Origin: Candidatus Omnitrophota bacterium
GTDB lineage: Bacteria > Omnitrophota > Omnitrophia > Omnitrophales > JACROU01
Reading direction: 5' to 3'
DNA: 64,000 nucleotides
Assembly: GCA_029261035.1 (NCBI GenBank)
Contig: JAJDCD010000023.1
Span: 365,126-429,125 of the forward strand
How positions within the stretch are numbered: position 1 is the stretch's first letter; every line of letters starts with the position of its first letter. The position numbers were made by a program, and so were the translations under genes. The notes under the pieces were generated by a model. The model was not told the DNA's origin. It was given only the letters and a program-made list of their open reading frames with translations, and did no database searches. This document shows, one piece after another, positions 1 through 64,000 of this stretch.

Positions 1-1
1 T

Positions 2-1318
2 GGGATTTATTCAGCTTCTTATGCGGCGTCGAAATCAGTGCATGTGCTTCGAATTCAGGATGAAATCGTAGGGCCAGTTATTCAAGAATATATATCGGAT
101 GGAATTCGTAAAGCAACCGATGCTAAAGCGGAATGTCTCGTTATCGAGTTAGATACTCCTGGAGGTCTTCTTAAAACAACGAGAACTATTGTTCGAGATA
201 TTATGTCTGCAGCTATTCCTGTCGTGGTTTATGTTTCTCCACAAGGAGCGCGTGCAGGATCTGCAGGTGTTTTTATTACTCTTGCATCTCATATTGCGGC
301 TATGGCCCCCTCGACAAATATTGGCGCGGCACATCCCGTTGTCATGGGAGAGAAAGGGCGCTCAATTAAAAATTGGACAAAAGAAATTGAAAAGCTGGTC
401 AAAGAAAAATCTGAAATGCCCCAAGAAGAAATTCCAAACGATACGATGTCTCAAAAAATACTCAATGATACATTAGCTTGGGTTCGTGCGATTGCAGAAG
501 AAAGAGGTCGGAATGTGGAGTGGGCCGAAAACTCTGTTAGAAAATCTTTTTCTCAAACTGAGAAAGAAGCTTTGAATTTAAATGTCATTGATTTTGTTGC
601 TAAGGACCTTAGGGATTTGTTGCAGAAGATAGATGGGCAAGAAGTTCAGCTTTCCTCAGGGATTAAGAAGCTTGAAACTAAAAATGCACATATTGAAACG
701 CAAGAATTAACTTTAAGACAGAAGATTCTGCTTCTTATATCCAATCCGAATGTTTCGTTTATTTTGATGCTCTTAGGATTTTATGGTCTGCTTTTTGAAT
801 TTACGCATCCTGGATTTGGATTTCCTGGAATAGGAGGTGTGGTTTGTTTGGTGTTAGCTTTTTATTCCTTCCAGACGCTTCCCGTGAATTACGCAGGGGT
901 TGCTCTTATTGTGTTGGGGATTACTTTGTTGATATCTGAAGCATTTGTCTCGGGGTTTGGACTCTTTGCATTGGGAGGAATGGTTAGTTTGCTGATAGGG
1001 TCTTTTCTTTTTATGGATAGCTCTTATCATTTTTATCAAATCTCTCTTTACGTTATTTTACCATTGGTACTAGTAACTGGAGTGATAACGCTTTTACTTG
1101 TTACATTAGCCGTTAAAGCGCAGAGGAGTAAGGTTGAGACTGGTATAGAGGCTATGGTGGGTCTAACAGCTATAGTTGCCTCCGAGATTAAAGGAGAAGG
1201 GTATGTGTATGTTCATGGGGAATTGTGGAAAGCTGTTTCTGAAGAAGGTTTTGCTAAAGGAGACAAAGTAAAGGTGACTCGAGTCGATGGACTTGTGATG
1301 CATGTAGAAAAGTTATAA
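2..1318 (+). CDS. NfeD-family membrane protein (ClpP-like protease domain, TM segments, C-terminal OB-fold); 5' end runs off the window
   Basis: The reading frame is open to position 2. The first annotated codon is GTG at 38. Upstream residues (…SASYAASKS) look like the end of a signal peptide. It has a multi-TM middle and a C-terminal beta-rich domain, and it is immediately followed by an SPFH/stomatin gene, the classic nfeD-stomatin operon. Confidence 0.75.
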   Translation, partial: GIYSASYAASKSVHVLRIQDEIVGPVIQEYISDGIRKATDAKAECLVIELDTPGGLLKTTRTIVRDIMSAAIPVVVYVSPQGARAGSAGVFITLASHIAAMAPSTNIGAAHPVVMGEKGRSIKNWTKEIEKLVKEKSEMPQEEIPNDTMSQKILNDTLAWVRAIAEERGRNVEWAENSVRKSFSQTEKEALNLNVIDFVAKDLRDLLQKIDGQEVQLSSGIKKLETKNAHIETQELTLRQKILLLISNPNVSFILMLLGFYGLLFEFTHPGFGFPGIGGVVCLVLAFYSFQTLPVNYAGVALIVLGITLLISEAFVSGFGLFALGGMVSLLIGSFLFMDSSYHFYQISLYVILPLVLVTGVITLLLVTLAVKAQRSKVETGIEAMVGLTAIVASEIKGEGYVYVHGELWKAVSEEGFAKGDKVKVTRVDGLVMHVEKL

Positions 1319-1360
1319 CCCTAGAGCTCGTTGGGATTTTTAAGAATAACAGGAGGAACT

Positions 1361-2113
1361 ATGACAACATTTAATTTTATATTAATTGGGTTTATTGTTT
1401 TGTATCTTTTTAATGTGATCAAGATTTTGCCGGAGTATGAACGAGGCGTTATTTTCCGATTAGGACGTTTATTAAAAAATCCTAAGGGCCCAGGGATCAC
1501 CTTGGTGTTTGTTCCTTTAGATCGTATTGTTCGAGTGAGCTTGAGATTGGTTGCTTTGGATGTGCCAACCCAAGATATTATTACAAAAGACAATGTGTCT
1601 GTGAAAGTGAATGCCGTTGTGTATTACCGAGTTATTGATCCAAACAAAGCGATTACTTCGGTGGAAGACTATGATTATGCTACATCGCAAATGGCTCAAA
1701 CGACATTGCGAAGTGTTTTGGGTCAAGCAGAACTGGATGATCTTTTATCCAATAGGGAAAAGATTAATGAAGAGCTTCAAGATATTTTAGATCGTCAGAC
1801 GGATCCTTGGGGAGTTAAGATTTCTACGGTGGAAATTAAGCATGTTGATTTACCTCAAGAGATGCAGCGTGCTATGGCAAAACAAGCTGAGGCTGAGAGA
1901 GAAAGAAGAGCAAAGATTATTCATGCGGAAGCAGAGTTTCAGGCTGCTGAAAAAATGGTTGAAGCAGCAAAGTTGATGGAGCCTCATCCGATGGCACTTC
2001 AGATGCGTTATTTGCAAACATTGTCTGAGATAGCAACCGAAAATAATTCAACAACAGTCTTTCCGATTCCTATTGATTTTATGGAAGTATTTGCTGGGAA
2101 AGGCAAAAAATAG
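1361..2113 (+). CDS. SPFH/band-7 (stomatin/prohibitin-like) protein
   Basis: An N-terminal TM helix precedes an SPFH core and an Ala/Glu-rich coiled-coil tail. AGGAGG sits 7 nt before the ATG at 1361. The ORF-track start at 1331 is probably a 5' extension. Confidence 0.85.
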
Positions 2114-2127
2114 TTGCGGGATATTTT

Positions 2128-3408
2128 ATGATTCTTAAATTTCCAGAAGGTTTTTTGTGGGGAACCGCTACGAGTGCACATCAAGTAGAAGGTAATAACA
2201 ATTTAAATAATTGGTGGCATTGGGAAGAAGGTGGCGGGTCCAAGCCAAGAGAAAAATCGTTATCTGCCTGTGATCATTTTAATCGGTTTGATGAAGATTT
2301 TGCTTTGGCGAAGAGTCTGCATCAAAACACACATCGCTTTTCAATAGAGTGGAGCCGTATAGAACCTAAAGAAGGAGAGTTTAGTGATTCTGCTTTGTAT
2401 CATTATCGAAAAGTTTTAGAAGCTCTTCATCGTCAAGGGATGAAGCCGATGGCGACCTTGATTCACTTTACTTTACCCCAGTGGATTGCGCAAAAAGGGG
2501 GGTGGGAAAATCATCAAATTCTTTTTTGGTTTGAGCGCTATGTCCGTAAGTGCGTGCAGAGTTTTGGAGACTTAGTTCCTCTGTGGATTACGATTAATGA
2601 GCCTATGGTTTATTTTTTTCAATCTTATGTTATGGGGGAGTGGCCTCCAGAAAGCACAGAAGGTTTGAAAAAGAAAAAAGTAGTTCAGCATCAAATTGAA
2701 GCACATGGGGTTGCTTATCATGTGATTCATGAAGAAAATGAAAAGCATTCGTATAAAGCACAAGTGGGTTTGGCGGCTTATTATCGAGTTTTTCATCCAT
2801 GGAATGTATCTAGCCCTTTAGATCGATTCGTTGTTAAGTTAAGAGATTGGGTTTTTAACTTACTTTTTTTAAAAGCGATTCATACAGGTTTTATTGATTT
2901 TCCGATCTGCTTTCATACGGAAATCCCCAATTTAAAGGGAGCTTGGGATTTTATTGGATTGAATTATTATACTCGTGAAAAAGTGCAGTTCTCTTTTAAG
3001 CATTCGCATCACTTGTTTTCAAAACATATTGAACCCATTAATGAAAAGATAAATGATTTAGGTTGGGAGGTTTATCCAGAAGGTATCTATGAAGCTTTGA
3101 AGCAGTTAAATCAGTTTCAGAAGCCTATTTATATTACAGAGAATGGGATTTGTACGCAGGCAGACCGAGAAAGACAGCAGTTTATTGTGGATCACTTATC
3201 TCAAGTTCACCGAGCCATTAAGGATGGAGTGGATGTTAAAGGCTATTATCATTGGTCTTTATTAGATAATTTTGAGTGGGCGGAAGGCTATTCTCCTCGC
3301 TTTGGATTGATTCATGTAGATCGTAATAATCAAGAACGCATTCCAAGGGACAGCGCTCGCCTTTATGCAGAAATTGCACTAACAAATAATCTAGAGGTTC
3401 GAGATTAA
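2128..3408 (+). CDS. Glycoside hydrolase family 1 beta-glucosidase/beta-galactosidase
   Basis: It carries an N-terminal FLWGTATSAHQVEG box, a TINEP acid/base motif and an ITENG nucleophile motif. Confidence 0.9.
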   Translation: MILKFPEGFLWGTATSAHQVEGNNNLNNWWHWEEGGGSKPREKSLSACDHFNRFDEDFALAKSLHQNTHRFSIEWSRIEPKEGEFSDSALYHYRKVLEALHRQGMKPMATLIHFTLPQWIAQKGGWENHQILFWFERYVRKCVQSFGDLVPLWITINEPMVYFFQSYVMGEWPPESTEGLKKKKVVQHQIEAHGVAYHVIHEENEKHSYKAQVGLAAYYRVFHPWNVSSPLDRFVVKLRDWVFNLLFLKAIHTGFIDFPICFHTEIPNLKGAWDFIGLNYYTREKVQFSFKHSHHLFSKHIEPINEKINDLGWEVYPEGIYEALKQLNQFQKPIYITENGICTQADRERQQFIVDHLSQVHRAIKDGVDVKGYYHWSLLDNFEWAEGYSPRFGLIHVDRNNQERIPRDSARLYAEIALTNNLEVRD

Positions 3409-3478
3409 TCTCTTGTTATGATATTATGAACAAAAAAGCGGACCCTCCTTATCAATTAATATAGGAATATGAATTCTA

Positions 3479-4747
3479 ATGAAAAAATCACAAAAATTAT
3501 TTCGGGAAGCAAAAAAAATTATTCCAGGAGGTGTCAACTCTCCTGTTCGCGCCTTTGGTTCGGTTGGAGGAACTCCGCGCTTTATTAAGCGTGCGGAGAG
3601 AGCTTATCTTTTTGATGTAGATGGAAAAAAATATATCGACTATGTCTTATCCTGGGGGCCTATGATTTTAGGCCACGCTTCGGGCGAAGTAGTGAAAGCT
3701 ATTATTGATGCTGCAATAAAAGGAACTTCTTACGGAGCGCCCACAGAACAGGAAACGAGATTGGCAGAATTAATTAAAGAGGCATTTCCTTCAATGCAAA
3801 AAATGCGTCTAGTGAATTCCGGAACCGAAGCCACAATGACGGCTATTCGATTAGCGAGGGGAGTTACGCACAGAAAAAAAATTATTAAATTTGATGGGTG
3901 TTACCATGGGCATAGTGACTCCTTATTGGTGAAGCCTGGTTCTGGCGTGGCTACGTTAGGGTTGCCTGGGTCTTCAGGTGTTCCTGAAGAAATTGCTCAA
4001 CTAACCATTAGTCTTCCGTTTAATGATATTTGTGCGTTTGAGCAAATGATGCGCACAGAAGGGAATAACATTGCTTGTGTTCTGGTAGAGCCGGTAGCGG
4101 GAAATATGGGGGTTATTCCTGGAACCTCAGAGTTTCTTTGGGCGCTTCGTAATTGGACAAAAAAATATGGAACTCTTCTTGTTTTTGATGAGGTTATGAC
4201 GGGTTTTCGTGTAGCACATGGAGGAGCTCAACAGCTTTACGGAATTAAACCCGATTTAACTTGTTTAGGAAAAATAGTTGGAGGAGGGCTTCCTTTAGCT
4301 GTTGTAGGAGGAAAAAATGAAGTGATGAATGCCTTAGCTCCGAAAGGTTCCGTTTACCAAGCTGGAACTCTTTCTGGAAACCCTTTGGCTGTGGCTTCGG
4401 GAATCAGTGTTTTGGAAACATTGAAGAATCCTCGTATTTATTCTGACTTAAGAGAAAAATCAGAACGATTGGTGAATCGGATTCGGATGATTGTGGAGAA
4501 AAAGAAAAAAGAAATTCAAGTGCAGTCTGTTGGATCCATGTTTAGCCTTTTCTTTTCTAAAAAACCTGTTGAAAACTTCGATCAAGCAAAGAAATGCAAT
4601 ATCAAAGCTTATAGCCGCTTCTTTCACAAGTTGCTTGAAGGAGGGGTTTATTTCCCTCCGAGCGCTTATGAAGCTTGCTTTATTTCAGAAGCCCATGGGA
4701 AGAAAGAAATCGATAAAACATTGAAGGTCATTGAGAAATCGTTATAA
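3479..4747 (+). CDS. hemL: Glutamate-1-semialdehyde 2,1-aminomutase
   Basis: The sequence matches the class III aminotransferase fold with the GSA-aminomutase N-terminus (GGVNSPVRAF). A lysine lies in the expected PLP region (…GKIVGGGLP). Confidence 0.9.
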   Translation: MKKSQKLFREAKKIIPGGVNSPVRAFGSVGGTPRFIKRAERAYLFDVDGKKYIDYVLSWGPMILGHASGEVVKAIIDAAIKGTSYGAPTEQETRLAELIKEAFPSMQKMRLVNSGTEATMTAIRLARGVTHRKKIIKFDGCYHGHSDSLLVKPGSGVATLGLPGSSGVPEEIAQLTISLPFNDICAFEQMMRTEGNNIACVLVEPVAGNMGVIPGTSEFLWALRNWTKKYGTLLVFDEVMTGFRVAHGGAQQLYGIKPDLTCLGKIVGGGLPLAVVGGKNEVMNALAPKGSVYQAGTLSGNPLAVASGISVLETLKNPRIYSDLREKSERLVNRIRMIVEKKKKEIQVQSVGSMFSLFFSKKPVENFDQAKKCNIKAYSRFFHKLLEGGVYFPPSAYEACFISEAHGKKEIDKTLKVIEKSL

Positions 4748-4783
4748 TTAGCGTAACGGTTACTCAAAAATAAAGAAAGTCGT

Positions 4784-5773
4784 ATGAACACAAAAACACA
4801 AATAACTTTAGATCAAATTTATGCTCCTATTCAAGAATCGATGACTCAGATTGAGTCTACGATTGTTGATATTCTAGCTACGTCCAATGACTTAACACGA
4901 GAAGTGATTCGGTATTTCTTTTCTAACCGAGGCAAACTTTTAAGACCCGCTCTTTGCTTATTAGGTGCGCAATTTGGGAAGTCTGACTTAAAGACTGTTC
5001 TTCGAGTGGCCTCTAGTTTGGAAGTTTTTCATTCCGCAACCTTAATTCATGATGATATTATCGACTCCTCTTTTGTTAGAAGAAATGCCCCAACCATTAA
5101 TGCTAAGTGGACTCCTCAAGTAGCTGTGCTAGTAGGGGACTATCTTTATGACAAATCTTTTTCAGAAATTTTTGGGACACACAAACAAGATCTAATTTCT
5201 TTATTTCTATCAACGGCCACAACGGTTTGTGATGGAGAAATTCTAGAATTACGAGAGAAAGACAATTTTAGTTTAAAAGAAGATCAATATTTAGAAATTA
5301 TTGAAAAGAAGACAGCCTCTTTGCTTTCTACCTGCATTGAATCTGGAGGCATGCTTGCTTCATTGCCGATGGAACAAATTGTAGCGCTTAAGAACTATGG
5401 ACTTTATTTGGGAATGGCATTTCAAATTGTGGATGACTGTTTAGACTTTACCGGAAGCCAGGAAGACTTTGGGAAAACAATTGGATTGGATGCTAGTGAA
5501 GGGGTTTTAACACTTCCTGTCATTCGTCTTTTATCTCTTGTTTCTGAAAATCAAAAAAGTGAAGTTTTTAAAATCTTTAAATCCAACTTAGGTCCTGAAA
5601 AGCTGTCTTATCTACAAAATTTAATCTCAGAATATGGCACCGTAAACTATGCCTTACAAAAAGCCAAAGATTACACCGACCGCGCCCGTTTAGAATTGTC
5701 CACCCTAGCAGAATGTCCCGCTAAAAAAAGCCTACAAACCCTCCTAGACTTCGTAATACAAAGAAGCAGATAA
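4784..5773 (+). CDS. Polyprenyl diphosphate synthase (trans-isoprenyl diphosphate synthase family)
   Basis: It has the two Asp-rich motifs LIHDDIIDSS and IVDDCLDF. Confidence 0.85.
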   Translation: MNTKTQITLDQIYAPIQESMTQIESTIVDILATSNDLTREVIRYFFSNRGKLLRPALCLLGAQFGKSDLKTVLRVASSLEVFHSATLIHDDIIDSSFVRRNAPTINAKWTPQVAVLVGDYLYDKSFSEIFGTHKQDLISLFLSTATTVCDGEILELREKDNFSLKEDQYLEIIEKKTASLLSTCIESGGMLASLPMEQIVALKNYGLYLGMAFQIVDDCLDFTGSQEDFGKTIGLDASEGVLTLPVIRLLSLVSENQKSEVFKIFKSNLGPEKLSYLQNLISEYGTVNYALQKAKDYTDRARLELSTLAECPAKKSLQTLLDFVIQRSR

Positions 5774-5986
5774 ACCCCCATTCTTTTCCCTGTTTTTAAT
5801 AAATCCTAAATCCACTTTTCAAGCCCTAAACGCCTTTATCCCTGTAACTATAAAAGACCCTGTCAATAAACACGAGTTTCGTTATTCAGACCAATAACGA
5901 AACCCCTTATGACTAGTAAACAAGAACCCTCGATGGAGCTTCTTGTTTACAACCCCTAACACCCCTCTGACAAGTGTATAACGTAA

Positions 5987-6098
5987 GAGCCCAGGGAACA
6001 TTCTCCGCCCTGCCTACCGGCAGGCAGGCGCGAAACGTTGAATATGACCCTTCGGGCCAAAGCTGTTGTCTGAGCGCCGGAGAATGTTTCCTGGGCTC
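5987..6098. repeat. GC-rich structured element with 21-bp terminal inverted repeats enclosing a near-perfect 20-bp palindrome
   Basis: The arms are gagcccagggaacattctccg (5987-6007) and cggagaatgtttcctgggctc (6078-6098), with one mismatch between them. An internal palindrome cctgcctaccggcaggcagg lies between the arms. Confidence 0.6.
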
Positions 6099-6172
6099 CA
6101 ACCCACCTAGAAAACCCATAAATACCTAGAAAATCAAGGAATAGGCTAAGGATAGAATTCAAAACTTTAAAT

Positions 6173-6271
6173 GTATGCCAGGTCTAAAGACCCGGCACAC
6201 GCGGTACCTAACTTATGTGTGCCAAATAAAACTATGTGATTTGAATCTAACTCTATTTTTTGAGATCTAAC
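6173..6271 (+). repeat. ~95-bp intergenic repeat, copy A
   Basis: About 85% identical to 32544-32640 and, in reverse orientation, to 52633-52736. It ends in aatctaac-N10-gagatctaac, immediately 5' of a consensus promoter. Confidence 0.7.
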
Positions 6272-6277
6272 GTTGGC

Positions 6278-6306
6278 TTGACATACACCTTGGAAGTTCC
6301 TATAAT
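6278..6306 (+). promoter_or_regulatory. Consensus sigma70-type promoter (TTGACA-17-TATAAT) upstream of the yicC-remA-gmk-rpoZ-coaC-coaB block
   Basis: TTGACA is at 6278-6283, followed by a 17-nt spacer, and TATAAT is at 6301-6306. Confidence 0.6.
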
Positions 6307-6339
6307 CGCCTATTTTTCTATCATCAAGGGGAAGATCCT

Positions 6340-7215
6340 ATGATCTCTAGTATGACCGGTTTTGGAGACGCTCGAGGCGCAAAACAGAGCCGAAAGTATG
6401 TTGTTGAGCTTCGTTCCATAAATTCTCGTTTTTTAGATTTTCAGATTCGATTGCCAAATAAGCTAAATGCTCTGGAGTCCGAGGTAAAGCAATTACTACA
6501 AAAGACTCTGAAGCGTGGAAAAGTAATGGTTTTTATTACGATTGAAAAGGCGTCTAATTTAGATACGATCTATATTGATGAACAAAAAGTAGCATTTTAT
6601 ACCTCCTCATTGAAAAAAATGGCTAAAAAGCTGAAATTATCAGGGGATTTGACGCTAAAGGATGTTTTGAGTTTTCCTGATATTTTTCAATCGAATGAAA
6701 AAGAATTAGATGTAAAGAAAGTATGGACTGAGTTAAAGCCTATTTTAAGCAAGGCTTTGGTTTCTTTATCTCTTTCCCGCTCTAAAGAAGGGAAGATGAT
6801 TTTTGCTGATGTCTTAGGAAGACTTAAACTAATACAAACAAGTCTAAATTTTGTGGAAAAACATGCGGAAGATTTCCCAATACGTTATCGTAAGCGTTTG
6901 GAAAAGCAATTTGAAAAAATTTCTGAAGGCCTTGGTTTAGAACAAGATAGAGTGCTAAAAGAAGTTGCTTTGATGGCAGAACGAGCCGATGTAACGGAAG
7001 AAATTGTAAGGCTAAACAGTCATATTGAATTGTTTCGAAAGACATTAAAACAAGGTAAAGACATTGGTAAGAGACTCGATTTTATTAGTCAAGAAATGAA
7101 TCGAGAAGCGAATACTATTGCTTCGAAGTGTTTAGATGCAGCTATTGCTGAAAAGGTAGTTCAAATTAAATCTGAAATAGAAAAAATTAAAGAACAAATT
7201 CAAAACGTCGAATAA
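6340..7215 (+). CDS. yicC: YicC-family protein (YicC/YloC-like)
   Basis: The characteristic MITSMTGFG N-terminus and conserved C-terminal region are present. The gene also sits in the conserved neighbourhood with gmk and rpoZ. Confidence 0.85.
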   Translation: MISSMTGFGDARGAKQSRKYVVELRSINSRFLDFQIRLPNKLNALESEVKQLLQKTLKRGKVMVFITIEKASNLDTIYIDEQKVAFYTSSLKKMAKKLKLSGDLTLKDVLSFPDIFQSNEKELDVKKVWTELKPILSKALVSLSLSRSKEGKMIFADVLGRLKLIQTSLNFVEKHAEDFPIRYRKRLEKQFEKISEGLGLEQDRVLKEVALMAERADVTEEIVRLNSHIELFRKTLKQGKDIGKRLDFISQEMNREANTIASKCLDAAIAEKVVQIKSEIEKIKEQIQNVE

Positions 7216-7261
7216 TTTAGGCGCTTTGTTTATCTAGCAATCCAATGGAAGGAGATGGTAA

Positions 7262-7513
7262 ATGAAGTTTTTGAATGTTGGTTTTAATAATTCAGTTTCA
7301 CTGGATAGAGTCATTGCCATTGTTGGCTCTGAAGCATCTACATCCAGAAGGCTTAAGGATGAAGCAAAAAAACTTGGTAAATTGATTGATGCGACAAATG
7401 GAAGAAAAACCAGAAGTATGATTGTGATTGATAGTGGGCATGTGGTGTTGTCCAGTGTTGAACCTGAAACCTTGCTAGCACGTCAAGAAGATCTCTTGAC
7501 CCGCAAGCAGTAA
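7262..7513 (+). CDS. DUF370 / RemA-like small protein
   Basis: The protein is 83 aa with a GFNNSVSLDRVIAIV motif. Its position between yicC and gmk mirrors Bacillus ylzA/remA. Confidence 0.75.
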   Translation: MKFLNVGFNNSVSLDRVIAIVGSEASTSRRLKDEAKKLGKLIDATNGRKTRSMIVIDSGHVVLSSVEPETLLARQEDLLTRKQ

Positions 7514-7531
7514 AGAAAGTTTCGAATCGGA

Positions 7532-8134
7532 TTGATGAAAAAAAAGAGTGCAAATGAAAATAAAACAGAAGGCACTTTATTTGTTCTTTCAGCTCCTTCA
7601 GGTGCTGGAAAGACAACTGTTACTCAAAAGATTTTAAAGCAAGATCGCAATTTAGTACGTTCGGTTTCTTGGACAACACGTCTGAGACGAGTGGGAGAGA
7701 AAGATAAGCAAGATTATTTTTTTGTAACACCTAAGCGTTTTTTGGATAAGCGTGAGAAGGATGGTTTTTTAGAATGGGCAAAAGTTTTTAACCAGTATTA
7801 TGGAACGCCTAAATCTTTTGTGAATCAAAAGCTAAAATCTGGCAAAGATGTTGTTTTAGTTATTGATACTCGAGGGGCTAAAAAAGTAAAAAAGCAAACG
7901 AATTGTGTTCTTATCTTTTTAAAAGCGCCTACAATGAAAGTATTAAAAGAGCGCTTATTTAAAAGAAACACGGATTCAAAAAAAGAGATTGAGAAGCGTC
8001 TCAAAGAAGTGAAGTATGAGATGGGGCAAGCTTCTTTCTATGATTACAAAGTAGCGAGTGGCACAATATTACAGACGGTTAAAGAGATAAAACAGATTAT
8101 TCAAAAAGAGCGTTTAAGAAAAAGAAATAAATAA
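7532..8134 (+). CDS. gmk: Guanylate kinase
   Basis: It has the P-loop GPSGAGKTT and a guanylate kinase core. Confidence 0.9.
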   Translation: MMKKKSANENKTEGTLFVLSAPSGAGKTTVTQKILKQDRNLVRSVSWTTRLRRVGEKDKQDYFFVTPKRFLDKREKDGFLEWAKVFNQYYGTPKSFVNQKLKSGKDVVLVIDTRGAKKVKKQTNCVLIFLKAPTMKVLKERLFKRNTDSKKEIEKRLKEVKYEMGQASFYDYKVASGTILQTVKEIKQIIQKERLRKRNK

Positions 8135-8145
8135 AGGAGAAAACA

Positions 8146-8355
8146 ATGGCATATATACCATTAGAAATTTTAATGAGGCAGTCGCCTAGTGTGTACAAAC
8201 TAGCTCTAGCAGCTGCGGAAAGAGCGAATGAAATTAACGAAGGTTCTAAACCTTTGGTTCAATGTACTTCTAAAAAAGTCACAAGCATTGCAATGCAAGA
8301 ATTTGCAGAAGGTCATTTTTCTGTAGAAGTAAAAAAAGAAAAAAAGAAAAAGTAA
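8146..8355 (+). CDS. rpoZ: DNA-directed RNA polymerase subunit omega
   Basis: The protein is 69 aa with the omega-subunit core motif (SVYKLALAAAERANEI). It follows gmk, as expected. Confidence 0.8.
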   Translation: MAYIPLEILMRQSPSVYKLALAAAERANEINEGSKPLVQCTSKKVTSIAMQEFAEGHFSVEVKKEKKKK

Positions 8356-8382
8356 TTTCCCTTGATTTTAAGGAGATAGACT

Positions 8383-8928
8383 GTGGTTCAAGGCAAAAAG
8401 ATTCTTATAGGGGTTACAGGAAGCATTTCTGCTTATCGAGTTTGCGATCTCATTGAGGCGTTGAAAGCGGAGGGTGCTGAAATTCAATGCATCCTGACTC
8501 AAGGGGGAAAGCGTTTTATGACGCCAGACACCCTTCGAGCTTTAACAGGGAAACCTGCTTACTCGGATATGTTTCAAGACCATGCTTTCTCAGGGCCTCT
8601 CCATACGGTTCTAGCCGACGAGGCTGATTTAATTGCCGTAATTCCTTCTAGCTGTGATTTTATTGCTAAGCTTGCTGCTGGTATCTGTGACGATTTACTT
8701 TCGGCGACGATCATTGCTTCTAAAGCGCCTGTTCTAATTGCTCCTGCAATGAACGATAATATGTTTTCTCATCCAATGACTCAAAAAAATATTCAAGCTT
8801 TGGAAGCGATTGGATACCAATTTGTTGCTCCTGAAGAAGGACAACTTGTTTGTGGGCGTTTTAGTATGGGGCATATCGCTTCTCAAGATAAATTAAAATC
8901 ATCTATTGAAACCTTACTCAAAAAATAA
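8383..8928 (+). CDS. coaC: Phosphopantothenoylcysteine decarboxylase (flavoprotein, CoaC half)
   Basis: It has a flavoprotein fold with a GVTGSISAY N-terminus. It starts on GTG, and its stop overlaps the coaB start. Confidence 0.85.
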   Translation: MVQGKKILIGVTGSISAYRVCDLIEALKAEGAEIQCILTQGGKRFMTPDTLRALTGKPAYSDMFQDHAFSGPLHTVLADEADLIAVIPSSCDFIAKLAAGICDDLLSATIIASKAPVLIAPAMNDNMFSHPMTQKNIQALEAIGYQFVAPEEGQLVCGRFSMGHIASQDKLKSSIETLLKK

Positions 8929-9569
8929 TGAACTCAAAAAAAAGAACTCGAATTCTAGTAACAGCAGGGCCCACTAGAGAATGGTTGGATCCTATCCGTT
9001 TTATGAGCAACCCTTCTACGGGGGTTATGGGGTACGAAATTGCACGGCAAGCAAACAAGCTCAAACATAAAGTTACTTTAATTAGTGGGCCTACTTTTTT
9101 AGAGCCTCCTAAAGGTGTTCGTTTTATCGGGATTGAATCTGCAGAGGATCTGAAAAAAATTCTTCAAAAAGAATTTTCAAAACACGACCTTCTTTTTATG
9201 ACAGCAGCTATCGGAGACTATACTCCTATAAAAATATCTAAACAGAAGATAAAACGCGTTTCTTCTTTGAGCATTAAATTAAAACAAACACCGGATATTT
9301 TGGAATCGGTAGCAAAGAAAAAAAAGAAATCACAGACGGTTATTGGTTTTTGTTTGGAAACAGAAAAGCTGTTGGAAAATGCAAAAAAGAAACTGAAGAA
9401 AAAGCACTGCGACTATATCGTTGCTAATTATTTAGGAAAATCGAACCAACCTTTTGGGTCTGGAATGACAGAAGTAGTGTTGCTCGACTCGGATGGAGTA
9501 AAGCAAGAATTTAAACAGACTTCGAAGCCAGTGTTAGCAAAGAAACTAATACAGGAAGTTCTTCGTTAA
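8928..9569 (+). CDS. coaB: Phosphopantothenate--cysteine ligase (CoaB half)
   Basis: An ILVTAGPTRE motif is present. It is a separate ORF overlapping coaC by ATAATG, so coaBC is split here. Confidence 0.85.
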   Translation: MNSKKRTRILVTAGPTREWLDPIRFMSNPSTGVMGYEIARQANKLKHKVTLISGPTFLEPPKGVRFIGIESAEDLKKILQKEFSKHDLLFMTAAIGDYTPIKISKQKIKRVSSLSIKLKQTPDILESVAKKKKKSQTVIGFCLETEKLLENAKKKLKKKHCDYIVANYLGKSNQPFGSGMTEVVLLDSDGVKQEFKQTSKPVLAKKLIQEVLR

Positions 9570-9619
9570 AAACCAGAATAGGTCATTGGTAGTTACCTCG
9601 CAATGACACTAACATCTAA

Positions 9620-10303
9620 TTGAAACCTATGAATCAAAAAGCTCAAGAATATTACAAACAAGGTTTAAACGCTTCTGCTCATGATCGTTGGGAAGAAGCA
9701 ACGCGTCTGCTCAATGAAGCTATTAAGGAAGATAAAACCTTATTAGATGCTTATGAGGTTTTGAGTGTTGTTTATGAAAGGCAAGAACGTTTAGATGAAG
9801 CGATAGATATTACTAAACAATTGATTGCACTGGACTCTGAGCATGTGATGGGCCACGCAAACCTTTCTCGGTTTTATCAACAAAAAGGAATGATTTTTGA
9901 AGCGGAAGAAGAGCAGGCCGAAGCTCAAAGACTTTCGGCAAGCGAAGGGGGTAACCTTTCAGAAGAAGAAGCAAAAAAAGTAAAAGAAATAGAAGGAAAA
10001 ATTGAGCGATATAGACAAGTTATTGAATTAGACCCCAAAGATATTTTGGGTTATTTCACATTAGGCAGCGCACTCCTTGAAGCAAAAAGATTTCGGGAAG
10101 CGGTGCAGATTTTATCTCAAGGCATGATGGTTGATTCCAACCATTCTTCAACCTATGTTGTTTTAGGGATGAGTTACGAGTCCTTAGGCGACACCGTTCG
10201 AGCCAAAACGACCTATCAAATGGGCATTCCTATAGCGAAAAAACAAGGGGATCTTATTCCATTAAAAAAGATGGAAACCCGCCTGAAAAACTTAAGTAAA
10301 TAA
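9620..10303 (+). CDS. TPR-repeat protein
   Basis: It contains several 34-aa helical repeats with W/LG/Y/A/F/A/P-type spacing. Confidence 0.6.
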   Translation: MKPMNQKAQEYYKQGLNASAHDRWEEATRLLNEAIKEDKTLLDAYEVLSVVYERQERLDEAIDITKQLIALDSEHVMGHANLSRFYQQKGMIFEAEEEQAEAQRLSASEGGNLSEEEAKKVKEIEGKIERYRQVIELDPKDILGYFTLGSALLEAKRFREAVQILSQGMMVDSNHSSTYVVLGMSYESLGDTVRAKTTYQMGIPIAKKQGDLIPLKKMETRLKNLSK

Positions 10304-10355
10304 ACTCGCTATTTTGGACGATAATATTATCTACCTATATATAAAGGGGTGTGCT

Positions 10356-10616
10356 ATGCAAACGAAGGCAAATACAATTTTAGTAGCTTTGCTCTTGTGT
10401 GTTTTGTTCTTAATCAATTCTTGTGCTACTTCTGTTGAAAAACAGAACGCAGAAACGATCAAAAACATAGAACAGCCACAGAGAGTTGATGAAGCTTTAG
10501 GAGCTTTGAGAGAAAACCAAGAAGCAGAAGGTTTAGATTCTATTTCGCCACAAAACACTTTTGGTTTACAAGCGCGAGAAGGTTTTAATCAGGATGCATT
10601 GGACGCATTATCTTAA
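10356..10616 (+). CDS. Small lipoprotein (hypothetical)
   Basis: The signal peptide has a lipobox (LINSC). I moved the start to the Met preceding the signal peptide. Confidence 0.5.
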   Translation: MQTKANTILVALLLCVLFLINSCATSVEKQNAETIKNIEQPQRVDEALGALRENQEAEGLDSISPQNTFGLQAREGFNQDALDALS

Positions 10617-10629
10617 TAAAAGGATTTTT

Positions 10630-12042
10630 ATGAAGGTAAAGAATTTTGTATTATTAATCATGACAGTTGTGGTTTGTTTATTCGTTTTATATCCGTCCAG
10701 CTATGCTCAGCAAGATCCGTCTCAAAATACATCTGTTAAAAAAATTATTATTCAAGAGCCTGAAGATATTTATAAATTATCTGTGGATGAAATCACACAG
10801 TCTAAGGCGGGCCAGGCATTTAAAAATGAAAATTATGAGGTAGCTCTAGAAGAGTTTCAGAAATTAAATAAACAAACTCCCAATGATATTACCATTCTTA
10901 GATACCTCGGTTTATCCTATGATCGTCTCGGTCAATATGAAAAAGCGATAGAATCTTATAATAAGGCCTTAATGTTGTTTCCCTATCATGTCCCAACGCA
11001 TTTTTATAAAGGATTAACGTTTTTAAAAATGGGAGAAACAAATAAGGGAATTAATGAGCTGACATATGTTCAAAGTTCAGATCCTGAAGGAATTTATGGT
11101 GTAAAAGTAAAGCCTATTCTTTCTCAAATTTCAGGGAAAGGAGTAGCTCAGGTAGAAAAAAAGCCTTGGAATTTTTATGGTCGTGCTGGATGGATGTATG
11201 ATTCGAACGTGATTGTGGCTTCAGATGATAAAACGTTAAGAGGAGCAAATGCAGACACAAACGCAATGCGCTATGAACTGGATGGTCGTTTTGTTTATCG
11301 TATTTTTGAGAGACAAACAGAACAGGTCAGTGTGGAATATGGAGTTTCTCAGAGTTTGCATGACGACACCTTAAACGAATTTAACTTTCATAGTCAACGT
11401 GCTGCTTTGCAATACTCTAGAATTGACACTTTTTTTGATAAACAGTGGATATCTCGTCTTCGTCACGATTTTAATGCGGGGTTCTTAGATGATAATTTGT
11501 TTTCGATTGCCAATACGACTTCGCTGAATACATCGGTAAGCTTAATGCAACAAACATTGGCTAGTTTTTATATTCGTTATGGGTATACCCAATTTGGTCC
11601 AGACGGATCAATCTCTACACTTTTTTCTCGTGACGGGCATTATGCTGGGACCGGCATGAGTTTAACTTTTTTTAACAAAAAACAAACTCATTGGATTTCA
11701 TTGGGTTATGGCTGGGATGGGGCGGATACTTCAGGAAGTAATTTTGACTATTCTGCACAAAACATAAGTATATTAGTCCATACGCCATTAATTGAGAAAA
11801 CGAGTGTTGATTTTGGGGTGTCTTACCGGCATGCGAATTATCGCAATTTTGATGGAAGTCTTTTTACCGACTCTCGGGATCGTCAAGATGACCTTGTTGT
11901 TTTAAATGCAGTTGTTTCTCGTTCGATTACGGATAATATTGTGATTCGTGCTTTTTACCGTTATTTCAATACAAGAAACACCAATGATATTTTCGAAAAC
12001 CGAAGACATATTTCAGGTCTTGAAGTAAATTTCTCTTTATAA
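10630..12042 (+). CDS. Secreted TPR-containing protein with a C-terminal beta-rich (possibly outer-membrane barrel) domain
   Basis: A signal peptide (…SSYAQ) is followed by N-terminal TPRs. The C-terminal half has alternating hydrophobic residues typical of beta-strands. Confidence 0.5.
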   Translation: MKVKNFVLLIMTVVVCLFVLYPSSYAQQDPSQNTSVKKIIIQEPEDIYKLSVDEITQSKAGQAFKNENYEVALEEFQKLNKQTPNDITILRYLGLSYDRLGQYEKAIESYNKALMLFPYHVPTHFYKGLTFLKMGETNKGINELTYVQSSDPEGIYGVKVKPILSQISGKGVAQVEKKPWNFYGRAGWMYDSNVIVASDDKTLRGANADTNAMRYELDGRFVYRIFERQTEQVSVEYGVSQSLHDDTLNEFNFHSQRAALQYSRIDTFFDKQWISRLRHDFNAGFLDDNLFSIANTTSLNTSVSLMQQTLASFYIRYGYTQFGPDGSISTLFSRDGHYAGTGMSLTFFNKKQTHWISLGYGWDGADTSGSNFDYSAQNISILVHTPLIEKTSVDFGVSYRHANYRNFDGSLFTDSRDRQDDLVVLNAVVSRSITDNIVIRAFYRYFNTRNTNDIFENRRHISGLEVNFSL

Positions 12043-12157
12043 CCTCTTTTTATTAAATCCTATCTCATTTCATAACAATAACTTACATAATTTGCACCTT
12101 TCTCTAGATTCAGTTACTCTTTAATTAGGTATTTAACAACTTAAAGAGGAATGAGTC

Positions 12158-13378
12158 GTGAAAAAATTTCAGAAAATAACCAAACGTTATTTCATTCTTA
12201 TTCTTTTACCGCTTTTTTTAATTTTCCCTATATCCGTATCCTTTGCTGGGAATTTGAGTAATGCTGAAGTAACCCATAACGATATTGATGACTCTATTGA
12301 TGAGATAAGTGTTACGGGTGTTAGTGGAACTAATTTGGATATTGGAACAACTTCAGGGTTGGGTATAGCAACTATTGATATAGATGATTCAGTTGGAACA
12401 ACCACAATCACGGAAGATATTGCTAATATAGAAACAATAACTATTGATGGTTCAGAGGGTGTGGATATAATTGATATGGGGGATGCCTCAGTTGAGCTCA
12501 TTGAGTTTGTTGGTACGGATACAATCACAGGAGCTATTACGAATACAGAGGTTATAAATATAGTAGGAACCGAAAATGCTGATGTAACAACTGTAGATGG
12601 AAGTCTTTCTAACATTGGGAATATTACAATAGAAGGGAACATAACGGTTATTGCTGGTTCTAATATCCCGGATAAGGAGTACTCTGTTAATGTTGGTGAT
12701 ACGACCACAATCACAGGAGAGATTACTAATGTAGGAACTATTGATATAGATGATTCAACGTATGGGGGAGCAGCAAGTGAGATGATTACTTTTATAGAGC
12801 TTGGAGGTAAACTCAGTTTGAATTTGAAATATGCTTATGCAAGCACCCCTTATACGATTCAAGTTCAAGTTAACGGAAATTCTGAGGGAATAGACAATGC
12901 TATAGCAGGTGATTTGAATGAACCGGATTTTGGGCAGTTATTTTTGGCAGGGCTTTTAAATTTAGGCAGAGGAAAAGAAATAGTAGATGGCAAAACTGAT
13001 TTAACAAATTTCTTTACTGCGGGAATTACCCGAATTGATACTGTGACAAATACAGGGGCAGGTGATGTTGTCTTGTCCGGAGGAAATGTTGTTCAAGATT
13101 CAGGCAATCTGTGTGCCGTTACCTTTCAATTTGGTTCATCCTCTGTTTCAGGGGGTGGAACAGGAACGAGTGTCAGTGGAAGTGTTGGTTTTACTACTAA
13201 TGGTGGAGGTTTGAGTTCTACAGGGTTTTCTAATAACTTTGCTACGAATGCAGAGGCTATTAATAGCAATACTATTATTAATGGAGGAGGAGGTTCTGCA
13301 TTAGCTGAATTAGGAAATGATGCTACGTATAACGTAGATTACAACTGCCCTTCAGGAAGTGCGGAAAGTTTTTCTTAA
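12158..13378 (+). CDS. Secreted low-complexity Thr/Ile/Asp/Gly-rich repeat protein (beta-helix/adhesin-like), function unknown
   Basis: It starts on GTG with AAAGAGGA upstream and has a signal peptide. Degenerate ~20-aa repeats of the form ITGxITNxxxIDIDDS recur along its length. Confidence 0.6.
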   Translation: MKKFQKITKRYFILILLPLFLIFPISVSFAGNLSNAEVTHNDIDDSIDEISVTGVSGTNLDIGTTSGLGIATIDIDDSVGTTTITEDIANIETITIDGSEGVDIIDMGDASVELIEFVGTDTITGAITNTEVINIVGTENADVTTVDGSLSNIGNITIEGNITVIAGSNIPDKEYSVNVGDTTTITGEITNVGTIDIDDSTYGGAASEMITFIELGGKLSLNLKYAYASTPYTIQVQVNGNSEGIDNAIAGDLNEPDFGQLFLAGLLNLGRGKEIVDGKTDLTNFFTAGITRIDTVTNTGAGDVVLSGGNVVQDSGNLCAVTFQFGSSSVSGGGTGTSVSGSVGFTTNGGGLSSTGFSNNFATNAEAINSNTIINGGGGSALAELGNDATYNVDYNCPSGSAESFS

Positions 13379-13397
13379 TATTTGCGTGAGATTTGAG

Positions 13398-13486
13398 TGG
13401 TGCCGGGGACCGGACTTGAACCGGTACGAGATATTAATCTCTTGAGATTTTAAGTCTCATGCGTCTGCCAATTTCGCCACCCCGGC
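13398..13486 (-). tRNA. tRNA-Leu (anticodon UAA)
   Basis: The cloverleaf folds by hand. It has a 7-bp acceptor stem (GCCGGGG/CCCCGGC), an anticodon loop CUUAAAA, a long variable arm and a T-arm CCGG-TTCAAGT-CCGG. CCA is encoded. Confidence 0.85.
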
Positions 13487-13617
13487 AATGAGGTGACTAA
13501 CAAATTTTGATATCTAATCCCTAATTCTAAATTCTTCTCTAGCTATATGCGTCTGCTAGTTTGACAAATTGATGTTCGCCAGTCGTGCACTTCGCTGTGA
13601 ACCGTTTTTTGTGTTCA

Positions 13618-13665
13618 CGCTTAGCATAGTGCGTGGCCAATTTCGCCACCCCGGCGAGTGAAGTG
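13618..13665 (-). pseudogene. Truncated copy of the tRNA-Leu 5' end plus upstream flank (about 45 bp duplicated)
   Basis: gtgcgtggccaatttcgccaccccggcgagtgaagtgac closely matches gcgtctgccaatttcgccaccccggcaatgaggtgac at 13458-13497. No anticodon stem or T-arm follows. A short hairpin (gtgaac…gttcac) follows the truncation point instead. Confidence 0.6.
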
Positions 13666-13721
13666 ACAAATTATATATCAAATTGCCACTAGTTTTAAGT
13701 TATTTCCTGATAATCTTTTTT

Positions 13722-13796
13722 TGGAGGCACCGATCGGAATCGAACCGATGTATAGGAGTTTTGCAGACTCCTGCCTTACCACTTGGCTACGGTGCC
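13722..13796 (-). tRNA. tRNA-Cys (anticodon GCA)
   Basis: The cloverleaf folds by hand. The acceptor is GGCACCG/CGGUGCC, the anticodon loop is CUGCAAA and the T-arm is ATCGG-TTCGATT-CCGAT. CCA is encoded. Confidence 0.85.
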
Positions 13797-13857
13797 CTAA
13801 ATTACGTATCAATCGATTTAGAGCCCCATATTGTATCCATATACTCAGAAAAAGCAA

Positions 13858-13903
13858 GTGACTGTCATCAGGCCGCACTCCGCGGACCATGGTGACTGTC
13901 ACC
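13858..13903. repeat. Hairpin element capped by GTGACTGTCA(C/T) dyads (copy 1)
   Basis: The sequence is gtgactgtcat-caggccgcactccgcggaccatg-gtgactgtcac. A related unit, gtgacagtcac, lies at 13979-13989. The architecture is the same as 24603-24648. Confidence 0.65.
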
Positions 13904-14067
13904 AAGTCTACTTTCTAATTCAACCAACAAAATTAGGAACAAAAGTAACCATCACCAAAACCATCTTATGGTAAGTAAGTGACAGTCACCCATATCAGGA
14001 AAAACACCTATCCAACACTGTTGAAACAGTTTAAAATAGAATTACATTTGTTGTATCTTGTGATTTT

Positions 14068-14097
14068 GAATAGTTTTAAAGAAAGAGACGTCTAATT
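14068..14097 (+). promoter_or_regulatory. Putative ECF-type promoter (TGAATA-N16-CGTC) upstream of the ECF sigma gene
   Basis: tgaatagttttaaagaaagagaCGTCta lies about 15 nt upstream of the RBS and ATG. It resembles a sigW/ECF -35 GAAAC-like element paired with a -10 CGTA-like element. The match is weak. Confidence 0.3.
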
Positions 14098-14111
14098 AAA
14101 GGAAGTAACAC

Positions 14112-14705
14112 ATGAGTCCGATTGAGAAGCAAGATTTAAACTTGCTTCAAAAAGCTAAAACTGGGAATCAAGGCGCGTTTCGTGAATTGTATGATAAGTA
14201 TTCCGGAAGAATTTTTGCTGTTTGCTATGGCAAAATAGGAAACCGAGAAGATGCTTATGATTTAGTTCAAGAAACATTTATTAAAGCCTTTCGATCATTG
14301 GACGGGTATAGAGGTGATGCACAGTTTTATAGTTGGGTTTATCGAATTGCAATGAATTGTTGTATGGATTTTTTAAGAAAGAAGCAGCGCCGGGGTAAGC
14401 GGGAGACTTTATCAGAGGATGTGGATCAGTCCGATGAAAATAAGCGTAAGGGAACGACTTTGGTTTCTTTAGATAATCCGATGATGAATGTGGATGCGGC
14501 AGAGTTAGGAGAGCGAATTTTGGAGGCCATTCACGGATTGACCCAAGAGCATAAGGAAATGATTTTACTTAGAGAAGTTGAAGGAATGAGTTATGAAGAA
14601 ATAGCGGAGCTTTTGGGTATCCAAAAAGGAACCGTGATGAGCCGTCTTTTTTATGCTAGGAAATTGTTGCAAGAAAAATTAAAAGAATGGGGTTTGAAGC
14701 CATAA
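14112..14705 (+). CDS. ECF-family RNA polymerase sigma factor (sigma-70 regions 2 and 4)
   Basis: Region 2 reads DLVQETFIKAFR and region 4 is a helix-turn-helix (MSYEEIAELLGIQKGTVMSRL). Confidence 0.85.
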   Translation: MSPIEKQDLNLLQKAKTGNQGAFRELYDKYSGRIFAVCYGKIGNREDAYDLVQETFIKAFRSLDGYRGDAQFYSWVYRIAMNCCMDFLRKKQRRGKRETLSEDVDQSDENKRKGTTLVSLDNPMMNVDAAELGERILEAIHGLTQEHKEMILLREVEGMSYEEIAELLGIQKGTVMSRLFYARKLLQEKLKEWGLKP

Positions 14706-15187
14706 TGCATATTTCGTTTGATGAATTAAATCAATATGTAGATCAAGAATTAGAAGCTTCTAGAGCTAAAGAAGTAGAGTTGCATCTGAAGTCTTGTGAA
14801 GAGTGCAACGATCAAAAGCAAGGTTTGATGCGTTTAGTGCTTGAGGTTAAAGGGCTTAAGGAGCATTTGTATGATTCAGCTTCTTTTGAACGGGTTTGGG
14901 GTGAGGTCAAAAAAGAATTGACGAAAAAACAAGCTAAACCGGAAACAGAGCCTGTTGCTTGGATGGACTGGATTCGATCTTTTTTATTAAAGCCTGCAAT
15001 GAGTGCCGCCTTTGTTGTGCTATTAGTTTTTGCGGCGGTATTTTTTTCTGAGCAGAGGTCTCTTGCGAGCAACGAAGCAGTGATCAATTCCGTTTCTTCA
15101 GAGAAAGATATGGTGATGATTTTCAAAACAGAAGAATTTAAAGTTACAGTGATTTGGTTGTTAGATCAATCGGATCCTAGTGAATGA
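14705..15187 (+). CDS. Anti-sigma factor with an N-terminal zinc-finger (HxxxCxxC) and a single TM segment
   Basis: Its start overlaps the sigma-gene stop (TAATG). It carries an HLKSCEEC motif, a central TM helix and a C-terminal periplasmic domain. Confidence 0.65.
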   Translation: MHISFDELNQYVDQELEASRAKEVELHLKSCEECNDQKQGLMRLVLEVKGLKEHLYDSASFERVWGEVKKELTKKQAKPETEPVAWMDWIRSFLLKPAMSAAFVVLLVFAAVFFSEQRSLASNEAVINSVSSEKDMVMIFKTEEFKVTVIWLLDQSDPSE

Positions 15188-15216
15188 AATAGAAGAAAAT
15201 AAAAGGGAGATATTTA

Positions 15217-15681
15217 ATGAAAAAAATCAGGAACGCTCAATTCCATATTGCTTTTCTAATGGTGCTGACATTGTCTTTATTACCGGTATCTGCTTTGGCT
15301 GAAACTTCTGAAGCCCAAGTGTCGGTAACAGTGGTATTGGCTAGCCCAAATGGAGGAACGGTGGATCCGGAATTGAATTCGATGATTGAGGACTTGCAAA
15401 AGCTGTTTACGCAATATTCTTATAAGAAGTTAGATCAGTTTGATTTATCACTTCAATTAGAAGAAGAGAAAACAGTGCAAATCCAAAACGGGTCGAGTTT
15501 AAAAGTAGAATACTTAGGTATAGAGAAAGATAAAATTAATCTCCATTTGATGATTAAAGAGGGTGGGAAAGAGTTGATTAATACGAATTTCTCTATAGCC
15601 AAGGGTGGAACCATTATTATCGGTGGGCCTAGTCATAAGGACGGTAAGCTTGTTCTTGCGATTCAAGCCTCCATTAACTAA
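15217..15681 (+). CDS. Secreted hypothetical protein
   Basis: A signal peptide ending …SALAETSEA is present. I recognise no family. Confidence 0.5.
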   Translation: MKKIRNAQFHIAFLMVLTLSLLPVSALAETSEAQVSVTVVLASPNGGTVDPELNSMIEDLQKLFTQYSYKKLDQFDLSLQLEEEKTVQIQNGSSLKVEYLGIEKDKINLHLMIKEGGKELINTNFSIAKGGTIIIGGPSHKDGKLVLAIQASIN

Positions 15682-15866
15682 CAAATAGACAAAAATAGCT
15701 GTTTTAAGCCATTTATCTAAGTAAGGGTGAATAATCACTATGAGAGCTCGTCTTAACTCAATAAATGGCTATATAGGTAAAAAAGGCTTGTCAAAGGAAA
15801 ATTTACCGATAGAATAGCACAGATTTTCTATTGATGAGTTTTTCGTCCCTGAAAGGAGAAATACAA

Positions 15867-16499
15867 ATGTTAAGAAATTTATTTAGTTTAATGCTTGTTG
15901 TAGCTATGGGGTTTGCTTTTCCTGTATCTGCTTCGGCTCAATTGTCTTTTTTAGACTCTGAAGTTATTCCAGGTGAAGGTGGTCAAGAATTGATTCTTGC
16001 TGATTTTGACACTGGAGATAAACCAAACAATATTGGTGGAGACTTTGGTACTTGGGATAAAGATCCTAACGATGAAACTCAAAATGTAAATTTTGATTTC
16101 CAAGATGATGATGCTATGGGAAATCCAGGCGGTTATTCTATTCGTTTAGATTACGATGTGGACTCTCCTAATCCAGCTTATAATGGTTTCTGGATGAAGT
16201 TAGAAGCAAGTGATGCAACTCCTTATAACACCATCAACCTTTATATTAAAGGGGATAGTGAAAAAGGTTTTACAAAAAGAATGAAGTTAGAATTGAAGGA
16301 TCAAACTAATAAGCCATCAGCATATATCATTAGTGGAATTACTAATGAATGGCAACGATTCTCAATTCCATTCGAGAAGTTTCGTCGTATTACAGACTGG
16401 ACTGCAATGAATGAATTTGTTATCGTTTTTGACGATATCAATTCAAATCCAAGAACGGGAACTATTTTTATCGATAATATTTCTCTTTCTGCAGAATAG
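15867..16499 (+). CDS. Secreted protein with a galactose-binding-like / carbohydrate-binding-module-like beta-sandwich domain (hypothetical)
   Basis: A signal peptide (…VSASAQ) is present. An aromatic- and Asp-rich pattern such as GFWMKLE…EWQRFSIPFEKF is typical of CBM/CIA30-like folds. I moved the start to the Met preceding the signal peptide. Confidence 0.45.
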   Translation: MLRNLFSLMLVVAMGFAFPVSASAQLSFLDSEVIPGEGGQELILADFDTGDKPNNIGGDFGTWDKDPNDETQNVNFDFQDDDAMGNPGGYSIRLDYDVDSPNPAYNGFWMKLEASDATPYNTINLYIKGDSEKGFTKRMKLELKDQTNKPSAYIISGITNEWQRFSIPFEKFRRITDWTAMNEFVIVFDDINSNPRTGTIFIDNISLSAE

Positions 16500-16513
16500 T
16501 TTTATTTTTTAGC

Positions 16514-16565
16514 AAAAGGCCTCTAGCTTCTAATCTGTTTAGGACTAGAGGCCTTTTTGTTTTTA
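16514..16565 (+). terminator. Rho-independent terminator
   Basis: The stem aaaaggcctctag…ctagaggcctttt is 10+ bp and is followed by TTTTTGTTTTT. Confidence 0.7.
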
Positions 16566-16598
16566 ATTAAAAGGGAACAAATCATCAAGGGGGCGGAA

Positions 16599-16991
16599 AT
16601 GGTTATACGGATAAAATCCATTTCATTTTTAATTGTGATGCTCGCATTTGTGTGCTTGCCATCTCAAGCAATCGCTGGAATTCCAGTTTCAGAAACAGAC
16701 TCTGAAATTCCTTATGAATACCTTGGAACAATTGAAGTTGATGTTGAACCGCATTTGTTCGTTAATAAAGTTGTACGTGTTGTGTCTTTTGGACAGTTGG
16801 ATAAGTCCAAGGTTGCTGTAATTCAAAAGCAATTGAAAAAGAAATTAGCGAAAAGCGCTAAAACTTATAGTCCTGATGCTGTTATCAAAGTAGAGTACTC
16901 TCCAACCTTAGAGGATCCTCGTTTCATAACCTCAGAAAAGGTTTTTGCAAAAGGAGATATGGTTAAGTACAAACAGACCTATCAGTACTAG
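16599..16991 (+). CDS. Secreted hypothetical protein
   Basis: A signal peptide (…PSQAIAG) is present. I recognise no family. Confidence 0.45.
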   Translation: MVIRIKSISFLIVMLAFVCLPSQAIAGIPVSETDSEIPYEYLGTIEVDVEPHLFVNKVVRVVSFGQLDKSKVAVIQKQLKKKLAKSAKTYSPDAVIKVEYSPTLEDPRFITSEKVFAKGDMVKYKQTYQY

Positions 16992-17012
16992 CATCTGTGT
17001 TGCAGAAAATGA

Positions 17013-18206
17013 GTGAGTAAAGTGAGAAATGGTGTGAACGATTCACGTATTATTTATTTAGACAATAACGCAACCACTCAACTTTCCCCTGAAGTTGTTG
17101 AGGTAATGCTTCCGTTTTATAACGAATTTTACGGAAACCCCTCCAGCCTTCATTCTTTTGGCGGATCTCTTAAAAGTGAATTAAATAAGACAAGAGAAAG
17201 TATTGCAGATCTTTTAGGCGCTCGATTGGACCTTGAGGTTTACTTCACTAGTGGTGCTACTGAGAGTAATAACGCCGCTGTCCGAGGTGCGTTACTAGCC
17301 CAACCTGACAAGAAACACATTGTTATTTCCAAAGTAGAACATGAGAGCTTGTTTCAATTAGCGAATCAGTTAGAAAAAGAAGGTGTCGAAGTTAGTCGCA
17401 TTTCAGTCGATCATTCAGGACAGTTAAATTTAGAAGAACTTAAAGATTCTATCCGTCCTGATACTGCGATTGTTTCTATTATGTATGCAAATAATGAAAC
17501 GGGAGTTATTTTTCCAATAGAAAAAATCGCAAATATTGTGAAGGAAAAAGGAGTTCTATTTCATACAGATGCTGTTCAGGCCATGGGGAAACTTTCTATC
17601 GATTTAAAAAATATTCCTATTGATTTACTTTCGGCTTCAAGCCATAAAATTCATGGGCCTAAGGGAGTGGGCATTCTTTATATCCGAAGAGGAACTCGGG
17701 TTCAGCCTTTGATTCTGGGGGGTGAACAAGAGAGGGGTCGCCGAGGTGGAACGGAAAATGTTCCTGCCATTGTGGGGCTTAAAAAAGCAGCAGAATTGGC
17801 CAAAACCTATCTTAGAGAAGGCATGAGTTACATTCAAGAGTTGAGAGACCACTTGGAACAGGGGATTAATTCTCAGATTCCTATGGCGCAAATTAATGGG
17901 CGGGGCACGGAGAGACTTCCGAATACGACAAATATTAGTTTTGAAGGAATAGAAGGTGAAGCGGCACTTCTTGTGTTGAGTGAATTAGGAGTATGTGTAT
18001 CCAGTGGTTCAGCATGTGCTTCAGGAAAATTTGAACCTTCACACGTTTTACGTGCGATGGGGATTCCTGATCATATGGGCCATGGATCTATTCGTTTTAG
18101 TTTAGGTAGGTATAACTTGCCAGAAGAAGTCGACTTTGTGATTCGCGAACTTCCTAGTATCGTACAACGCCTCAGACAGATGACGCCTTCCTCTAGTAAG
18201 GCATAA
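17013..18206 (+). CDS. Cysteine desulfurase (NifS/IscS-like, PLP-dependent class V aminotransferase)
   Basis: It has the PLP-lysine motif SSHKIHGPKGVG and a SGSAC active-site cysteine region. Confidence 0.85.
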   Translation: MSKVRNGVNDSRIIYLDNNATTQLSPEVVEVMLPFYNEFYGNPSSLHSFGGSLKSELNKTRESIADLLGARLDLEVYFTSGATESNNAAVRGALLAQPDKKHIVISKVEHESLFQLANQLEKEGVEVSRISVDHSGQLNLEELKDSIRPDTAIVSIMYANNETGVIFPIEKIANIVKEKGVLFHTDAVQAMGKLSIDLKNIPIDLLSASSHKIHGPKGVGILYIRRGTRVQPLILGGEQERGRRGGTENVPAIVGLKKAAELAKTYLREGMSYIQELRDHLEQGINSQIPMAQINGRGTERLPNTTNISFEGIEGEAALLVLSELGVCVSSGSACASGKFEPSHVLRAMGIPDHMGHGSIRFSLGRYNLPEEVDFVIRELPSIVQRLRQMTPSSSKA

Positions 18207-18260
18207 AAAAAGGTTTCAGGCCCTTTTTTTATGTTTCTATCTGTTATCAGCAGGCAGGCG

Positions 18261-19307
18261 TTACACTTCTTGTTTATCTAACTTTTTTTCTAGCTCTTCA
18301 ACGCGTTTAGCTAAATCTCGAACAACTTTGAGGGTTTCTGCAGAACGTAATTGTGCTCCGAATTGTTTTTTCATGTCCGCCATAGGTCGAGCGGGTGAGC
18401 CGAGGAGAATGCTTCCGTCAGGAACTTTTTTTCCAGTAGGAAGCCCTGCTTGTGCGCCTACAATAACTTGGTTTCCAACTTCGCAATGATCTCCAAAACC
18501 AACTTGCCCTGCAAGAGTGGAGTATTGACCCACAGAACAACTTCCAGAAATTCCGACTTGAGCACAAACAACGGTATGACTTCCTAATTCACAATTGTGA
18601 GCTATTTGAACTAGATTATCAATTTTTACTCCAGCGTGAATAACGGTAGATCCTGCTGTTGCGCGATCGATAGTAGAATTAGCGCCAATTTCAACATGAT
18701 CTTCAATGATGACGTTGCCTACTTGAGGCACTTTAAATTGTCTTTGCCCATCAAATACGTAACCAAATCCATCAGCGCCTACAACAACTCCAGAGTGGAG
18801 GATGACATTGCTGCCAATCTGACAGTCTTGATAGACCGTTACTCGAGGATGGATAATGGTGTTGGAGCCAACGGTTACATTCTTATCGATGATGCTTCCA
18901 GAGCGAATGACAGAACCATCCCCAACCTTTGCATTTTCACGTACAACGCTGAAAGGTTCTAAGGTAACATTGCTACCTATAGTTGCGGAAGGGTGAACAA
19001 AAGCATTTTCAGAAATCGTTTGATCAAATTCTCGTGCTGGATGAAAAGCCCAAAGTAAATGAGCCCAAGCTAGCTTAGGGTTGGCGACTTGGATTAGAGG
19101 TTTTTCAAATTCGGTAATGGATTCGGGAACCAATACGGCTGCAATGTCGGTTCCTTGGAGTTTTGCTAAATTTTTCTCATCATTTGCAAATGTGATTGCT
19201 CCTGATTGTGGGATTTCAATCGTGGTGACGCTTGAAATAGCTGTTTGGTCATCTCCAATGAGTTTTCCGCTAATAAGATTTGTTAATTCTGATAGTGTTT
19301 TTGCCAT
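18261..19307 (-). CDS. lpxD: UDP-3-O-acylglucosamine N-acyltransferase
   Basis: The LpxD-type N-terminus (MAKTLSELTNLISGKLIGDD) is followed by a long left-handed beta-helix hexapeptide repeat region. Confidence 0.85.
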   Translation of the reverse strand: MAKTLSELTNLISGKLIGDDQTAISSVTTIEIPQSGAITFANDEKNLAKLQGTDIAAVLVPESITEFEKPLIQVANPKLAWAHLLWAFHPAREFDQTISENAFVHPSATIGSNVTLEPFSVVRENAKVGDGSVIRSGSIIDKNVTVGSNTIIHPRVTVYQDCQIGSNVILHSGVVVGADGFGYVFDGQRQFKVPQVGNVIIEDHVEIGANSTIDRATAGSTVIHAGVKIDNLVQIAHNCELGSHTVVCAQVGISGSCSVGQYSTLAGQVGFGDHCEVGNQVIVGAQAGLPTGKKVPDGSILLGSPARPMADMKKQFGAQLRSAETLKVVRDLAKRVEELEKKLDKQEV

Positions 19308-19569
19308 AAATGTGTCCTCCCCGCTTAAGCGTAAGCAAGTAGTATAAACAGAAAATAGGATAAATCAATATTTATGTCGGAGCCTCAAAAACCCTTATTT
19401 TAAAAGGGTTTTTAAGGTGTTTTGAGGATTTTGAGAGACCCGTCTTAAAATAAGCTTTCCCGTCTCTATAAAAAATGGCTATCATATTGCTTTTTTGTTC
19501 ATAAATAAGGCATAAGATTATATAGGCTCAAACAGTTTTATTAACTAGCACTATACAGGGACAAGAGTT

Positions 19570-20943
19570 ATGGGTGGTATAAAAAAGAACATACAAGTTC
19601 ATCCAAGTCAGTTCATGGTTTATTGCTTTTTAGTGGTAATTGCATTGGGAACTTACTTGCTGATGCTTCCTTGGGCTACTGTTGAAGGGCATATTAGTTT
19701 TGTAGATGCTCTCTTTACGGCTACCTCAGCTGTTTGTGTGACAGGCTTGGTTGTTGTGGATACTGGATTGACGTTTACGACTTGGGGGCATACTTTGTTG
19801 ATGGTCCTGATCGAAATCGGCGGTTTAGGGATTATGACTTTTTCCACGTTTTTTATGCTCAGTTTAGGAAAGAAAATAGGTTTTAAAGAAAGAAGTTTTC
19901 TTAAAGAAAATGTAGGCTACCTTTCGGATTCCAACATTCTAAATTTACTACTGGTTATGATTGCTACGGTGTTGGTTATTCAGGTGATAGGAGCAGGAGC
20001 CCTTTGGCTGCGGTTTAATTCGATGATGCCTTTAAATGAGTCTATTTTTTATGCTTGTTTTTATTCCGTATCTTCTTTTTGTACGGCCGGTTTTACTTTG
20101 TTTTCAGATAGCTTGCTTCAATTTGAGAAAGATGTGTTAGTTAACATAAGTGTGATGAGCTTAATTCTTATCGGAGGGTTTGGATTTTTTATTATTGAAG
20201 ACTGCTTGCGTAAGACTAAAGCTTTTATTCGTAGACAAAAAGTACCGCCCTTTTCTTTCCAGTCCAGAGTGATTGTGATAACAACTCTTTGGTCCGTAAT
20301 TATTGGGACAACGCTTTTTTATCTTTTAGAAAAAAACAATACCCTTCTAGGTTATTCATTTATTGAGGGTTTACAGACGTCTTTTTTTCAGATTATTAGT
20401 GTTAGAAATGCAGGGCTGAGTACCATTGATTGGTCTCAAGTAACTAATGGAACAGGCTTAATCAGCATCATTTTGATGTTTGTGGGGGGAGCTCCCGGTT
20501 CCTGTGTGGGTGGTATTAAGGTGACCACCTTCTTTGTTTTAATCTTTTTGATTGTATCTCGGATGCAAGGCAAAACATCGGTTTCTGTTTTTAAGCGAAC
20601 GATTTCTCAAGAGACAGTAACGAAGAGTATTTCGATTTTTGCAGCATCCTTTTTGTTTGTTCTTGTTATGTCTGTTGTTCTCGAAATCACAGAAGTTCGT
20701 GGAGATGCTGTTGAGGTGGCACGAGCAAAGTTTATCCCTATTTTTTTCGAAGTGGTCTCAGCGTTTGGAACTGTTGGAATGAGTTTGGGAATTACATCAT
20801 CCCTTTCTTTTTTAGGGAAATGGGTTATTATAATAACCATGTTTGTGGGGCGTATTGGCCCTCTTGCTTTAGCTTTTTTGGTTATTCCTGAAGAAAAAAA
20901 GCAAGTTTATACCTATCCAGACGAAACCATATTGACTGGGTAA
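19570..20943 (+). CDS. trkH: Trk/Ktr-family K+ transporter membrane subunit
   Basis: It is a multi-TM protein with repeated GxG selectivity-filter-like motifs (TGLVVVD, GGFGFF, GGAPGSCVGGIKV). Confidence 0.85.
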   Translation: MGGIKKNIQVHPSQFMVYCFLVVIALGTYLLMLPWATVEGHISFVDALFTATSAVCVTGLVVVDTGLTFTTWGHTLLMVLIEIGGLGIMTFSTFFMLSLGKKIGFKERSFLKENVGYLSDSNILNLLLVMIATVLVIQVIGAGALWLRFNSMMPLNESIFYACFYSVSSFCTAGFTLFSDSLLQFEKDVLVNISVMSLILIGGFGFFIIEDCLRKTKAFIRRQKVPPFSFQSRVIVITTLWSVIIGTTLFYLLEKNNTLLGYSFIEGLQTSFFQIISVRNAGLSTIDWSQVTNGTGLISIILMFVGGAPGSCVGGIKVTTFFVLIFLIVSRMQGKTSVSVFKRTISQETVTKSISIFAASFLFVLVMSVVLEITEVRGDAVEVARAKFIPIFFEVVSAFGTVGMSLGITSSLSFLGKWVIIITMFVGRIGPLALAFLVIPEEKKQVYTYPDETILTG

Positions 20944-20975
20944 TTATTAGCAGATAGCGCATAAAGGAGTAAGGA

Positions 20976-21626
20976 ATGAAGCAGATTGTCGTGATTGGCC
21001 TTGGGAATTTCGGAGCAACATTAGCCGAGTCTTTGGCTCAAAAAAAGTGTGAAGTTTTGGCTATTGATCGTAATAAGGAAAGTGTGGATGCGATCAAAGA
21101 CAAAGTTACAAATGCTGTTATTGGAGATGCTACAGACAAAAAACTGTTGAAAGAAGTAGGTGTGAAAGATGCCGATATCGTTGTTGTCAGTTTTGGGGAT
21201 CACATTGATGCTAGTCTTATTGTTACTTTGTATTTGAAAGAAATGGGTGTTCATCGAATTATAACGAAAGCGGTTAGTGATGAACATGCTAAGATTCTTT
21301 CTTTAATTGGAGCTCATGAAGTTATTTTCCCCGTTAGAGATGAAGCCATTCGTTTGGCCAGTAGTCTTTTTTCTGGAGATATTCTGGATATGATCAAACT
21401 ATCAGATGAGTTTAGTATTTTAGAAGTTGCAGCACCGGATCGCTTTGCTAATAAGACGTTAAAAGATTTGAAGTTGAGAAGTAAAATTGGTGTAGAGGTT
21501 TTGGCAATAAAAAAACCTCTGGAAGGAACTTTAAAAATGTTGCCAGGCGCAGATACTAAGATTGCAGCAGATGACGTTCTCATCGTGATTGGTGAAAACC
21601 GGCGCTTGGAAGATTTGGAATTATAG
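20976..21626 (+). CDS. trkA: Trk/Ktr-family K+ transporter NAD-binding subunit (TrkA/KtrA)
   Basis: An N-terminal Rossmann GLGNFG motif is followed by a C-terminal TrkA_C domain. Confidence 0.85.
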
Positions 21627-21635
21627 TGTTAATGG

Positions 21636-21660
21636 GGGACTGTCCCTTCGGGACTGTCCC
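21636..21660. repeat. Double dyad GGGACTGTCCC-ttc-GGGACTGTCCC
   Basis: It lies 10 nt after the trkA stop. The same unit, doubled and followed by a T-run, occurs at 52496-52529. Confidence 0.6.
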
Positions 21661-21690
21661 AGAGTAAGCTTTAATTTTAAGGAGTATTTT

Positions 21691-22482
21691 ATGATTAACG
21701 GAAAAAAAGTCGTTGTGGTAATGCCTGCATATAATGCAAGCAAGACCTTAGAGAAAACATATGATGATATGCCAAAAGATTTGGTGGACGAAGTTATTTT
21801 GGTAGATGACGCCTCAAGTGATGAGACAGCAAAAAAGGCAAAGGAATTAGGAATTAAAACCATTGTTCATTCTAAGAATAAGGGTTATGGCGGCAATCAA
21901 AAAACTTGTTATCGAGAAGCTTTAAAGGCAAAGGCAGATGTGGTTGTTATGCTTCATCCTGATTACCAGTACGAGCCTAAACTAGTTTCTGCAATGGCCT
22001 CGATGATTGCTTCTGGGATTTATGATGCTGTGCTTGCTTCCCGTATTTTATGTGGCGGAACTTTAAAAGGGGGGATGCCTCTGTATAAGTACGTAGCGAA
22101 TCGTTTTCTAACATTGGCTCAGAATTTATTAATAGGACAGAAAATGTCTGAATATCACACAGGATACAGAGCTTTTTCCAAAGAGGTTTTAGAAACGCTG
22201 CCTTTAGAAAAAAATTCAGACGACTTTGTTTTTGATAATGAATTTTTGACGCAGGTAGTTTATTTCGGATTTAATATGGGAGAAATCTCATGTCCGACAA
22301 AATATTTTACGGAAGCTTCTTCTATTAATTTTGGACGATCGGTTAAATATGGATTAGGGGTCCTTTGGGTGAGCTTGCAATTTCGCTTACACAAGTGGGG
22401 CTTGGCTAAATTTTCTATATTTGATAATGATCGCGGAACCCTAGATACAAACCACTCTCCAGACCATGCTCAATCGCTTTGA
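21691..22482 (+). CDS. Family 2 glycosyltransferase
   Basis: It has the N-terminal motif [13 protein letters not shown] and a DDASSDET (DxD) motif. The ORF-track start at 21589 is an upstream extension overlapping trkA. Confidence 0.75.
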
Positions 22483-23239
22483 TGATTTTTTTAAAGACCC
22501 AACGTATTTGGACCTGAAGAACCATCTCTTCAATTATCAGGAACGAGTCCGCAGCATCCAAGAAGTTGCAGGAGAATGCTCCGGGATTCGCCTTGAAATA
22601 GGAAGTGGCATTTCTCCGGTCACGACCGCTTCGATTTATACCGACCTTTCCCATCATGCGATGAAATTTTTTAAGGAAATTGCTGCAGAAGGGTTAACTC
22701 CAGAAAATATTCACGCTAACGGTGAAACGAAGTTTGCTGTTACCGATGCACGTTACTTGTCTTTTCAAAATAACTCCATTGATCAAGTGGTGTTATCTGA
22801 GGTTTTGGAACATATCCAGCAAGATGACCAAGTATTGGCAGAAATTTTTTCCGCATTGAAACCTGGAGGGTCTTTGATATTAACGGTGCCAACTCAACCT
22901 AAGTATTACGCTTATGATGACGAGTTTGTTTATCATGAACGTCGTTATGATATTAGAGAACTGACGCATCAAGTAGAAAGAGTCGGTTTTAAGATTGTGA
23001 AGAAAAAGAAAATTGGTGGCCCGTTAGAAAAACTAGGAACATGGTTAACGGTAAAATTATTTGTTGGGGTATTTGATAAGAAGCAAGATTCTAATCAGCC
23101 GCCTTCATCGGAACGATTTAAAAAATTTCTACCATTTTACAAAGCCATTAATCGATTTTTGTCGTCGTTAATTCGATTTGATGCTTGGCTGATGCCAGAA
23201 TGCTTTACAAGCATTATTCTTTTGGAGTGTAAGAAATAA
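22466..23239 (+). CDS. Class I SAM-dependent methyltransferase
   Basis: Motif I is LEIGSGISP, and an acidic post-I motif and a Rossmann-like core follow. Confidence 0.65.
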
Positions 23240-23734
23240 ATGATACTTAAGAAACATGGACTTCTTTTAATTTCTGCAGTAACGATTATAGCGAGCGTCT
23301 TTTTTCTTGCCAACATGGCGACAGGTTCGCTGAATACGTTGAAGCAAACAAAGACGTTTTATTCTGAACAATTCAAAGAAGAAGTTCGTGATGTTATTGA
23401 AAATTCTTATTCCTTTGATGTGCCATATCAGATCGACTCAGGATTGAATGTTCAATGGAGCACGATTGTTTACGCTTTTGTTTATGTGAATGTGATTTTT
23501 GAACGTCAATTCAGTTTTGATGCAGAGCAAGCAAATCTGATAGATATGGAAATTACGAACTATCTTGATACCCGATATGACGTTCAACCTAAAAACGTCA
23601 ATGTTACTTTTACCTACCAAAACAAAACGAAGTATTCCAATGGAGCGGAAGTGGTGACACAAGAATTTCTGCTTACAAGCCAAGAAGCAACCAAGCGGGC
23701 CTTTAAAAAGAATTTTACAGGCAGCACTCTTTAA
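23240..23734 (+). CDS. Hypothetical membrane-anchored or secreted protein
   Basis: It has an N-terminal hydrophobic segment and no recognisable family. Confidence 0.4.
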   Translation: MILKKHGLLLISAVTIIASVFFLANMATGSLNTLKQTKTFYSEQFKEEVRDVIENSYSFDVPYQIDSGLNVQWSTIVYAFVYVNVIFERQFSFDAEQANLIDMEITNYLDTRYDVQPKNVNVTFTYQNKTKYSNGAEVVTQEFLLTSQEATKRAFKKNFTGSTL

Positions 23735-23737
23735 ATT

Positions 23738-24556
23738 ATGAAAATAAGAACAAAAAATTTTAATTTAGAGGCAACCCTTGACTCTGCACAAGTTTTTGGA
23801 TTTGTTAAAAACGAAGAGGGCTTACCTAAATATACGGGGATCCTAAAGGGTGTTAACTTAACTCTTTGGCAAGAAGGGCCTGTTTTAAATGTTTCCACGG
23901 AAGAGAAAAGTATAAAAAAGCACATCGAGACTTATTTTGATTTAAAAAGAGATTTATCACAGGAATACGCTGTCTTAGAACGAGAAGAGAAATTGCGAGA
24001 GTCTTTCGAAAAGTTTAAAGGCCTTCGAATTATTCGGCAAGACTCTTGGGAGGCCATTGCCTGTTTTATTATTTCTGCGAATAACAATTTTAAACGCATA
24101 CAAAATATTTGGCATCAGCTATCAGAAAATTTGAGTCGGAAAAATAGTTGCTTTCCTAGCTTTGATGAGGTTGCAGCAAGCAGTGAAAAGGAACTTCGAG
24201 ATCTGGGTTTGGGTTACCGTGCACCTTATTTATTTAAAACAGCACAAGGGGTAAAAGAAAATCCAGAGTGTTTGAATCAAATTCGAAAATCGGATTACGA
24301 AGAAGCGAAACGTTTACTTGTTCAGTTTCCAGGGATTGGGCCCAAGGTCGCGGATTGTGTTTTGCTTTATGGGTTTCAAAAGTATGAGGCTTTTCCTGTG
24401 GATGTTTGGATTCTTCGGATTATGAGGAAGCTTTATTTTGGGAATCGGAAGGTGAGTGAGAAGAGGGTGTTGGAATATGCTCAGAAGAGGTGGGGAAGTT
24501 GTGCTGGGTATGTTCAGCAGTATGTGTTTCATGGGGGGAGGATGGGGGTTTTGTGA
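23738..24556 (+). CDS. HhH-GPD superfamily DNA glycosylase (8-oxoguanine DNA glycosylase/AP-lyase-like)
   Basis: A helix-hairpin-helix Gly/Pro-rich loop (FPGIGPKVADCVLLYG) is followed by a catalytic Asp (…FPVDVW). Confidence 0.7.
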   Translation: MKIRTKNFNLEATLDSAQVFGFVKNEEGLPKYTGILKGVNLTLWQEGPVLNVSTEEKSIKKHIETYFDLKRDLSQEYAVLEREEKLRESFEKFKGLRIIRQDSWEAIACFIISANNNFKRIQNIWHQLSENLSRKNSCFPSFDEVAASSEKELRDLGLGYRAPYLFKTAQGVKENPECLNQIRKSDYEEAKRLLVQFPGIGPKVADCVLLYGFQKYEAFPVDVWILRIMRKLYFGNRKVSEKRVLEYAQKRWGSCAGYVQQYVFHGGRMGVL

Positions 24557-24602
24557 GATGTTGAAGAAAATATAATTGCTCCGGCGCTCAGACAGCACAA
24601 AA

Positions 24603-24648
24603 GTGACTGTCACCAGGCTGCGTTTACGCAGACCTTGGTGACTGTCAC
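24603..24648. repeat. Hairpin element capped by GTGACTGTCAC dyads (copy 2)
   Basis: The sequence is gtgactgtcac-caggctgcgtttacgcagaccttg-gtgactgtcac. The inner stem (ctgcg/cgcag) differs from copy 1 (ccgc/gcgg) but stays paired. Confidence 0.65.
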
Positions 24649-25198
24649 TTTTCACATCTTAAGCATGTTGCTTTAGGGAGAGTGTCTTAATGAGTGCAGT
24701 CTGTCCTTGGTCTGGGAGACACGCACTTTAGACACAGTTGCTGCGCAACAGTATCAAAAGTCCATGTCCCCGGCTTCCTACTTCGATTTCAAGTTTTAGG
24801 GGAAAGGTAAGATGTGTTGGAGGGAAGGATCTGAGGTCTTGCTTGTCCTTAGCAGAGGTTATTGGACATATTTTTTTTTACTTCAGATCCTTCCTCATAT
24901 TTTTTGATTAAAATGTAGAAGGAAGAGCTTCAAAGAATGCAGAGTTAAGGAAGGGACGGAAACCTTTTTCAACATAGCTATTGCTTCGTTGAAAATACTA
25001 TCTGCTGTTTCTTCAAAACTCTTCCTATATTAAAATTCTGACAGATGCTATATCTGTTTTCAAGGTTCTAATTTGAGCAAGAAAACCACCCATTTTTTTA
25101 TGTGTTTATTAAGTTTCTTAAAGCCAGTATACTAAAGAAGAAAGAGCTAAGAGTATATTCGAGGTATAAATAATTTTATAAGTGTAAAGGATTGAAAC

Positions 25199-25750
25199 AT
25201 GAAGTTTACGCCAACAAAACTCCCTGGAGTTATTTTGATAGAGCCAGACGTCTTTGGGGATGATCGTGGGTTTTTTCTGGAGAGTTATCAAAAAGATAAG
25301 TATGTGGATGGAGGCGTTCCTCTAGAGTTTGTTCAGCACAATCATTCGAACTCTAAAAAAGGTGTTTTGAGGGGTTTGCATTCTCAGTTGAAAAACCCTC
25401 AAGGTAAGTTGATGCGCGCTATGAGGGGAGAGATTTTTGATGTTGCTGTAGATATTCGAAAGGGATCCCCTACTTATGGTGAGTGGGTGAGTGTGGTTCT
25501 TTCGGGAGATAATTTTAAACAATTGTATGTCCCTCCAAATTATGCCCATGGTTTTTGTGTTTTGAGCGAAGAAGCAGATATTGAATATAAGTGTACTGAT
25601 TTTTATGATCCAGAAAGTGAAATTAGCCTGCAGTGGAATGACCCATTCTTGAATATTGATTGGCCGATAGATAATCCGGTACTTTCACCAAGGGATCAGA
25701 AGGCATTGTCTTTTAAAGAATTAGAAAAAAAATTCCCTTCCTTTGTTTGA
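25199..25750 (+). CDS. rfbC: dTDP-4-dehydrorhamnose 3,5-epimerase
   Basis: It has the RmlC cupin signature (GVILIEPDVFGDDRGFF…YVPPNYAHGF). Confidence 0.85.
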   Translation: MKFTPTKLPGVILIEPDVFGDDRGFFLESYQKDKYVDGGVPLEFVQHNHSNSKKGVLRGLHSQLKNPQGKLMRAMRGEIFDVAVDIRKGSPTYGEWVSVVLSGDNFKQLYVPPNYAHGFCVLSEEADIEYKCTDFYDPESEISLQWNDPFLNIDWPIDNPVLSPRDQKALSFKELEKKFPSFV

Positions 25751-25830
25751 ATTCCCACTTTCCCACTTGACCATAATGGGAAAATCTGCTAGTCTTAAAT
25801 AGGACCCATCGAATAGGGAGGAGTATTGTT

Positions 25831-26124
25831 ATGATTTTAAAGAAAGAAATGGATGTTAGTGGGCATTATGAAGAAATCAGCACAAAGACCGTTGATGAGA
25901 AGAGCCGTGTGACTATTGGAAATTTAGTTCATGAAAGCCAAAGGGTTAAAATTTATAAGAATAAAAAGGACGGAACTATTTTATTGGTGCCTTTAATAGA
26001 GATTCCTGAGAATGAAGCCTGGCTTTATAAAAATAAAAAAGCGATAACAATGCTTCAAAAGGGCATTGAAGAAGCGGCTCAAGGCAAAACTTCTAAGTTA
26101 GATGTAGATTCTCTGGGAGAATAA
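25831..26124 (+). CDS. Putative type II antitoxin (AbrB/MazE-like swapped-hairpin N-terminus)
   Basis: The protein is 97 aa with a DEKSRVTIG motif. It sits immediately upstream of, and 1 nt away from, a RelE/ParE-like ORF. Confidence 0.5.
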   Translation: MILKKEMDVSGHYEEISTKTVDEKSRVTIGNLVHESQRVKIYKNKKDGTILLVPLIEIPENEAWLYKNKKAITMLQKGIEEAAQGKTSKLDVDSLGE

Positions 26125-26125
26125 A

Positions 26126-26422
26126 TTGAAGTTTGAGATTGTCATAACAGACTCTGCATTGAAACAACTCAAAATACTCGGCAAGAATAAAACTTACAAA
26201 AAAAGATATAAGGCTGTATGCAAAACCCTTAAAGTTTTATCAGAAAACCCAAAGCATCCAGGGCTGAATACGCATCAGTATATAACTACTCAAGGACCAA
26301 AGGGAGAGAAGGTTTTTGAGGCTTACGCTGAGAATAAGACCTCAGCAGCTTATAGAGTATTCTGGTATTATGGTCCTCTTAAGAAACAAATAACAATTAT
26401 TGCTATAACCCCTCATCCTTAA
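26126..26422 (+). CDS. RelE/ParE-family toxin
   Basis: The protein is 98 aa with a basic N-terminus and C-terminal YRVFWYY…ITIIAITPH, the RelE/ParE hallmark (YRiiY…i.ii.i.HR). Confidence 0.6.
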   Translation: MKFEIVITDSALKQLKILGKNKTYKKRYKAVCKTLKVLSENPKHPGLNTHQYITTQGPKGEKVFEAYAENKTSAAYRVFWYYGPLKKQITIIAITPHP

Positions 26423-26451
26423 GGGATGTTTTCAGGTATGAAAGAGGTTGG

Positions 26452-26763
26452 TTGATGTCCGACTTTGTTTTTATTGCTAAGGTGGAGGATATCCCTGAAG
26501 GTCAGGGGAAGTCGATAGAAGTTGGAGATAAAGGGATAGCTGTTTTTAATGTAGAGGGAAAGTTTTACGCTTTAGAAAATGCCTGCCCTCATCAGGGAGG
26601 CCCTCTAGGGGAAGGTATGTTAGATGGTAAAGAAGTGATTTGTCCTTGGCATGCATGGGGTTTTGATGTCACTAACGGGCAATGCCGTACTGTTGAAGGG
26701 TTGGAGCAATCTTCTTATGAATTAAGAGTTGAGAACGATCAGATACTGATTAAATTAGTTTAA
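26452..26763 (+). CDS. Rieske [2Fe-2S] domain protein (NirD-like small subunit)
   Basis: It has the two Rieske boxes CPHQGGPL and CPWHAWGF. Confidence 0.8.
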   Translation: MMSDFVFIAKVEDIPEGQGKSIEVGDKGIAVFNVEGKFYALENACPHQGGPLGEGMLDGKEVICPWHAWGFDVTNGQCRTVEGLEQSSYELRVENDQILIKLV

Positions 26764-26786
26764 TTGAAAGTGAGAGGGTATAAAGA

Positions 26787-29441
26787 ATGAATAGTTTTAA
26801 TACGCAGAAACAAATCAGGGTTGGAAGTAAAAGTTATACTATTTTTAGTCTGTCAGAATTAGCCGGTGCGAATAATGTTGTCCGTAGAATGCCTTTTTCT
26901 TTAAAGGTGTTATTAGAAAATTTGCTTCGAAATGAAGATGGCAAGTTTGTTAAAAAAGAAGACATTGAAGGTTTTCTGAAATGGAAGCCAAAAGAAAAAA
27001 GTTCTCAGGAGATTTCTTACCGCCCTGCGCGCGTGCTCCTTCAAGATTTTACTGGGGTTCCTTGTGTTGTAGATTTAGCAGCAATGCGTGATGCTATTCA
27101 AAAAATGGGCGGGGATCCTAAAAAGATTAATCCTCTTCAAAGTGTGGACTTGGTGATCGATCACTCTGTGCAGATTGATTCTTTTGGAACGAGTACTTCT
27201 TTTCAAGAAAACGCAGATAAAGAATTCGATAGAAATAAAGAAAGGTATGCTTTTTTAAAATGGGGACAGAAAGCGCTTAGTAATTTTCGAGTCGTTCCAC
27301 CTGATACAGGAATTGTACATCAAGTAAATTTAGAATATTTAGCTCCTGTTGTTTTTCAGAAAGAACAAGATGGACAGACGCTGGCTTACCCCGATACGCT
27401 TGTGGGCACAGACTCTCATACGACGATGATTAATGGCCTCGGTGTTTTAGGTTGGGGGGTTGGAGGGATTGAAGCAGAAGCGGCGATGTTGGGCCAACCT
27501 GTTTCGATGCTGATTCCAGAAGTGGTTGGATTTAAATTGGTAGGAGAATTGAAAGAAGGCGCGACCGCCACAGACCTTGTGTTAACTATTGTGCAAATGC
27601 TCAGAAAAAGAGGGGTGGTTGATAAGTTTGTTGAGTTCTATGGTCCTGGGCTTTCTAAATTACCTTTAACGGATAGAGCTACTATTGCCAATATGGCACC
27701 AGAGTATGGTGCGACGATGGGCTTTTTCCCCGTGGATGATGAGACGCTCGTTTATCTTAAACTATCCGGTCGCAGTGAGGAGCAGATCGCTTTAGTTGAA
27801 GCTTTTTGTAAGGAGCAAGGTTTGTTTCGGGAAGATGGAAAAGAGGATCCCGAATTTTCGGATACACTTGAGCTAGATCTTACCTCCGTAGAGCCTTCTT
27901 TGGCTGGGCCTAAACGTCCTCAAGATCGTATTGCTCTAAAAGATTCTAAAAAAGCGTTTCAAGAGTTGCTTCATTCTTTACCCGCTGGAGATGCTGAAAA
28001 ATCTGTTGCTGTTTCAAATCACAGTGGAAATTATGATTTAAAACAAGGATCAGTTGTCATTGCATCGATTACGAGTTGTACGAACACTTCAAATCCTTCA
28101 GTGATGATTGCTGCGGGACTTGTGGCTAAAAAAGCAATTGAAAAAGGGTTAGAAGTGAAGCCGTGGGTCAAAACGAGCTTGGCGCCAGGTTCTAAAGTAG
28201 TTATTGAGTACTTAAAAGAGACGGGCTTACTTCCTTATTTAGAACAGCTTAAATTTAACTTGGTGGGGTTTGGTTGTGCTACGTGTATTGGAAATTCAGG
28301 GCCTCTTCCGGAACCTGTTGCTAACGGAATTAAAGATGGAGAGTTATTGGCTGTGAGTGTTCTTTCGGGAAATCGAAATTTTGAAGGCCGCATTCATCCA
28401 TTGGTCAAAGCAAACTATTTAGCATCTCCTCCTTTAGTGGTGGCGTATGCTTTGGCAGGGACTGCTAACTTTGATATGACTCAGGATGTGATTGGTAAGG
28501 ATAAAGAAGGAAACCCAGTGTACCTTAAAGATATTTGGCCAAGTACAGCTGAAGTGACAGAAGCATTAAAGCAAGTGAGTTCTGAAATGTTTACTTCTCA
28601 GTATGCCAATGTATTTGAAGGGGATGATAAATGGAGATCATTTAAAGTAGATGAAACGGATTGTTATGAGTGGGAAGCAAACTCTACTTATATTAAAAAT
28701 CCTCCTTTCTTCGAAAACATGTCTTCAGAACCTTCTGGATTGGAGGATGTTGAAGAGGCTCATGTTCTTGCTTTGTTGGGAGATTCTGTTACTACAGATC
28801 ATATATCACCAGCAGGTGCTATTCCTCCATCTGGGCCCGCAGGAAAATATTTAATTGCTCAAGGTGTAGATTCTAAAGACTTTAATTCTTTTGGAGCAAG
28901 AAGAGGAAATCATGAAGTAATGATGCGGGGAACATTTGCTAATATTCGTTTGCGTAATTTGTTGGCCCCTGGGACAGAAGGGGGTGTTACACGACATCTT
29001 CCTGATGGAGAAGGGATGTCCATTTATGATGCGGCCATGAAATACAAAGCAGAAAATAAACCTCTGATCGTAATTGCAGGTGCAGAGTATGGAACGGGTT
29101 CTTCTCGTGATTGGGCTGCGAAAGGAACACGGCTGTTGGGTGTTAAAGCAGTAATTGCTCAAAGTTATGAACGCATTCATCGAAGCAACTTAATTGGGAT
29201 GGGTGTTTTGCCTCTTCAGTTTAAAGAAGGAGAATCCGCAAGCAGTCTCGGATTAACAGGGGAAGAAAAGTTTACGATTACAGGGATTAAAGAAAATTTA
29301 ACTCCAGGAAAGACTTTGACGGTTCAGGCAGGCGATAAATCTTTTGAAGCTATTTGTCGGATTAATACACCTGAAGAACTAAATTATTATCGTCATGGCG
29401 GCATTTTGCAATATGTGCTTAGACAGTTAATGAATAAATAG
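26787..29441 (+). CDS. acnA: Aconitate hydratase (AcnA-type)
   Basis: The 884-aa protein has the cluster-ligand cysteines ([17 protein letters not shown]) and an SR aconitase signature (…[10 protein letters not shown]). Confidence 0.9.
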
Positions 29442-29458
29442 CGAAAAGGAAAAACTCT

Positions 29459-29488
29459 CCCTCTCCCTCATAGGGAGAGGGTTTGAAA
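29459..29488 (+). terminator. Rho-independent terminator after acnA
   Basis: The hairpin ccctctccc-tcata-gggagaggg is followed by TTTG. Confidence 0.6.
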
Positions 29489-29601
29489 TCAAGACCATAG
29501 ATTCTATCTGCTAAACGCTCTACGCTGTGTGCTAGTTTATTGAATCTTTTTAGGGCGTTTTCGTCGTAATAGGTAGGATGAGTTATTTATAGGAGGTTGT
29601 T

Positions 29602-30390
29602 ATGAAACATTTGAGTTTATTATTCGTATTCCTTTTTTCAGCATTTATTTTTACAAGCAATGCGCATGCTGAAAATTTTGATACGAATTATTCTGGGTAC
29701 GCACAGGTTTTAAATAATTATTTAAAGGAAGGCTTCGTTAATTACAAAGCGTTAAAAAAATCCTCACAAGACTTAGAAGAATTTTTGGACAGCGTCAAAT
29801 TTTTGGAGCGCTCAGAATTTGATTCTTGGGATGATGAGAGCAAAATAGCATTTTGGCTTAACGTTTATAACGCATCTGCGATGCAAATTGTATTAATGAA
29901 TTATCCCATTAAGGGTGGCGGGGGTTTTAAAGCTTCTTTTTATCCTAAAAGCAGTATTCAACGTATTAAGAATGTTTGGAATAAAGATTTTATACAAGTC
30001 TTTGGAAGTAAAATGAGTTTGAATGATATTGAAAATGAAACGCTTAGAAAGAATTTTAAAGAACCTCGTATTCACTTTGCTTTAGTTTGCGCTTCGATTG
30101 GATGTCCGGTGTTAAAGGATGAGCCTTATATCGGAAAAAAACTAGAAGCACAATTAACAAGTCAGACACAGGGGTTTCTAGCGGACTCATCAAAGAATGA
30201 ATACAAATCTTCTGAGAGCACCTTTTATCTTTCTCCTATTTTTAAATGGTTTGGGGAAGACTTCGACTCTGCTGGGGGCCCAGTTCTTTTTGCTAAAAAA
30301 TATGTCAGCCCTGAAATCGCAGCAAACTTATCAAAGGATACCCGCATTCGCTTTTTGGATTATGACTGGTCCTTAAATGAGAAGAAATAG
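29602..30390 (+). CDS. Secreted DUF547-family protein
   Basis: A signal peptide is present, along with the IHFALVCASIGCP and IFKWFGEDF motifs typical of DUF547. Confidence 0.6.
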   Translation: MKHLSLLFVFLFSAFIFTSNAHAENFDTNYSGYAQVLNNYLKEGFVNYKALKKSSQDLEEFLDSVKFLERSEFDSWDDESKIAFWLNVYNASAMQIVLMNYPIKGGGGFKASFYPKSSIQRIKNVWNKDFIQVFGSKMSLNDIENETLRKNFKEPRIHFALVCASIGCPVLKDEPYIGKKLEAQLTSQTQGFLADSSKNEYKSSESTFYLSPIFKWFGEDFDSAGGPVLFAKKYVSPEIAANLSKDTRIRFLDYDWSLNEKK

Positions 30391-30405
30391 TTTTTGTAAC
30401 CGTAT

Positions 30406-31815
30406 ATGAAGATAAAGAGCAATTGGGTTCTTTTTGTTGCGGCATTCGTTTTATTTTTCTCCACGCTAGCCATTTCTCTATTAAGTCATAGTTTTATTTT
30501 AGGCGAAGGATACATAGATAGACCCATCCTTCGCTTTCTTTTTTTAGAAGCAGTGAGCTTTGTAGTATTTTTTATGGCTGTTGAATGGGTTCGTAAACAT
30601 GCTTCCAACTCTAGAAAGCTTGTGTGCTTTATTTTTCTTGTTGGAGTACTTCTTCGTTTTCTTTTTATTCCTTCTAATATGCTTCAAGAAGTTGACGCCT
30701 TTCGATACCTTTGGGATGGTCAAAGTGTGATTCAGCTATCGAATCCTTTTGCGCTTTCTCCAACAGAAGCGTTTGAAAATAAAGCGATTCCGGTGGAGAC
30801 TCTTTCCATGGATGCGGAAAGGGTATACAAGAGAATTAATTTCCCGGAAATTAGAACGATTTACCCCCCCTTAGCACAGTGTTTATTTGGATTGTCCCAA
30901 TGGATTTCACCTTGGCAGTTGGATGGGTGGCGGTGGATGATCTTCATGACAGAGATTTTAATTTTTATTCTACTTCTCTTAATCCTTCGCAAAGCACAAA
31001 TTAAATTTGAGTGGCTTTTGCTTTATGCGTGGTGCCCTTTAATTTTAAAAGAGTTCTCTAATAGTTTGCATTTGGATGTATTTTTGGTTTTGAGTTTTTG
31101 TTTATTGATCTATGCGTGTATGCAAAAATGGATTGTTCGTTCTTTTGTTTTTCTAGCACTAGGTGTGTTGGTTAAATTTACTCCTGTTATTTTTCTTCCT
31201 CTGATTTTTATTTGGGGGTGGAAAAAAGATCCCAAAAAAACATTGATAGGTTTTTTGAGTTTTTCCTCCGTCATCTTTTTGTTTTATTTCCCCTTTATAT
31301 TTGTAGGAGACGCTTTGTTCGAAGGGCTTAAGGCTTTTTCAACGTACTGGAGTGTTAATCAGAGTATCTTTTCTGTTGTCCACTTTCTTATGGATCAACT
31401 GCCTTGGAGTGAAGAGGTTGCTGCTAGGGCTAGTCGTATTTGCGTCGCTGGATTGTTAGGGGCTGCGGGAGGCGTTTTGTGTGTTCGGTTATTAAAAGCA
31501 AAAAAGAATGAAACTAAACATCTAATTTATTCTTTATTTATTCTCTTAACAACATTGTTTTTTATTGCACCAACAGGAAACCCTTGGTATTTTACTTGGG
31601 TTTTCCCGTTTTTAATTTTTATTCCTATGCGGTCTTTGGTTTTGTTCTCGGGACTTGTTTTTTTGTATTACTTAGATTTTTATTTTATGTATCGAGATCA
31701 AGATTCTATGTTTCGTTGGGTTCGTTTGGTTGAGTACAGTATTTTTTATTCTTGTTTTGTTTTAGAGTGTTATCTCTATCGAAACAAGAAAGAACAGTTG
31801 TTAAATTTAGGATAA
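30406..31815 (+). CDS. Polytopic integral membrane protein (DUF2029/GT87-like putative glycosyl- or mannosyltransferase)
   Basis: It has about 12 predicted TM helices and a conserved loop (NFPEIRTIYPPL). It sits in the rSAM-associated transferase cluster. Confidence 0.45.
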   Translation: MKIKSNWVLFVAAFVLFFSTLAISLLSHSFILGEGYIDRPILRFLFLEAVSFVVFFMAVEWVRKHASNSRKLVCFIFLVGVLLRFLFIPSNMLQEVDAFRYLWDGQSVIQLSNPFALSPTEAFENKAIPVETLSMDAERVYKRINFPEIRTIYPPLAQCLFGLSQWISPWQLDGWRWMIFMTEILIFILLLLILRKAQIKFEWLLLYAWCPLILKEFSNSLHLDVFLVLSFCLLIYACMQKWIVRSFVFLALGVLVKFTPVIFLPLIFIWGWKKDPKKTLIGFLSFSSVIFLFYFPFIFVGDALFEGLKAFSTYWSVNQSIFSVVHFLMDQLPWSEEVAARASRICVAGLLGAAGGVLCVRLLKAKKNETKHLIYSLFILLTTLFFIAPTGNPWYFTWVFPFLIFIPMRSLVLFSGLVFLYYLDFYFMYRDQDSMFRWVRLVEYSIFYSCFVLECYLYRNKKEQLLNLG

Positions 31816-31819
31816 GGAT

Positions 31820-32443
31820 ATGCCCAAAAGAGAACTTATTTATTTTGTAAAACACCCTACTCCCGGCAAAGTTAAAACACGTTTAGCAAAATCGATTGGG
31901 GAAGAAAAGGCCACAGAAATTTATAACCGATTGGCTAAACATCTTATGAAAAAAATTCTAGAAGGAGTTCCCTCAGAGACGCAAGTTACTATTTGTTTTG
32001 ATCCTCCTGAAAAAGAAGCTGAAATTCGTCAATGGCTTTCAGGCCCTTTCCAGTATCGTGTTCAAAAAGGAGATGGATTGGGAGATCGGTTAGAACATGC
32101 TTTTATTGAGAGCTTTCAAAAAGGATCAGAACATGTGGTTGTCATGGGGAGTGATATTTTAGGATTCAGACCCGAATTGATGCAAAAGGCATTCCTAAGC
32201 TTAGAACAGACGGATGTCGTTATAGGCCCCTCAGAAGATGGCGGCTATTATCTTATAGGGCTTTCAATAGACGAAACGGCTCTATTTAGAGAGATTCCAT
32301 GGAGTACGGATAATGTGCTTCGAGCAACACAGTCTGTGATACAGAAAAAGGGCTTGAGGAGCCTTTTAATCGATTCTTTAGAGGATCTAGATGAAATAGA
32401 GTCTTTAGAGAGAAATAGGGATGAAATTGAATCTATTTTATGA
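31820..32443 (+). CDS. DUF2064-family nucleotidyl/glycosyl-transferase-like protein ('rSAM/selenodomain-associated transferase 1' type)
   Basis: The N-terminus reads LIYFVKHPTPGKVKTRLAKSIG, and a GSDI motif is present. It is adjacent to the ArsM/ArsS-like genes. Confidence 0.65.
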   Translation: MPKRELIYFVKHPTPGKVKTRLAKSIGEEKATEIYNRLAKHLMKKILEGVPSETQVTICFDPPEKEAEIRQWLSGPFQYRVQKGDGLGDRLEHAFIESFQKGSEHVVVMGSDILGFRPELMQKAFLSLEQTDVVIGPSEDGGYYLIGLSIDETALFREIPWSTDNVLRATQSVIQKKGLRSLLIDSLEDLDEIESLERNRDEIESIL

Positions 32444-32543
32444 TTTTGGACGTAAATAGTGGTAATATGTACCGCTCTAAAAAGGGTATAGGCTGTTTCT
32501 GCATTAGATTAATAAGGTAAGAATGGCAAATATAACTTTTTTT

Positions 32544-32640
32544 GTATGCCAGGTCTAAAGACTCGGCACACTAGGTACCTGACTTAGGGGTGCCAAGTAA
32601 GAGTATGTGATTTGAATCAAACTACAATTATATGAGATGT
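32544..32640 (+). repeat. ~95-bp intergenic repeat, copy B
   Basis: About 85% identical to 6173-6271. It ends about 35 nt before the ArsM-like start codon. Confidence 0.7.
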
Positions 32641-32675
32641 TATTATTTTGTCCTAGGCTGGGAAAGGAAACAGAA

Positions 32676-33893
32676 ATGAAAACCGCAAATCGAAAAAACG
32701 GAAAACTAACTAAAAAAACCCTCTCAAACGGAAAAAAAACTACTTCTAATAGCTTGTCTGAGCTCGAAACGAGCGTAAAGGACCGTTATGCAAAAGGAGC
32801 TATTAAGAGAGAAGAGGCGCTTTGCTGCCCGGTGAGTTATGATCCTAAGTACTTAAAGGTTATTCCAAAAGAAATTATTGATAAAGACTATGGTTGCGGG
32901 GATCCTTCTCAGTATGTGAATGAAGGGGAAGTTGTTTTAGATTTAGGTTCTGGTGGGGGGAAAATCTGTTATATCGCTTCTCAAAAAGTAGGGCCGAAGG
33001 GGAAAGTGATTGGTGTGGATTTTAACCCAACAATGCTTCGTTTAGCTCGAAAACATCAAAAGGAAATGGCAAAAAGAATTGGTTGGGCTAACGTGGAATT
33101 TAAGCGAGGAAGAATTCAAGATCTTCAAACAGATTTTGACTTAGTAGATAAAAAAGTTTCTAATAAAAAAGTTAAGAATGCGGATGACTTTTTGAAGCTT
33201 CAAGGAAAAATTGATCAGCTTAAAAAAGAAACGCCATTAATTCCAGATAACTCTGTTGATGTGATTGTTTCTAATTGCGTTCTTAACCTTGTCGGAAACG
33301 ATGAAAGAAAACAATTATTTAAAGAAATGTTTCGTGTGTTGAAAAAAGGTGGACGTGTTGCAATATCTGATATTGTGTCTGATGAATTTGTTCCGCAAGA
33401 GCTTCAGGATGATGATTATTTGTGGAGTGGATGTATTTCAGGAGCATTTCAAGAAAAGGCATTCGTTGAAGCTTTTGAAGAGGTTGGTTTTTACGGAATA
33501 GAAATTGAAAAAAGAGATGAGAAACCTTGGCAAACAGTAAAAGGAATTGAGTTTCGTTCCGTGACGCTTATTGCTTACAAAGGTAAAGAAGGCCCTTGTT
33601 TAGAAAGAAATCAAGCTGTTATATACAAGGGGCCATGGAAACAAGTTCTAGATGATGATGGGCATATCTTAAGAAGAGGTGCTTTTACTGCTGTTTGTGA
33701 TAAAACATTTAACATTTATTCTCGCGCACCTTACAACAAAGATATTATTCCTGTTCCTCCAATTAAAAACATTTCCTTGTCTAAAGCAACAGAATTTGAT
33801 TGTCAACGTTCTGTTGAACGTCATCCCAAAGAGACAAAGGGGCAGGCTTATGACGCCACCATTGAAGCGTGCTCTACAGAAAGCTGTTGCTAG
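32676..33893 (+). CDS. ArsM-like SAM-dependent methyltransferase (arsenite methyltransferase family / 'rSAM-selenodomain-associated methyltransferase')
   Basis: The N-terminal cysteine pair (EALCCP) is present. So are the family boxes YDPKYLKVIPKEIIDKDYGCGDP and VLDLGSGGG, plus further cysteines at SNCVLNL and SGCISGA. AGGAAA lies before the ATG at 32676. Confidence 0.75.
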   Translation: MKTANRKNGKLTKKTLSNGKKTTSNSLSELETSVKDRYAKGAIKREEALCCPVSYDPKYLKVIPKEIIDKDYGCGDPSQYVNEGEVVLDLGSGGGKICYIASQKVGPKGKVIGVDFNPTMLRLARKHQKEMAKRIGWANVEFKRGRIQDLQTDFDLVDKKVSNKKVKNADDFLKLQGKIDQLKKETPLIPDNSVDVIVSNCVLNLVGNDERKQLFKEMFRVLKKGGRVAISDIVSDEFVPQELQDDDYLWSGCISGAFQEKAFVEAFEEVGFYGIEIEKRDEKPWQTVKGIEFRSVTLIAYKGKEGPCLERNQAVIYKGPWKQVLDDDGHILRRGAFTAVCDKTFNIYSRAPYNKDIIPVPPIKNISLSKATEFDCQRSVERHPKETKGQAYDATIEACSTESCC

Positions 33894-33941
33894 TTCGCTT
33901 TTAGCTAATGGCTGATAGCTATAAAAAGTAGGAGGCTCCTT

Positions 33942-34904
33942 TTGAATCGTTTTGAGACCGTTATAAAAGAAAATAATCTCGCCATTGAGAAGCGTGTAGA
34001 TACTCTTCAAGTTAACATTGGAAAACTTTGCAATCTTGCCTGCACGCATTGTCATGTGGAATCCAGTCCGTTAAAAGTAGAAGAAAATATGAATCGAGAA
34101 ACTGCAGAAGCGGTTGTTCGATTTATGGATCAAGTAGAAATTAAGACACTTGATCTTACGGGAGGGGCTCCGGAACTCAATCCTCATTTTAGATATGTTG
34201 TTACCGAAGCGTGTAAACGTAATATTCAGGTTATGGACCGGTGTAATTTAACGGTTCTGTATGAACCAGGCCAAGAAGATACGGCGCAATTTTTAGCAGA
34301 TAATAAAGTGGAAATTGTTGCTTCTTTACCGTGTTATCTTCAGGAGAATGTAGATAAACAAAGAGGAAAAGGGACTTTTGATAAATCCCTGGAAGCGTTA
34401 CAGCTGCTTAATAAATTGGGTTATGGTAAAGAAGAAACCGGATTGAAACTTAATTTGGTTTATAACCCAGTAGGACCTCATTTGCCACCAACTCAAGAAA
34501 GTTTAATCGGAGAATATAAGGCGCGTCTCTTAGAAGATTACGGCATTGTTTTTAACGACTTGTTTACAATAACTAATATGCCTATCAAGCGATATGAGAA
34601 ATACCTCAAAGCTTTTGATCAGTATGAGGAATATGTAGAGTTGTTGATCAATAGTTTTAATCCAAAAACAGTTTCAAGTTTAATGTGTATTAATACTTTA
34701 AGTGTGAGTTGGGATGGAAAGTTGTATGATTGTGATTTTAACCAAGCTTTGAATATGCGAGTAAATGGTCGTGACAATGGATCCAAACCTACTATATTTG
34801 ATGTGACTACAGATGAGTTAAAGCGCCATGAAGTTTTGACAGCAGATCATTGTTTTGCTTGTACCGCCGGTTCGGGTTCTTCCTGTACAGGATCTCTTGT
34901 TTAA
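33942..34904 (+). CDS. Radical SAM protein with C-terminal Cys-rich domain (ArsS-like, arsenosugar-biosynthesis-type rSAM)
   Basis: The CNLACTHCH box (CxxxCxxC) is near the N-terminus. The C-terminal Cys-rich tail reads CFACTAGSGSSCTGS. It starts on TTG with AGGAGG upstream. Confidence 0.75.
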   Translation: MNRFETVIKENNLAIEKRVDTLQVNIGKLCNLACTHCHVESSPLKVEENMNRETAEAVVRFMDQVEIKTLDLTGGAPELNPHFRYVVTEACKRNIQVMDRCNLTVLYEPGQEDTAQFLADNKVEIVASLPCYLQENVDKQRGKGTFDKSLEALQLLNKLGYGKEETGLKLNLVYNPVGPHLPPTQESLIGEYKARLLEDYGIVFNDLFTITNMPIKRYEKYLKAFDQYEEYVELLINSFNPKTVSSLMCINTLSVSWDGKLYDCDFNQALNMRVNGRDNGSKPTIFDVTTDELKRHEVLTADHCFACTAGSGSSCTGSLV

Positions 34905-34945
34905 CCTCATAAAGTTAGAAAGTTGAATTTCATTTCTTTTTAATT

Positions 34946-35614
34946 ATGAAAATCTCCGTAATTATCCCAGTCTATAATGAAGCAAAATGCATTGAGGGAA
35001 CCTTAGAAAACCTTGTGTCTAATCATAACTTTTTTGAAGTTATTGTTGTTGATGCTGGAAGCGAAGATCAAACAGAATCTATTGCATCTCGTTTTGCTAA
35101 AGTGATTCAATCAAAAAAAGGAAGAGCAGAGCAAATGAACCGAGGCGCCGAACTGGCTTTGGGAGACGTGCTTCTTTTTTTACATGCAGACACTTTTTTG
35201 CCTCCTAATGCATTTGATTTAATCAAAAATACATTAGAAACAACCTCCTATGAGGCGGGGCGATTTTATATGCAGTTTGATGACCGTCGTTGGTCTCTAC
35301 GTTTTTTTTCTACCTATACGCGTTTGAGATGCTTCTCCTATGGAGATCAGGCCCTATTTATACGTAAGAAATTATTTAATCGAATGAAAGGCTTTAGCAC
35401 TCAGGTTCCTTTTGAGGATGTGGATTTTTTTAGCCGCCTTTCAAAGGGAAAGAAGTTTGCTGTTATTAAAGAGCCGGTTATTACTTCTGCAAGAAGATTT
35501 GTGTCTCAAGGGACTTGGACTCAAAAGTGGATTAATCTTCTGCTCATTTGTTTTTACTACTTTGGATTTGATATTACAGGGTTGAAACGGAAGTTATACC
35601 CTGATCTTAGGTGA
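34946..35614 (+). CDS. Family 2 glycosyltransferase ('rSAM/selenodomain-associated transferase 2' type)
   Basis: It has the N-terminal motif ISVIIPVYNEAKCIE and a DAGSEDQT (DxD) motif. Confidence 0.7.
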   Translation: MKISVIIPVYNEAKCIEGTLENLVSNHNFFEVIVVDAGSEDQTESIASRFAKVIQSKKGRAEQMNRGAELALGDVLLFLHADTFLPPNAFDLIKNTLETTSYEAGRFYMQFDDRRWSLRFFSTYTRLRCFSYGDQALFIRKKLFNRMKGFSTQVPFEDVDFFSRLSKGKKFAVIKEPVITSARRFVSQGTWTQKWINLLLICFYYFGFDITGLKRKLYPDLR

Positions 35615-35682
35615 CAGAAGTCGGAGGTTAGTAAAAAGAAGAAGCTGCCACCTCGCAATGACGGTTTATAATTAAAAGGAGT

Positions 35683-36465
35683 TTGATTTTGAAATTGATT
35701 GTTGTTCTTTCATCGCTATCTTTTCTATTTTTATTAGAGCATTATTGGCCTCTTTTTAAAGGAAGAAAACATCATTTCAAACACGCCTTTCCAAATTTGT
35801 TGATAGCGGTAACGAATGGAATTGTAATAGCGGTATTTTTTTCTGGATTAACTATAGCTGTGATTGAATGGGCAAAGGTTCATGAATTTGGTTTATTGCG
35901 TTTAGTTTCGTTGCCGACATGGATGAATTTTGTATTGGCATTTGTCCTCTTTGATCTTTGGATGTATTTGTGGCATGTGCTGTTACATAAAGGCCCTTTG
36001 TGGCGATTGCATCGCATGCATCATAGTGATACGGAAATGGACACGACAACAGCTCTGCGGTTTCACCCCATTGAAATTGTGATTTCAACAACGGCACGGT
36101 TAGCTGTATTACCTTTATTAGGTTTAGATTTAATTCATTTAGTTGTCTACGAAATGTGTCTTCAACCCGTCATTTTTTTTCACCATAGCAACTGGTCTCT
36201 TCCAGAGAAAATAGACTCCATTTTAAGGTTGTTCATTGTGACTCCGAATATGCACCGAGTACATCATTCTCAGATTCTTAAGGAAACTAATTCGAACTAT
36301 TCGAGCATTCTCTCTATTTGGGATCGGGTTTTTGGCTCATTTATCCATCGGAAAGATGTGCTTGCTATTGATTATGGAATAGGCTATTTTGAAGGAGCAA
36401 AATGGCAGAAATTCTGGGGAATGTTAAAAATACCTTTTGTGTTATCTTTAAAGAGGAGGCAGTAA
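35683..36465 (+). CDS. Fatty acid hydroxylase / sterol desaturase superfamily membrane enzyme
   Basis: It has the histidine boxes HVLLHK, HRMHHSD and HRVHHSQ in a multi-TM protein. It starts on TTG. Confidence 0.7.
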   Translation: MILKLIVVLSSLSFLFLLEHYWPLFKGRKHHFKHAFPNLLIAVTNGIVIAVFFSGLTIAVIEWAKVHEFGLLRLVSLPTWMNFVLAFVLFDLWMYLWHVLLHKGPLWRLHRMHHSDTEMDTTTALRFHPIEIVISTTARLAVLPLLGLDLIHLVVYEMCLQPVIFFHHSNWSLPEKIDSILRLFIVTPNMHRVHHSQILKETNSNYSSILSIWDRVFGSFIHRKDVLAIDYGIGYFEGAKWQKFWGMLKIPFVLSLKRRQ

Positions 36466-37442
36466 TGAGATATGGTTTGATTAGTATCATTATCATAGGA
36501 GGTTTCGTTTTTACTCTTAGTTTATTAAATAAGAATGTAGAAGCTCAACCTTTTTCTGCTGAGAGACAGTTTAGCGTTCAGTATTCGGCCACAATGAAGG
36601 CATTTCCTCAGACGGCGCAGTCCATCAAAGTTTGGGTTCCTCTAGCGAGCAGTCGAGATGGTCAAGAAATCATCAGCCGTAAGATTACAGTTCCTGTTCC
36701 TTATGAAATTAAAAAAGACTCTAAACTCAATAATGAAATTTTGTATTTTGAAGTTCCGGTAGATCAACTAGATTTAATCACAGTTGTTATTGACTATGAG
36801 GCTAAACTGAATCAAGAGTCGTATCGAAATTCTAGTTTAACAGAAGATTTAACCCCATTTCTGGATCCATCTAAGCTTATGGTTGTTAATTCTGAAGTTA
36901 AACAACGGGCTCAAGAAGCAACGCAAGGAAAAGGTGCTGTTCAGCAAAAAGCCAAAGGTATATTTGATTACGTGATTAATCATATGAGTTACGACAAAAG
37001 TGTTCCTGGTTATGGAAAAGGAGACACGATACGTGCTTGTGATATTGCTAAAGGGAATTGCACCGATTTCCATTCTTTATTTATATCGATGTCTTTAGCT
37101 GAGAACATCCCCGCTCGTTTTAAAATAGGGCTTCCAATTCCAGAAAGTATGGATGAAGGCAAAATAAAAGGTTACCACTGTTGGGCAGAGTATTATCACC
37201 CTGAAGAGGGTTGGCAGCAAGTAGATGCTTCTGAAGCAAAGAAGAACCCAGAAAGAAAAGAGACTTATTTTGGTGGGATAGATACGGGTAAGTTTTTAAT
37301 CAGTGTTGGGAGAGATGTGGAGCTTTCTCCTCCAAATGCTGGAGACCCTGTGAATATTTTCTTTTATCCTTACGTCGAAGTAGATGGAGAGCCTTTTAAC
37401 GAGATTAGCACAGAGTTCTATTTTAAAAACAAAACGGCTTAA
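36465..37442 (+). CDS. Secreted transglutaminase-like cysteine protease domain protein
   Basis: A signal peptide is present. The catalytic Cys region is GNCTDFHSLF, the His region is GYHCWAEYY and a downstream Asp follows. Its start overlaps the upstream stop (TAATG). Confidence 0.65.
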   Translation: MRYGLISIIIIGGFVFTLSLLNKNVEAQPFSAERQFSVQYSATMKAFPQTAQSIKVWVPLASSRDGQEIISRKITVPVPYEIKKDSKLNNEILYFEVPVDQLDLITVVIDYEAKLNQESYRNSSLTEDLTPFLDPSKLMVVNSEVKQRAQEATQGKGAVQQKAKGIFDYVINHMSYDKSVPGYGKGDTIRACDIAKGNCTDFHSLFISMSLAENIPARFKIGLPIPESMDEGKIKGYHCWAEYYHPEEGWQQVDASEAKKNPERKETYFGGIDTGKFLISVGRDVELSPPNAGDPVNIFFYPYVEVDGEPFNEISTEFYFKNKTA

Positions 37443-37480
37443 ATTAATAAATTTTTAAGCTATTCAAACAGGAGAAAGAT

Positions 37481-37714
37481 ATGAAAAACTTACTTAAAAG
37501 CTTTTTGTTGGTAATGCTTGTATTTGTTTTCTTTGCAGCGCCTCATTCAGTTGTTCAAGCCGGTGAACATGGTGGAACAGCGGTGATTGAAGACGTCGTG
37601 GAGGAAATGGATGAAGTGATAGAAGACGGCATGGAGGAAATGGATGAAGTAGTTGAAGAAGGTGAAGAAGTTGTGAAAGAACATGGTGGTTCTCATCATG
37701 ACGGTTCTCACTAG
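37481..37714 (+). CDS. Small secreted acidic protein with His-rich termini (putative periplasmic metal-binding peptide)
   Basis: A signal peptide is present. The mature protein begins GEHGG and ends EHGGSHHDGSH, with (V/M)(E/D)E repeats between. Confidence 0.5.
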   Translation: MKNLLKSFLLVMLVFVFFAAPHSVVQAGEHGGTAVIEDVVEEMDEVIEDGMEEMDEVVEEGEEVVKEHGGSHHDGSH

Positions 37715-37725
37715 ATTCTAAGTTG

Positions 37726-37770
37726 GAATATGCGCAAGATGGCTTGTTTTTTTCTTGCGCATATTCTTTT
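37726..37770 (+). terminator. Strong rho-independent terminator
   Basis: A 13-bp perfect stem (gaatatgcgcaag / cttgcgcatattc) with a T-rich loop is followed by TTTT. Confidence 0.75.
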
Positions 37771-37809
37771 GCAACAAGTCCTATTTAAAACTAAATAAAG
37801 AGGTGTTTT

Positions 37810-38214
37810 ATGTTCGTTCGAAAAATTACTTTTATGGTAGCATTGTTAATTTTTAGTTTAAGTTTTGGTGCTTTGTGGGCTCAGCCTTCTGCTGAAGGAT
37901 TGAGACAAACAATTCGGGACTATATCGCTGATGAAGAGGCATTTATGGGAGCTTTTTCTGTTGTCGATCCTAGAACAGGCAATGAAAGAACCTTAGAGCT
38001 TATTCGTGTCCACGAGCGTGTTGGGAAAACAGGGGATTACTATTACTCTTGTACGGATATGAAAGATGTTAATAGCGGAGATGAGTTGGATTTAGATTTT
38101 GATATTGAAGAAAAAAACGGAAAATTAAGTGTGGTTGAAGTGCGTATTCATAAAGATAATGGAAGTCCTCGTTACACTTATGATGCAAATGACAACTTAG
38201 TTCCTTTGAGCTAA
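37810..38214 (+). CDS. Secreted hypothetical protein
   Basis: It has a signal peptide and no recognisable family. Confidence 0.45.
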
Positions 38215-38228
38215 CTTACCTTATATAT

Positions 38229-40421
38229 ATGACAAAATATTCTTTTATACATTTAACAATTGTATTTGCTTTGTTGTTTTGTCATATACAACCTTTGGGT
38301 GCTGATATGCAATCGAATAAATATACCAATCGACTGAGCCAAGAGAAAAGCCCGTACTTGCTTCAACATGCACACAATCCTGTGGATTGGTATGCTTGGA
38401 ATGAGGAAGCTTTTGAAAAGGCACGGAAAGAAGATAAGCCTATTTTTCTTTCTGTGGGGTATTCAACCTGCCATTGGTGTCATGTTATGGAAAAAGAGTC
38501 TTTTGAAAATGAAGCGATTGCTCAGATTTTGAATGATCATTTTGTTTCCATTAAAGTCGACAGAGAAGAGCGTCCAGACGTAGACCAAGTTTATATGCAG
38601 GCTGTCATGGCGATGTCGGGTTCGGGTGGTTGGCCGATGAGTGTTTTTTTAACTCCAGATTTAAAACCCTTTTATGGAGGAACTTATTTTCCACCTGAGG
38701 ATAAATGGGGGAAGCCTGGGTTTGCGACTGTGCTTCGTTCGATTTCGGATAAATGGAAAGAGGACCGAGGCGTATTGCTCAAATCGAGTGAAGAGATTTC
38801 CGAATTTTTAAAAGCACAAACTCAAAATAAGACAGAAGAAAGCAAAGAGCTTACGGAAGATGTGTTGAAAAAAGCATTTCATCAGTATGAGTCTCAATAC
38901 GATGCGGAGCTGGGTGGTTTTGGCCCCGCACCTAAATTCCCTCGAACTCCTATTGTTTCTTTTCTTCTTCGCTATTGGAAAAGGGAAGGGGACGTGAAGG
39001 CAATCGAAATGTCTGAAAGAACTCTCCAGATGATGGCGTTGGGAGGGATGTATGACCATCTTGGAGGCGGGTTTCATCGCTATTCAACCGATAAAAAATG
39101 GCATATTCCTCATTTTGAAAAAATGCTTTACGATCAAGCTTTGATATCAAAAACTTATTTAGAAGCCTACCAAGCAACTCAGAATTCTTTTTATGCCGAT
39201 GTCGTGGGAGACATTTTTAATTATGTGCTCAGGGAGATGACAAGCTCCGAAGGGGGTTTCTATTCTGCAGAGGATGCGGACAGCGCTGCTGACGAAGATA
39301 AGCCAGAGGATAAAACGGAAGGTGCTTTTTATGTTTGGGAAGAATCGGAAATTAAAAAAGCTTTAGGCAAAAAAAATGCAGAGATTTTTAATTTTGCTTT
39401 TGGGGTTTTGCCTGGAGGAAATGCAGAAGTAGATCCTCATGGAGATTTTAAAGATAAGAATACTTTATATGTAGCGAATTTAGTTGAAGGTGTAGCGAAA
39501 AAATTTGATCGGACAGAACCAGAAATTCTAGAAATTTTAAAAAGTGGCAGAAAAAAATTATTTGAGCAACGCAGAGAAAGGTTGCGGCCTTATTTAGATG
39601 ATAAAGTGCTTACAGATTGGAATGGTTTAATGATTTCCAGTTTGGCTTTTGGTTCAAGAGTGTTGGGAGATGATAATTACAAGCAAGCAGCAATGAAAGC
39701 CGCTGATTTTATTTTGGATAAATTAGTAACCCCTGAAGGTCGGTTGCTTCATCGTTATCGCGATGGAGAATCAGGGATAACGGGTTTTATAGAGGATTAT
39801 GCTTTTTTCATTTATGGTCTTTTGGATCTTTATGAAGCGACTTTCGAAGTTCGTTATTTAAAAGAAGCAATTCGGCTTGCTCAAGAAATGAAGCGCCTGT
39901 TTTGGGATAAAGAAAAAGGCGGCTTCTTTTTTACAGCTAGCGATGCAGAGCAGCTTATTTCTCCTATGAAAGAAATTTATGATGGAGCTATTCCTTCAGG
40001 AAACTCTATGGCTACATTAGTTCTTTTAAGACTGAATCGAATGACCATGGAATCTGATTGGAATGAAGATGCTTTAAAAACGTTAAGTGCTTTTTCTTCA
40101 GAAATAGAGCGGATGCCTTCAGGGTACCCCCAGATGTTGATTGCCTTAGATTTTTCTTTAGGACCCAATAGAGAAGTTGTTTTGGCAGCGGAGAGCGCTA
40201 AGGATGTTCAACCTATGGTTGATGAGTTGTTTGGATCATTTCTACCCAATAAAGTTGTTTTATTCCATTCAGACAAAGAATCTAAGATAGAAGAAGTGGT
40301 TCCTTTTATTGAAGGGTACCTCCCTATGGGAGGAAAACCTACGGCTTATGTGTGTCAAAACTTTGCCTGCCAATTACCTACGACAGAATTAACATCCTTT
40401 AAACAGCTCCTGAAAAAATAG
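38229..40421 (+). CDS. Thioredoxin-domain protein of the DUF255/YyaL family (N-terminal thioredoxin fold plus (alpha/alpha)6 barrel)
   Basis: A signal peptide is present. The hallmark [10 protein letters not shown] motif is followed by a long helical repeat region. Confidence 0.75.
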
Positions 40422-40589
40422 ATATTTAAGTTGTTTAAATTAAATAACTTATAGTGATTTAAGTTTCTCACCACACCCCTCTTATTTGCAAATAACTCCT
40501 TTGTAGGTTAAATTTAATGGACTTTTCATCTCGTCCAGATATAAGCCAAAGGTGAAGTCGTTATTTCATGAAAGGAAGCTAAACCCAAA

Positions 40590-42083
40590 TTGATGAAGTT
40601 AGATTACTTATTTCCTCTTAAATCTTTCTATTCTTTTTTATGTCTTTTGCTGATTATTAGCTTTGTCTGTCCTTCTGCGCAGGCATCCATTCCTTCGTCT
40701 TTAGCAACAGTACAAGAAGAATATATTTCTAATTTTTCTCATAATAAAAAAGAAGTTATTATTATCCAAGATTTGCATACATCCACTCAGGTTCAGGAAA
40801 ATATTTCTGATGTGATTCGATACTATGTGAACGAGCAGAATGTCCAAGCAGTTGCTTATGAAGGAAATGAGGGAATCGTTGAAGTAGAAAAATTATTTTG
40901 GTTTTCTGATATACAACTTAAAAAAGAAGTGGCAGGGAGCCTTTTAAAAAAGCTTCGTCTCTCAGGCCCTGAATATGCGCGAGTGGTTAACAAGAAACCT
41001 TTTGAATTGCTGGGAATAGAAAATCATCAACTTTATCAAAAAAATATACAACAATTTAGAAAAGCACTCTACTTAAGGCAGGATGCAAAGAATAGAATTC
41101 TTTCTTTAAGAAAACAACTGTTACGCTCTTTGGCAGAGGTAGCTACTCCAGATGGAAAAAAGCTTCATAGGATGATGGAAAATTTTCATAATCAAAGGCT
41201 GAAGTTGACGGATTACCTATTGTCTTTAATGGGTTGGTTCGAAGGGGGGGATGCTTCTTTGTCCGATTTGCCTCATGTAAAGTTGTTGCTCGATTGGATT
41301 GAAGAGAATCGAGTTATAGATGCGGACCTATTAATCCAGGAATATGAAGAATTGCTCAAGGACCTTAAAATAGATAAGCGAGCGTTTCAATTAGAATCGA
41401 ATGAAGGGATGCAAAGCAAAGCATTTTGGAGCTATTTCGAGGCTCTCCAAAACGAAGTGAAGCAAAATTATCCTTATTTAAATCATTGGGTTTCTTATCA
41501 AATTAAAATTCAGAAAATGAGGTCTTGGGATTTGTTTGAGGAATTAGAGCTTCTAGAAAATAGAGTTACAAAGAAAGTTATGAAGAGGAAAGAGTTAAAG
41601 GTTGTACATGCTTTGAAATACTTGGATCAAATAAAGAGAATTGTTTCTTTGAAAGCAACTCGCGCTGATTGGGATTCTTATCTGAAGAACAAAAATGTAT
41701 TTCAAGAGAGTTACTTCAACAAAATCATTAATAAGGTTTTAGGTAGTAAACAAAAAAGTTCTCATTATGATGTCGCGCTAGAAGACTTGCTGAAGGCGGC
41801 GGCGGAGTTTTATTTAGTAGCACAAGAACGAGATGAAGTGATTACTCATAATTTATTTTCTGTTTTAAAAAGACACAATCGAGTTGTTCTGGTTGTGGGA
41901 GGGTTTCATACCGAAGGCCTTGTGCGTCAATTAAAGAAACAGAAAATTTCTTATTCCGTTCTTTCTCCTCATTATAAGGGACAGGATCTAAAAGCTGAAA
42001 AAAGGTATTTTGATTCTATGATGAATTTAGATTGGGATCATCAGAAAGATACCATTAGTCTTTTCTCTGCGGCATTCAACTAG
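40590..42083 (+). CDS. Secreted Tiki/TraB/GumN/ChaN-superfamily-like protein (paralog 1)
   Basis: A signal peptide is present. The N-terminal motifs VIIIQDLHTS…AYEGNEG compare with ChaN/Tiki GTxH…E(M)F. The C-terminal ERDEVI…VVLVVGGFHTEGLV…ISYSVL compares with the GumN/TraB R(N/D)xxM…VVGAxHLxG motif. It is paralogous to the N-terminal 450 aa of the 48763-52473 protein. Confidence 0.55.
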   Translation: MMKLDYLFPLKSFYSFLCLLLIISFVCPSAQASIPSSLATVQEEYISNFSHNKKEVIIIQDLHTSTQVQENISDVIRYYVNEQNVQAVAYEGNEGIVEVEKLFWFSDIQLKKEVAGSLLKKLRLSGPEYARVVNKKPFELLGIENHQLYQKNIQQFRKALYLRQDAKNRILSLRKQLLRSLAEVATPDGKKLHRMMENFHNQRLKLTDYLLSLMGWFEGGDASLSDLPHVKLLLDWIEENRVIDADLLIQEYEELLKDLKIDKRAFQLESNEGMQSKAFWSYFEALQNEVKQNYPYLNHWVSYQIKIQKMRSWDLFEELELLENRVTKKVMKRKELKVVHALKYLDQIKRIVSLKATRADWDSYLKNKNVFQESYFNKIINKVLGSKQKSSHYDVALEDLLKAAAEFYLVAQERDEVITHNLFSVLKRHNRVVLVVGGFHTEGLVRQLKKQKISYSVLSPHYKGQDLKAEKRYFDSMMNLDWDHQKDTISLFSAAFN

Positions 42084-42103
42084 AAAATCTCCACAACTAA
42101 AAA

Positions 42104-42919
42104 CTATTTTTCTTCAGCCGGTTCAATTTTCTCTTCGTTTTTGTGTGCTCTGTAGTATTTCATAAATTCTGGTAAAATTTGTTTGATGATATTAGAGGGG
42201 ATGGCAAAACTAATGCCTTGCGCTTCTTGGGCAACGATTTGATTGATGCCGATAAGCTTTCCTTCAATATTAACAAGAGCGCCTCCGCTGGAACCGGGAT
42301 TGATTGCCGCATCTGTTTGTATCACATTTTTTAAAATAACTTGCCCTTGAGGTGTGACTAAAGTGCGCTTGTTGGCACTAACGACTCCTGTTGTAATGGT
42401 ACTAGATAACCCATAAGGATTTCCTATTGCTATGACAGGCTCTCCAATGAGGAGCTGATCTGAATTTGCTAATTCAATTAATGTTAGTGGGAAAGGGGGC
42501 TCAATTTTTATAACTGCTAAATCATTAGGACGGTTGACGCCAATAAGCTTAGCAGGAAGTTTTTGTCCATTAAACAAAGTGACAAAAATGGTTGAGGCTG
42601 CTCTATCTACGACATGGGCATTCGTGAGAATCAGCCCTTCTTGATCAATGATAACTCCAGAGCCTAAGCTAGGGATTTTTTGTGCTTGAGCGGGTTGATT
42701 TTGATAGATTTTATCTAAGGCTTGTCCTTGATTTTTCCAGTAAGGATTTTTATTTAGAAGCACAACACGTTCTGTGCTGATGTTAACAACTGCAGGACTT
42801 ACTTTTTTGAAAATTCTAACGGCGGGTGTAACCCGTGCCGGATGGACATTTTGACTGTAGCCTGTAGAATCTATAACAAAAACAAAGAATAAAATAAAAA
42901 TGATTAAGTAGTGCTTCAT
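42104..42919 (-). CDS. Secreted trypsin-like serine protease (S1C/HtrA-like catalytic domain without PDZ)
   Basis: A signal peptide is present. The catalytic triad motifs TNAHVV, D-LAVIK and NPGSSGGAL are all found. Confidence 0.75.
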   Translation of the reverse strand: MKHYLIIFILFFVFVIDSTGYSQNVHPARVTPAVRIFKKVSPAVVNISTERVVLLNKNPYWKNQGQALDKIYQNQPAQAQKIPSLGSGVIIDQEGLILTNAHVVDRAASTIFVTLFNGQKLPAKLIGVNRPNDLAVIKIEPPFPLTLIELANSDQLLIGEPVIAIGNPYGLSSTITTGVVSANKRTLVTPQGQVILKNVIQTDAAINPGSSGGALVNIEGKLIGINQIVAQEAQGISFAIPSNIIKQILPEFMKYYRAHKNEEKIEPAEEK

Positions 42920-43011
42920 AATAAAATCCTTTTTAAGTATTGCTTATTAGACGAATCATCCTTGATTGTTATTCATCGTGTTCGTATGTCATTAATTCTA
43001 ACACATCTAGG

Positions 43012-44205
43012 CTAGCTTTCTTGCCAGGATACAACGTCGGTTTCACTTTTAGAACTATTTCCAGCATCTGCTAAGGCAGCGTCATAGTGAATGTTTGTAT
43101 TATCACTCGTTACTTTGTGGCCAACGACAGCTCCGAAGAAATCTAGGTTACCGTCGGAAGGGGAGCCGTTTAGGCTAATGCCATCTTGAAATTTCCCCGC
43201 CTCGGGAGCGTAGATTACTCCATAGAGAGACCCATCTCCTTGAAGCGTGACTTCATTATCACCTGATATTTTAATAATAAAATTAGCAGGCTTATTGTCA
43301 GGGGTGTTGACTGTATCTGCAACAATGCTGACATCACCTGTTACATAAAGTTCTACTGGCCCGGCGATATTGAGGGTGCTATTGCTTTCAATGGTAACTC
43401 CCGAAAATAAATGGGCACCACCGGCTAAAGGGCGTGTGGTTGAGGTTTCGACTAAAAGCTCACCGCTTGGAAGAAGGTTTTCTGGGATGCTAACAGGATC
43501 GAAAACACGTTGTGAGTTGTTGACTAAAGTGTTCCCTTGAATCGTGGCATTTCCCGAGACAGCAATGACTGAGTTAGGATCTCCTCCTGTACCGACAGTA
43601 ACATCCCCATCAACATTTGCATTGCCTGTAAGAGTGATGCTGTTCTGTGCAATTGTATTGCTGACAATGTGTCCTTCGGAACCGACATTGCCAGACTCTC
43701 CATATGCGCCTAGATCGGAATCGTAACTATCTGTGGTCGTATTTCCTTTTAATGTAATTGCTTTTTCAGCAAAAATGGGTTGGGCATATAATGCTTGTGG
43801 TGTAATTGTGATGTAGGATGTAACGGTTCTTTCTTGATAAGCATAAGATGCTGTTTGATTGTCGGGTGCGTATCCTGTAGAAATAATTTTTCTTACATTA
43901 GGGTTGCCGCCAGGGTCTGGTTGGATCACAGAGACAGAGTAAGAACCGTCTCCTAAGGACAGGGCATTTCCGGTGCCTGCGTAGTTGGCGTCTAAACTGA
44001 GCGCCGCAACAGCAGAGTCGACTCCTGCTTCAGCTAGATTGAAAGCAATGATGCGGTTTTGTTCCATTTCTATCTGCTTACGCTCACTCATGGAACTATT
44101 TAAGAGGGATGTGGAAATAGTAGCCATCACAATAATAAAGATCACAGAGGTAACCATAACAACCCCTTTGTTATTATTGAGATTTCTCAATTTAACTTCC
44201 ATCAT
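43012..44205 (-). CDS. Large pilin-like protein with PilX/TadG-like N-terminal hydrophobic segment and Gly/Asn/Thr-rich beta-repeat body
   Basis: The N-terminus NKG|VVMVTSVIFIIVMATIS resembles a PilX_N-type anchor. Many GNxTVxG repeats follow. I placed the start at the Met after the RBS GGAAAGGAAG. Confidence 0.5.
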   Translation of the reverse strand: MMEVKLRNLNNNKGVVMVTSVIFIIVMATISTSLLNSSMSERKQIEMEQNRIIAFNLAEAGVDSAVAALSLDANYAGTGNALSLGDGSYSVSVIQPDPGGNPNVRKIISTGYAPDNQTASYAYQERTVTSYITITPQALYAQPIFAEKAITLKGNTTTDSYDSDLGAYGESGNVGSEGHIVSNTIAQNSITLTGNANVDGDVTVGTGGDPNSVIAVSGNATIQGNTLVNNSQRVFDPVSIPENLLPSGELLVETSTTRPLAGGAHLFSGVTIESNSTLNIAGPVELYVTGDVSIVADTVNTPDNKPANFIIKISGDNEVTLQGDGSLYGVIYAPEAGKFQDGISLNGSPSDGNLDFFGAVVGHKVTSDNTNIHYDAALADAGNSSKSETDVVSWQES

Positions 44206-44307
44206 TACTTCCTTTCCCACATAAAGATACAACCTTTGCCCTTACTATTAATGATAAGGGGAAAAGAGATATTTTTCCATTAGATTATGTGGAATAGAAA
44301 GGTGGTT

Positions 44308-44883
44308 TTATGAGGTGTTTCTGAGATTGACTTCACCTGTGACAAAAATATTAACCGTTTGTCCTTTGAGCAGCGTGTTTGCCAGCCCCATATTTATGGT
44401 GATTTGAGAAGGGTTTCCAACCTGGTCCAGTTGAAATTGGAGTCGATTAGGATCTCCAGCATTATTATTTACATGGTTCGCTAAAACAATTTGAGAGGCG
44501 CTTCCGACTTGTGTGCGAAGGAGTTGTACATTATTAATGCCTCCGATGGAATAGGTGATTTGAGAAGACCAAGTAATTTCTCCTGTGTTAGAGTCAACCG
44601 TCTGTGGGATTTGAAAAGTGATATTATTTCCCTGGGCATTTACAGTAATTGTACTGGGTTGTGCTTGCCTTAGTTCTTTTAACATGCGATCAATAGATGA
44701 GCGCGCTTCTTGTTGCAGAGATAGTTTTTCACTGCCAATTTCTACTAATGTTTCTCCGGCTAAAAATATGGTCATAAGTAGAAGTCCTAAAATAGCAAAG
44801 ACGCCTAATGTGACCATCATCTCTAAAAGAGTCCAACCTTTTTTATTCCAAAAGATTCGTTTTTTTAGTGCCAGCATATTCAT
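44308..44883 (-). CDS. Prepilin-type N-terminal cleavage/methylation domain protein (minor pilin / pseudopilin)
   Basis: It has the class III signal KKG|WTLLEMMVTLGVFAILG, with Glu at +5. Confidence 0.7.
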   Translation of the reverse strand: MNMLALKKRIFWNKKGWTLLEMMVTLGVFAILGLLLMTIFLAGETLVEIGSEKLSLQQEARSSIDRMLKELRQAQPSTITVNAQGNNITFQIPQTVDSNTGEITWSSQITYSIGGINNVQLLRTQVGSASQIVLANHVNNNAGDPNRLQFQLDQVGNPSQITINMGLANTLLKGQTVNIFVTGEVNLRNTS

Positions 44884-44889
44884 ATCGAA

Positions 44890-45312
44890 TTACCTCTGTG
44901 TCACTAATGTTGTTAGTTGAGTCGTCATTGTTCTGTTATTTCCATTTTTTGTTGTTGAGTTCCAAGTCACAGAAATAGTTAGATTCAGTGGATTTTCTGT
45001 TGTAGACACATAATTAATTGTTACTTGTTCTCCAGGTAAGTTATTGAAACCCGCAATAGCTTGGTTATCCGGAAAAGTATTGATAACGTTTTCAGGAAAA
45101 AGCCCTATGGCACTTTGTTGTCTAACTTGCTCTATGGCTCTATGGGCGTCTTGTAAGGCGACAATTTCTTCGTAGCTCATTTCATTTGTTTGAGATATAT
45201 AGTTAACAGCAGAAATACTTAATGATAGAGCCACAAATAAAACAATGGCTGATATGAAGAACTCTAGCAACGAGAAACCTTTGGAATTTAAGATGTGACT
45301 TTTTTGTTTCAC
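44890..45312 (-). CDS. Prepilin-type pilin-like protein
   Basis: It has the signal KG|FSLLEFFISAIVLFVALSL, with Phe at +1 and Glu at +5. Confidence 0.7.
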   Translation of the reverse strand: MKQKSHILNSKGFSLLEFFISAIVLFVALSLSISAVNYISQTNEMSYEEIVALQDAHRAIEQVRQQSAIGLFPENVINTFPDNQAIAGFNNLPGEQVTINYVSTTENPLNLTISVTWNSTTKNGNNRTMTTQLTTLVTQR

Positions 45313-45494
45313 TCTCTTGCCCTCTTATAGTAATTCTAAATAGGTTGCGCGAGCCCTGTAAAAAAGTTTTAACAAATGACAAAAATTTTTACAACTCACT
45401 ATAAATTCTACACTTAGAGCATTGTATTCGCAAATGGTTCAAGGCATAATTATAGTAGGTGCATGGAGAATAACTGGGAAATGAGGCTGAAAAT

Positions 45495-45911
45495 ATGGAT
45501 ATCAAGCAAGGGGTTCAAGCGACAAAGGAAAAATTTAAAACAACCAAAGGGATCATGTTGGTAGAGCTTTTATTTAGTTTAGGAGTTCTAGTTGTGGTGA
45601 TGTTGGTCGCTTTTTATGTTCTGCTAGCCGCACACCATTTATCCGAAGAATCTAGGCAGCGATTACTTGCGCTTAATACTGCGAATACGGTTTTGGAAAT
45701 TGTGAAAGAAACACCTCTTCAGGGTGTGGGTGGAATCGTTCCGAATAATTTTTTGTCAGCTGATTTACCTAATGGAAATGTAGCTATTGTGACAAATCCA
45801 ATTAATTTAAATGGAGCGCAGATTGCGACGATTACGGTTAATGTAACTTGGGTTGGGCCGAGAGGGCGGGCTTTGAATCTGCAAATATCCACGATGAAGA
45901 GTGTTTTTTGA
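45495..45911 (+). CDS. Prepilin-type pseudopilin-like protein
   Basis: It has the signal TKG|IMLVELLFSLGVLVVVM, with Glu at +5. Confidence 0.65.
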   Translation: MDIKQGVQATKEKFKTTKGIMLVELLFSLGVLVVVMLVAFYVLLAAHHLSEESRQRLLALNTANTVLEIVKETPLQGVGGIVPNNFLSADLPNGNVAIVTNPINLNGAQIATITVNVTWVGPRGRALNLQISTMKSVF

Positions 45912-45921
45912 GGGGAATAAA

Positions 45922-46563
45922 ATGAATTTATTAAAAAAATGGAATAAAAAAGGTTTTACATTAGTAGAGTTATTAATGGTGGCAATTATTTTTCCACTTT
46001 TAATTCTAACAACTTATTCTGTTTTGGAAATGGCAGGGGTTATTTTTAGGAGTGATACGGTTTATTCTCAATTGAATCAGAGTTCGATGCAAGTGCTAAG
46101 ACATGTGACACGAGAAGTGTCTCAAACAAGTCCTTTAGCTTCTCCTAGCCATCTCAACATAACGTTAGACGGGCAAGGGCAATCGGTATTACGATTTCAA
46201 GTTCCTGTTGATTGGGATAATGACGGAGATGCCGTTCAAGGCACTAATAGCAATGTAGTCGAGTGGGGAGCTTACAATCAATCAGGAGATACTCAGAATG
46301 GAGTTTTGGACGGATGGGTTCAATATTCGGTTACGAATGGGCAATTGATTCGAGATGTTTTGACTTCAGGGCTTGTTGTAATTCAAGGAAATTCAAAAGT
46401 GATTTCAGATAATGTTACTTTATTCAGCACGATTCAAAATAATGATCGTATTCAACTTAATTTAACGGTTCAACGATCTGACACTGTAGGTCAAGGAGGA
46501 ACCGCCAGGCCGGTACAGCAAATTTTTAGTCAGGAAGTATTAATGAGAAATTCAGTAAATTAG
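45922..46563 (+). CDS. Prepilin-type pseudopilin-like protein
   Basis: It has the signal KKG|FTLVELLMVAII, with Phe at +1 and Glu at +5. GAGGGG precedes the ATG at 45922. Confidence 0.7.
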   Translation: MNLLKKWNKKGFTLVELLMVAIIFPLLILTTYSVLEMAGVIFRSDTVYSQLNQSSMQVLRHVTREVSQTSPLASPSHLNITLDGQGQSVLRFQVPVDWDNDGDAVQGTNSNVVEWGAYNQSGDTQNGVLDGWVQYSVTNGQLIRDVLTSGLVVIQGNSKVISDNVTLFSTIQNNDRIQLNLTVQRSDTVGQGGTARPVQQIFSQEVLMRNSVN

Positions 46564-46582
46564 TTTTGGTGAGGGGTTGTGA

Positions 46583-48028
46583 GTGATGGATAAAAAGAAG
46601 ATATTTCAAAATGACAATGGCTTTGTTCTGTTAGGAACTTATATGATGATTTTCTTTATATTAACACTCTCAAGTATCGCGTTAGGGAAATCCATATATG
46701 AGGTCCGTCATGTGGAAAGAGAAATGAATCGTTTAAGCAGTCACTTTGCTGCTGAGGCAGCCCTTCAAAGTGCTTTGTCTCAAATTGGGCAAAATGCATA
46801 TACGGGTTTTATTAATACTGCAGCTATTAATGTTGCTAATTTTCAATCTTCTTCAGGGATTGCCGTGGGAAGTTTTACCGCTAATTTAAGTTATCCGAAT
46901 CAAGCAGACTGGGTGGTTGTTACGGCGCAAGGGACAGTGAATGGAGAGACGCGTAATTTAGAAGGCCGTGTTTTTTTAGATTCTAATTTATCTAAATACT
47001 TAGTCTACACAACAGGTAACTTTTCTTCTGGAACAAATGCTCAGTATGGATACCATGATGGAGTCAACCCTGAAGGGGTTTCTTCGAATGAAAACGACAG
47101 AGCCGCGCTCTATTTCAACGGAGACTACAATGCTTCGGGAACGAATGTGCAAATTTATGGGGATGTTCATACACAAGGAAATATTACAGGAACAGGCTCG
47201 TCTCAGATTCATGGCGATGGTTATGCAAGCGATTTTGAATTAGATCAAAATGGGAATGTTGTGGATGACGGTATTAATGGAGCTATTGTAGTTACAGATG
47301 GATTTACAGATGATTCCGATCGCGATAATGATGGCAGTATAACGAGTATGGACGCTCCTGATCATCATGATTTAACAACTCTTGGCGAAGATGATGCACA
47401 CGCTATTGAACTCTTAACAGGGATTGATAACAATTTTTATCAGACCAATAATGACACTCCTTATTTTGCAGGAGTGAGTGCGGAAACACGTTTTGTCGAG
47501 TTTCAGGCGAGTGGTACTTCAACGCAAATTGTGGAATATTCTGCGGACTGGGTTGCTGTAATTAATAATTATACATTACCTGAAAGTGCCATTGTGTATG
47601 TGAACGGAGATGTTCACTTGCGCGGAGAGATTGAAGGTCGTGTGAGTGTTGTTTCTACCGATGACATTTACTTTGATGGCAACTTAACTTATACAGGCAA
47701 TAATTCTTTTGCAGACGCTACACACTCTACCGCTTTTTTGGCGCAAGATAAAATTTACATACGTCCTGTTGATGTTGAGGTTAGTGGCATTTTGTATGCT
47801 CAAAATGAAGATGGGGGCACCGCGTTGAATGGAGATTATGATTTAGCAGGAGTTTATAATCCTGATTCCAAAGCTCGTTTGAGGCTTTTCGGAAATAGAA
47901 TTCTTGAAGGCTCATCTAATACGGGAGTGTATGACGACCGTGTTTATGGATATGATGAAAATTTAAAATATTATAGACCGCCAGGCATTCCTGTTCAGCC
48001 TGAGTTGAGAATGGTGCGAGAAATTTAG
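46583..48028 (+). CDS. Large minor-pilin/PilX-like protein (481 aa)
   Basis: The N-terminus NG|FVLLGTYMMIFFILTLSSIALG is a hydrophobic anchor. A large Gly/Asn/Asp-rich body follows. Confidence 0.5.
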   Translation: MMDKKKIFQNDNGFVLLGTYMMIFFILTLSSIALGKSIYEVRHVEREMNRLSSHFAAEAALQSALSQIGQNAYTGFINTAAINVANFQSSSGIAVGSFTANLSYPNQADWVVVTAQGTVNGETRNLEGRVFLDSNLSKYLVYTTGNFSSGTNAQYGYHDGVNPEGVSSNENDRAALYFNGDYNASGTNVQIYGDVHTQGNITGTGSSQIHGDGYASDFELDQNGNVVDDGINGAIVVTDGFTDDSDRDNDGSITSMDAPDHHDLTTLGEDDAHAIELLTGIDNNFYQTNNDTPYFAGVSAETRFVEFQASGTSTQIVEYSADWVAVINNYTLPESAIVYVNGDVHLRGEIEGRVSVVSTDDIYFDGNLTYTGNNSFADATHSTAFLAQDKIYIRPVDVEVSGILYAQNEDGGTALNGDYDLAGVYNPDSKARLRLFGNRILEGSSNTGVYDDRVYGYDENLKYYRPPGIPVQPELRMVREI

Positions 48029-48039
48029 GGGGGAGTAAA

Positions 48040-48327
48040 ATGAATCGATATTTGTTAGTCATTGTCTTGCTTGTAGGAGTCGCAACTCTTTATTTGTATG
48101 GTCCTATGAAACCTCAACCCAAAGAAGTTGTGCTTAAAAAAACAGTTGTAGTTGAAGAATCTGGCCCCTTGCCAAAATTAGAGCAAAATTATAAATATGT
48201 GAGTCAATCAGAAGAAAAGAAAAAGAAGACTATTTTTGAGAGAGAAGAAGCGTTTGTTTTTAAAGAAGACCCTGACCGTCTGCAACCTATCCCAAAAGAG
48301 TACAAGAATATTCCTGTGGTTGATTAA
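48040..48327 (+). CDS. Small membrane-anchored protein (hypothetical)
   Basis: It has an N-terminal TM helix and a Lys/Glu-rich tail. It is co-directional and tightly spaced within the pilin block. Confidence 0.4.
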   Translation: MNRYLLVIVLLVGVATLYLYGPMKPQPKEVVLKKTVVVEESGPLPKLEQNYKYVSQSEEKKKKTIFEREEAFVFKEDPDRLQPIPKEYKNIPVVD

Positions 48328-48762
48328 GCAAAAAGAAAATGAGTTATGTTATGGTGAGGCAGCTCTTTCGCACCTGTCTTGTCATATGGTATTATTTTAT
48401 TAGAGGTGTTGACCGGATGAAATTACATTTGCCGTGGCATATAAATGGGCTTCAGGTGGTGTTTATGGTTCTTTGGTCCGTGCTTATGATTTACCTTGTT
48501 GTAGCATTATTTGGGCTTATGGTTTATGACTTTACAGTGAGATAATATTTAAGAACCCCCGCCATTTAGCGTTTTACTTTTTCTTTTTGTCTACTCATAG
48601 TGTCTCTCCACAAAAAATTGTGGATAACCTCATATGGTATGTTTTCCCCAAAAAACAAAGTTTTTTTAAAAGATATATAAACTTCATTGTATGAGAGACG
48701 ATAACGAAATCAATATCTCTAGAAGTGTAATTTTCTAGGATGAATTTTGCAAGGAGGCAAAA

Positions 48763-51700
48763 TTGAAGAAGACCCTGGTACTTAGTTTAGTTATTTCTAT
48801 AGGGTTACAAGGCTTTGCTCCTCAAGGAGGAGGGGCAGAACCTATTTCTGTAACACCTTTAAATCAAGATGCGATTCGTGTGCCCGCACACATGGGAAAA
48901 ATATCTAGAACCTTTCTTTTTTCTGAAGAATTTCAGAACTCCAATACAAGTAAATCTGTTTTTGTTTCTACACAAAAGAAAAAACCAATGGTTATTTTAA
49001 TTGCCGATGCGCATGCAAGTATTGGAATTCAAAGTAAAATTGCAGAAGCGATGGAATATTTTTCTAAAGAGTATGGATTGAAGGATGTTTATGTTGAAGG
49101 TGCTGATCAAAAAATCGACCTTGATTTCTATCGGTCTTTTCCGGATAAAGAAGTGCTTAGAAAAGTAGCCCGCATGTGGTTTTATCAAAGAAAACTTTCA
49201 GGCCCAGAATACAAAGCTATTATTTCAGAAAGAGAATTTAACCTGCAAGGAATCGAAGAACTCGCTTTATACGAACAGAACAAAGAAGCAGCTCTTTGGA
49301 CTTTAAAACATAGAAAAGAATTAATTTCAAAAATTAAAAAAATGGCAGAAGACTTGTCCGAACTTCAAGAAAAATATTATTCAAAAAAAATGATTCAGTT
49401 TGAAAAAGAGTTGAAGAGAATAAAAAAAGGATTTTCTCCTAGCGATACGATGATTCAGCAATTTTTGTTTCAATTAAACAAACCTCTGACGGAAGAAAGT
49501 CAGCCGGGAGAAGTGATAAAAAATTGGTTTCGCTTTTTAAGAACATTGAATCCTGGTTTTGTTGAAACGAAGGAAGAAAGTATCTTAAATTACTATTCTG
49601 GATTGCTGGAGCTTTTAAATCAGCTTGTTTCTTTAGAGTTAACCCGCAATAGTTGGCAAGCGCTTGAAGGGGCCTTGCTGCAATTAGATGAAATCGAATT
49701 TCTCTCTAAGGAGTTTACACGAGATGCATCTTCATTGATTGTTTCTATTGAAGATTTTGTGAGACAAATCAGAGAGCCTTTGCGTTTTTATCGTTTAGCA
49801 GAAACTAGAGACGAAATGTTATTCAAAAATTTAAAAGCCTTATTAAAGCCAGGGGAAATGTCTTGGGTTATTGTCGGTGGATTCCATTTAGACGGTATGA
49901 TGCAGCGTATGAAAAAAGATCGAATTCCTTATCTTGTTTTTACCCCTTCCTTGAAGCAGGTTGAAAAGAACTCGGTTAAGTTTTATCGAAATCTTTTAGG
50001 AGAAGAGAATAAGCAAAATATTTTTGCAACTCTTCAATTGTATTCTCGTCTATTGCGTCCGGATACGCGCCTTGAATTTATCAAGCAGTTGATTACTTCA
50101 ACATCAAATCGTTTTCCAGACATTCGATCATGGTTATGGAGAAATGGCTTCTCATCCCTGGGAGAACCTCTAGATCAAGAATTGGCACGTAGATTGTTTC
50201 AAGCAGAAATTGTTGGCCCTGAAGAAACTGAGTTGGTATTTCGAGATGTGAATCAAATGATGTTTGAGGCGGCTAGTTTGGGTAATAATAATGCGGATGA
50301 TTGGATGGGTGATTCGAGAGATGATTATTGGAATGAAATGGAAGTTCCCAAGTGGGAAGCATCCCCAAATCCATTAGATGAGAAGGACTCTGATGTTGTA
50401 GATAGGAGTGAAACTGTATCTTTATCATCATCTTCTTCTAAAATTCAATCTAGAATTAGAGCTTCGAGCCCCATGCTTATTTCTCGAGGGATTCAACAAG
50501 AATTAAATAAGATGCAAGCAGTGGAAGAAAAGAAACTATTCCTGAAGGAATTGGTCCAAGTTTATGCTTCGTTGACAGACTCTCATGAGCGCTACAAATT
50601 AAAAGAAGCATTTTCGATGATTCTTGATGTCGAGTTGCTTCATGATTGGACTTCTCTTTTTGGCATTGATGATATTCAACTTCGATCTGCTGCTATTGTT
50701 CTTTACGATAGCGTTTTATCTAAAAAGAAAACTCGGCTCTCAACAAGAGAGGATTCTTATATTTCTATTTATATTGGATTAAGAGGTTTGGCAGGGGATA
50801 GCAAAGTGGATGAAGGTTTGCTTTCTATTTTAGCGCCTTCTCTTTTAAGTGAGAATGCCTATACCCGAAGTCTGGTATGGGATGTTTTTCGAAACTCTGG
50901 AACTTCTTCAGAAAGAATCGATCTAGTCATTGGAGACTTACAGGCATTTTATAAAAGACCGGCTGAAAAGAAAAAAATCAGTGCGATTCAACAATTTTTG
51001 ATTTTAAAAGGAGAGCAACAAAAAGAACCTCTCAGCCGTAGATTAAAAGCTGTGATTGATTTAGGTGTGTTAATGACACAACAACCCTTATTAAGAGACT
51101 TGCAAACAAGTGCGGATGACTTCTCAAGACAGTTTGTTTTGTGGGAAGCGGCACGCGAACCCAACTTAGATTCAGAACTGATTGGGATTGTCTTCCCGGG
51201 TATTTCGGATCCGGATCCTATGATTCGATATTTAGCGTTAAAAATTTTGATTCGTAATCAAATTTCTTCGGAAGAATTTTTGGAGTATTTAAATCAAGCG
51301 TTGGTAACTTACCAAGAGTATAAACAAATTACGCTCCTTCTCAACCGCCTTAAAAAAGAATTAGAACCTATTTGGGAACGCTTACTACAAGTTTACTCCT
51401 TGGTAGATGCAAATGTGTTTTTATCTCTTGTACAGCAATTTGAAAGTGTTGTAAGAGATGCTTCCGTGATTGAATCAAAGGTTGAAATCAGCGATCTTAA
51501 GGCTCTAAACCAAAAACAAACAGCACTTAGGGCTATTCAGCTTTTAATTAAAAAAGCTTCTGAAGGAACACGTCCTGCACGGTTTGTTTTGCCCGGCGAC
51601 AGTGAGCTGTTAGAATCAGCACAAATCAAACGTATTAAACAAAGTGCTTTGCGTCTTGTAAAAAGTGAAGAAGGCACAGAAGTTTTTTATGCATCTACTA

Positions 51701-52473
51701 TTTATATTTTGTCTGTGGCGGCGAGTTTAGGAGAGTTGCAACCGGATACGATTGTGTTAGAAAATTTTAGAAAAGCACAACAAAGAGTAGCCCCTGTTAT
51801 GCGCGCTTTATCTGCAACTGATCCTGGTTGGAATACGTATATGCGTCATCGAGACAAAATTTTATCTGGAATTCATTCTCGATTTTCTCAAAGGAAGGGA
51901 AATGTGATTTTGTCTTTGGGAGAGATTCCTCAAGATCCCGAAAATCTACTGACCTTATTAAAAGAGATTGAAGGAAACGTTCGCCTTGTTGTTGTTCGAT
52001 CTGAAGGAGAAGAAAGTTTAGTGAAACAATATTCTAAAAAGAATTCATTATCCACACAAAATCACGCCGACTTGTTAAGGCTGTTAGGGGATACGCGTGT
52101 TGTTGTTGAGCAAGAGGGTAGTTTCTCGAATGTAGCTCAAGATTTGTTGGGTACTTATCTTAAAGAAACGGGCATTGCTCTTGTTTCTAGAGATGAATAT
52201 ATTGATCAATCGCTGATTAATTTAGAGAGAGTTGTTTTATACCAAGGAAAAAAATTAACACAATTAGGACTGGATGAATATATGGAGCTCTTAAAGTTGG
52301 TGAGCTATGTTGGTCTTTCCAAAAACGAAACAGAACTTTTAGTTTCGGTTCAAGATTTCGCGCCATTTGGTTTTTTTCAATCAGGTCCTTTAACTATTGT
52401 GGAACTTCAGAACTTCTTAGCCGCACTTGATTTCGATCAAGACCTCGGCCGCATCTTCCAAACCGCTGCGTAG
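48763..52473 (+). CDS. Secreted 1236-aa protein: N-terminal Tiki/TraB/GumN/ChaN-like domain (paralog 2) plus a ~780-aa uncharacterised alpha-helical C-terminal region
   Basis: It starts on TTG with AAGGAGG upstream and has a signal peptide. The N-terminal motifs are VILIADAHAS…YVEGADQ…KLSGPEYKAI and the C-terminal motif is TRDEMLF…WVIVGGFHLDGMM…IPYLVF, all aligned with the 40590-42083 protein. The remaining C-terminal region is Leu-rich and helical. Confidence 0.55.
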   Translation: MKKTLVLSLVISIGLQGFAPQGGGAEPISVTPLNQDAIRVPAHMGKISRTFLFSEEFQNSNTSKSVFVSTQKKKPMVILIADAHASIGIQSKIAEAMEYFSKEYGLKDVYVEGADQKIDLDFYRSFPDKEVLRKVARMWFYQRKLSGPEYKAIISEREFNLQGIEELALYEQNKEAALWTLKHRKELISKIKKMAEDLSELQEKYYSKKMIQFEKELKRIKKGFSPSDTMIQQFLFQLNKPLTEESQPGEVIKNWFRFLRTLNPGFVETKEESILNYYSGLLELLNQLVSLELTRNSWQALEGALLQLDEIEFLSKEFTRDASSLIVSIEDFVRQIREPLRFYRLAETRDEMLFKNLKALLKPGEMSWVIVGGFHLDGMMQRMKKDRIPYLVFTPSLKQVEKNSVKFYRNLLGEENKQNIFATLQLYSRLLRPDTRLEFIKQLITSTSNRFPDIRSWLWRNGFSSLGEPLDQELARRLFQAEIVGPEETELVFRDVNQMMFEAASLGNNNADDWMGDSRDDYWNEMEVPKWEASPNPLDEKDSDVVDRSETVSLSSSSSKIQSRIRASSPMLISRGIQQELNKMQAVEEKKLFLKELVQVYASLTDSHERYKLKEAFSMILDVELLHDWTSLFGIDDIQLRSAAIVLYDSVLSKKKTRLSTREDSYISIYIGLRGLAGDSKVDEGLLSILAPSLLSENAYTRSLVWDVFRNSGTSSERIDLVIGDLQAFYKRPAEKKKISAIQQFLILKGEQQKEPLSRRLKAVIDLGVLMTQQPLLRDLQTSADDFSRQFVLWEAAREPNLDSELIGIVFPGISDPDPMIRYLALKILIRNQISSEEFLEYLNQALVTYQEYKQITLLLNRLKKELEPIWERLLQVYSLVDANVFLSLVQQFESVVRDASVIESKVEISDLKALNQKQTALRAIQLLIKKASEGTRPARFVLPGDSELLESAQIKRIKQSALRLVKSEEGTEVFYASTIYILSVAASLGELQPDTIVLENFRKAQQRVAPVMRALSATDPGWNTYMRHRDKILSGIHSRFSQRKGNVILSLGEIPQDPENLLTLLKEIEGNVRLVVVRSEGEESLVKQYSKKNSLSTQNHADLLRLLGDTRVVVEQEGSFSNVAQDLLGTYLKETGIALVSRDEYIDQSLINLERVVLYQGKKLTQLGLDEYMELLKLVSYVGLSKNETELLVSVQDFAPFGFFQSGPLTIVELQNFLAALDFDQDLGRIFQTAA

Positions 52474-52495
52474 TCTGCATTGAGGGTATTATTAA

Positions 52496-52529
52496 GGGAC
52501 AGTCCCAATTTGGGACAGTCCCTTTTTTT
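52496..52529 (+). terminator. Rho-independent terminator built from a GGGACAGTCCC-aattt-GGGACAGTCCC double dyad plus T7
   Basis: It lies 22 nt after the stop of the 1236-aa gene. The GC-rich hairpin is followed by TTTTTTT. Confidence 0.7.
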
Positions 52530-52538
52530 ATGCGAGAA

Positions 52539-52623
52539 AGGAGAGGAAGGGATTCGAACCCCCGGTCCCGTGAGGGACAACAGTTTTCGAAACTGCCGCC
52601 TTCGACCACTCAGCCACCTCTCC
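52539..52623 (-). tRNA. tRNA-Ser (anticodon CGA)
   Basis: The cloverleaf folds by hand. The acceptor is GGAGAGG/CCUCUCC, the D-arm is Ser-type, the anticodon loop is UUCGAAA, the variable arm is long and the T-arm is GGGGG-TTCGAAT-CCCTT. CCA is not encoded. Confidence 0.75.
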
Positions 52624-52632
52624 ACCCCCAAA

Positions 52633-52736
52633 GTTAGATCTCATATTTTAACGTTAGATTCGTACCTACATAATGTTATTTGGCACTCACAAGTTTAGTA
52701 CCGAGTGTGCCAGGCCCCTCAATGGCCGGCCTGATA
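52633..52736 (-). repeat. ~95-bp intergenic repeat, copy C (reverse orientation)
   Basis: Its reverse complement matches copy A, including the aatctaac-N10-gagatctaac tail. That tail ends 6 nt upstream of the tRNA-Ser 5' end. Confidence 0.6.
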
Positions 52737-52946
52737 CACACATGTAACCATATAAATTCTAACCTATAGCTTGTACGCACATAAAACTATATCACAATGA
52801 ACAAGAATTTTGTGTATCCCCACAAACCAGTGTCCTATAAATAAAATCTTCATTCTTCTGGATATAAAGCCGATAAATAAACGTTGGCTGTCGAAATATA
52901 AAAGGACGTTTATTTTAGATTTAAACCTAGGAAAGGGGTGTTCCTC

Positions 52947-54410
52947 ATGGAAGGAATTATTCAATCATTACAAAAGACATTAGGTGAAACAATTATTCCT
53001 AATGTAGTCGGAGCGCTCGCAATTTTAATTGTGGGTTGGTTGATCGCTGTGGTTATCCGAGCCATTGTAAAAAAGAGTTTAAAGTTCATTGGCTTAAATA
53101 GCAAAATGAATCTTGAAGGCAAAAATAAAATGGACCTGGAGTCTGGAATTGCATCCGGTATGTTTTATATTACGATGTTGGTGGTTTTGCTGGGTGTTCT
53201 AAATGTGCTGAATTTAGAAATTGTTTCAGCTCCAATTCAAGCATTGTTAACGCAGGTCTTTGAATTTGCACCTAGTTTGGTAGCGGGTGTGGTTTTGATT
53301 GTTGTTGCTTGGATTTTTGCAACCGTAGTTAAAACAGTCTTAATCAAAATTCTTGCTGTCAGCGGATTAGATGAAAAATTAAGTTCTGCTGCAGGAATGA
53401 AACCTATGAGTGAAGGGTTAGGACAAGTTTGTTATTGGTTAACGATTCTTTTATTTCTACCGGCTATTTTAGGCGTATTTGAATTGGGTGGTTTGTTAGC
53501 GCCGATTCAATCCATGGTAGATAAGTTGCTTAGTGTGATCCCTAATATTTTTGGTGCTTTGATCATTGGTATCTTGGGTTGGCTCTTAGCTAAGATTTTA
53601 AGAGATATCGTCAGTAACTTACTTGCAGCATTAGCAGCAGATAAGTTGGGCGAGAAAGTCGGCCTGAAAGGCGCTTTGACACTCTCTAAAATTATTGGCC
53701 TCATTGTTTACATCTTTATTTTAATTCCAACGTTGATTGCTTCTTTGGATGCTTTGAGTATTGACGTTATATCCAAACCCGCAACCGATATGTTAAATGC
53801 AGTGATGTCTTCTGTGCCTAACATTATGGCCGGTGTGTTTATTTTATTTATTGCTTACTTCATTGCAAACTTAGTTTCAACTTTAATCACTAAGTTGCTT
53901 GAAGGTGTTGGTTTTGATCATGTACCAGAAAAAATTGGTTTAGGCGGTTTGATTCAGAAAAATTTGAGCCCATCGATTGTTGTGGGAAAACTCATCGTTT
54001 TCTTTACGATGCTGTTTGCAACAGTGGCTGCAGCAAACTTGCTTAACTTTGGTCAAGTCTCAAAACTTGTCAGCACCTTTATCGAATTTGGTGGGCAAGT
54101 TATTTTGGGAACCACCATTATTGCTATTGGTTTATGGTTAGCAAACCTTATTCACGCATCTTTGCTTAGAGCAAGCGATAGCTACTCTCCTTCGATTGCT
54201 GGGATTGTTCGTATTGTAATCTTAGGGCTCGTGTTTGCTATGGGTTTAAGAGCGATGGGTCTTGCGAGTGATATCGTAAACTTGGCTTTTGGTTTAACGC
54301 TAGGTTCTGTGGCTGTAGCGGTTGCTCTTTCTTTTGGATTGGGTGGACGTGAGGCAGCTGGAAAGCAAATGGATTATTGGCTCAGCAAATTAAGACCAAA
54401 AGATAAATAA
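52947..54410 (+). CDS. Integral membrane protein built from repeated 'conserved TM helix' units (MscS-N-terminal-like repeats)
   Basis: It contains about 5 repeats of the form …L..V/I..A/L.ILIVGWL.A…I/L… (e.g. GALAILIVGWLIAVVIRAIV, GVVLIVVAWIFATVVKTVLI, GALIIGILGWLLAKILRDIV). GAAAGGGG precedes the ATG at 52947. Confidence 0.5.
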   Translation: MEGIIQSLQKTLGETIIPNVVGALAILIVGWLIAVVIRAIVKKSLKFIGLNSKMNLEGKNKMDLESGIASGMFYITMLVVLLGVLNVLNLEIVSAPIQALLTQVFEFAPSLVAGVVLIVVAWIFATVVKTVLIKILAVSGLDEKLSSAAGMKPMSEGLGQVCYWLTILLFLPAILGVFELGGLLAPIQSMVDKLLSVIPNIFGALIIGILGWLLAKILRDIVSNLLAALAADKLGEKVGLKGALTLSKIIGLIVYIFILIPTLIASLDALSIDVISKPATDMLNAVMSSVPNIMAGVFILFIAYFIANLVSTLITKLLEGVGFDHVPEKIGLGGLIQKNLSPSIVVGKLIVFFTMLFATVAAANLLNFGQVSKLVSTFIEFGGQVILGTTIIAIGLWLANLIHASLLRASDSYSPSIAGIVRIVILGLVFAMGLRAMGLASDIVNLAFGLTLGSVAVAVALSFGLGGREAAGKQMDYWLSKLRPKDK

Positions 54411-54633
54411 ACTTCTTTTGTCCGTCGGCGAATTTTGTTCGTCGACGGACCTTCCAAAAAGCATTACAATACCCTCTAAATCTGAATCGAAATTGAGGAC
54501 ATGGATTTTTGGAACTGTTGCGAGAGAAGCAACTGTGCCAAAAATGCGTGTCCCCTAAGCAAAAGGCAAGCTGTACCCTTTAAAACGCTTCACCCAAATT
54601 TTATAAACCAGTTTATTACCGCATGGAACACAC

Positions 54634-55233
54634 ATGGAACTATTAGCGACATTAGGTTTTCTTTTAGGAAGTACTTGGGCTGCCGGAGTTAATTTGTATC
54701 TAACAGCAGCATGCTTGGGTTTGGCTCATCGGTTTGGTTGGATTGTATTGCCGGGGGATCTTGAGGTTCTTTCAGACCCATTAATTATCTTACTGGCCGT
54801 ACTTATTTATGCTATTGAGTTTATAGCCGACAAAGTGCCTTACGTAGATTCTGCGTGGGACTCGGTTCATACGTTTGTTCGTCCTGCGGGTGGGGCCATG
54901 TTGGCCTATATGGCTATGCCTGAAGCAGATCCTATTGTAAAAACAGCCTTTGCAATGGTCGGGGGAGCGATTGCTTTAGATTCCCATTTGGTGAAGTCAG
55001 GAACCCGTGTGGCCATTAATGCCTCTCCGGAACCCGTTACCAATATCATGGCGTCCGTCACAGAAGATGTATCCGTGATTGGTGCGATTTGGTTAATTAT
55101 CCAGTACCCAATTATTATTTCAACCTTAGTGATTCTGTTTATTATTTTCTCTATCTGGGTTATCCCAAAACTATTTGGCTTAATTAAAAAAGGCTTCCAG
55201 AAAATTTTTGGGAAAAATAAAGTTGACAGCTAA
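54634..55233 (+). CDS. DUF4126-like integral membrane protein
   Basis: It has 4-5 TM helices. The N-terminus MELLATLGFLLGSTWAAGVNLYLTAA is typical of DUF4126. Confidence 0.45.
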   Translation: MELLATLGFLLGSTWAAGVNLYLTAACLGLAHRFGWIVLPGDLEVLSDPLIILLAVLIYAIEFIADKVPYVDSAWDSVHTFVRPAGGAMLAYMAMPEADPIVKTAFAMVGGAIALDSHLVKSGTRVAINASPEPVTNIMASVTEDVSVIGAIWLIIQYPIIISTLVILFIIFSIWVIPKLFGLIKKGFQKIFGKNKVDS

Positions 55234-55242
55234 TCTGAAAAA

Positions 55243-55506
55243 ATGTCTCGAAAAGACAGGGAAACCAGATGCCCTGTAGAGAAATCAATTGAGTGTTGGT
55301 CTGATGGTTTCTTTCAAGCAATGAAAGAAGTTCAGGTGGATATCCTTCAAGAAAAGATCAAAAAATCTTGGGAACCTAAAATGGACAAAGTGGCAGACGC
55401 TGTTCTTGAATCTATGGGTGTTTATTGGGAAGTCACGCTGAAGCATGCAAAATCTCAATGCGACCTCAGAGAAAAAGTAAAAAATATTTTCTGTGAAGAA
55501 AAATAA
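55243..55506 (+). CDS. Hypothetical 87-aa protein
   Basis: It has an ORF with reasonable codon usage and no recognisable family. Confidence 0.35.
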   Translation: MSRKDRETRCPVEKSIECWSDGFFQAMKEVQVDILQEKIKKSWEPKMDKVADAVLESMGVYWEVTLKHAKSQCDLREKVKNIFCEEK

Positions 55507-55610
55507 GCTTAATAAGGGAGCAGCCCCTACATTGTCATCCCGGGCTTGACCCGGGATCCAGTGTCTTTGTATTATGATTACTGTCACATAACGAAAGATA
55601 AGACACAACT

Positions 55611-55925
55611 ATGAACACATCATCCTTTAAAGATTTTATTTTAGATCAACTCAACTCTCTTTCAGAGCTCCGTTGCCAGCGTATGTTTGGTGGCTATGCT
55701 CTTTATAGCCAGGATTTATTTTTTGCTATTCTTGCTCGAGAAAGACTCTATTTCAAAACAAACTCAGAGACCAAAGCGGATTACGTGGATAAGGGGATGG
55801 CCCCCTTTAAAGCCAGCGCAAAACAGACCTTAAAAAACTACTACGAAGTGCCTGTCGAGGTTATAGAGGACTCCGAGGAACTATGCTCCTGGGCCCAAAA
55901 GGCACTCCTAGTAGCCTCTGAATAA
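55611..55925 (+). CDS. TfoX N-terminal domain protein (Sxy/TfoX-like competence-regulator N-domain only)
   Basis: The LRCQRMFGGYALY motif is characteristic of the TfoX_N domain. The protein is 104 aa. Confidence 0.65.
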   Translation: MNTSSFKDFILDQLNSLSELRCQRMFGGYALYSQDLFFAILARERLYFKTNSETKADYVDKGMAPFKASAKQTLKNYYEVPVEVIEDSEELCSWAQKALLVASE

Positions 55926-56015
55926 CTACCCCCTTCTTAAAGTGCCAGGCCATTCAAGCCTGCAAGCTTGAATGGCCTGGCACTTTAAGACAATTTTGTG
56001 GTGAATGGCCTGGCA
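55926..56015. repeat. Perfect palindrome with 21-bp arms plus an extra tandem copy of one arm
   Basis: The arms are aaagtgccaggccattcaagc / gcttgaatggcctggcacttt around a 7-nt loop. A further copy, gaatggcctggcacttt, lies 20 nt downstream. Confidence 0.7.
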
Positions 56016-56091
56016 CTTTGGGGGAATTCCCTGGTTTTCTCCTGATTCAAACGTGCTATAATGCGTGCCTCAAATTAATAAGGAGAAGCGC

Positions 56092-57804
56092 GTGTCCTAT
56101 CTTGTATTTGCTCGAAAATTTAGACCTCAGATTTTAGGAGACTTGGTGGGTCAAGAACATGTGGCCACCACCCTCAAGAACGCCCTCAAGCAAGGTCGTA
56201 TTGCTCAGAGTTTTCTTTTTAGCGGAACCCGAGGTGTCGGAAAAACTTCTGCAGCTCGTATCCTAGCCAAAATGTTAAATTGCGAAAAAGCAAAACCCGG
56301 TGATGAACCTTGCGGTAAATGTAATAGTTGTGAGGAAATCACAAAAGGGAACAGTTTAGATGTATTAGAAATTGATGGTGCTTCCAATCGAGGTATTGAC
56401 GAGATTCGTAACTTACGGGACAACGTAAAGTTTAAACCGATGGCGGGTGAGTACAAAGTCTATATCATTGACGAGGTTCACATGCTTACAGGAGAAGCCT
56501 TTAATGCGCTTCTTAAAACATTAGAAGAGCCACCAAGCCACGTAAAATTTATTTTTGCAACCACCGAAGCACATAAAGTTCCTCTAACGATTCTTTCTCG
56601 ATGCCAACGATTTCATTTTCGTCGTATCGCCATCACCGAAATCGTAAAGACCTTAGAAAAGATTGGAAAAGAAGAAAAAATTAAGATGGACTCCGAAGCT
56701 CTTTTTCTTGTCGCAAAACAAGCCGAAGGCAGTATGCGGGACGCAGAGAGTTTGCTGGAGCAAATGGTTAGCTTTTGCGGAAAGAGTTTAAAGAAGGAAG
56801 ATGTCGAACAAGTTCTTGGGCTTTCTTCCACAACGGTTCTTTATGCGTTTGTGGAAGCCTTAGCAGAGAAAAACGAAGCAAAGATTTTAGATTTAATCGA
56901 AGAGCTAGTTCTTCATGGTCAAGACTTAGCTAACTTTTCTAGCTTGCTTCTAGAAACATTTCGAGCCTTGTTATTGTCTCAGGTTCTTGAGAAGCCAGAG
57001 AAGAAACTCGAGATGAGCGAAGAAGAATTGGCTTCAGTACAAAAATACAAAACACAATTTTCTAAACAAGACTTATTTATGATTTTGGATGTTATCCAGG
57101 AACTGAACTGGAAAATAAAACGCTCTAACACCCCGCGTATTTTGCTCGAAATTACCTTACTAGAATTAGCAGCAAGAGAATCGATGGAATCTGTCTCAGA
57201 ATTAATTCAAGAAGTGAAAGCGCTTAGAGGGGGCGGAGTTAGTGTTAGTCCAGCAACTCCATCTAGAGCCCAAGCGTCTCCTGTAGTAAAAAAAAACGCT
57301 GAACCCGTAAACAAAGCATCATTTCAAGCACCTAAACCAACTACAACCTCATATCCGGAGACACCTGTCGTGCCACAATCTCAATCTGAACCCGAACCAC
57401 AGCCAATCAAAAAACCAGCAGCAAAGAAAAGTGCTTCCGAAATAGGCTTCGACCAAATCGAATTAGCATGGCAGAGAATTCTAGAAGCAGTAAAGGCGCG
57501 CAAGATGTCTGCAGGCAGTTTCTTGGCAGAAGGGGAGCCGATGGAACTAGAAGGAGACCTTCTTGTTATTGGTTTTCCAACCGAATTCCGTTTTCACAAA
57601 GATGCATTAGACAAGCCGGAAAATAAAAGTTTAGTTGAAGAGATTGTTCAAAGTGCTACCGGAGCCACATTAAGAGTTAAACTTGTAATGACGACCGAAA
57701 ACAAAATACAAAAAGATGTGCACCAAACCAAAGAAGAGGCATCCGGTATTATTTCAGATGCGATGGAAATCTTTGAGGGTCGTATTTTAGAGAAGGATGC
57801 GTAA
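56092..57804 (+). CDS. dnaX: DNA polymerase III subunits gamma/tau
   Basis: The N-terminus ARKFRPQ…GQEHV is followed by a Walker A (GTRGVGKTS), a Zn module (CGKCNSCEE) and an SRC sensor (SRCQRF). I moved the start to the GTG after AAGGAGAAG. Confidence 0.85.
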   Translation: MSYLVFARKFRPQILGDLVGQEHVATTLKNALKQGRIAQSFLFSGTRGVGKTSAARILAKMLNCEKAKPGDEPCGKCNSCEEITKGNSLDVLEIDGASNRGIDEIRNLRDNVKFKPMAGEYKVYIIDEVHMLTGEAFNALLKTLEEPPSHVKFIFATTEAHKVPLTILSRCQRFHFRRIAITEIVKTLEKIGKEEKIKMDSEALFLVAKQAEGSMRDAESLLEQMVSFCGKSLKKEDVEQVLGLSSTTVLYAFVEALAEKNEAKILDLIEELVLHGQDLANFSSLLLETFRALLLSQVLEKPEKKLEMSEEELASVQKYKTQFSKQDLFMILDVIQELNWKIKRSNTPRILLEITLLELAARESMESVSELIQEVKALRGGGVSVSPATPSRAQASPVVKKNAEPVNKASFQAPKPTTTSYPETPVVPQSQSEPEPQPIKKPAAKKSASEIGFDQIELAWQRILEAVKARKMSAGSFLAEGEPMELEGDLLVIGFPTEFRFHKDALDKPENKSLVEEIVQSATGATLRVKLVMTTENKIQKDVHQTKEEASGIISDAMEIFEGRILEKDA

Positions 57805-57812
57805 CTGATTGT

Positions 57813-58418
57813 ATGAAAGCCTATCCACCTTCCATCGCAAATCTAATCCAAGCATTTAGTAAATTTCCAGGCATTGGCCCACGCTCTGCAGAACGCATGG
57901 TGTTCTATCTCCTTAAAAGCGAACCCCAAGAATCTCATCGTATGGCAGATCTTATTGTTCGTGTAAAAGAACACACTTTTTTTTGTTCCCAATGTTTTAA
58001 TCTCAGTGAAGCCAAACTCTGCCACATATGTACAGATGAAAATAGAAACCCCGAGGAACTTTTAGTCGTCGAAGACCCCAAAGACGTCATCGCTTTTGAA
58101 AAGGCAGGCACCTTTCGTGGTTATTACCATGTTCTCTTAGGAAGTCTATCTCCCCAAGAAGGCATTGGCCCAGATGAGATTCGCTTAAAAGAACTTCTCC
58201 AGCGAGTAGACAAGGGCACGATTAAAGAAGTAATCCTCGGAACCAGCGCTCGAAGCGAAGGGGAAGCCACAGTCCTTTACATTTCTGAGCTCATGAAGAA
58301 TCGCCCCGTTACAGTAACTCGCATCGCAAGAGGCGTCTCCGTAGGCCACACCCTCGAGTTTACCGACCAAGCAACGTTAGCCCGAGCCCTCGAAGGAAGA
58401 CACGCCGTAAAGTCCTAA
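57813..58418 (+). CDS. recR: Recombination protein RecR
   Basis: It has the HhH N-terminus (FSKFPGIGPRSAERMVFYLL), a C4 zinc finger (CSQC…CHIC) and Toprim and Walker-like regions. Confidence 0.9.
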   Translation: MKAYPPSIANLIQAFSKFPGIGPRSAERMVFYLLKSEPQESHRMADLIVRVKEHTFFCSQCFNLSEAKLCHICTDENRNPEELLVVEDPKDVIAFEKAGTFRGYYHVLLGSLSPQEGIGPDEIRLKELLQRVDKGTIKEVILGTSARSEGEATVLYISELMKNRPVTVTRIARGVSVGHTLEFTDQATLARALEGRHAVKS

Positions 58419-58576
58419 AAACCCCAAAATTGACTAGCCAAAGTGCCTAAAATCCGTATACTATATCGCTACTGAAACAAGTAAAAGACAGGCTCGAATT
58501 ATTCGGATGTTTTTATCGCCTCCCTGCCAGTTTGTTGGGCAGGGAAATCCAAAAAAATTTAGAATAACACCTTATT

Positions 58577-58800
58577 CCCTGGTGCTTCCGCCACGGCGGA
58601 CAGGCAGCAGGTACGAGCAAGCATCACCGAAGGTGAACAAGTCTTTAGAGTGAAGAAACAATTTATGTAAGCAAATAAAAAAGTTAATCCCTGGTAGCTC
58701 AGTTGGTACCTGCCTGCCGGCAGGCAGGGAGTAAGCTTCGCCCAAGGTGAACAAGCCTTTAGAGTGAAGAAACAATTTAAGTAAGCAAATAAAAAGTTAA
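58577..58800 (+). repeat. Tandem ~113-bp units, each a tRNA-Asn leader plus the first ~25 nt of the tRNA and capped by a GC-rich palindrome
   Basis: 58631-58708 is about 95% identical to 58744-58821, which runs into the intact tRNA. The truncated copy ends in the perfect palindrome cctgcctgccggcaggcagg at 58709-58728. An earlier, more degenerate unit ends …ttccctggtg + ccgccacggcgg at 58577-58600. Confidence 0.7.
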
Positions 58801-58876
58801 TCCCTGGTAGCTCAGTTGGTAGAGCAAGCGACTGTTAATCGCTTTGTCGCAGGTTCGAGTCCTGCCCGGGGAGCCA
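58801..58876 (+). tRNA. tRNA-Asn (anticodon GUU)
   Basis: The cloverleaf folds by hand. The acceptor is UCCCUGG/CCGGGGA, the anticodon loop is CUGUUAA and the T-arm is GCAGG-TTCGAGT-CCTGC. GCCA is encoded at the 3' end. Confidence 0.85.
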
Positions 58877-60520
58877 TTTAGAAGTAAATGCGAACTTTTT
58901 GGAATTTTCGTCGTAACTGACGGGAATTGAAGGAATTGCGTACATTGTCACGACAAACCTAAACCAAGAAGTTCTTAATTTACTAATAAAAGCCTCAGCT
59001 TCGGCTGGGGCTTTTACTTTTTTGTGGTTAACACTTTCAATACGAACTTCTTTGATTAGCAAGTTAATGAGTTGCTTCTTTTCTTCCATCGAAAGCTTGT
59101 GAATATATTCACCAAATCGAGCTAAGGTTTCTTGAACCGTATCACGCTCAAGCTGTTGAGAATTCTGCACATTTAACTCCACGCAAATTTTCTCAAGCTT
59201 CGCTGTAAGCGCATCCTTCATATCAGCCAGCTTACTAACTTCCTCAGACATTCTTTTAGTCGCCTTTGGGCTATCTTTAATAATTTGAATGAACTTCTCA
59301 GTTTCTTTATCGTTTCTTACAAGCTCCTTGCGGATAGAGTCTTCTTTCTTGAGCAACTTCTTCAATTCATCTGAGCACTCTTTGGTGGAAGCTTTGATAA
59401 CCTCATGAATAACTTTAGGTTGCTGACTTAGCTGTTTCAGATACTCAATGATCGTATTTTCTAGCAATCGAGCAGGTAACCTTCTCACGTTGCAAGAAGA
59501 GGCTTTTTTATAATGTCCGACTTCTGTGCAAACATAATAAAGGTAAGGGTTACCGTCTTTGTCCTTTTTCCCACTAGGCGTGGGAGTCATAGAACATCCA
59601 CAGTCTTTGCAAACAAGAAGGCCTTTTAGTAAATGGTGGTGCTTATCAGTCTCAGGGTTAATTTTTATTTTTTTATCAGGAGGTGATTTTTTCATAACGG
59701 CATTGGCTTTCTCATAAAGAGTTTTTGAGATTAATTTTTCATAGCGATGTTTTCCTAATTGTCCATTGTGAATCATATAGCCGTAGTAAAATGGATTTTT
59801 GATCATTCTATGAATACTGTCTTCACGAAACTTTTTTCCACCTATGTTGACTTGCTTGCCATTTTTTCGGGTAACCACTCGGGATTTGGTTAAATGACCT
59901 TCTTCAGCGAGACGCTTTGCAGTTTTAGACAAAGTCATACCGGCGGCAATACTTTCAAACATAAGCTTAATAGCTTTTGCTTCTTTCTTATTAACCGTTA
60001 ATTCCTTTTTCTCAATGTGATAGTCAAATCCATAAGGGATAAATCCACCACCCCATTTTCCACGCTCAAAGTTTGCTTGCATCTTATCGCTCGTTCGTTC
60101 ACTTATAAGTTCGCGTTCATATTCCGCAAAGCTTAGAAGGATGTTTAGCATAAGACGACCGGATGAACTCGAAGTATCAAAACTCTGAGTAGCAGAAGCA
60201 AACTCCACTTTCTTGCTCTCAAGCAATTTGTTGAATTCATAGAACTTAATAAGAGACCGGCTGACACGATCCACTTTATAAGTAATAACTGCGTCAACAT
60301 TACCAAGCTCGACCTCTGCCATAAGCTCTTTGATGCCGGGACGATCCAAGTCCTTACCTGAGAATCCGGGGTCTACAACAGTCTTTACGTGCTCCCAGCC
60401 CTGTTCCTTGCGTATAGCAATGAAATGCTGGCAGGTCTCAATCTGGTTCTCAATAGAGGTGATTTCGCCCTTATTCTGCTCTGCTGTAGAGACACGGGCG
60501 TATATATAGCATCTTTTCAT
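58835..60520 (-). CDS. Large serine recombinase (integrase)
   Basis: It has the N-terminal resolvase catalytic domain (YARVSTAEQ), a recombinase domain, a zinc ribbon (CKDCGC…C) and a C-terminal coiled coil. Its 3' end overlaps the tRNA-Asn on the opposite strand. Confidence 0.85.
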   Translation of the reverse strand: MKRCYIYARVSTAEQNKGEITSIENQIETCQHFIAIRKEQGWEHVKTVVDPGFSGKDLDRPGIKELMAEVELGNVDAVITYKVDRVSRSLIKFYEFNKLLESKKVEFASATQSFDTSSSSGRLMLNILLSFAEYERELISERTSDKMQANFERGKWGGGFIPYGFDYHIEKKELTVNKKEAKAIKLMFESIAAGMTLSKTAKRLAEEGHLTKSRVVTRKNGKQVNIGGKKFREDSIHRMIKNPFYYGYMIHNGQLGKHRYEKLISKTLYEKANAVMKKSPPDKKIKINPETDKHHHLLKGLLVCKDCGCSMTPTPSGKKDKDGNPYLYYVCTEVGHYKKASSCNVRRLPARLLENTIIEYLKQLSQQPKVIHEVIKASTKECSDELKKLLKKEDSIRKELVRNDKETEKFIQIIKDSPKATKRMSEEVSKLADMKDALTAKLEKICVELNVQNSQQLERDTVQETLARFGEYIHKLSMEEKKQLINLLIKEVRIESVNHKKVKAPAEAEAFISKLRTSWFRFVVTMYAIPSIPVSYDENSKKFAFTSKWLPGQDSNLRQSD

Positions 60521-60613
60521 AATTATTCCTTATTTCTGCATTGAAGGTTATTTTAATATACGAACTTAATAAATATAAAAAATCCCCTACTCATTTTTCA
60601 ATAATAGGGGATA

Positions 60614-61117
60614 TTAAATTAACTTTAGTTTAAGCAATCTTATCCACATAGCCTGTTCGCTAATATCATATTTCTTAGCCAAAGACTTGGCGTCCTTCGT
60701 GGATTTGAAGTCGTCTTTAATCGCAAGTGATGGCATTAAGAGCTCACTTGCAAAATGGTTAGCTTCTTGCTCTTGGAAAGCATTTTCACATGTTGTATCA
60801 AACATTCCATCGGCAACCTCTGCCGGGTCAAGTATTGAATCAACATGATGCCCAAGCATATAGTGCCCAATTTCATGAGCTATTGAGAATCGCTGTCTAT
60901 TTGTAGGATGATTCTTGTTCACTCCTACAACAATTAAGTCATTATCTTTCATAAGAACAGCAGATACTTTTTTTTCCGGAAAATCGTACGGTAGGTAATT
61001 AATATTCAGATAATTCAACAATTCTTTAACCGGAACTGGAGGAAAATCAACCTTCGAGTCTTTTAGAAGCTTTTGGGCGATCTTATTTGCAAGTGTATAT
61101 CGTGGTTTTAAAGCCAT
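60614..61117 (-). CDS. ImmA/IrrE-family zinc metallopeptidase
   Basis: It has a HEIGHYMLGHH (HEXXH) motif. The protein is 167 aa and is co-transcribed downstream of the XRE repressor. Confidence 0.75.
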   Translation of the reverse strand: MALKPRYTLANKIAQKLLKDSKVDFPPVPVKELLNYLNINYLPYDFPEKKVSAVLMKDNDLIVVGVNKNHPTNRQRFSIAHEIGHYMLGHHVDSILDPAEVADGMFDTTCENAFQEQEANHFASELLMPSLAIKDDFKSTKDAKSLAKKYDISEQAMWIRLLKLKLI

Positions 61118-61515
61118 TAATTCTTTTTCCCAAATTTCTTTCTTGCGAGTGCAGCGAAGTCGTTAAGAGATTTTTCAACTTCTTTATCATTCTTTTCCGA
61201 GCGCATTTTAAAAGCAAAACTATTTGTACTTGGTGTGGTCTTTGAATTCGGGAAAAACTCGTCGATTGAAGTGTCGAGGATGGCAGCTATTTTGGCAAGT
61301 ACTTCCACCTTAATGCCTCGATCTCCGTTCTCAAGATGGGCAATTGCTTGAGAAGTTTCATAGTGAATAGCTTTAGCCAAGTTTTCCTGAGAAAGCCCTT
61401 TTGCTAACCTAAACTCTTTAATTCTTCTTCCAGCATATTTTCGAATATGGATGTCATCGTTAATATTTTCGAGATTCATAGGAGCAATTTTACCTGTTTT
61501 AGGGGGTAAACTCAA
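61117..61515 (-). CDS. XRE-family helix-turn-helix transcriptional repressor
   Basis: It has the HTH motif GLSQENLAKAIHYETSQAIAHLENG. The protein is 132 aa. Confidence 0.75.
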   Translation of the reverse strand: MSLPPKTGKIAPMNLENINDDIHIRKYAGRRIKEFRLAKGLSQENLAKAIHYETSQAIAHLENGDRGIKVEVLAKIAAILDTSIDEFFPNSKTTPSTNSFAFKMRSEKNDKEVEKSLNDFAALARKKFGKKN

Positions 61516-61546
61516 TTAAAATGGTTCTTGTATCAACATTGATCAA

Positions 61547-61590
61547 AATATGGTTTCTATGCTTGACCAGAAACCATATTTTGGTAAAAT
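61547..61590 (+). promoter_or_regulatory. Rightward promoter TTGACC-16-TAAAAT embedded in a perfect 12-bp inverted repeat (putative operator)
   Basis: aatatggtttct (61547-58) and agaaaccatatt (61569-80) flank TTGACC (61563-68). TAAAAT is at 61585-90. The site lies between the divergent repressor gene and the + strand genes. Confidence 0.55.
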
Positions 61591-61735
61591 AAAGCCGAGA
61601 GTCGAATTAGCTTAATCGCATAACCCGTTTGACTCTCGGCTGCTGTTTAGCGATAGTGGTCATTATAAACAGGCTAAAGATCTCGTCAAGAAGAAGGTTC
61701 TTCTTGATTTCTTGGGTTATCGGAGGAAAAAGAGC

Positions 61736-61876
61736 ATGGCTAATAAAGAAAGAGAAACTAGACTTCAAGGTCGAGATGCTAAGAACGGACAGTTTATTAC
61801 CAGAAAAGAAGCTGAACGTCGTCCAAATACAACGGTAGTTGAGAGAGTTCCTCTACCTGGAAAAGGACGCAAGTAA
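61736..61876 (+). CDS. Small basic protein (46 aa), not in the ORF track
   Basis: GGAGG lies 10 nt upstream of the ATG. It encodes MANKERETRLQGRDAKNGQFITRKEAERRPNTTVVERVPLPGKGRK and is the first gene after the operator/promoter. The overlapping ORF-track call at 61629-61838 lies in another frame and is less convincing. Confidence 0.4.
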   Translation: MANKERETRLQGRDAKNGQFITRKEAERRPNTTVVERVPLPGKGRK

Positions 61877-62085
61877 CTCGTTCTTCCAAAGTCAACCAAA
61901 AGCCCTAATGGTGTAAAGCCATTAGGGCTTTCTCCATTAAAGATTTTACCTCGTCTATATATAAGCTTCACAAAGCCCATACAACGTAACCACGAAGATG
62001 CTCGCTTAGAGCTCCGTGATCTATCCGTCATTTCCTCGCAGGCACCCTCGCTTTTATTCTTCTGAATAACCACAGGAGAATAAAG

Positions 62086-62583
62086 ATGAATCATCAATCC
62101 AATCTTACAAACGAAGAAATCACCATCATTAACCGCGTATCTGGCAAGTTCCTAAAGCGAGTGAAGTGGAATCATCATTGGGAACTAGAGGACATGCGCC
62201 AAGACCTTATTGTCTTTTGGCTTACCAAGAAGCAATCTGGCTGGAAACGACCCACCGAGTGGCAGGGGGCAATGGGCATATGTCTCATTCTCCACCTCAT
62301 TGATCTGCAAAAGAAAGAATGTGCAGATAAACGTCAATCTCTTGGAAGCATGACTTCGCTCAATCAGCTCATAGAAAAGGGATTTGATATTCCTGATGAA
62401 TCGGAGCAATCCGCATCACTTTCTGATTTTTTAAACATGCTGAATTCCAGAGAAAGAAACATCTGCCATTTATTCTTGGGCGGAAAAAATAAATCGCAAG
62501 TAGCCTCATCCATCAAGCGTAGTCGTCCCTATCTCAATCAAAGATTGAAATATGTCAGACACCTCGCGGAGCAATATCTATGA
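62086..62583 (+). CDS. Sigma-70 region-4-like DNA-binding protein (small sigma-factor-like regulator)
   Basis: A C-terminal SRERNICHLFLGGKNKSQVASSIKRSRPYLNQRLKYV resembles the sigma70_r4 HTH. The N-terminal part is not obviously region 2. Confidence 0.45.
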   Translation: MNHQSNLTNEEITIINRVSGKFLKRVKWNHHWELEDMRQDLIVFWLTKKQSGWKRPTEWQGAMGICLILHLIDLQKKECADKRQSLGSMTSLNQLIEKGFDIPDESEQSASLSDFLNMLNSRERNICHLFLGGKNKSQVASSIKRSRPYLNQRLKYVRHLAEQYL

Positions 62584-62642
62584 AACCTCACTTTACATTT
62601 TGTCGATTTTTTTCGGATCAGTAGGTAAAGGAGGAAAACGAA

Positions 62643-62792
62643 ATGCAGGATTTGAGATGCCCTAATTGCAATAAAAAATTAGCAGAAGTGCCGGAGGATT
62701 TTTTTGAGACTGAGGAAGGAAAAGATGCGCTTAGGAATAAAAGAAAAGTTTTCATCAAATGCACTAAATGCAAACGAATTATCGAATTTTAA
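62643..62792 (+). CDS. Com-like zinc-ribbon protein (49 aa; CxxC…CxxC), not in the ORF track
   Basis: It encodes MQDLRCPNCNKKLAEV…IKCTKCKRIIEF, and AGGAGGAAAA lies 8 nt upstream. The pattern is that of phage Mu Com-type translational regulators. Confidence 0.5.
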   Translation: MQDLRCPNCNKKLAEVPEDFFETEEGKDALRNKRKVFIKCTKCKRIIEF

Positions 62793-62953
62793 ATACCCCC
62801 TACACCGCACAAAAGTGTTTGTGGGCTTCACATTCTTAACTGCTTTCCTCCCTTGTGCTTATGAAACGCACATTGCCTGACCTCACTCTCTCTTCGTAGA
62901 TAGATCGAGGTCAGGTAAACGGGAGGAAAGCTAAAGAACACAGGAGGAAAGAA

Positions 62954-63649
62954 ATGAAAATTACTAAAAGGGATATTGAATTAATGGGGTGGGTTTTAGA
63001 ACAGAAAGTAATGACAAGAAAACAAATTAGGCAAATATTTTGGAAGGATATATCAGATAAAAGTATTGAGGATTATCGAAGGTTGAACGAATTGAAGAAA
63101 GAAGGTTATTTAAAAACAAGTAAGAAAGAAATCTATAAGGAAATTCTTTATTTGGTGACCGGAAAGGGGGTTAAGCAGTTACGGGCTTTTTCGAGAAATA
63201 GAGGTTTGTGTGAATTATGTGATGCGGGTTATTCAAACTATAAGCATGACGGCGTGGTTACGGATATTCGGGTAATGTTGCACAAGTGGGGTTATGAAGA
63301 TTGGGTCTCCGAACGGGTTATGGCAAGAAGGAATGATTTAAGACGATTGCCGGACGGCATCATCCATCATCGGGGAAAGTATTTCGCCATTGAATATGAA
63401 GCGACTCAAAAATCAAAATCGCGATATCGGGAAATCTTCTACAACTACGAATTGGATGACAGCATTGACCATGTTGTCTATGTAGTAGATACGCCGGAGT
63501 TGGTGACTAAGATGAGTGAGCTGGCTGCAACATGTGGAAAGATTTTTTTCGTACAACTTGAAGACTTGGAAGAGAATCAGGTGAATGCTTCTCTTTCAAA
63601 TGAGTTCGATCAACTTACCTTGCATGAATTATTAGAGGTGAGAAATTGA
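62954..63649 (+). CDS. Replication-relaxation-family-like protein (winged-helix N-terminus)
   Basis: The N-terminus ITKRDIELMGWVLEQKVMTRKQIRQIFW…YRRLNELKKEGYL matches the Replic_Relax pattern (LT.RD..IL..L…LT..QI…F……RRL..L…G). Confidence 0.45.
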   Translation: MKITKRDIELMGWVLEQKVMTRKQIRQIFWKDISDKSIEDYRRLNELKKEGYLKTSKKEIYKEILYLVTGKGVKQLRAFSRNRGLCELCDAGYSNYKHDGVVTDIRVMLHKWGYEDWVSERVMARRNDLRRLPDGIIHHRGKYFAIEYEATQKSKSRYREIFYNYELDDSIDHVVYVVDTPELVTKMSELAATCGKIFFVQLEDLEENQVNASLSNEFDQLTLHELLEVRN

Positions 63650-64000
63650 ATCTGTTGATTGAGTTTTTCAACGAAGTATTCTTTCAACTGCCTTTGAGTT
63701 TGAGCAAAGTAATTGTGGCTGGGCTCAAATCCAATAAACAGCCCAAGCGGTTTTATTGCATCTGGGGTTTGGTATGTGCAACCGCTTTAATTGCTGGAGC
63801 TGGATTCATTCGCTTAGCCGGAAATCCGCTAACTCAATTCATCGACAAACTCAACCCCTCATGGCTTCTGATAGGTGGTTATGGAACCTATCTTTTGATA
63901 ACTACTCTTATTCTCCTGCCTTTCCAGCACTTGCAAGGAAAAGGCGTAACGAAAGGTAGCTTCCGTAAGATTAAGTACAAGCCTGAGCAAATGCTCAAAG
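63646..64000 (+). CDS. Partial ORF for a small membrane protein, open to the window end
   Basis: The frame is uninterrupted from TTG at 63646 (or GTG at 63715) to the window end. Two hydrophobic helices are present (FYCIWGLVCATALIAGAGFI; SWLLIGGYGTYLLITTLILLPF). Confidence 0.3.
   Translation, partial: MNLLIEFFNEVFFQLPLSLSKVIVAGLKSNKQPKRFYCIWGLVCATALIAGAGFIRLAGNPLTQFIDKLNPSWLLIGGYGTYLLITTLILLPFQHLQGKGVTKGSFRKIKYKPEQMLK

What the first reader, a model, noticed from the sequence alone, without database searches (positions are those of the whole stretch)
6173..6271. ~95-bp repeat family placed immediately upstream of a promoter, a gene start and a tRNA
Three copies share ~85% identity: 6173-6271 and 32544-32640 on the plus strand and 52633-52736 reversed. 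Each ends with the tail aatctaac-N10-gagatctaac, 6-35 nt upstream of a functional element. Copy A precedes the consensus TTGACA-17-TATAAT promoter of the yicC block. Copy B precedes the ArsM-like gene. Copy C precedes the tRNA-Ser 5' end in matching orientation. Internal short hairpins (ggcacac…gtgtgcc) are present. The position and orientation bias suggest a regulatory module, a UP-element-like sequence or a promoter-bearing MITE rather than random repeats.
Basis: seen in the sequence. Interest (0 to 1): 0.55.

Follow-up and report, generated by a model that had tools for sequence, protein, structure and literature searches.

The report
Small mobile intergenic repeat in Omnitrophota
The three look-alike stretches are real copies of a small non-coding repeat that has inserted itself between genes in this uncultured bacterium and a relative, but nothing shows it acts as a promoter or regulatory module, so it is an ordinary kind of genomic passenger from a little-studied phylum.

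Summary
The window has exactly three copies of one repeat: A 6140-6277 (+), B 32511-32640 (+) and C 52628-52770 (-). They are about 135 nt long, not 95. Identity is 66-82%, not 85%. The quoted tail is present in A and C only.

The host is an Omnitrophota MAG. A fourth copy, D, lies in its nearest available relative at a different site. D is antisense to both neighbouring genes and supplies the stop codon of rpoZ.

Presence and absence are reciprocal. Sites A and B are short, empty spacers in the relative and in more distant relatives. Site D is a 27-nt spacer in the window. These are therefore derived insertions.

The yicC TTGACA-17-TATAAT promoter exists unchanged in the relative without the repeat. 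No promoter-like site sits at a conserved position inside the element. Copies B and D lie inside operon-like gene pairs. The claimed position and orientation rule is not supported.

The element is much better conserved between the two genomes (78%) than neutral sites are (30-44%). It keeps two hairpins, and the first also occurs alone as a REP-like palindrome.

Best reading: a new family of small non-autonomous dispersed repeats, like ERIC, REP or MITEs, with an unknown mobilising enzyme.

The parts
6140..6277 (+). Copy A, long form (about 138 nt). The ~105-nt core shared with the relative's copy is 6173-6277.
   Evidence: cmsearch 126 bits
6173..6200 (+). Hairpin HP1 in copy A (6173-6184 pairs with 6189-6200, loop TAAA). 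It is kept in all four copies with one compensatory pair. On the + strand it has two A.C mismatches, which are G.U on the - strand.
6203..6223 (+). Candidate hairpin HP2' in copy A (GGTACCTA / TGTGTGCC). It has an invariant U.G pair and two pairs with compensatory change among the four copies.
6244..6277 (+). AT-rich 3' tail with the direct repeat ATCTAAC (6245-6251 and 6265-6271) and the terminal TTGGC. Conserved in A, C and D, degenerate in B.
32511..32640 (+). Copy B, between the DUF2064 gene (ends 32443) and the arsM-like gene (likely start 32676). The 3' end is truncated or diverged after TGAGAT.
   Evidence: empty sites
52628..52770 (-). Copy C, the most divergent, with an 11-nt insertion in the HP1 loop. 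It ends 4 nt before the tRNA-Ser 5' end.
8356..8382 (+). Empty site: the 27-nt rpoZ-coaBC spacer. The relative (L002 12027-12140, - strand) carries copy D here.
6278..6306 (+). Context, not part of the repeat: the native yicC promoter TTGACA-17-TATAAT, conserved in the relative that lacks the repeat.
52539..52623 (-). Context: tRNA-Ser(CGA) immediately downstream of copy C.
55935..56024 (.). Stand-alone HP1-like palindrome (AAAGTGCCAGGCC...GGCCTGGCACTTT) plus a half copy at 56002-56024. It has the same arm motif as HP1 of the element.

Best explanation
The three stretches are copies of a small, non-coding, non-autonomous dispersed repeat. Its core is about 105 nt, and this genome's form adds a 30-nt 5' extension. 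It inserts into intergenic DNA of one Omnitrophota lineage.

Shown:
- The family has copies in two genomes at non-orthologous sites.
- Each filled site is a short, empty spacer in the other genome and in outgroups, so the copies are derived insertions.
- The element starts with a GC-rich hairpin that also occurs alone as a REP-like palindrome. A second short hairpin follows, then an AT-rich tail with two TCTAAC repeats.
- The element is far better conserved between the genomes than neutral DNA.

Inferred:
- It is mobilised in trans by an enzyme encoded elsewhere. The hairpin at the very 5' boundary, the weak or absent terminal inverted repeats and the lack of target duplications fit a hairpin-recognising (HUH / RAYT / IS200-like) route better than a classical DDE MITE route. 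This is not established.
- Copies persist where insertion is tolerated: upstream of a promoter, between cistrons, and upstream of a tRNA.
- Any effect on neighbours is a by-product of the hairpins in the transcript (mRNA stability or partial termination, as for REP and ERIC). It is not a built-in promoter.
- Copy C is probably transcribed as part of a long pre-tRNA-Ser leader that RNase P removes.
For: 1. The family is real. There are 3 core-pattern matches against 0 expected. nhmmer E-values are 1e-39 to 1e-48 and cmsearch scores 107-126 bits.

2. A fourth copy was found with an HMM built without it: L002 12031-12138, minus strand, E 1.5e-22.

3. Filled and empty sites are reciprocal.
- ispB-yicC spacer: 567 nt in the window, 130 nt in L002, 116 nt in L011.
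- DUF2064-arsM spacer: 232 nt in the window, 84 nt in L006, 8 nt in L008, overlapping genes in L013.
- rpoZ-coaBC spacer: 118 nt with copy D in L002, 27 nt in the window, 6 nt in L011, 44 nt in L010.

4. Insertion D rewrote a gene end. RpoZ of the relative ends ...KKKKKKPQS*, with PQS* encoded by the reverse complement of the element's CTAACTTTGGGG end. The window's RpoZ ends ...KKEKKKK*.

5. Conservation exceeds the neutral level. A-D identity is 78%, B-D 75% and C-D 71%. Four-fold degenerate sites of five orthologous genes are 30-44% identical.

6. The hairpins are kept. On the + strand 94% of cells are paired, and 3 pairs have changes on both sides (14 of 500 shuffles reach this).

7. HP1-like palindromes occur alone at window 55935-55990, L002 13811-13842 and 14533-14567, and L006 4523-4562. 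The motif GCCAGG-N5-30-CCNGGC matches 4 times against 0.06 expected.

8. Nothing matches in Rfam, plasmids, phages, E. coli genomes or viral contigs.
Against:
- No target-site duplication is recognisable at any copy.
- The terminal inverted repeat is marginal. It is 20 nt at 75% in A and 14 nt at 79% in C, with 220 and 258 of 2000 shuffles doing as well. B and D lack it.
- No transposase or RAYT was found among the 20 window ORFs scanned, so the mobilising enzyme is unknown.
- Conservation along the whole length between two genomes whose neutral sites are saturated is more than a decaying passenger needs. This leaves room for a host-level or RNA-level function.
- No empty-site comparison could be made for copy C.
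Confidence: 0.62

Rival explanations
1. Mobile promoter or regulatory module. The element carries an outward-facing promoter, UP-like sequence or factor-binding sites at its 3' tail. It rewires the gene downstream of it in the sense orientation.
For: - All three window copies face a downstream gene, promoter or tRNA.
- tRNA-Ser starts 4 nt after copy C. No other promoter-like site at 9 of 12 matches exists in the 314-nt spacer, so its promoter must lie in or upstream of the element.
- A weak TTTATG-18-TAGAAT (8/12) has its -10 in the 5' extension of copy C.
- The tail has two TCTAAC repeats 20 nt apart, a spacing typical of protein-binding sites.
- Repeats reused upstream of unrelated genes are a described phenomenon (PMC3575422).
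Against: - The yicC promoter is intact and identical in layout in the relative without the element.
- No sense-strand -35/-10 pair lies at a conserved position in the four copies, even at 8/12.
- Copy D is antisense, with its tail against the 3' end of rpoZ.
- Copy B lies between genes that are 8 nt apart or overlapping in relatives.
- B lacks the conserved tail.
- The orientation statistics carry no weight (two informative copies).
Confidence: 0.12
2. A family of functional structured RNAs (paralogous small RNAs or cis-acting leader elements) maintained by selection in the host. Gain and loss at different loci would mimic mobility.
For: - Conservation is 71-78% between genomes whose four-fold sites are 30-44% identical.
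- Two hairpins are kept, with three compensatory pairs on the + strand.
- HP2' has an invariant U.G pair, which would be a C.A mismatch on the other strand.
- There are -10-like hexamers (TAGAAT, AAGAAT) 15-25 nt upstream of HP1 in A, B and C.
Against: - No Rfam match even at E up to 10.
- No intrinsic terminator follows any copy.
- The strand evidence conflicts. HP1 of A and B folds better on the - strand (z -3.9 and -3.6, against -2.0 and -1.5 on the + strand). The - strand consensus is equally well paired at 95%.
- With four sequences, a count of 14 of 500 shuffles is within the false-positive range stated for that control.
- The copies lie in front of unrelated targets (an RNase, a methyltransferase, a tRNA), and one is antisense inside an operon.
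Confidence: 0.18
3. Remnant of segmental duplication, or chance similarity of AT-rich spacers, with no mobility or function.
For: The spacers are AT-rich, and the genome carries many short palindromes.
Against: - E-values of 1e-22 to 1e-48.
- The flanks are unrelated.
- A copy exists in a second genome at a non-orthologous site.
Confidence: 0.02

Closest known systems
ERIC / IRU (enterobacterial repetitive intergenic consensus, 127 bp)
   Same: - About 100-130 bp and non-coding.
- Intergenic and often inside transcription units.
- Either orientation occurs.
- Copies sit at different loci in related genera while the sequence stays well conserved.
- Filled and empty sites are seen.
- Hairpin-forming transcripts affect mRNA stability (PMC2229807).
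   Different: - No sequence similarity: no blastn match in 5,426 E. coli genomes.
- ERIC is an imperfect palindrome over its whole length. Here the hairpins occupy only the 5' 50 nt, and the 3' half is unstructured and AT-rich.
- ERIC has TA ends and target duplications, which are not seen here.
REP / BIME / REPIN elements mobilised by RAYT (IS200-like HUH) transposases
   Same: - A GC-rich palindrome of 25-40 nt (HP1) defines one end of the element.
- That palindrome also occurs alone at several intergenic sites in both genomes.
- There are no TIRs and no target duplication.
   Different: - HP1 starts GTAT/GTGT, not the REP-defining GTAG.
- The element carries a 70-nt non-palindromic tail.
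- No RAYT gene was seen in the sequence available.
- Copy number is unknown.
Correia / NEMIS elements of Neisseria (promoter-bearing MITEs)
   Same: Similar size (about 107-155 bp), intergenic position close to gene starts, co-transcription with neighbours, and use of filled/empty site comparison to define them.
   Different: - Correia elements have 24-26 bp TIRs, TA duplications, an IHF site and demonstrated promoters at their ends.
- Here the TIRs are marginal.
- No duplication is seen.
- No conserved -35/-10 is found.
CIR (Caulobacter/Brucella intergenic repeats) and YPAL/RU-2 of Yersinia
   Same: These are small dispersed repeats that lack classical TIRs. Their 5' and 3' parts fold independently, or their inverted repeats are internal (Table 1 of PMC2229807).
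   Different: - No sequence relation was tested.
- CIRs carry conserved GANTC methylation sites. Here GAATC is present in A, B and C but is CAATC in D.
Putative mobile promoters (Matus-Garcia, Nijveen and van Passel 2012)
   Same: The window copies would meet the operational definition: at least 80% identity over at least 50 nt upstream of unrelated genes (A-B 81%; definition).
   Different: That class is defined by position only. Its authors note that many members are not promoters. Here the promoter function was tested by motif and by comparative context and was not found.

Membership tests
MITE (TIR-type non-autonomous transposon) | Small (<300 bp), non-coding, several dispersed copies in intergenic DNA | tested here: met
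   105-138 nt. Three copies in 64 kb plus one in 42 kb of the relative. All are intergenic.
MITE (TIR-type non-autonomous transposon) | Terminal inverted repeats | tested here: inconclusive
   A has 20 nt at 75% and C has 14 nt at 79%. Shuffles reach these scores 220 and 258 times in 2000. B has none, and D lacks the 5' partner altogether.
MITE (TIR-type non-autonomous transposon) | Target-site duplication (often TA) flanking the element | tested here: not met
   No direct repeat flanks A, B, C or D when the flanks are compared with empty sites. Old insertions could have lost it.
MITE (TIR-type non-autonomous transposon) | Filled versus empty orthologous sites | tested here: met
   Three sites, reciprocal between the two genomes, with outgroups empty.
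MITE (TIR-type non-autonomous transposon) | A full-length IS with matching ends encoding the transposase | not testable with these tools
   No matching end pairs in the window and no transposase in the 20 ORFs scanned. The rest of the genome could not be read.
REP / REPIN (RAYT-mobilised) | Short GC-rich palindrome, dispersed, alone or in pairs | tested here: met
   HP1 and its stand-alone relatives. GCCAGG-N-CCNGGC matches 4 times against 0.06 expected.
REP / REPIN (RAYT-mobilised) | Conserved GTAG tetranucleotide at the 5' foot of the hairpin | tested here: not met
   The feet read GTAT (A, B), GTGT (C, D) and GGTG/AGTG in the solo copies.
REP / REPIN (RAYT-mobilised) | RAYT (Y1/HUH transposase) gene in the genome | not testable with these tools
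   None among the window ORFs scanned.
ERIC | Sequence similarity to the ERIC consensus | tested here: not met
   No blastn match (word 11, E <= 0.01) in the E. coli complete genomes, which carry ERIC copies.
Promoter-bearing repeat / UP element | -35/-10 hexamers (or an A/T tract at -40 to -60 of a promoter) at a fixed position in every copy, in the sense of the downstream gene | tested here: not met
   - Only A is followed by a promoter, and that promoter is ancestral.
- No conserved sense-strand site at 8/12 or better.
- The tRNA starts 4 nt after C.
- D is antisense.
Any Rfam RNA family | Covariance-model match | tested here: not met
   Nothing at the gathering threshold. Only chance-level eukaryotic snoRNA/miRNA models at E 0.8-9.

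The most novel reading that the evidence does not exclude
The element is not a passive passenger. It is a mobile structured nucleic-acid module under purifying selection across Omnitrophota genera. It could be a hairpin-plus-tail RNA that the host uses, for example as an intercistronic processing or stability signal or a protein-binding platform. It could instead be the substrate of a so far undescribed hairpin-directed mobilisation system that also spreads the solo GTGCCAGG palindromes. The evidence in favour is 71-78% identity between genomes whose silent sites are saturated. In addition, the within-genome divergence of copy C from A and B exceeds the between-genome divergence of D from A.
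Probability: 0.15. Interest if true: 0.55.

Novelty: new member of a known kind. Interest (0 to 1): 0.3.

Why it matters
Small dispersed repeats are barely described outside cultivated Proteobacteria and Firmicutes. My two full-text searches found no description of such repeats in Omnitrophota. A defined family with filled and empty sites has several uses:
- It marks recent genome rearrangement in these ultra-small, uncultured bacteria.
- It warns annotators. One copy has extended the annotated arsM start, and another rewrote the RpoZ C-terminus.
- It gives a handle for finding the enzyme that moves hairpin-ended repeats in this phylum.

It does not reveal a new regulatory mechanism.

Tried and rejected
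- **Core-pattern scans.** A strict core pattern gave 0 hits in 185,579 species genomes and 241 million metagenome records. A relaxed pattern gave 2 chance hits in genomes. A pattern for the 3' half gave 0 hits in metagenomes. These patterns were too strict, because they also missed copy D, which nhmmer later found.
- **Viral contigs.** 11 pattern hits, all chance: GC-rich contexts with no flanking similarity.
- **Plasmids, phages, E. coli genomes.** No blastn match.
- **Sigma-54 promoter** (TGGCAC-N5-TTGC) on either strand: the -12 GC is absent or the spacing is wrong (read from the sequence).
- **IHF site, dif/Xer site, ECF-sigma promoter in the tail.** Each was considered from the sequence, and none fits its consensus or spacing.
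- **Intrinsic terminator reading of HP1.** No U-run follows it on either strand in A, B or C.
- **Start-stop mini-ORF.** ATG-TGA in A and B and ATG-TAG in C, but no Shine-Dalgarno sequence, and D does not keep it.
- **Third empty-site test (tRNA-Ser).** The neighbouring channel protein has no syntenic ortholog among the hits. The best candidate contig lacks the tRNA.
- **D's left flank.** I considered that it (CCCTTAAATGT) might be homologous to the 5' extension of copy A. I rejected this because it aligns with the ancestral coaB ribosome-binding spacer of the window.

Full report
**1. The observation**

Reading the three stretches and aligning them confirms a real repeat.
- The core pattern GGCACACnnGGTACCTnACTTAnGnGTGCCAA occurs three times in the window. 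The expectation from shuffles is 0.00.
- An HMM of the copies run at maximum sensitivity, and later a covariance model, find these three and no others in 64 kb.

- Similarity between A and B runs from 6140 to 6266 (32511-32638). A and C align to 6276 (52628). The unit in this genome is therefore about 135 nt, not 95.
- Identities are 81% (A-B), 78% (A-C) and 74% (B-C) in local alignments. Over the common core they are 82/74/66%.
- The tail aatctaac-N10-gagatctaac is present in A and C. B diverges after TGAGAT.
- The consensus promoter after A (6278-6306, 12/12) and the tRNA-Ser(CGA) after C (52539-52623, minus strand) are as described.

**2. Host and relatives**

- YicC, the ArsM-like methyltransferase and their best hits place the window in an Omnitrophota MAG.
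- The source is a 630-kb NCBI contig. I could reach it only as a 4-kb Logan contig identical to the window.
- The nearest genome available is a 2.17-Mb JGI metagenome contig. Its YicC is 67% and its ArsM 78% identical, and gene order is conserved.
- More distant relatives were sampled at the same loci.

**3. Filled and empty sites**

| Site | Window | Nearest relative | More distant relatives |
|---|---|---|---|
| ispB-yicC (copy A) | 567 nt | 130 nt (L002) | 116 nt (L011) |
| DUF2064-arsM (copy B) | 232 nt | 84 nt (L006) | 8 nt (L008); genes overlap (L013) |
| rpoZ-coaBC (copy D) | 27 nt | 118 nt with copy D (L002) | 6 nt (L011); 44 nt (L010) |

- At the yicC site the relative keeps the same TTGACA-17-TATAAT promoter and has no repeat.
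- At the arsM site both flanks of copy B align with the relative's spacer. This brackets an insertion of roughly 135-160 nt.
- The HMM built from the three window copies finds a fourth copy, D, in the relative. It lies at L002 12031-12138 on the minus strand, with E 1.5e-22. It sits between rpoZ and coaBC.
- The relative's RpoZ ends ...KKKKKKPQS*. The last three codons and the stop come from the reverse complement of the element's CTAACTTTGGGG end.
- The remaining spacer left of D aligns with the window's ribosome-binding spacer. D therefore begins exactly at the foot of the first hairpin and lacks the 30-nt 5' extension shared by A, B and C.

Three independent derived insertions, reciprocal between two genomes, are the main evidence that the element moves. 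About 73 kb from more distant relatives contains no copy.

**4. Anatomy**

The core of about 105 nt (A: 6173-6277) has three parts.
- **HP1**, a 10-12 bp GC-rich hairpin (A: 6173-6184 with 6189-6200).
- **HP2'**, a second possible hairpin (A: 6203-6210 with 6216-6223).
- **An AT-rich tail** with two TCTAAC motifs 20 nt apart, ending in TTGG(G/C).

On the plus strand 94% of pair cells are standard pairs. Three pairs change on both sides, and 14 of 500 shuffles reach this value. On the minus strand an equally well paired alternative exists with one such pair (110 of 500). Single-sequence folds favour the minus strand for A and B (z -3.9 and -3.6), because two A.C mismatches become G.U there. HP2', however, has an invariant U.G pair that works only on the plus strand. 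The strand of any RNA-level function is therefore undecided. A hairpin that works in either orientation, or in single-stranded DNA, fits best.

HP1-like palindromes (GGTGCCAGGC...GCCTGGCACC) also occur alone, at window 55935-55990, L002 13811-13842 and 14533-14567, and L006 4523-4562. The 5' module is thus a REP-like unit in its own right.

Terminal inverted repeats can be drawn in A (20 nt, 75%) and C (14 nt, 79%). They are not significant against shuffles, and B and D lack them. I see no target duplication.

**5. Conservation**

Four-fold degenerate sites of five orthologous genes are 30-44% identical between the two genomes, and composition alone gives 26%. Copy D is 78%, 75% and 71% identical to A, B and C. 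C is further from A and B than D is. Because the sites are not orthologous, one of two things must hold:
- a source copy has been kept under constraint in both lineages, or
- the element was exchanged between them more recently than they split.

This is the one feature that goes beyond a decaying passenger. It underlies the novel reading given separately.

**6. The regulatory interpretation**

- The promoter next to A predates the insertion.
- Consensus scans find no sense-strand promoter inside any copy. A relaxed scan (at least 8/12) finds none at a conserved position. The only sense-strand candidate is a weak TTTATG-18-TAGAAT whose -10 lies in the 5' extension of C.
- B and D sit inside operon-like gene pairs, D in antisense.
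- Only A and B are informative for orientation, because C lies in a divergent spacer.
- tRNA-Ser must be transcribed from within or upstream of C, since it starts 4 nt after the element. The likeliest reading is that C forms a long leader removed by RNase P. This is inference.
- The ispB-yicC spacer also holds other palindromic insertions absent from relatives (see section 8). It looks like a permissive landing zone upstream of a promoter, not a designed module.

**7. Comparison with known families**

- There is no match to Rfam, plasmids, phages or E. coli genomes. The viral-contig hits are chance.
- By behaviour the closest analogues are ERIC, REP/BIME and the TIR-less small repeats CIR and YPAL, as summarised in PMC2229807.
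- The window copies would also qualify operationally as 'putative mobile promoters' (PMC3575422). That label is positional only.
- I do not file the element as a classical MITE. TIRs are inconclusive and target duplication is not met.
- I do not file it as REP either. There is no GTAG foot, and no RAYT could be looked for genome-wide.

**8. Verdict**

This is a new family of small dispersed intergenic repeats in an under-studied phylum. It is real and almost certainly mobile. There is no evidence that it is a promoter or UP-like module. Interest is modest. The unusual cross-genome conservation and the hairpin-at-the-boundary architecture are the points worth following with complete genomes.

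Noticed in passing
window 5987-6100 (+), with further hairpins at 5874-5905 and about 5917-5960: A 114-nt GC-rich palindromic unit lies just upstream of copy A. It has 21-bp closing arms (GAGCCCAGGGAACATTCTCCG / CGGAGAATGTTTCCTGGGCTC) and two inner hairpins. Its fold is -67 kcal/mol with z -7.0. There is no Rfam hit at E<=10, and the relatives' ispB-yicC spacers lack it. It could be another MITE-like insertion or an unknown ncRNA.
   Followed up: partly
window 6009-6028 and 58709-58728; L006 13232-13251; L010 1789-1809: A second REP-like palindrome family, CCTGCCTRCCGGCAGGCAGG, is shared by three Omnitrophota genomes. It matches 4 times in the window against 0.00 expected. In L010 it sits directly before the yicC promoter.
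   Followed up: partly
window 55935-56024: A 28-nt-arm near-perfect palindrome plus a 33-nt tandem half-copy lies upstream of dnaX. It carries the same GTGCCAGGCC/GGCCTGGCAC arms as the first hairpin of the repeat.
   Followed up: partly
window 58615-58821: A 113-nt tandem duplication includes the upstream region and the first 21 nt of tRNA-Asn. The truncated copy is followed by the CCTGCCTGCCGGCAGGCAGG palindrome.
   Followed up: no
window 58835-63649: An integrative-element-like block lies next to tRNA-Asn. It has a large serine recombinase (58835-60517, -), an ImmA/IrrE peptidase, an Xre-type HTH and a Replic_Relax protein. Cumulative GC skew flattens from about 58 kb.
   Followed up: partly
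window 13636-13660, 13891-13902, 13979-13990, 24599-24652: There is a partial duplicate of the 5' half of tRNA-Leu between tRNA-Cys and tRNA-Leu. A third palindrome family, GGTGACTGTCACC, recurs in long spacers.
   Followed up: no
window 32637-32675: The deposited ArsM-like protein (418 aa, P0121) starts at 32637, overlapping the last few bases of copy B. Homologs (383-404 aa) and the GGAAAGGAAACAGAA-ATG context point to 32676 as the real start, so the repeat has probably caused a 13-codon over-extension.
   Followed up: partly
L006 4216-4630: The relative has a 414-nt spacer full of long inverted repeats (for example tgtcatcccggacttgatccgg... / ...ccggatcaagtccggaatgaca), plus an 18-bp perfect palindrome with the GGTGCCAGGC arms.
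   Followed up: no

What the first reader, a model, noticed from the sequence alone, without database searches (positions are those of the whole stretch)
29602..36465. ArsM-like plus ArsS-like rSAM with two transferases, extended by a fatty-acid hydroxylase and large membrane proteins
The four-gene set consists of a DUF2064 transferase, an ArsM-like methyltransferase with the N-terminal CC pair, a radical-SAM protein with a Cys-rich tail, and a GT2 transferase. It matches the conserved 'rSAM/selenodomain-associated' set now linked to arsenosugar biosynthesis. Here it is contiguous with a histidine-box fatty-acid hydroxylase or desaturase-family enzyme and a 12-TM DUF2029-like putative glycosyltransferase. 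A secreted DUF547 protein and a secreted transglutaminase-like protease are also adjacent. This suggests the product may be a modified arsenolipid or glycolipid rather than a free arsenosugar. Copy B of the 95-bp repeat sits directly upstream of the methyltransferase.
Basis: partly seen in the sequence, partly recalled or inferred. Interest (0 to 1): 0.6.

Follow-up and report, generated by a model that had tools for sequence, protein, structure and literature searches.

The report
Extended arsenosugar-type gene cluster, Omnitrophota
This is a real organo-arsenic ("arsenosugar-type") biosynthesis gene cluster from a probable Omnitrophota bacterium, and its conserved membrane and periplasmic extra genes hint, without proving it, that the arsenic sugar ends up attached to something in the cell envelope.

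Summary
Twelve co-directional genes at 29602-40421 include ArsS (TIGR04167, 437 bits vs cut-off 300), TIGR04282 (191 vs 134) and TIGR04283 (225 vs 182). There is also an ArsM-fold methyltransferase with all arsenic-binding cysteines, which passes no curated ArsM model; its best match is the arsinothricin-type ArsM (383 vs 500).

The 12-TM protein is a GT-C-fold glycosyltransferase (pLDDT 92.7; best matches ALG3, PimE, ArnT). In sister Omnitrophota clusters it is fused to a TIGR04283-like GT2.

Near ArsS in 80 species-representative genomes, FA_hydroxylase (7), DUF547 (6), PHO4 (8), VTT + Pyr_redox (15) and MTA phosphorylase (7) recur. Unrelated window neighbours score 0-1. The GT-C, transglutaminase-like and small periplasmic proteins are essentially specific to Omnitrophota.

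The reciprocal test weakens the lipid reading. Three of three FA_hydroxylase homologues outside Omnitrophota have no ArsS within 10 kb, and one sits in a VTT-Pyr_redox-TIGR04283-FAH module without ArsS.

The "95-bp repeat" is a 113-nt element with three copies. It is inserted relative to the closest relative and is not specific to this cluster.

Verdict: known core, uncharacterised conserved extension. The arsenolipid or envelope product is plausible but unproven.

The parts
29602..30390 (+). DUF547 protein with an N-terminal signal-like sequence; first gene of the cluster, after the aconitase terminator hairpin
   Evidence: PF04784, 96.4 bits. It holds the same position in L001, L003, L007, L009 and L091. 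It lies within 10 kb of ArsS in 6 of 80 genome loci.
30406..31815 (+). 469-aa GT-C-fold membrane glycosyltransferase (MptA_B/GT87-like)
   Evidence: AF2 model with pLDDT 92.7. Foldseek best matches are PIG-U, ALG3, GPI-MT-I, PimE and ArnT. Homologues carry PF26314. Residues E95, D97, R100, Y101, W103 and D104 are invariant. It is fused to a GT2 in P0121/P0122/P0126/P0143.
31820..32443 (+). TIGR04282 / DUF2064 transferase (CofC-like nucleotide-diphospho-sugar-transferase fold)
   Evidence: TIGR04282, 191.3 bits against 134; CofC at E 2e-7. PDB 3CGX at E 3e-32.
32511..32623 (+). Copy B of a 113-nt repeated intergenic element (copy A at 6140-6252 on +; copy C at about 52653-52775 on -)
   Evidence: It is absent from the orthologous 84-nt spacer of L001. 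There is no Rfam match.
32637..33893 (+). ArsM-fold methyltransferase with a Cys-rich C-terminal extension (probable start at 32676)
   Evidence: NF040538, 382.6 bits against 500. CmArsM alignment. Foldseek match to 6cx6 at E 4e-25. Conserved Cys at 63, 64, 87, 111, 214, 266, 321, 354, 389, 412, 417 and 418.
33942..34904 (+). ArsS radical-SAM enzyme (Cys form)
   Evidence: TIGR04167, 437.2 bits against 300. PF04055 plus PF12345. Invariant cysteines. The codon at the GSSC position is TGT.
34946..35614 (+). TIGR04283 GT2 glycosyltransferase
   Evidence: 225.3 bits against 182. PF00535.
35683..36465 (+). Membrane di-iron FA_hydroxylase-family enzyme ('sterol desaturase family')
   Evidence: PF04116, 98.7 bits. 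OlsE scores only 68 against 475. It is adjacent to ArsS in L014 and L025, and within 10 kb in 7 of 80 loci.
36465..37442 (+). Periplasmic transglutaminase-like (Cys-His-Asp) protein. The start codon probably overlaps the FAH stop by 1 nt; the longest ORF starts at 36402.
   Evidence: PF01841, 74 bits. Syntenic in L001, L003 and L007, and also present in L029.
37481..37714 (+). 77-aa secreted acidic, His-rich peptide with 'EHGG' repeats
   Evidence: ORF. It aligns with the unannotated genes at the same position in L001, L003 and L007.
37810..38214 (+). 134-aa secreted protein of no known family, with invariant C81, H68 and H114
   Evidence: Alignment with L001, L003, L007 and L029; the L003 protein is fused to a Cu/Zn-SOD domain.
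38229..40421 (+). 730-aa DUF255/Thioredox_DsbH protein with an N-terminal signal-like sequence
   Evidence: PF03190, 270 bits. Syntenic in L001 and L009, and present in L066.

Best explanation
The region is a chromosomal organo-arsenical biosynthesis cluster of the arsenosugar type, in a probable Omnitrophota genome.

What is shown:
- The rSAM enzyme is a member of the ArsS family.
- The methyltransferase has the ArsM fold and the full set of arsenic-binding cysteines.
- The two transferases are the ArsS-associated families TIGR04282 and TIGR04283.
- The 12-TM protein has the GT-C fold.
- The extended gene order is conserved in related genomes.

Inferred pathway:
1. The ArsM-like enzyme methylates As(III). 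Its terminal C-x4-CC tail, together with the N-terminal CC pair, may capture or hand over As(III).
2. ArsS adds the 5'-deoxyadenosyl group of SAM to the methylated arsenical. This gives 5'-deoxy-5'-dimethylarsinoyl-adenosine, an analogue of methylthioadenosine.
3. Adenine is removed. In several other phyla an MTA phosphorylase is encoded in the cluster; here a housekeeping enzyme would have to do this. The product would be arsenoribose-1-phosphate.
4. The CofC-like TIGR04282 protein activates the sugar phosphate with a nucleotide.
5. The TIGR04283 GT2 transfers the arsenoribosyl group to an acceptor at the inner face of the membrane.
6. In this lineage the GT-C enzyme then passes a lipid-phosphate-linked sugar to an acceptor on the periplasmic side.
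7. The di-iron hydroxylase and the periplasmic DUF547, transglutaminase-like, EHGG, 134-aa and DsbH-like proteins modify or handle that acceptor.

The final product would then be an envelope-associated arsenoribosyl conjugate (lipid or glycan), not only a free arsenosugar.
For: Core identities:
- ArsS, TIGR04282 and TIGR04283 all pass their cut-offs.
- The ArsM cysteines and fold are confirmed.
- The ArsS reaction, DMAs(III) to DDMAA, is taken from the literature (PMC13598754, read; PMC8552651, read).

Operon-like spacing: gaps run from -1 to 95 nt, except for 232 nt at the repeat insertion.

Synteny: the whole block is syntenic in L001, L003/4, L007, L009 and L091.

GT-C protein: GT-C fold, and GT-C::GT2 fusions located inside ArsM/ArsS clusters. 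The fused GT2 is a TIGR04283 paralogue.

Co-occurrence within 10 kb of ArsS in 80 species-representative genomes:
- FAH 7, DUF547 6, PHO4 8, VTT + Pyr_redox 15, MTAP 7.
- Control window neighbours: aconitase 1, Rieske 0, GH1 0.

Adjacency: FAH lies directly beside ArsS in Burkholderiaceae and Verrucomicrobiota loci. FAH-TGase-sec134 recurs in a Verrucomicrobiae locus.

MTAP passes TIGR01694 (286 against 275) inside the L018 cluster.
Against: - No biochemical data exist for any step after ArsS.
- The methyltransferase fails every curated ArsM cut-off: NF040538 383 against 500, NF008823 208 against 263, NF038099 138 against 400.
- The window lacks MTAP, VTT, Pyr_redox, PHO4, DsrE and the small GT2 partner of the GT-C enzyme that sister clusters carry.
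- The closest relative, L001, lacks the GT-C gene altogether.
- FAH homologues at about 50% identity in three other phyla have no ArsS within 10 kb. In L090 a genuine TIGR04283 GT2 sits with VTT, Pyr_redox and FAH next to MsrA/B, with no ArsS, ArsM or DUF2064.
- Outside Omnitrophota, the GT-C, TGase, sec134 and DsbH genes are at control level.
- Cyanobacterial ArsS loci in the sample carry none of the transferases.
- FA_hydroxylase enzymes need O2 and ArsS is oxygen-sensitive (general knowledge of both families).
Confidence: 0.55

Rival explanations
1. The cluster is two systems side by side. The four-gene core makes a soluble arsenosugar or a detoxification product. The GT-C, FAH, DUF547, transglutaminase-like, small periplasmic and DsbH-like genes belong to a separate system for remodelling envelope lipids or for redox stress. 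That system is merely co-located and co-regulated with the core in this lineage.
For: - L090: VTT-Pyr_redox-TIGR04283-FAH lies next to MsrB, MsrA, SOD and AhpC, without ArsS.
- L088: FAH lies next to an LpxL-like lipid A acyltransferase.
- L089: FAH lies with DsrE/DsrH and Pyr_redox.
- GT-C, TGase, sec134 and DsbH are at control frequency near ArsS outside Omnitrophota.
- L001 lacks the GT-C gene.
- The sec134 protein is fused to a Cu/Zn SOD in L003.
Against: - The GT-C protein is fused to a TIGR04283-like GT2 and sits between Pyr_redox/CMD and DUF2064/ArsM inside the ArsS cluster.
- The accessory genes are interleaved with the core genes, not appended to them.
- FAH and DUF547 lie directly beside ArsS in distant phyla.
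- FAH and DUF547 are enriched over the control genes.
Confidence: 0.3
2. The pathway's true substrate is not arsenic. It could be another soft metalloid or chalcogen (Se, Sb, Te) or a thiol compound, with the ArsM-like and ArsS-like enzymes forming a seleno- or other organo-element sugar.
For: - The TIGR04167 family includes selenoproteins and was first linked to selenium (PMC13188914, read).
- The methyltransferase passes no arsenic-specific model.
- Sister clusters carry DsrE, a MerA/Lpd-like disulfide reductase, and MerR/MerT.
- The sampled part of the window has no arsR, arsC or acr3.
Against: - The only demonstrated ArsS chemistry is on DMAs(III).
- All four ArsM arsenic-binding cysteines are conserved in 117-120 of 120 homologues.
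- The closest structures are ArsM and AS3MT.
- A PHO4/PiT-type phosphate (arsenate-like) transporter is embedded in sister clusters.
Confidence: 0.1
3. The cluster makes an arsinothricin-like antibiotic, because the methyltransferase's best profile match is the arsinothricin ArsM.
For: NF040538 is the top NCBIfam hit, at 382.6 bits.
Against: - The score is below the 500-bit cut-off.
- The rSAM partner is ArsS, not the non-canonical ArsL. No ArsL- or ArsQ-like gene was seen in the ORFs examined.
- The arsinothricin cluster is arsQML (PMC8552651).
Confidence: 0.03

Closest known systems
Synechocystis sp. PCC 6803 ArsM + ArsS arsenosugar pathway (first steps)
   Same: An ArsM-fold methyltransferase with the conserved cysteines, plus a TIGR04167 ArsS radical-SAM enzyme. 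The expected chemistry is As(III) to DMAs(III) to 5'-deoxy-5'-dimethylarsinoyl-adenosine.
   Different: - Here the two genes are adjacent and embedded in a 12-gene block.
- The methyltransferase belongs to a different, longer clade with a Cys-rich C-terminal extension, and fails NF038099.
- Cyanobacterial ArsS loci in my sample have no TIGR04282, TIGR04283, FAH or GT-C nearby.
- I did not retrieve the Synechocystis locus itself.
NCBIfam 'arsenosugar biosynthesis' cassette (TIGR04167 ArsS, TIGR04282, TIGR04283, TIGR04169 peroxidase-like, NF038099 ArsM)
   Same: TIGR04167, TIGR04282 and TIGR04283 all pass their cut-offs and are co-directional.
   Different: - There is no TIGR04169 gene in the window.
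- The methyltransferase does not reach NF038099. Neither did any other ArsS-adjacent methyltransferase I tested.
- The window adds GT-C, FAH, DUF547, TGase-like and small periplasmic proteins, which are not part of the named cassette.
Three-component lipid-carrier glycosylation systems (ArnC/ArnT, GtrB/GtrA/Gtr, Ppm1/PimE, DPM1/ALG3)
   Same: - A small GT2 is paired with, and in relatives fused to, a GT-C-fold membrane transferase.
- A VTT/DedA-family membrane protein is present in sister clusters.
- The structural matches are to ALG3, PimE and ArnT.
   Different: - No donor or acceptor is known.
- The window itself lacks the small GT2 and the VTT gene.
- Sequence identity to characterised GT-C enzymes is only 9-16%.
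- The polyprenyl-phosphate carrier is an inference.
Burkholderia gladioli arsinothricin ArsM (NF040538)
   Same: It is the best-scoring curated model for the methyltransferase, covering profile positions 24-325 of 356. It has four conserved cysteines.
   Different: The score is below the cut-off (383 against 500). The partner rSAM enzyme is ArsS, not ArsL. This clade has an extra C-terminal tail of about 60 residues that ends in C-x4-CC.
OlsE / sterol-desaturase-type FA_hydroxylase family
   Same: PF04116 domain, three His boxes and a membrane protein of about 260 aa.
   Different: OlsE scores only 68 bits against 475. The substrate is unknown. The genomic contexts are arsenic, redox or lipid A related, not ornithine-lipid related.

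Membership tests
ArsS (TIGR04167, arsenosugar radical SAM (seleno)protein) | Full-length score above the curated cut-off | tested here: met
   437.2 bits against 300, over profile positions 4-303 of 303.
ArsS (TIGR04167) | CX3CX2C radical-SAM motif plus a DUF3641 C-terminal domain with conserved cysteines | tested here: met
   C30, C34 and C37 are invariant, as are C249, C264, C304, C307 and C315, in the 5-sequence alignment. PF04055 plus PF12345, 177 bits.
ArsS (TIGR04167) | Sec or Cys at the C-terminal GxxU/C position | tested here: met
   Cys (TGT) in the window. Cys in 85 of 85 scorable relatives, with no TGA. The GxxU motif is from PMC13188914.
ArsS (TIGR04167) | Adenosylation of DMAs(III) to DDMAA | not testable with these tools
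   The activity is known for ArsS from the literature. It has not been measured for this protein.
ArsM / AS3MT As(III) SAM methyltransferases | Four conserved arsenic-binding or catalytic cysteines | tested here: met
   C87, C214 and C266 align with the YGCG, SNCV and GxC motifs of CmArsM. The C63/C64 pair lies at the position of the first cysteine. These are conserved in 97-100% of 120 homologues.
ArsM / AS3MT As(III) SAM methyltransferases | ArsM three-domain fold | tested here: met
   Foldseek best matches are CmArsM 6cx6/4fr0 (E about 4e-25 to 4e-24), CrArsM and human AS3MT. The next methyltransferase class is at E about 1e-12. Model pLDDT is 84.7.
ArsM / AS3MT As(III) SAM methyltransferases | Score above a curated NCBIfam ArsM cut-off (NF008823, NF038099, NF040538) | tested here: not met
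   207.9 against 263; 138.3 against 400; 382.6 against 500. The other ArsS-adjacent methyltransferases I tested also fail NF038099.
TIGR04282 (DUF2064) ArsS-associated transferase | Score above the cut-off and adjacency to ArsS | tested here: met
   191.3 bits against 134. It lies 1.5 kb upstream of ArsS on the same strand.
TIGR04283 ArsS-associated GT2 | Score above the cut-off and adjacency to ArsS | tested here: met
   225.3 bits against 182. It begins 41 nt downstream of ArsS.
TIGR04290 (Rta_06860-type methyltransferase of the original four-gene set) | Profile match | tested here: inconclusive
   It is not among the 25 best of 37 NCBIfam hits, all of which have E <= 1e-4. I could not confirm that the model is still in the library.
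GT-C glycosyltransferases (GT87 / MptA_B-like) | GT-C membrane fold | tested here: met
   Model pLDDT 92.7. Foldseek probability is 1.00 to ALG3, GPI-MT-I, PimE, ArnT and PglB, with TM-score up to 0.55.
GT-C glycosyltransferases (GT87 / MptA_B-like) | Pfam family match on the protein itself | tested here: not met
   No significant Pfam hit, even at E <= 10. Homologues carry precomputed PF26314/PF09594 hits.
GT-C glycosyltransferases (GT87 / MptA_B-like) | Catalytic acidic residue in the first extracytoplasmic loop | tested here: inconclusive
   E95, D97 and D104 are invariant in the first long loop. I did not check their superposition on a characterised catalytic Asp, or the membrane topology.
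FA_hydroxylase superfamily (PF04116) | Domain score and His-box motifs | tested here: met
   98.7 bits against 31. HVLLH, HRMHH and HRVHH are visible in the translation.
OlsE ornithine-lipid hydroxylase (NF052566) | Equivalog cut-off | tested here: not met
   68.3 bits against 475.
Arsinothricin cluster (arsQML) | Non-canonical rSAM ArsL and permease ArsQ next to ArsM | tested here: not met
   The adjacent rSAM enzyme is ArsS. No ArsL- or ArsQ-like gene was seen in the ORFs examined.

The most novel reading that the evidence does not exclude
Omnitrophota and some other phyla run an envelope-directed arsenoribosylation pathway. The ArsS product is de-adenylated (MTAP-type step) and nucleotide-activated (TIGR04282). 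A TIGR04283-type GT2 loads it onto a polyprenyl-phosphate or lipid carrier. A dedicated GT-C enzyme then transfers it on the periplasmic face to a hydroxylated lipid or glycan acceptor. This would be the first genetically defined route to an arsenolipid or arseno-glycoconjugate. The methyltransferase's terminal C-x4-CC tail would act as a built-in As(III) chaperone, mirroring the CC-x4-C site that I recall from ArsD (recalled from memory, not tested here).
Probability: 0.2. Interest if true: 0.8.

Novelty: new variant of a known kind. Interest (0 to 1): 0.5.

Why it matters
The steps after ArsS in arsenosugar biosynthesis, and the whole route to arsenosugar phospholipids and other arsenolipids, have no assigned enzymes in the literature I could search.

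This cluster and its relatives supply a concrete, testable candidate list:
- MTA phosphorylase for adenine removal.
- A CofC-like activating enzyme.
- One or two TIGR04283 GT2s.
- A GT-C transferase that is sometimes fused to the GT2.
- A di-iron lipid hydroxylase.
- A VTT/DedA protein and an Lpd/MerA-like reductase.

The analysis also shows two further things. The most frequent ArsS-linked methyltransferase in the sample (15 of 27) is a distinct ArsM clade that no curated model covers. And the name "arsenosugar biosynthesis glycosyltransferase" for TIGR04283 rests on gene context, which does not always include ArsS.

If the envelope-conjugate reading is right, uncultured groundwater and sediment bacteria such as Omnitrophota would be an unrecognised source of lipid-bound arsenic.

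Tried and rejected
- **Source record not retrievable.** Exact-sequence look-ups of the window's ArsS, methyltransferase (P0001) and the GT-C paralogue P0150 found no indexed contig. The cluster look-up gave no accession or name. The source genome and the paralogue's context therefore could not be read. The organism is inferred only from its named relatives, which are Omnitrophota.
- **Rfam.** At gathering thresholds it finds only four tRNAs in the window. A permissive scan of the methyltransferase leader gave one chance-level hit. The repeat is therefore not a known riboswitch or sRNA.
- **Repeat core searches.** The exact repeat core has no match in the 87 loci or in metagenome contigs.
- **Sec in ArsS relatives.** None was found in 85 sequences.
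- **Arsinothricin reading.** Rejected, because there is no ArsL.
- **NF038099 as a membership test.** It is too narrow to be informative, since every ArsS-linked methyltransferase I tested fails it.
- **Pfam on the 12-TM protein.** At E <= 10 it gave only noise: EpsG at 0.06 and SNARE at 0.38.
- **Solved structures.** The PDB sequence search gave nothing for ArsS, DUF547 or FAH. It gave only a structural-genomics entry for DUF2064.
- **Literature.** Xue et al. 2019 (PMC6467767) is not held. Searches found no paper describing the extended cluster, an MTAP link, or arsenic metabolism in Omnitrophota.
- **Promoter/terminator scan.** It gave fewer promoter-like sites than shuffles did (17 against 30), so it was not used.

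Full report
**1. What is there**

Between the aconitase gene (26787-29441) and 40421, the + strand carries twelve tightly spaced genes. The gaps run from -1 to 95 nt, with one exception of 232 nt. In order, the genes are:
- DUF547
- a 469-aa multi-TM protein
- DUF2064
- a methyltransferase
- a radical-SAM protein
- a GT2
- an FA_hydroxylase
- a transglutaminase-core protein
- a 77-aa peptide
- a 134-aa protein
- a 730-aa DUF255/DsbH-like protein

Profile searches give the following:
- ArsS, TIGR04167: 437.2 bits against a cut-off of 300
- TIGR04282: 191.3 against 134
- TIGR04283: 225.3 against 182
- PF04784 (DUF547)
- PF04116 (FA_hydroxylase): 98.7 bits
- PF01841 (Transglut_core)
- PF03190 (Thioredox_DsbH)

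**2. The methyltransferase**

That test fails to refute.
- Against CmArsM (4FS8/4KW7), the YGCG, SNCV and GxC motifs align with C87, C214 and C266. The CC pair C63/C64 lies at the position of the first cysteine.
- In 120 homologues these positions are 97-100% Cys.
- The AF2 model (pLDDT 84.7) matches ArsM and AS3MT structures at E of about 1e-25 to 1e-21. Any other methyltransferase matches at about 1e-12.

Even so, the protein passes no curated ArsM model. NF040538 (arsinothricin ArsM) scores 382.6 against 500. NF008823 scores 207.9 against 263. NF038099 (arsenosugar ArsM) scores 138.3 against 400. NF038099 is also failed by every other ArsS-adjacent methyltransferase I tested, so it is a narrow model.

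The window's clade is 380-420 aa long and mostly from Omnitrophota, but it also occurs in Verrucomicrobiota, Acidobacteriota, Planctomycetota and Myxococcota. It has six additional conserved cysteines in its C-terminal part: C321, C354, C389, C412, C417 and C418. The protein ends in C-x4-CC. Three clustered thiols would suit an As(III) site, but that is an inference.

Among 80 species-representative ArsS loci, 15 carry this clade next to ArsS and 12 carry a different ArsM-like protein. The likely true start codon is 32676. It is preceded by AAGGA, and homologues begin there.

**3. ArsS**

The second refutation test was that the rSAM protein would belong to another subfamily. That also fails to refute. 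The protein has a full-length TIGR04167 match, the CX3CX2C motif and five invariant C-terminal cysteines.

The GSSC codon is TGT here, and it is TGT or TGC in 85 of 85 scorable relatives. Sec forms (motif GxxU; PMC13188914) are absent from this sample.

The ArsS reaction is adenosylation of DMAs(III) to 5'-deoxy-5'-dimethylarsinoyl-adenosine. This comes from the literature and has not been shown for this protein.

**4. The 12-TM protein**

It has no Pfam hit of its own. Its homologues carry PF26314 (MptA_B) and sometimes PF09594 (GT87).

The AF2 model is confident, with pLDDT 92.7 and pTM 0.93. Its best solved-structure matches are all GT-C-fold proteins: PIG-U, ALG3, GPI mannosyltransferase I, PimE, ArnT and PglB. 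E95, D97, R100, Y101, W103 and D104 are invariant in the first long loop.

Six homologues (706-723 aa) are fusions of this protein with a GT2 domain. The fused GT2 corresponds to a second, small GT2 found in sister clusters (54-80% identity). That small GT2 is a TIGR04283 paralogue, scoring 129 bits against a cut-off of 182.

One such fusion lies inside a complete cluster, L091: DUF547-VTT-Pyr_redox-CMD-[GT-C::GT2]-DUF2064-ArsM-like-PHO4-ArsS-GT2-FAH. This is the strongest evidence that the membrane protein belongs to the pathway.

Two caveats apply. The window lacks the small GT2, and the closest relative, L001, lacks the GT-C gene.

**5. Is the extension conserved?**

In related Omnitrophota-type contigs the order is kept, with extra genes interleaved: VTT, an Lpd/MerA-like Pyr_redox enzyme, GH1, the small GT2, PHO4 and DsrE.

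I scanned one genome per species with an ArsS alignment. That gave 594 relatives, of which 80 loci were kept, spanning many phyla. I then ran tblastn within 10 kb of ArsS, requiring E < 1e-6 and at least 40% query coverage. Only 54 of the 80 loci are 15 kb or longer. The counts are:

| Gene near ArsS | Loci of 80 |
|---|---|
| TIGR04283-like GT2 | 25 |
| DUF2064 | 21 |
| VTT | 19 |
| Pyr_redox | 19 |
| VTT and Pyr_redox together | 15 |
| PHO4 | 8 |
| FAH | 7 |
| MTAP | 7 |
| DUF547 | 6 |
| TIGR04169-like CMD | 6 |
| TGase | 2 |
| DsbH | 2 |
| GT-C | 1 |
| sec134 | 1 |
| Control: aconitase | 1 |
| Control: Rieske | 0 |
| Control: GH1 | 0 |

The controls are unrelated neighbours from the window. 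FAH lies directly beside ArsS in L014 (Burkholderiaceae) and L025 (Verrucomicrobiota). FAH-TGase-sec134 recurs in L029 (Verrucomicrobiae).

So FAH and DUF547 are recurrent partners of ArsS across phyla. The GT-C, TGase and small periplasmic proteins are essentially lineage-specific.

**6. The reciprocal test weakens a dedicated role for FAH**

FAH homologues at about 50% identity exist in Planctomycetota, Betaproteobacteria and Nitrospirota, among others. In all three long contigs I examined, no ArsS lies within 10 kb.
- L088: FAH follows an LpxL-like lipid A acyltransferase.
- L089: FAH sits with ArsR-type regulators, DsrE/DsrH and a Pyr_redox enzyme.
- L090: the order is VTT-Pyr_redox-GT2-FAH-MsrB-MsrA. 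The GT2 is a genuine TIGR04283 member at 226.5 bits against 182.

The VTT-Pyr_redox-TIGR04283-FAH module can therefore stand apart from ArsS, at least locally. The name given to TIGR04283 rests on gene context.

**7. A lead for the missing step**

In L018 (Methylophilaceae), an MTA phosphorylase sits between the ArsM-like gene and the GT2/DUF2064 pair. It scores 286.2 bits on TIGR01694 against a cut-off of 274.85. MTAP homologues lie within 10 kb of ArsS in seven loci.

The ArsS product is a methylthioadenosine analogue, so phosphorolysis to arsenoribose-1-phosphate is chemically natural. The CofC-like DUF2064 protein (CofC at E 2e-7; PDB 3CGX) could then activate the sugar phosphate with a nucleotide for the GT2. 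All of this is inference. The window itself has no MTAP.

**8. The repeat**

It is 113 nt long at 81% identity, not 95 bp. Its two-hairpin core occurs far more often than chance would give: two matches against zero expected.

A third, diverged copy lies on the minus strand at about 52653-52775. It ends at the 5' end of tRNA-Ser and keeps the first hairpin using different bases.

All three copies face the downstream gene. The orthologous spacer in L001 is only 84 nt and lacks the element, although both ends of the two spacers align. The element has no Rfam match and no match in other loci or in metagenomes.

It is best read as a lineage-specific inserted element that sits upstream of genes. It may carry a promoter or form a structured leader. 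It is not a regulator specific to the arsenic genes.

**9. Context**

The rest of the window is housekeeping sequence and is syntenic with L001. It includes LpxD, TrkH/TrkA, a GT2, a methyltransferase, RmlC, a Rieske protein and aconitase. The ORFs I examined include no arsR, arsC, acr3 or ArsL. The cluster is therefore chromosomal and vertically inherited in this lineage.

**10. Verdict**

The core is a known kind: the ArsM/ArsS arsenosugar-type cassette. This is a new variant in three respects.
- It carries a methyltransferase clade that curated models do not cover.
- It carries a conserved membrane and periplasmic extension.
- That extension includes a GT-C transferase linked to the cassette by gene fusion.

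The FAH evidence cuts both ways.

Noticed in passing
window 52653-52775 (-), next to tRNA-Ser at 52539-52623 (-): A third, diverged copy of the 113-nt repeat ends at the 5' end of a tRNA-Ser gene. All three copies face the downstream gene, and the first hairpin is kept by different bases in this copy.
   Followed up: partly
window 37481-37714 (+): An unannotated 77-aa ORF encodes a signal peptide plus an acidic, His-rich peptide with EHGG repeats. It is conserved at the same position in L001, L003 and L007 and looks like a periplasmic metal-binding peptide.
   Followed up: partly
window 37810-38214 (+); L003 16656-17495: The 134-aa secreted protein has no known family and has invariant Cys and His residues. 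In L003 it is fused to a Cu/Zn superoxide dismutase domain. A 30%-identical homologue lies beside TGase and FAH in a Verrucomicrobiae locus (L029).
   Followed up: partly
L018 13834-14679; also L010, L012, L014, L037, L050, L085: An MTA phosphorylase (TIGR01694, above its cut-off in L018) is encoded inside or next to ArsS clusters in Proteobacteria and Myxococcota. It is a candidate for the unassigned adenine-removal step of arsenosugar synthesis.
   Followed up: partly
L090 7167-11983: A VTT-Pyr_redox-TIGR04283 GT2-FAH module is followed by MsrB and MsrA, with no ArsS, ArsM or DUF2064 within 10 kb. The 'arsenosugar' GT2 family therefore also occurs in an oxidative-stress context.
   Followed up: partly
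outside the window, on the same 630,564-bp contig (protein P0150): The source genome encodes a second, 40%-identical paralogue of the GT-C membrane protein elsewhere. Its neighbourhood could not be retrieved.
   Followed up: partly
window 58615-64000: tRNA-Asn (58801-58876) is flanked by two 67-nt direct repeats (58615-58681 and 58729-58795). It is followed by a large serine recombinase (58835-60520, -) and a Replic_Relax protein (62954-63649). GC skew turns negative at 58-62 kb. This looks like an integrated mobile element.
   Followed up: no
window 25831-26422 (+): Two small overlapping ORFs (97 and 98 aa) lie between RmlC and the Rieske gene. Those two genes are adjacent in L001. This may be an inserted toxin-antitoxin pair; I did not test it against family libraries.
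   Followed up: no
window 2128-3408 (+): A GH1 glycoside hydrolase is 47% identical to the GH1 gene embedded in the L003/L004 ArsS cluster, but here it lies 27 kb away from the cluster.
   Followed up: no
window 12390-12749 (+): Three diverged 57-nt direct repeats (67-72% identity) lie inside the 406-aa ORF at 12158-13378, so the encoded protein is repetitive.
   Followed up: no

Follow-up and report, generated by a model that had tools for sequence, protein, structure and literature searches.

Two paralogous genes that flank a block of pilin genes in the 64-kb window (the whole stretch of DNA that was analysed) encode proteins, here called A and B, with a fold of the Tiki/TraB/GumN/ChaN/erythromycin-esterase (Ere) superfamily. 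The reading that we favor, with somewhat better than even confidence, is that (i) A and B are exported Tiki/TraB/ChaN/Ere-fold hydrolases of a large Omnitrophota family, (ii) the pilin block is a separate entity, and (iii) the bracketing of this block by the pair would be a lineage-specific gene arrangement and not a conserved functional module. The features of the locus are collected in Table 1.

Table 1. Features of the locus, with positions in the window
Feature	Position	Strand	Description
Protein A	40590..42083	+	497 aa; NCBI start ATG 40593, giving 496 aa
A catalytic site, first half	40770..40868	+	D61-L-H63 on beta strand; E91 in YEGN
A catalytic site, second half	41826..41909	+	R414 in ERDE; H440 in GGFH
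HtrA/DegP-like serine protease	42104..42919	-	271 aa; Trypsin_2, TIGR02037
PilX1, large GspK/PilX-like minor pilin	43012..44232	-	406 aa; PilX_N 1.4e-3
pil191, GspJ/PilW-sized prepilin	44308..44883	-	KKG/WTLLE; N_methyl, TIGR02532, weak gspJ
pil140, small GspI/PilV-sized prepilin	44890..45312	-	SKG/FSLLE; opens minus-strand triad
pil138, small prepilin	45495..45911	+	TKG/IMLVE; pil140 paralog; opens plus-strand triad
pil220, prepilin	45901..46563	+	KKG/FTLVE; pil191 paralog
PilX2, large GspK/PilX-like minor pilin	46583..48028	+	481 aa; DNG/FVLLG; PilX1 paralog
sm95	48040..48327	+	95 aa; single N-terminal hydrophobic helix as anchor
Protein B	48763..52473	+	1236 aa; signal peptide, Tiki-like head, C-terminal region

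A and B are paralogs with predicted export signals

BLASTP aligned residues 53-463 of A with 74-398 of B (E=3e-19, 24% identity), and the four motif pairs cited for their homology by an earlier, sequence-only reading of this DNA all lie within that alignment. No further copy of the domain was detected when the family HMM was run over all six frames of the 64 kb. Both proteins begin with what reads as a Sec-type signal peptide (MKLDYLFPLKSFYSFLCLLLIISFVCPSAQA/S in A and MKKTLVLSLVISIGLQGFA.... in B). The alpha/beta core of A (~aa 39-145 and 397-478) is split by an all-helical insertion (~aa 146-396), and the protein represents the "head-only" form of the family. The homologous part of B is its first ~470 aa, with the head at aa ~74-470; the C-terminal region of ~760 aa that follows matched nothing in Pfam, NCBIfam or the PDB. 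Among the best 150 family members, a region resembling it was present only in the B ortholog of a syntenic genome (P0006 at locus L014; 1452 aa, 32% identity to B). At locus L031 the equivalent position is taken by a HEAT-repeat protein, which is not homologous to this region.

The fold belongs to the Tiki/TraB/ChaN/Ere superfamily

The superfamily assignment, also made in the sequence-only reading, is borne out by a match to TIGR00261, by the ChaN matches of some family members and by an invariant catalytic constellation. The C-terminal core of A matched TIGR00261 (traB), the sole curated sequence model that it matched, at E=7e-8 to 2e-6 over model positions 176-218, a segment spanning R414-H440; the score of 27-32 bits is nevertheless far under the curated cut-off of 178. 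Neither protein matched PF01963, PF04187 or any other Pfam model, and no model reached its curated Pfam or NCBIfam threshold for A or B, indicating a new family within the superfamily rather than members of an existing one. Among 28 family members, four gave sub-threshold matches to Cofac_haem_bdg (ChaN, PF04187; best 5e-5) and two to TraB_PrgY_gumN (PF01963, likewise sub-threshold), and the sequence matches of these 28 and of A point to this superfamily alone. Two other sets of matches, to PAH_ZNF598 (9/28 members) and to centrin/EF-hand-like proteins in the helical insert (family profile, E=0.004), were taken as helical or compositional resemblance.

An AlphaFold model of A from its single sequence was unusable (pLDDT 36), whereas an AF2 model built from the 28-sequence alignment reached pLDDT 82.5 and fits the superfamily architecture of a parallel sheet within an alpha/beta core of three layers. 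Foldseek against the PDB yielded nothing significant: the best E was 0.36, and ChaN and EreC came in at ranks 5 and 23. The probable cause is that the helical insertion of ~250 aa outweighs the core. Sequence queries of the PDB (A+B profile, family profile, C-terminal core profile, C-terminal region of B) recovered no superfamily member.

Catalytic residues are invariant

D61, H63, E91, R414 and H440 of A, with D82, H84, E112, R349 and H375 as their equivalents in B, are 100% conserved in the best 150 family members. E91 lies 28 residues past H63, and the second half of the site constitutes a TraB-like "R(D/N)xxM ... GxxH" segment. In the sequence, two histidines, two acidic residues and a basic residue thus occur in the order canonical for the superfamily, with Asp replacing the first Glu. 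D61/H63/E91 match E3900-x-H3902/E3930 of RRSP, and R414/H440 match its R4001/H4030 (PMC6254334). In RRSP, the 2His/2Glu+Arg set is essential by mutagenesis; the catalytic set is lost in PMT, a non-enzymatic superfamily member, and the His-Glu pair of erythromycin esterases has been proposed to activate water (PMC6254334). By analogy with RRSP and the Ere enzymes, the H63-E91 pair, aided by D61, H440 and R414, would activate a water molecule to hydrolyse a peptide bond or an ester, whether in the periplasm or extracellularly. Judged by these residues and by their N-termini, A and B are probably Sec-exported, catalytically active hydrolases, either peptidases or esterases.

We consider it very improbable that the domain is instead a non-catalytic binder of haem or another cofactor, as is ChaN of Campylobacter, even though Cofac_haem_bdg is the curated model matched most often among the family members. 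The full His/acid/Arg set, which PMT has lost, is invariant across 150 diverse members, and TraB and Ere-type enzymes score equal to or above ChaN.

With TraB/PrgY/GumN/Tiki (PF01963, TIGR00261; PDB 8bqs chain DQ), A shares the motif order of beta-strand-xH, E, R(D/N) and GxxH, but it carries the helical insertion in its core and an Asp as the first acidic residue; in addition, those are stand-alone membrane proteins, whereas the domain described here forms the N-terminal head of long Omnitrophota proteins. The His-Glu pair is common to the erythromycin esterases (EreC, 6xcq; the Bcr135/136-type "succinoglycan biosynthesis proteins" of Bacillus cereus, 2rad and 2qgm), in which the core halves are likewise separated by a helical lid. 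The Ere proteins, of ~400 aa, confer resistance and are cytoplasmic; A and B differ from them in having signal peptides, in the 760-aa extension of B and in lacking any match at the sequence level. ChaN, a haem-binding lipoprotein (PF04187, PDB 2g5g), is likewise an exported envelope protein with a Pfam model matched by some of the family, but not by A or B themselves; the invariance of their catalytic set speaks in favor of an enzyme. Finally, the C1-C2 domains of RRSP and PMT, from the MARTX and Pasteurella toxins (5w6l, 2ebf), also place a TIKI-fold domain within secreted multi-domain proteins of very large size. No sequence similarity between RRSP or PMT and A or B was detectable; the His-to-Glu spacing of RRSP is identical to that of A, and the Arg-to-His spacing is 26 residues in A versus 29 in RRSP. 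Whereas the domain is N-terminal in the best 150 members of the present family, that of RRSP is an effector domain located internally, and it has a membrane-localisation lobe.

A large family heads long Omnitrophota proteins

Word-indexed homolog searches with A alone or with the 28-sequence profile returned nothing beyond A itself. Family size was taken from an exhaustive search of representatives at 50% identity, in which the A+B profile matched 7,744 at E<=1e-3 and 6,170 at E<=1e-10. Most are from Omnitrophota, with others from Elusimicrobiota, Auribacterota and further PVC-type lineages. Within the Tiki/TraB/Ere superfamily these sequences make up a new and very large branch, which no curated model recognises and current domain libraries miss. 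The ~450-aa domain is in most cases the front end of a protein of 1,000-7,800 aa, behind which enzyme domains of various kinds follow. Among the best 150 members it always starts at or before aa 180; in 134 it is followed by a C-terminal extension (median 1,332 aa, in proteins of up to 7,832 aa), and 16 are head-only, like A. Of the 143 members whose N-terminus is complete, 111 have a hydrophobic segment, a probable signal or anchor, ahead of the domain.

The bacteria of the Omnitrophota are ultra-small and apparently depend on hosts; they are known for extremely long proteins of unknown function, and C39 and S8 peptidase domains have already been noted as N-terminal heads of their giant proteins. 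In published surveys, most of the N-terminal sequence of these proteins is described as unannotated (bioRxiv 10.1101/2023.11.21.568195). We raise, as a tentative idea and an unlikely one, that the Tiki/TraB-fold domain is a third, so far undescribed N-terminal peptidase head, common to thousands of long multi-enzyme proteins in Omnitrophota and neighbouring phyla, which would process these proteins after export and be encoded here beside tip genes as part of a cell-contact apparatus. Action in cis or in trans may free the protein from an N-terminal anchor or cut the polypeptide; A would be the free-standing, trans-acting version and B a version with short cargo, and their proximity to pilus-tip genes may reflect a common cell-contact apparatus of a host-dependent bacterium. 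A probable hydrolase fold at the head of several thousand clusters offers a testable handle on the maturation, anchoring and release of long proteins.

The pilin block consists of two paralogous triads

The sequence-only reading had counted seven pilin-like genes between A and B (five prepilins and two large proteins), but scanning the entire window for the motif gave exactly six, namely four prepilins and the two large proteins; the PDZ-less HtrA-like protease and the small TM protein that it also described are both present. A 68-aa ORF (48339-48545) was dropped as a gene, having no call in the syntenic genome. The four prepilins have the G/xxxxE motif and hydrophobic helix of a class III signal peptide, and two of the pilin-like proteins match N_methyl/TIGR02532. 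PilX1 (NKG/VVMVT) and PilX2 retain the leader and helix and lack Glu5, as in GspK/PilX. The C-terminal region of PilX1 is beta-solenoid-like, with weak bactofilin/solenoid matches, and its orthologs bear PF23981 (DUF7305).

Together these genes form two paralogous triads, each with a small, a mid-size and a large GspK/PilX-like member without Glu5; orthologs of pil140 and pil138 cross-match at 6e-6, and PilX1 and PilX2 at 1.7e-8. The directly following gene, sm95, holds the same position after PilX2 in all four block-bearing genomes. In the manner of known tip sets (GspI-GspJ-GspK; FimU/PilV-PilW-PilX; ComGE-GG; the Verru_Chthon cassette), each triad comprises a small, a mid-size and a large member, the large one lacking Glu5 as does GspK, and both triads are encoded away from assembly genes. 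The triads differ from known sets in being duplicated, in the beta-solenoid/DUF7305 region of the large members and in the absence of a major pilin. NCBIfam matches of the triads to gspJ, ComGE/GF, PilV and TIGR02599 are weak, all below curated cut-offs; those to gspJ (E 8e-4 to 5e-2) are accompanied by a fitting size pattern and the missing Glu5. The triads resemble minor-pilin or pseudopilin tip complexes, and their putative partner would be a type IV pilus or T2SS-like apparatus whose genes lie elsewhere.

Pfam searches covered essentially every ORF of 120 aa or more in the window and, in keeping with the sequence-only reading, detected none of the four assembly components (pilus ATPase, platform protein, prepilin peptidase, secretin). 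The window thus contains no complete type IV pilus or T2SS locus. The same components were not found in the flanks of the related loci L014, L029 and L031. Minor-pilin operons commonly sit away from pilB/C/D/Q, so this absence is ordinary.

Linkage of the pair to pilins is not conserved

The gene for A and the minus-strand pilin operon are convergent, with 20 bp between their stop codons; of the pair, B alone runs in the same direction as a pilin operon, from which an upstream gap of 435 bp separates it. A promoter and terminator scan of the locus was uninformative. Loci with family members were gathered with the A-clade alignment; the modest sample comprised ~23 independent family loci and four pilin-block loci, with many short contigs. 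Within this sample the gene-neighbourhood comparison reproduced the A/pilin/B bracket in a single genome (L014/L018), but did not find it conserved across the ~23 loci. That genome is closely related and syntenic, and its flanking housekeeping genes are collinear as well, so shared ancestry explains the bracket there. The ~21 other family loci have no pilin neighbours. Conversely, two other related genomes (L029/L030 and L031) contain the double-triad block beside dnaX, with neither a Tiki-like gene nor the HtrA-like gene, and in GCA_016214265.1 the pilin block of L031 is on a different contig from the A-like gene of L001, amid unrelated neighbours. The double triad is thus the conserved unit and the Tiki-like pair an interchangeable neighbour, a result that guards against over-reading a striking gene arrangement. 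All named top matches to the DnaX of the window are from Omnitrophota/Omnitrophica, which was the basis for the taxonomic placement. DnaX is 68% identical between the two bracket genomes; since the bracket was kept over this distance and B shares the strand of the plus-strand triad that precedes it, a degree of functional coupling between A/B and the pilins may exist.

The proposal that the whole region is a self-contained surface module, in which the Tiki-like pair serves the pseudopilins either as dedicated proteases that process them or as partners that bind a cofactor, is not supported by these data, and we regard it as improbable. It draws on the physical bracketing, repeated in one relative, and on the activity of Tiki and TraB/PrgY, whose targets are the ends of secreted proteins or peptides; however, the block occurs elsewhere without Tiki-like genes, A is not co-transcribed with the pilin operon, and the family is overwhelmingly unlinked to pilins, most of its members bearing unrelated enzyme domains. 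Moreover, cleavage of prepilin leaders is cytoplasmic-face chemistry performed by PilD-type aspartic peptidases, so that A and B, with a catalytic domain predicted to be periplasmic, cannot be the prepilin-processing step.

A less improbable though still unlikely explanation of the arrangement is that the triads belong to a T2SS-like or type IV pilus system whose secreted substrates include A, B and the HtrA-like protease. The genes would then lie close together as T2SS substrate genes often do with gsp genes, and the link would be secretion, not processing. All three have Sec-type signal peptides, B lies downstream of the plus-strand triad, the HtrA-like gene is the last of the minus-strand operon, and this arrangement is retained at L014. 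Giant Omnitrophota genes have also been reported near T2SS/T4P-like sets (bioRxiv 10.1101/2023.11.21.568195; 10.64898/2026.06.07.730766). Against this, L029 and L031 have the block without A, B or the protease, pilin genes are absent at the ~21 family loci, and the window lacks detectable secretin, ATPase and platform genes. In favor of secretion, A and B also diverge much faster between the two syntenic genomes (39% and 32% identity, respectively) than do the pilins and flanking genes (55-66%; PilX2, 65%), as would be expected of proteins exposed outside the cell.

The HtrA-like protease matches Trypsin_2 (E=8e-32) and TIGR02037 (2e-70), the latter match being confined to the protease half of the model (positions 4-230 of 434). 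It ends at 271 aa without a PDZ domain and is therefore termed HtrA-like rather than a canonical HtrA. Its His, Asp and Ser motifs are visible in the sequence, and it shares 58% identity with its ortholog at L014.

Gene content around the A/B pair

The window, with a GC content of ~38%, is a bacterial chromosome segment whose DnaX has only Candidatus Omnitrophota/Omnitrophica among its named top homologs, and the presence of lpxD indicates a diderm organism. The genes for A and B lie on either side of a set of pilin genes (see table): A is convergent with the minus-strand pilin operon, and only B is on the same strand as a pilin operon. Both A and B begin with a Sec-type signal peptide, as read from their N-termini.

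Features of the window and their positions
Feature	Position	Strand	Remarks
SAM methyltransferase and neighbors	32637-37442		
A	40590-42083	+	497 aa, ORF
HtrA-like protease without PDZ	42104-42919	-	
PilX1	43012-44232	-	
pil191	44308-44883	-	
pil140	44890-45312	-	
pil138	45495-45911	+	plus-strand set divergent from minus-strand set
pil220	45901-46563	+	
PilX2	46583-48028	+	
sm95	48040-48327	+	95-aa anchored protein
B	48763-52473	+	1236 aa; 435-bp gap after sm95
TfoX_N-domain small protein	55611-55925		
DnaX	56065-57804		
tRNA-Asn	58801-58876		first feature of 58801-64000
Large serine recombinase	58835-60520	-	
ImmA/IrrE M78 peptidase and XRE HTH pair	60614-61515	-	
Replic_Relax protein	62954-63649		

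Homology between A and B, proposed from the sequence-only reading, was borne out by BLASTP (E=3e-19 over A53-463/B74-398), and all four motif pairs quoted in that reading are present in the alignment. A family HMM applied to the six-frame translation detected no copies in the window other than A and B. Neither protein matched Pfam, and the sole NCBIfam match was a local, sub-threshold alignment of A410-452 with TIGR00261 traB (E=2e-6; 27 bits vs a cut-off of 178).

A large family heading long proteins

While a word-indexed protein search returned no relative of A beyond A itself, an exhaustive search of cluster representatives with a profile of A and the B head (i.e., its Tiki-like domain) matched 7,744 representatives at E<=1e-3, 6,170 at <=1e-10, and 779 at <=1e-30. 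Among the best 150 of the 7,744, the domain always starts within the first 180 residues, and a hydrophobic segment precedes it in 111 of the 143 complete N-termini. Sixteen of these 150 are head-only, as is A; the remaining 134 carry C-terminal extensions (median 1,332 aa) in proteins of up to 7,832 aa. Family members are labeled "hypothetical protein", Omnitrophota, in the source databases; further genome matches came from Elusimicrobiota, Auribacterota, one PVC-group MAG and one Planctomycetia MAG.

In 15 long members the extensions include transaldolase, phosphoglucomutase, PEP-utiliser, ROK kinase, CofD, UDPGP, SLT, metallophosphatase and DnaJ domains, an assortment matching the "multi-enzyme" class that a 2026 preprint (10.64898/2026.06.07.730766) describes among long Omnitrophota proteins. 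N-terminal regions were reported to "generally lack identifiable domains", except for C39 and S8 peptidases (West-Roberts et al. 2023; 10.1101/2023.11.21.568195). Neither of these two papers mentions a TraB/Tiki/ChaN/Ere-like head, and searching the literature for Omnitrophota together with TraB, erythromycin esterase or GumN turned up nothing relevant. Neither fold nor chemistry is novel; what is new is the family, unrecognized by any curated model, together with its large helical insertion, its size and its fixed position at the head of long Omnitrophota-type proteins. That the head serves as a processing or release peptidase for long and giant proteins seems to us rather unlikely.

Family paralogs are often tandem or neighboring (2-3 Tiki-headed genes within 10-20 kb), a pattern that suggests local expansion of the gene family; locus L003 has three, and L002, L010 and L016 have two each.

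Fold and active site

An AlphaFold2 model of A, built with a 28-sequence alignment, was confident (pLDDT 82.5, pTM 0.78), and has an alpha/beta core (residues ~39-145 and ~397-478) whose halves are separated by a ~250-residue all-helical insertion. A Foldseek search against the PDB gave no significant match; the top probability belonged to ChaN, and the erythromycin esterase EreC was also listed.

Fold comparison
Protein	Structure	Score
TraB-family protein	8bqs_DQ	10.1
Bcr135/136-type protein	2rad	9.9
ChaN	2g5g	8.9
Bcr135/136-type protein	2qgm	8.5
EreC	6xcq	8.5
HopBA1	5t09	8.2
RRSP (Tiki-fold toxin domain)	5w6l	7.7
PMT (Tiki-fold toxin domain)	2ebf	7.2

Repeated curated matches of family members were confined to Cofac_haem_bdg (4/28, best 5e-5), TraB_PrgY_gumN (2/28) and TIGR00261. 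Fifteen columns of the 28-sequence alignment are invariant, including D61, H63, E91, R414 and H440 of A, which are 100% conserved across 150 members and correspond to D82, H84, E112, R349 and H375 of B. The essential residues of RRSP are E3900, H3902, E3930, R4001 and H4030 (PMC6254334); their order is shared with A and B and the His-to-Glu spacing is identical (28), whereas the Arg-to-His spacing is 29, compared with 26 in A and B. The earlier assignment to the Tiki/TraB/GumN/ChaN superfamily is supported by TIGR00261, these catalytic residues and the model, although not by Pfam matches of A or B or by a significant Foldseek match. We conclude that A and B constitute a new, highly divergent family within the Tiki/TraB/ChaN/Ere superfamily. 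Both have very probably retained hydrolase chemistry, with a substrate that may be a peptide or an ester and a possible need for metal. A ChaN-like, noncatalytic binding role is at odds with the invariant catalytic set, and we consider it highly improbable.

The helical insertion (family profile ~131-257; A residues ~146-300) has weak PDB matches to centrin EF-hand pairs (E=0.004), and 9/28 family members match Pfam PAH_ZNF598; these matches may reflect either a repeated helix-loop-helix unit or composition alone.

Two minor-pilin-like triads

A motif search across the entire window yielded exactly six prepilin-type N-termini, four with Glu at +5 and two, on large proteins, without it; the seven pilin-like proteins counted previously were one too many. 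The six form two paralogous triads (cross-matches pil140~pil138, pil191~pil220 and PilX1~PilX2), each made up of two pilins, of ~140 and ~200 aa, and a protein of 400-480 aa that has a prepilin-like helix without the Glu, the same pattern of size and Glu as in GspI/GspJ/GspK or PilV/PilW/PilX-type tip sets. Weak NCBIfam matches in the block were to gspJ, ComGE/GF, PilV and Verru_Chthon cassette protein C; the large members have weak beta-solenoid-like matches, and DUF7305 is found in their orthologs. The 64-kb window lacks genes for a pilus ATPase, a platform protein, a prepilin peptidase and a secretin; because minor-pilin operons usually lie apart from the assembly genes, the missing machinery is unremarkable. 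Most Omnitrophota encode type IVa pili (PMC10066038).

Conservation of the arrangement

Comparison loci came from scanning GTDB genomes (13 loci) and JGI metagenomes (12 loci) with an A-clade motif, and from exact look-ups of close homologs. The whole arrangement is repeated in one genome (JGI contig Ga0315338_1000003; L014/L018), in the order transglutaminase, 134-aa gene, DUF255 thioredoxin, A (424 aa), HtrA, PilX1, two pilins, two pilins, PilX2, small protein, B (1452 aa), DUF4126, dnaX and recR. The flanking housekeeping genes are collinear, so this recurrence reflects shared ancestry and does not count as independent support for coupling. At the remaining ~21 independent family loci no pilin or HtrA homolog was found, save for a single prepilin gene in L004, which lies 1.8 kb away from a family member of 2,663 aa. 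The nearest A-clade loci (L001/L015 and L016/L017) have an Exo_endo_phos gene downstream instead of pilins.

The Exo_endo_phos gene (~255 aa; L001 6746-7513, L015 6376-7143, L016 6737-7501) lies near A's closest long relatives (1,118-1,375 aa), directly downstream in L001 and L015 and beyond a VWA-domain gene in L016; it is absent from the window.

In the reverse approach, loci of relatives were reached through DnaX homologs. A double-triad pilin block lies beside dnaX in GCA_973787085.1 (L029/L030; DnaX 63% identical) and GCA_016214265.1 (L031; 74% over a partial protein), with an extra PilX1 paralog and convergent triads in each; no Tiki-family member or HtrA homolog occurs within either pilin-block locus. 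An A-like gene of GCA_016214265.1 is on a separate contig (L001), among unrelated neighbors. The block, with both triads and the small anchored protein, is conserved beside dnaX-recR in four Omnitrophota genomes (window 43012-48327; L014 4252-9727; L029 3056-9375; L031 1-5686), with divergent triads in two and convergent triads in the other two. Since Tiki-like genes flank the block in two of these four genomes, and pilins flank the family at about 2/23 loci, it is the pilin block that is conserved as a unit, with A, B and HtrA as variable neighbors. The bracketing is real, but it is not a conserved system.

These neighborhood data, together with the topology of prepilin cleavage, speak against the proposal that the Tiki-like pair are processing proteases or partners of the pilins in a self-contained module, which we regard as very unlikely. 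The main alternative is that A, B and the HtrA-like protease are cargo of a pilus/T2SS-like system; this would fit reports that giant Omnitrophota genes lie close to systems of this kind (10.1101/2023.11.21.568195; 10.64898/2026.06.07.730766), but conserved linkage in the loci compared lends it no support, and we think it unlikely. We favor, with moderate confidence, the joint reading that A and B are exported hydrolases and that their placement next to the pilin triads is a lineage-specific arrangement. Both are predicted to be exported by Sec to the periplasm, and possibly further, where they would act as His/Glu hydrolases, A as a head-only enzyme and B with its head coupled to a ~760-aa region for which no family was detectable and which presumably serves in binding or scaffolding.

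Between the window and L014/L018, identity is 55-66% for the pilins and flanking genes but 39% for A, 32% for B and 30% for sm95; the A ortholog is 73 aa shorter, the loss falling within the helical insertion. The divergence of A and B is rapid, as is typical of exposed or conflict-related proteins.

Other genes in the window

The TfoX_N-domain protein is encoded ~3 kb downstream of B; members of this family include competence and type IV pilus regulators. The stretch 58801-64000 looks like a mobile element integrated at tRNA-Asn, and resolvase genes are also found in L029, slightly downstream of recR. Upstream of A, the SAM methyltransferase gene lies beside one for a radical-SAM/DUF3641 protein, a pairing reminiscent of the ArsM/ArsS arsenosugar genes; after the pair come genes for a GT2 glycosyltransferase, a fatty-acid hydroxylase and a transglutaminase-like protein.
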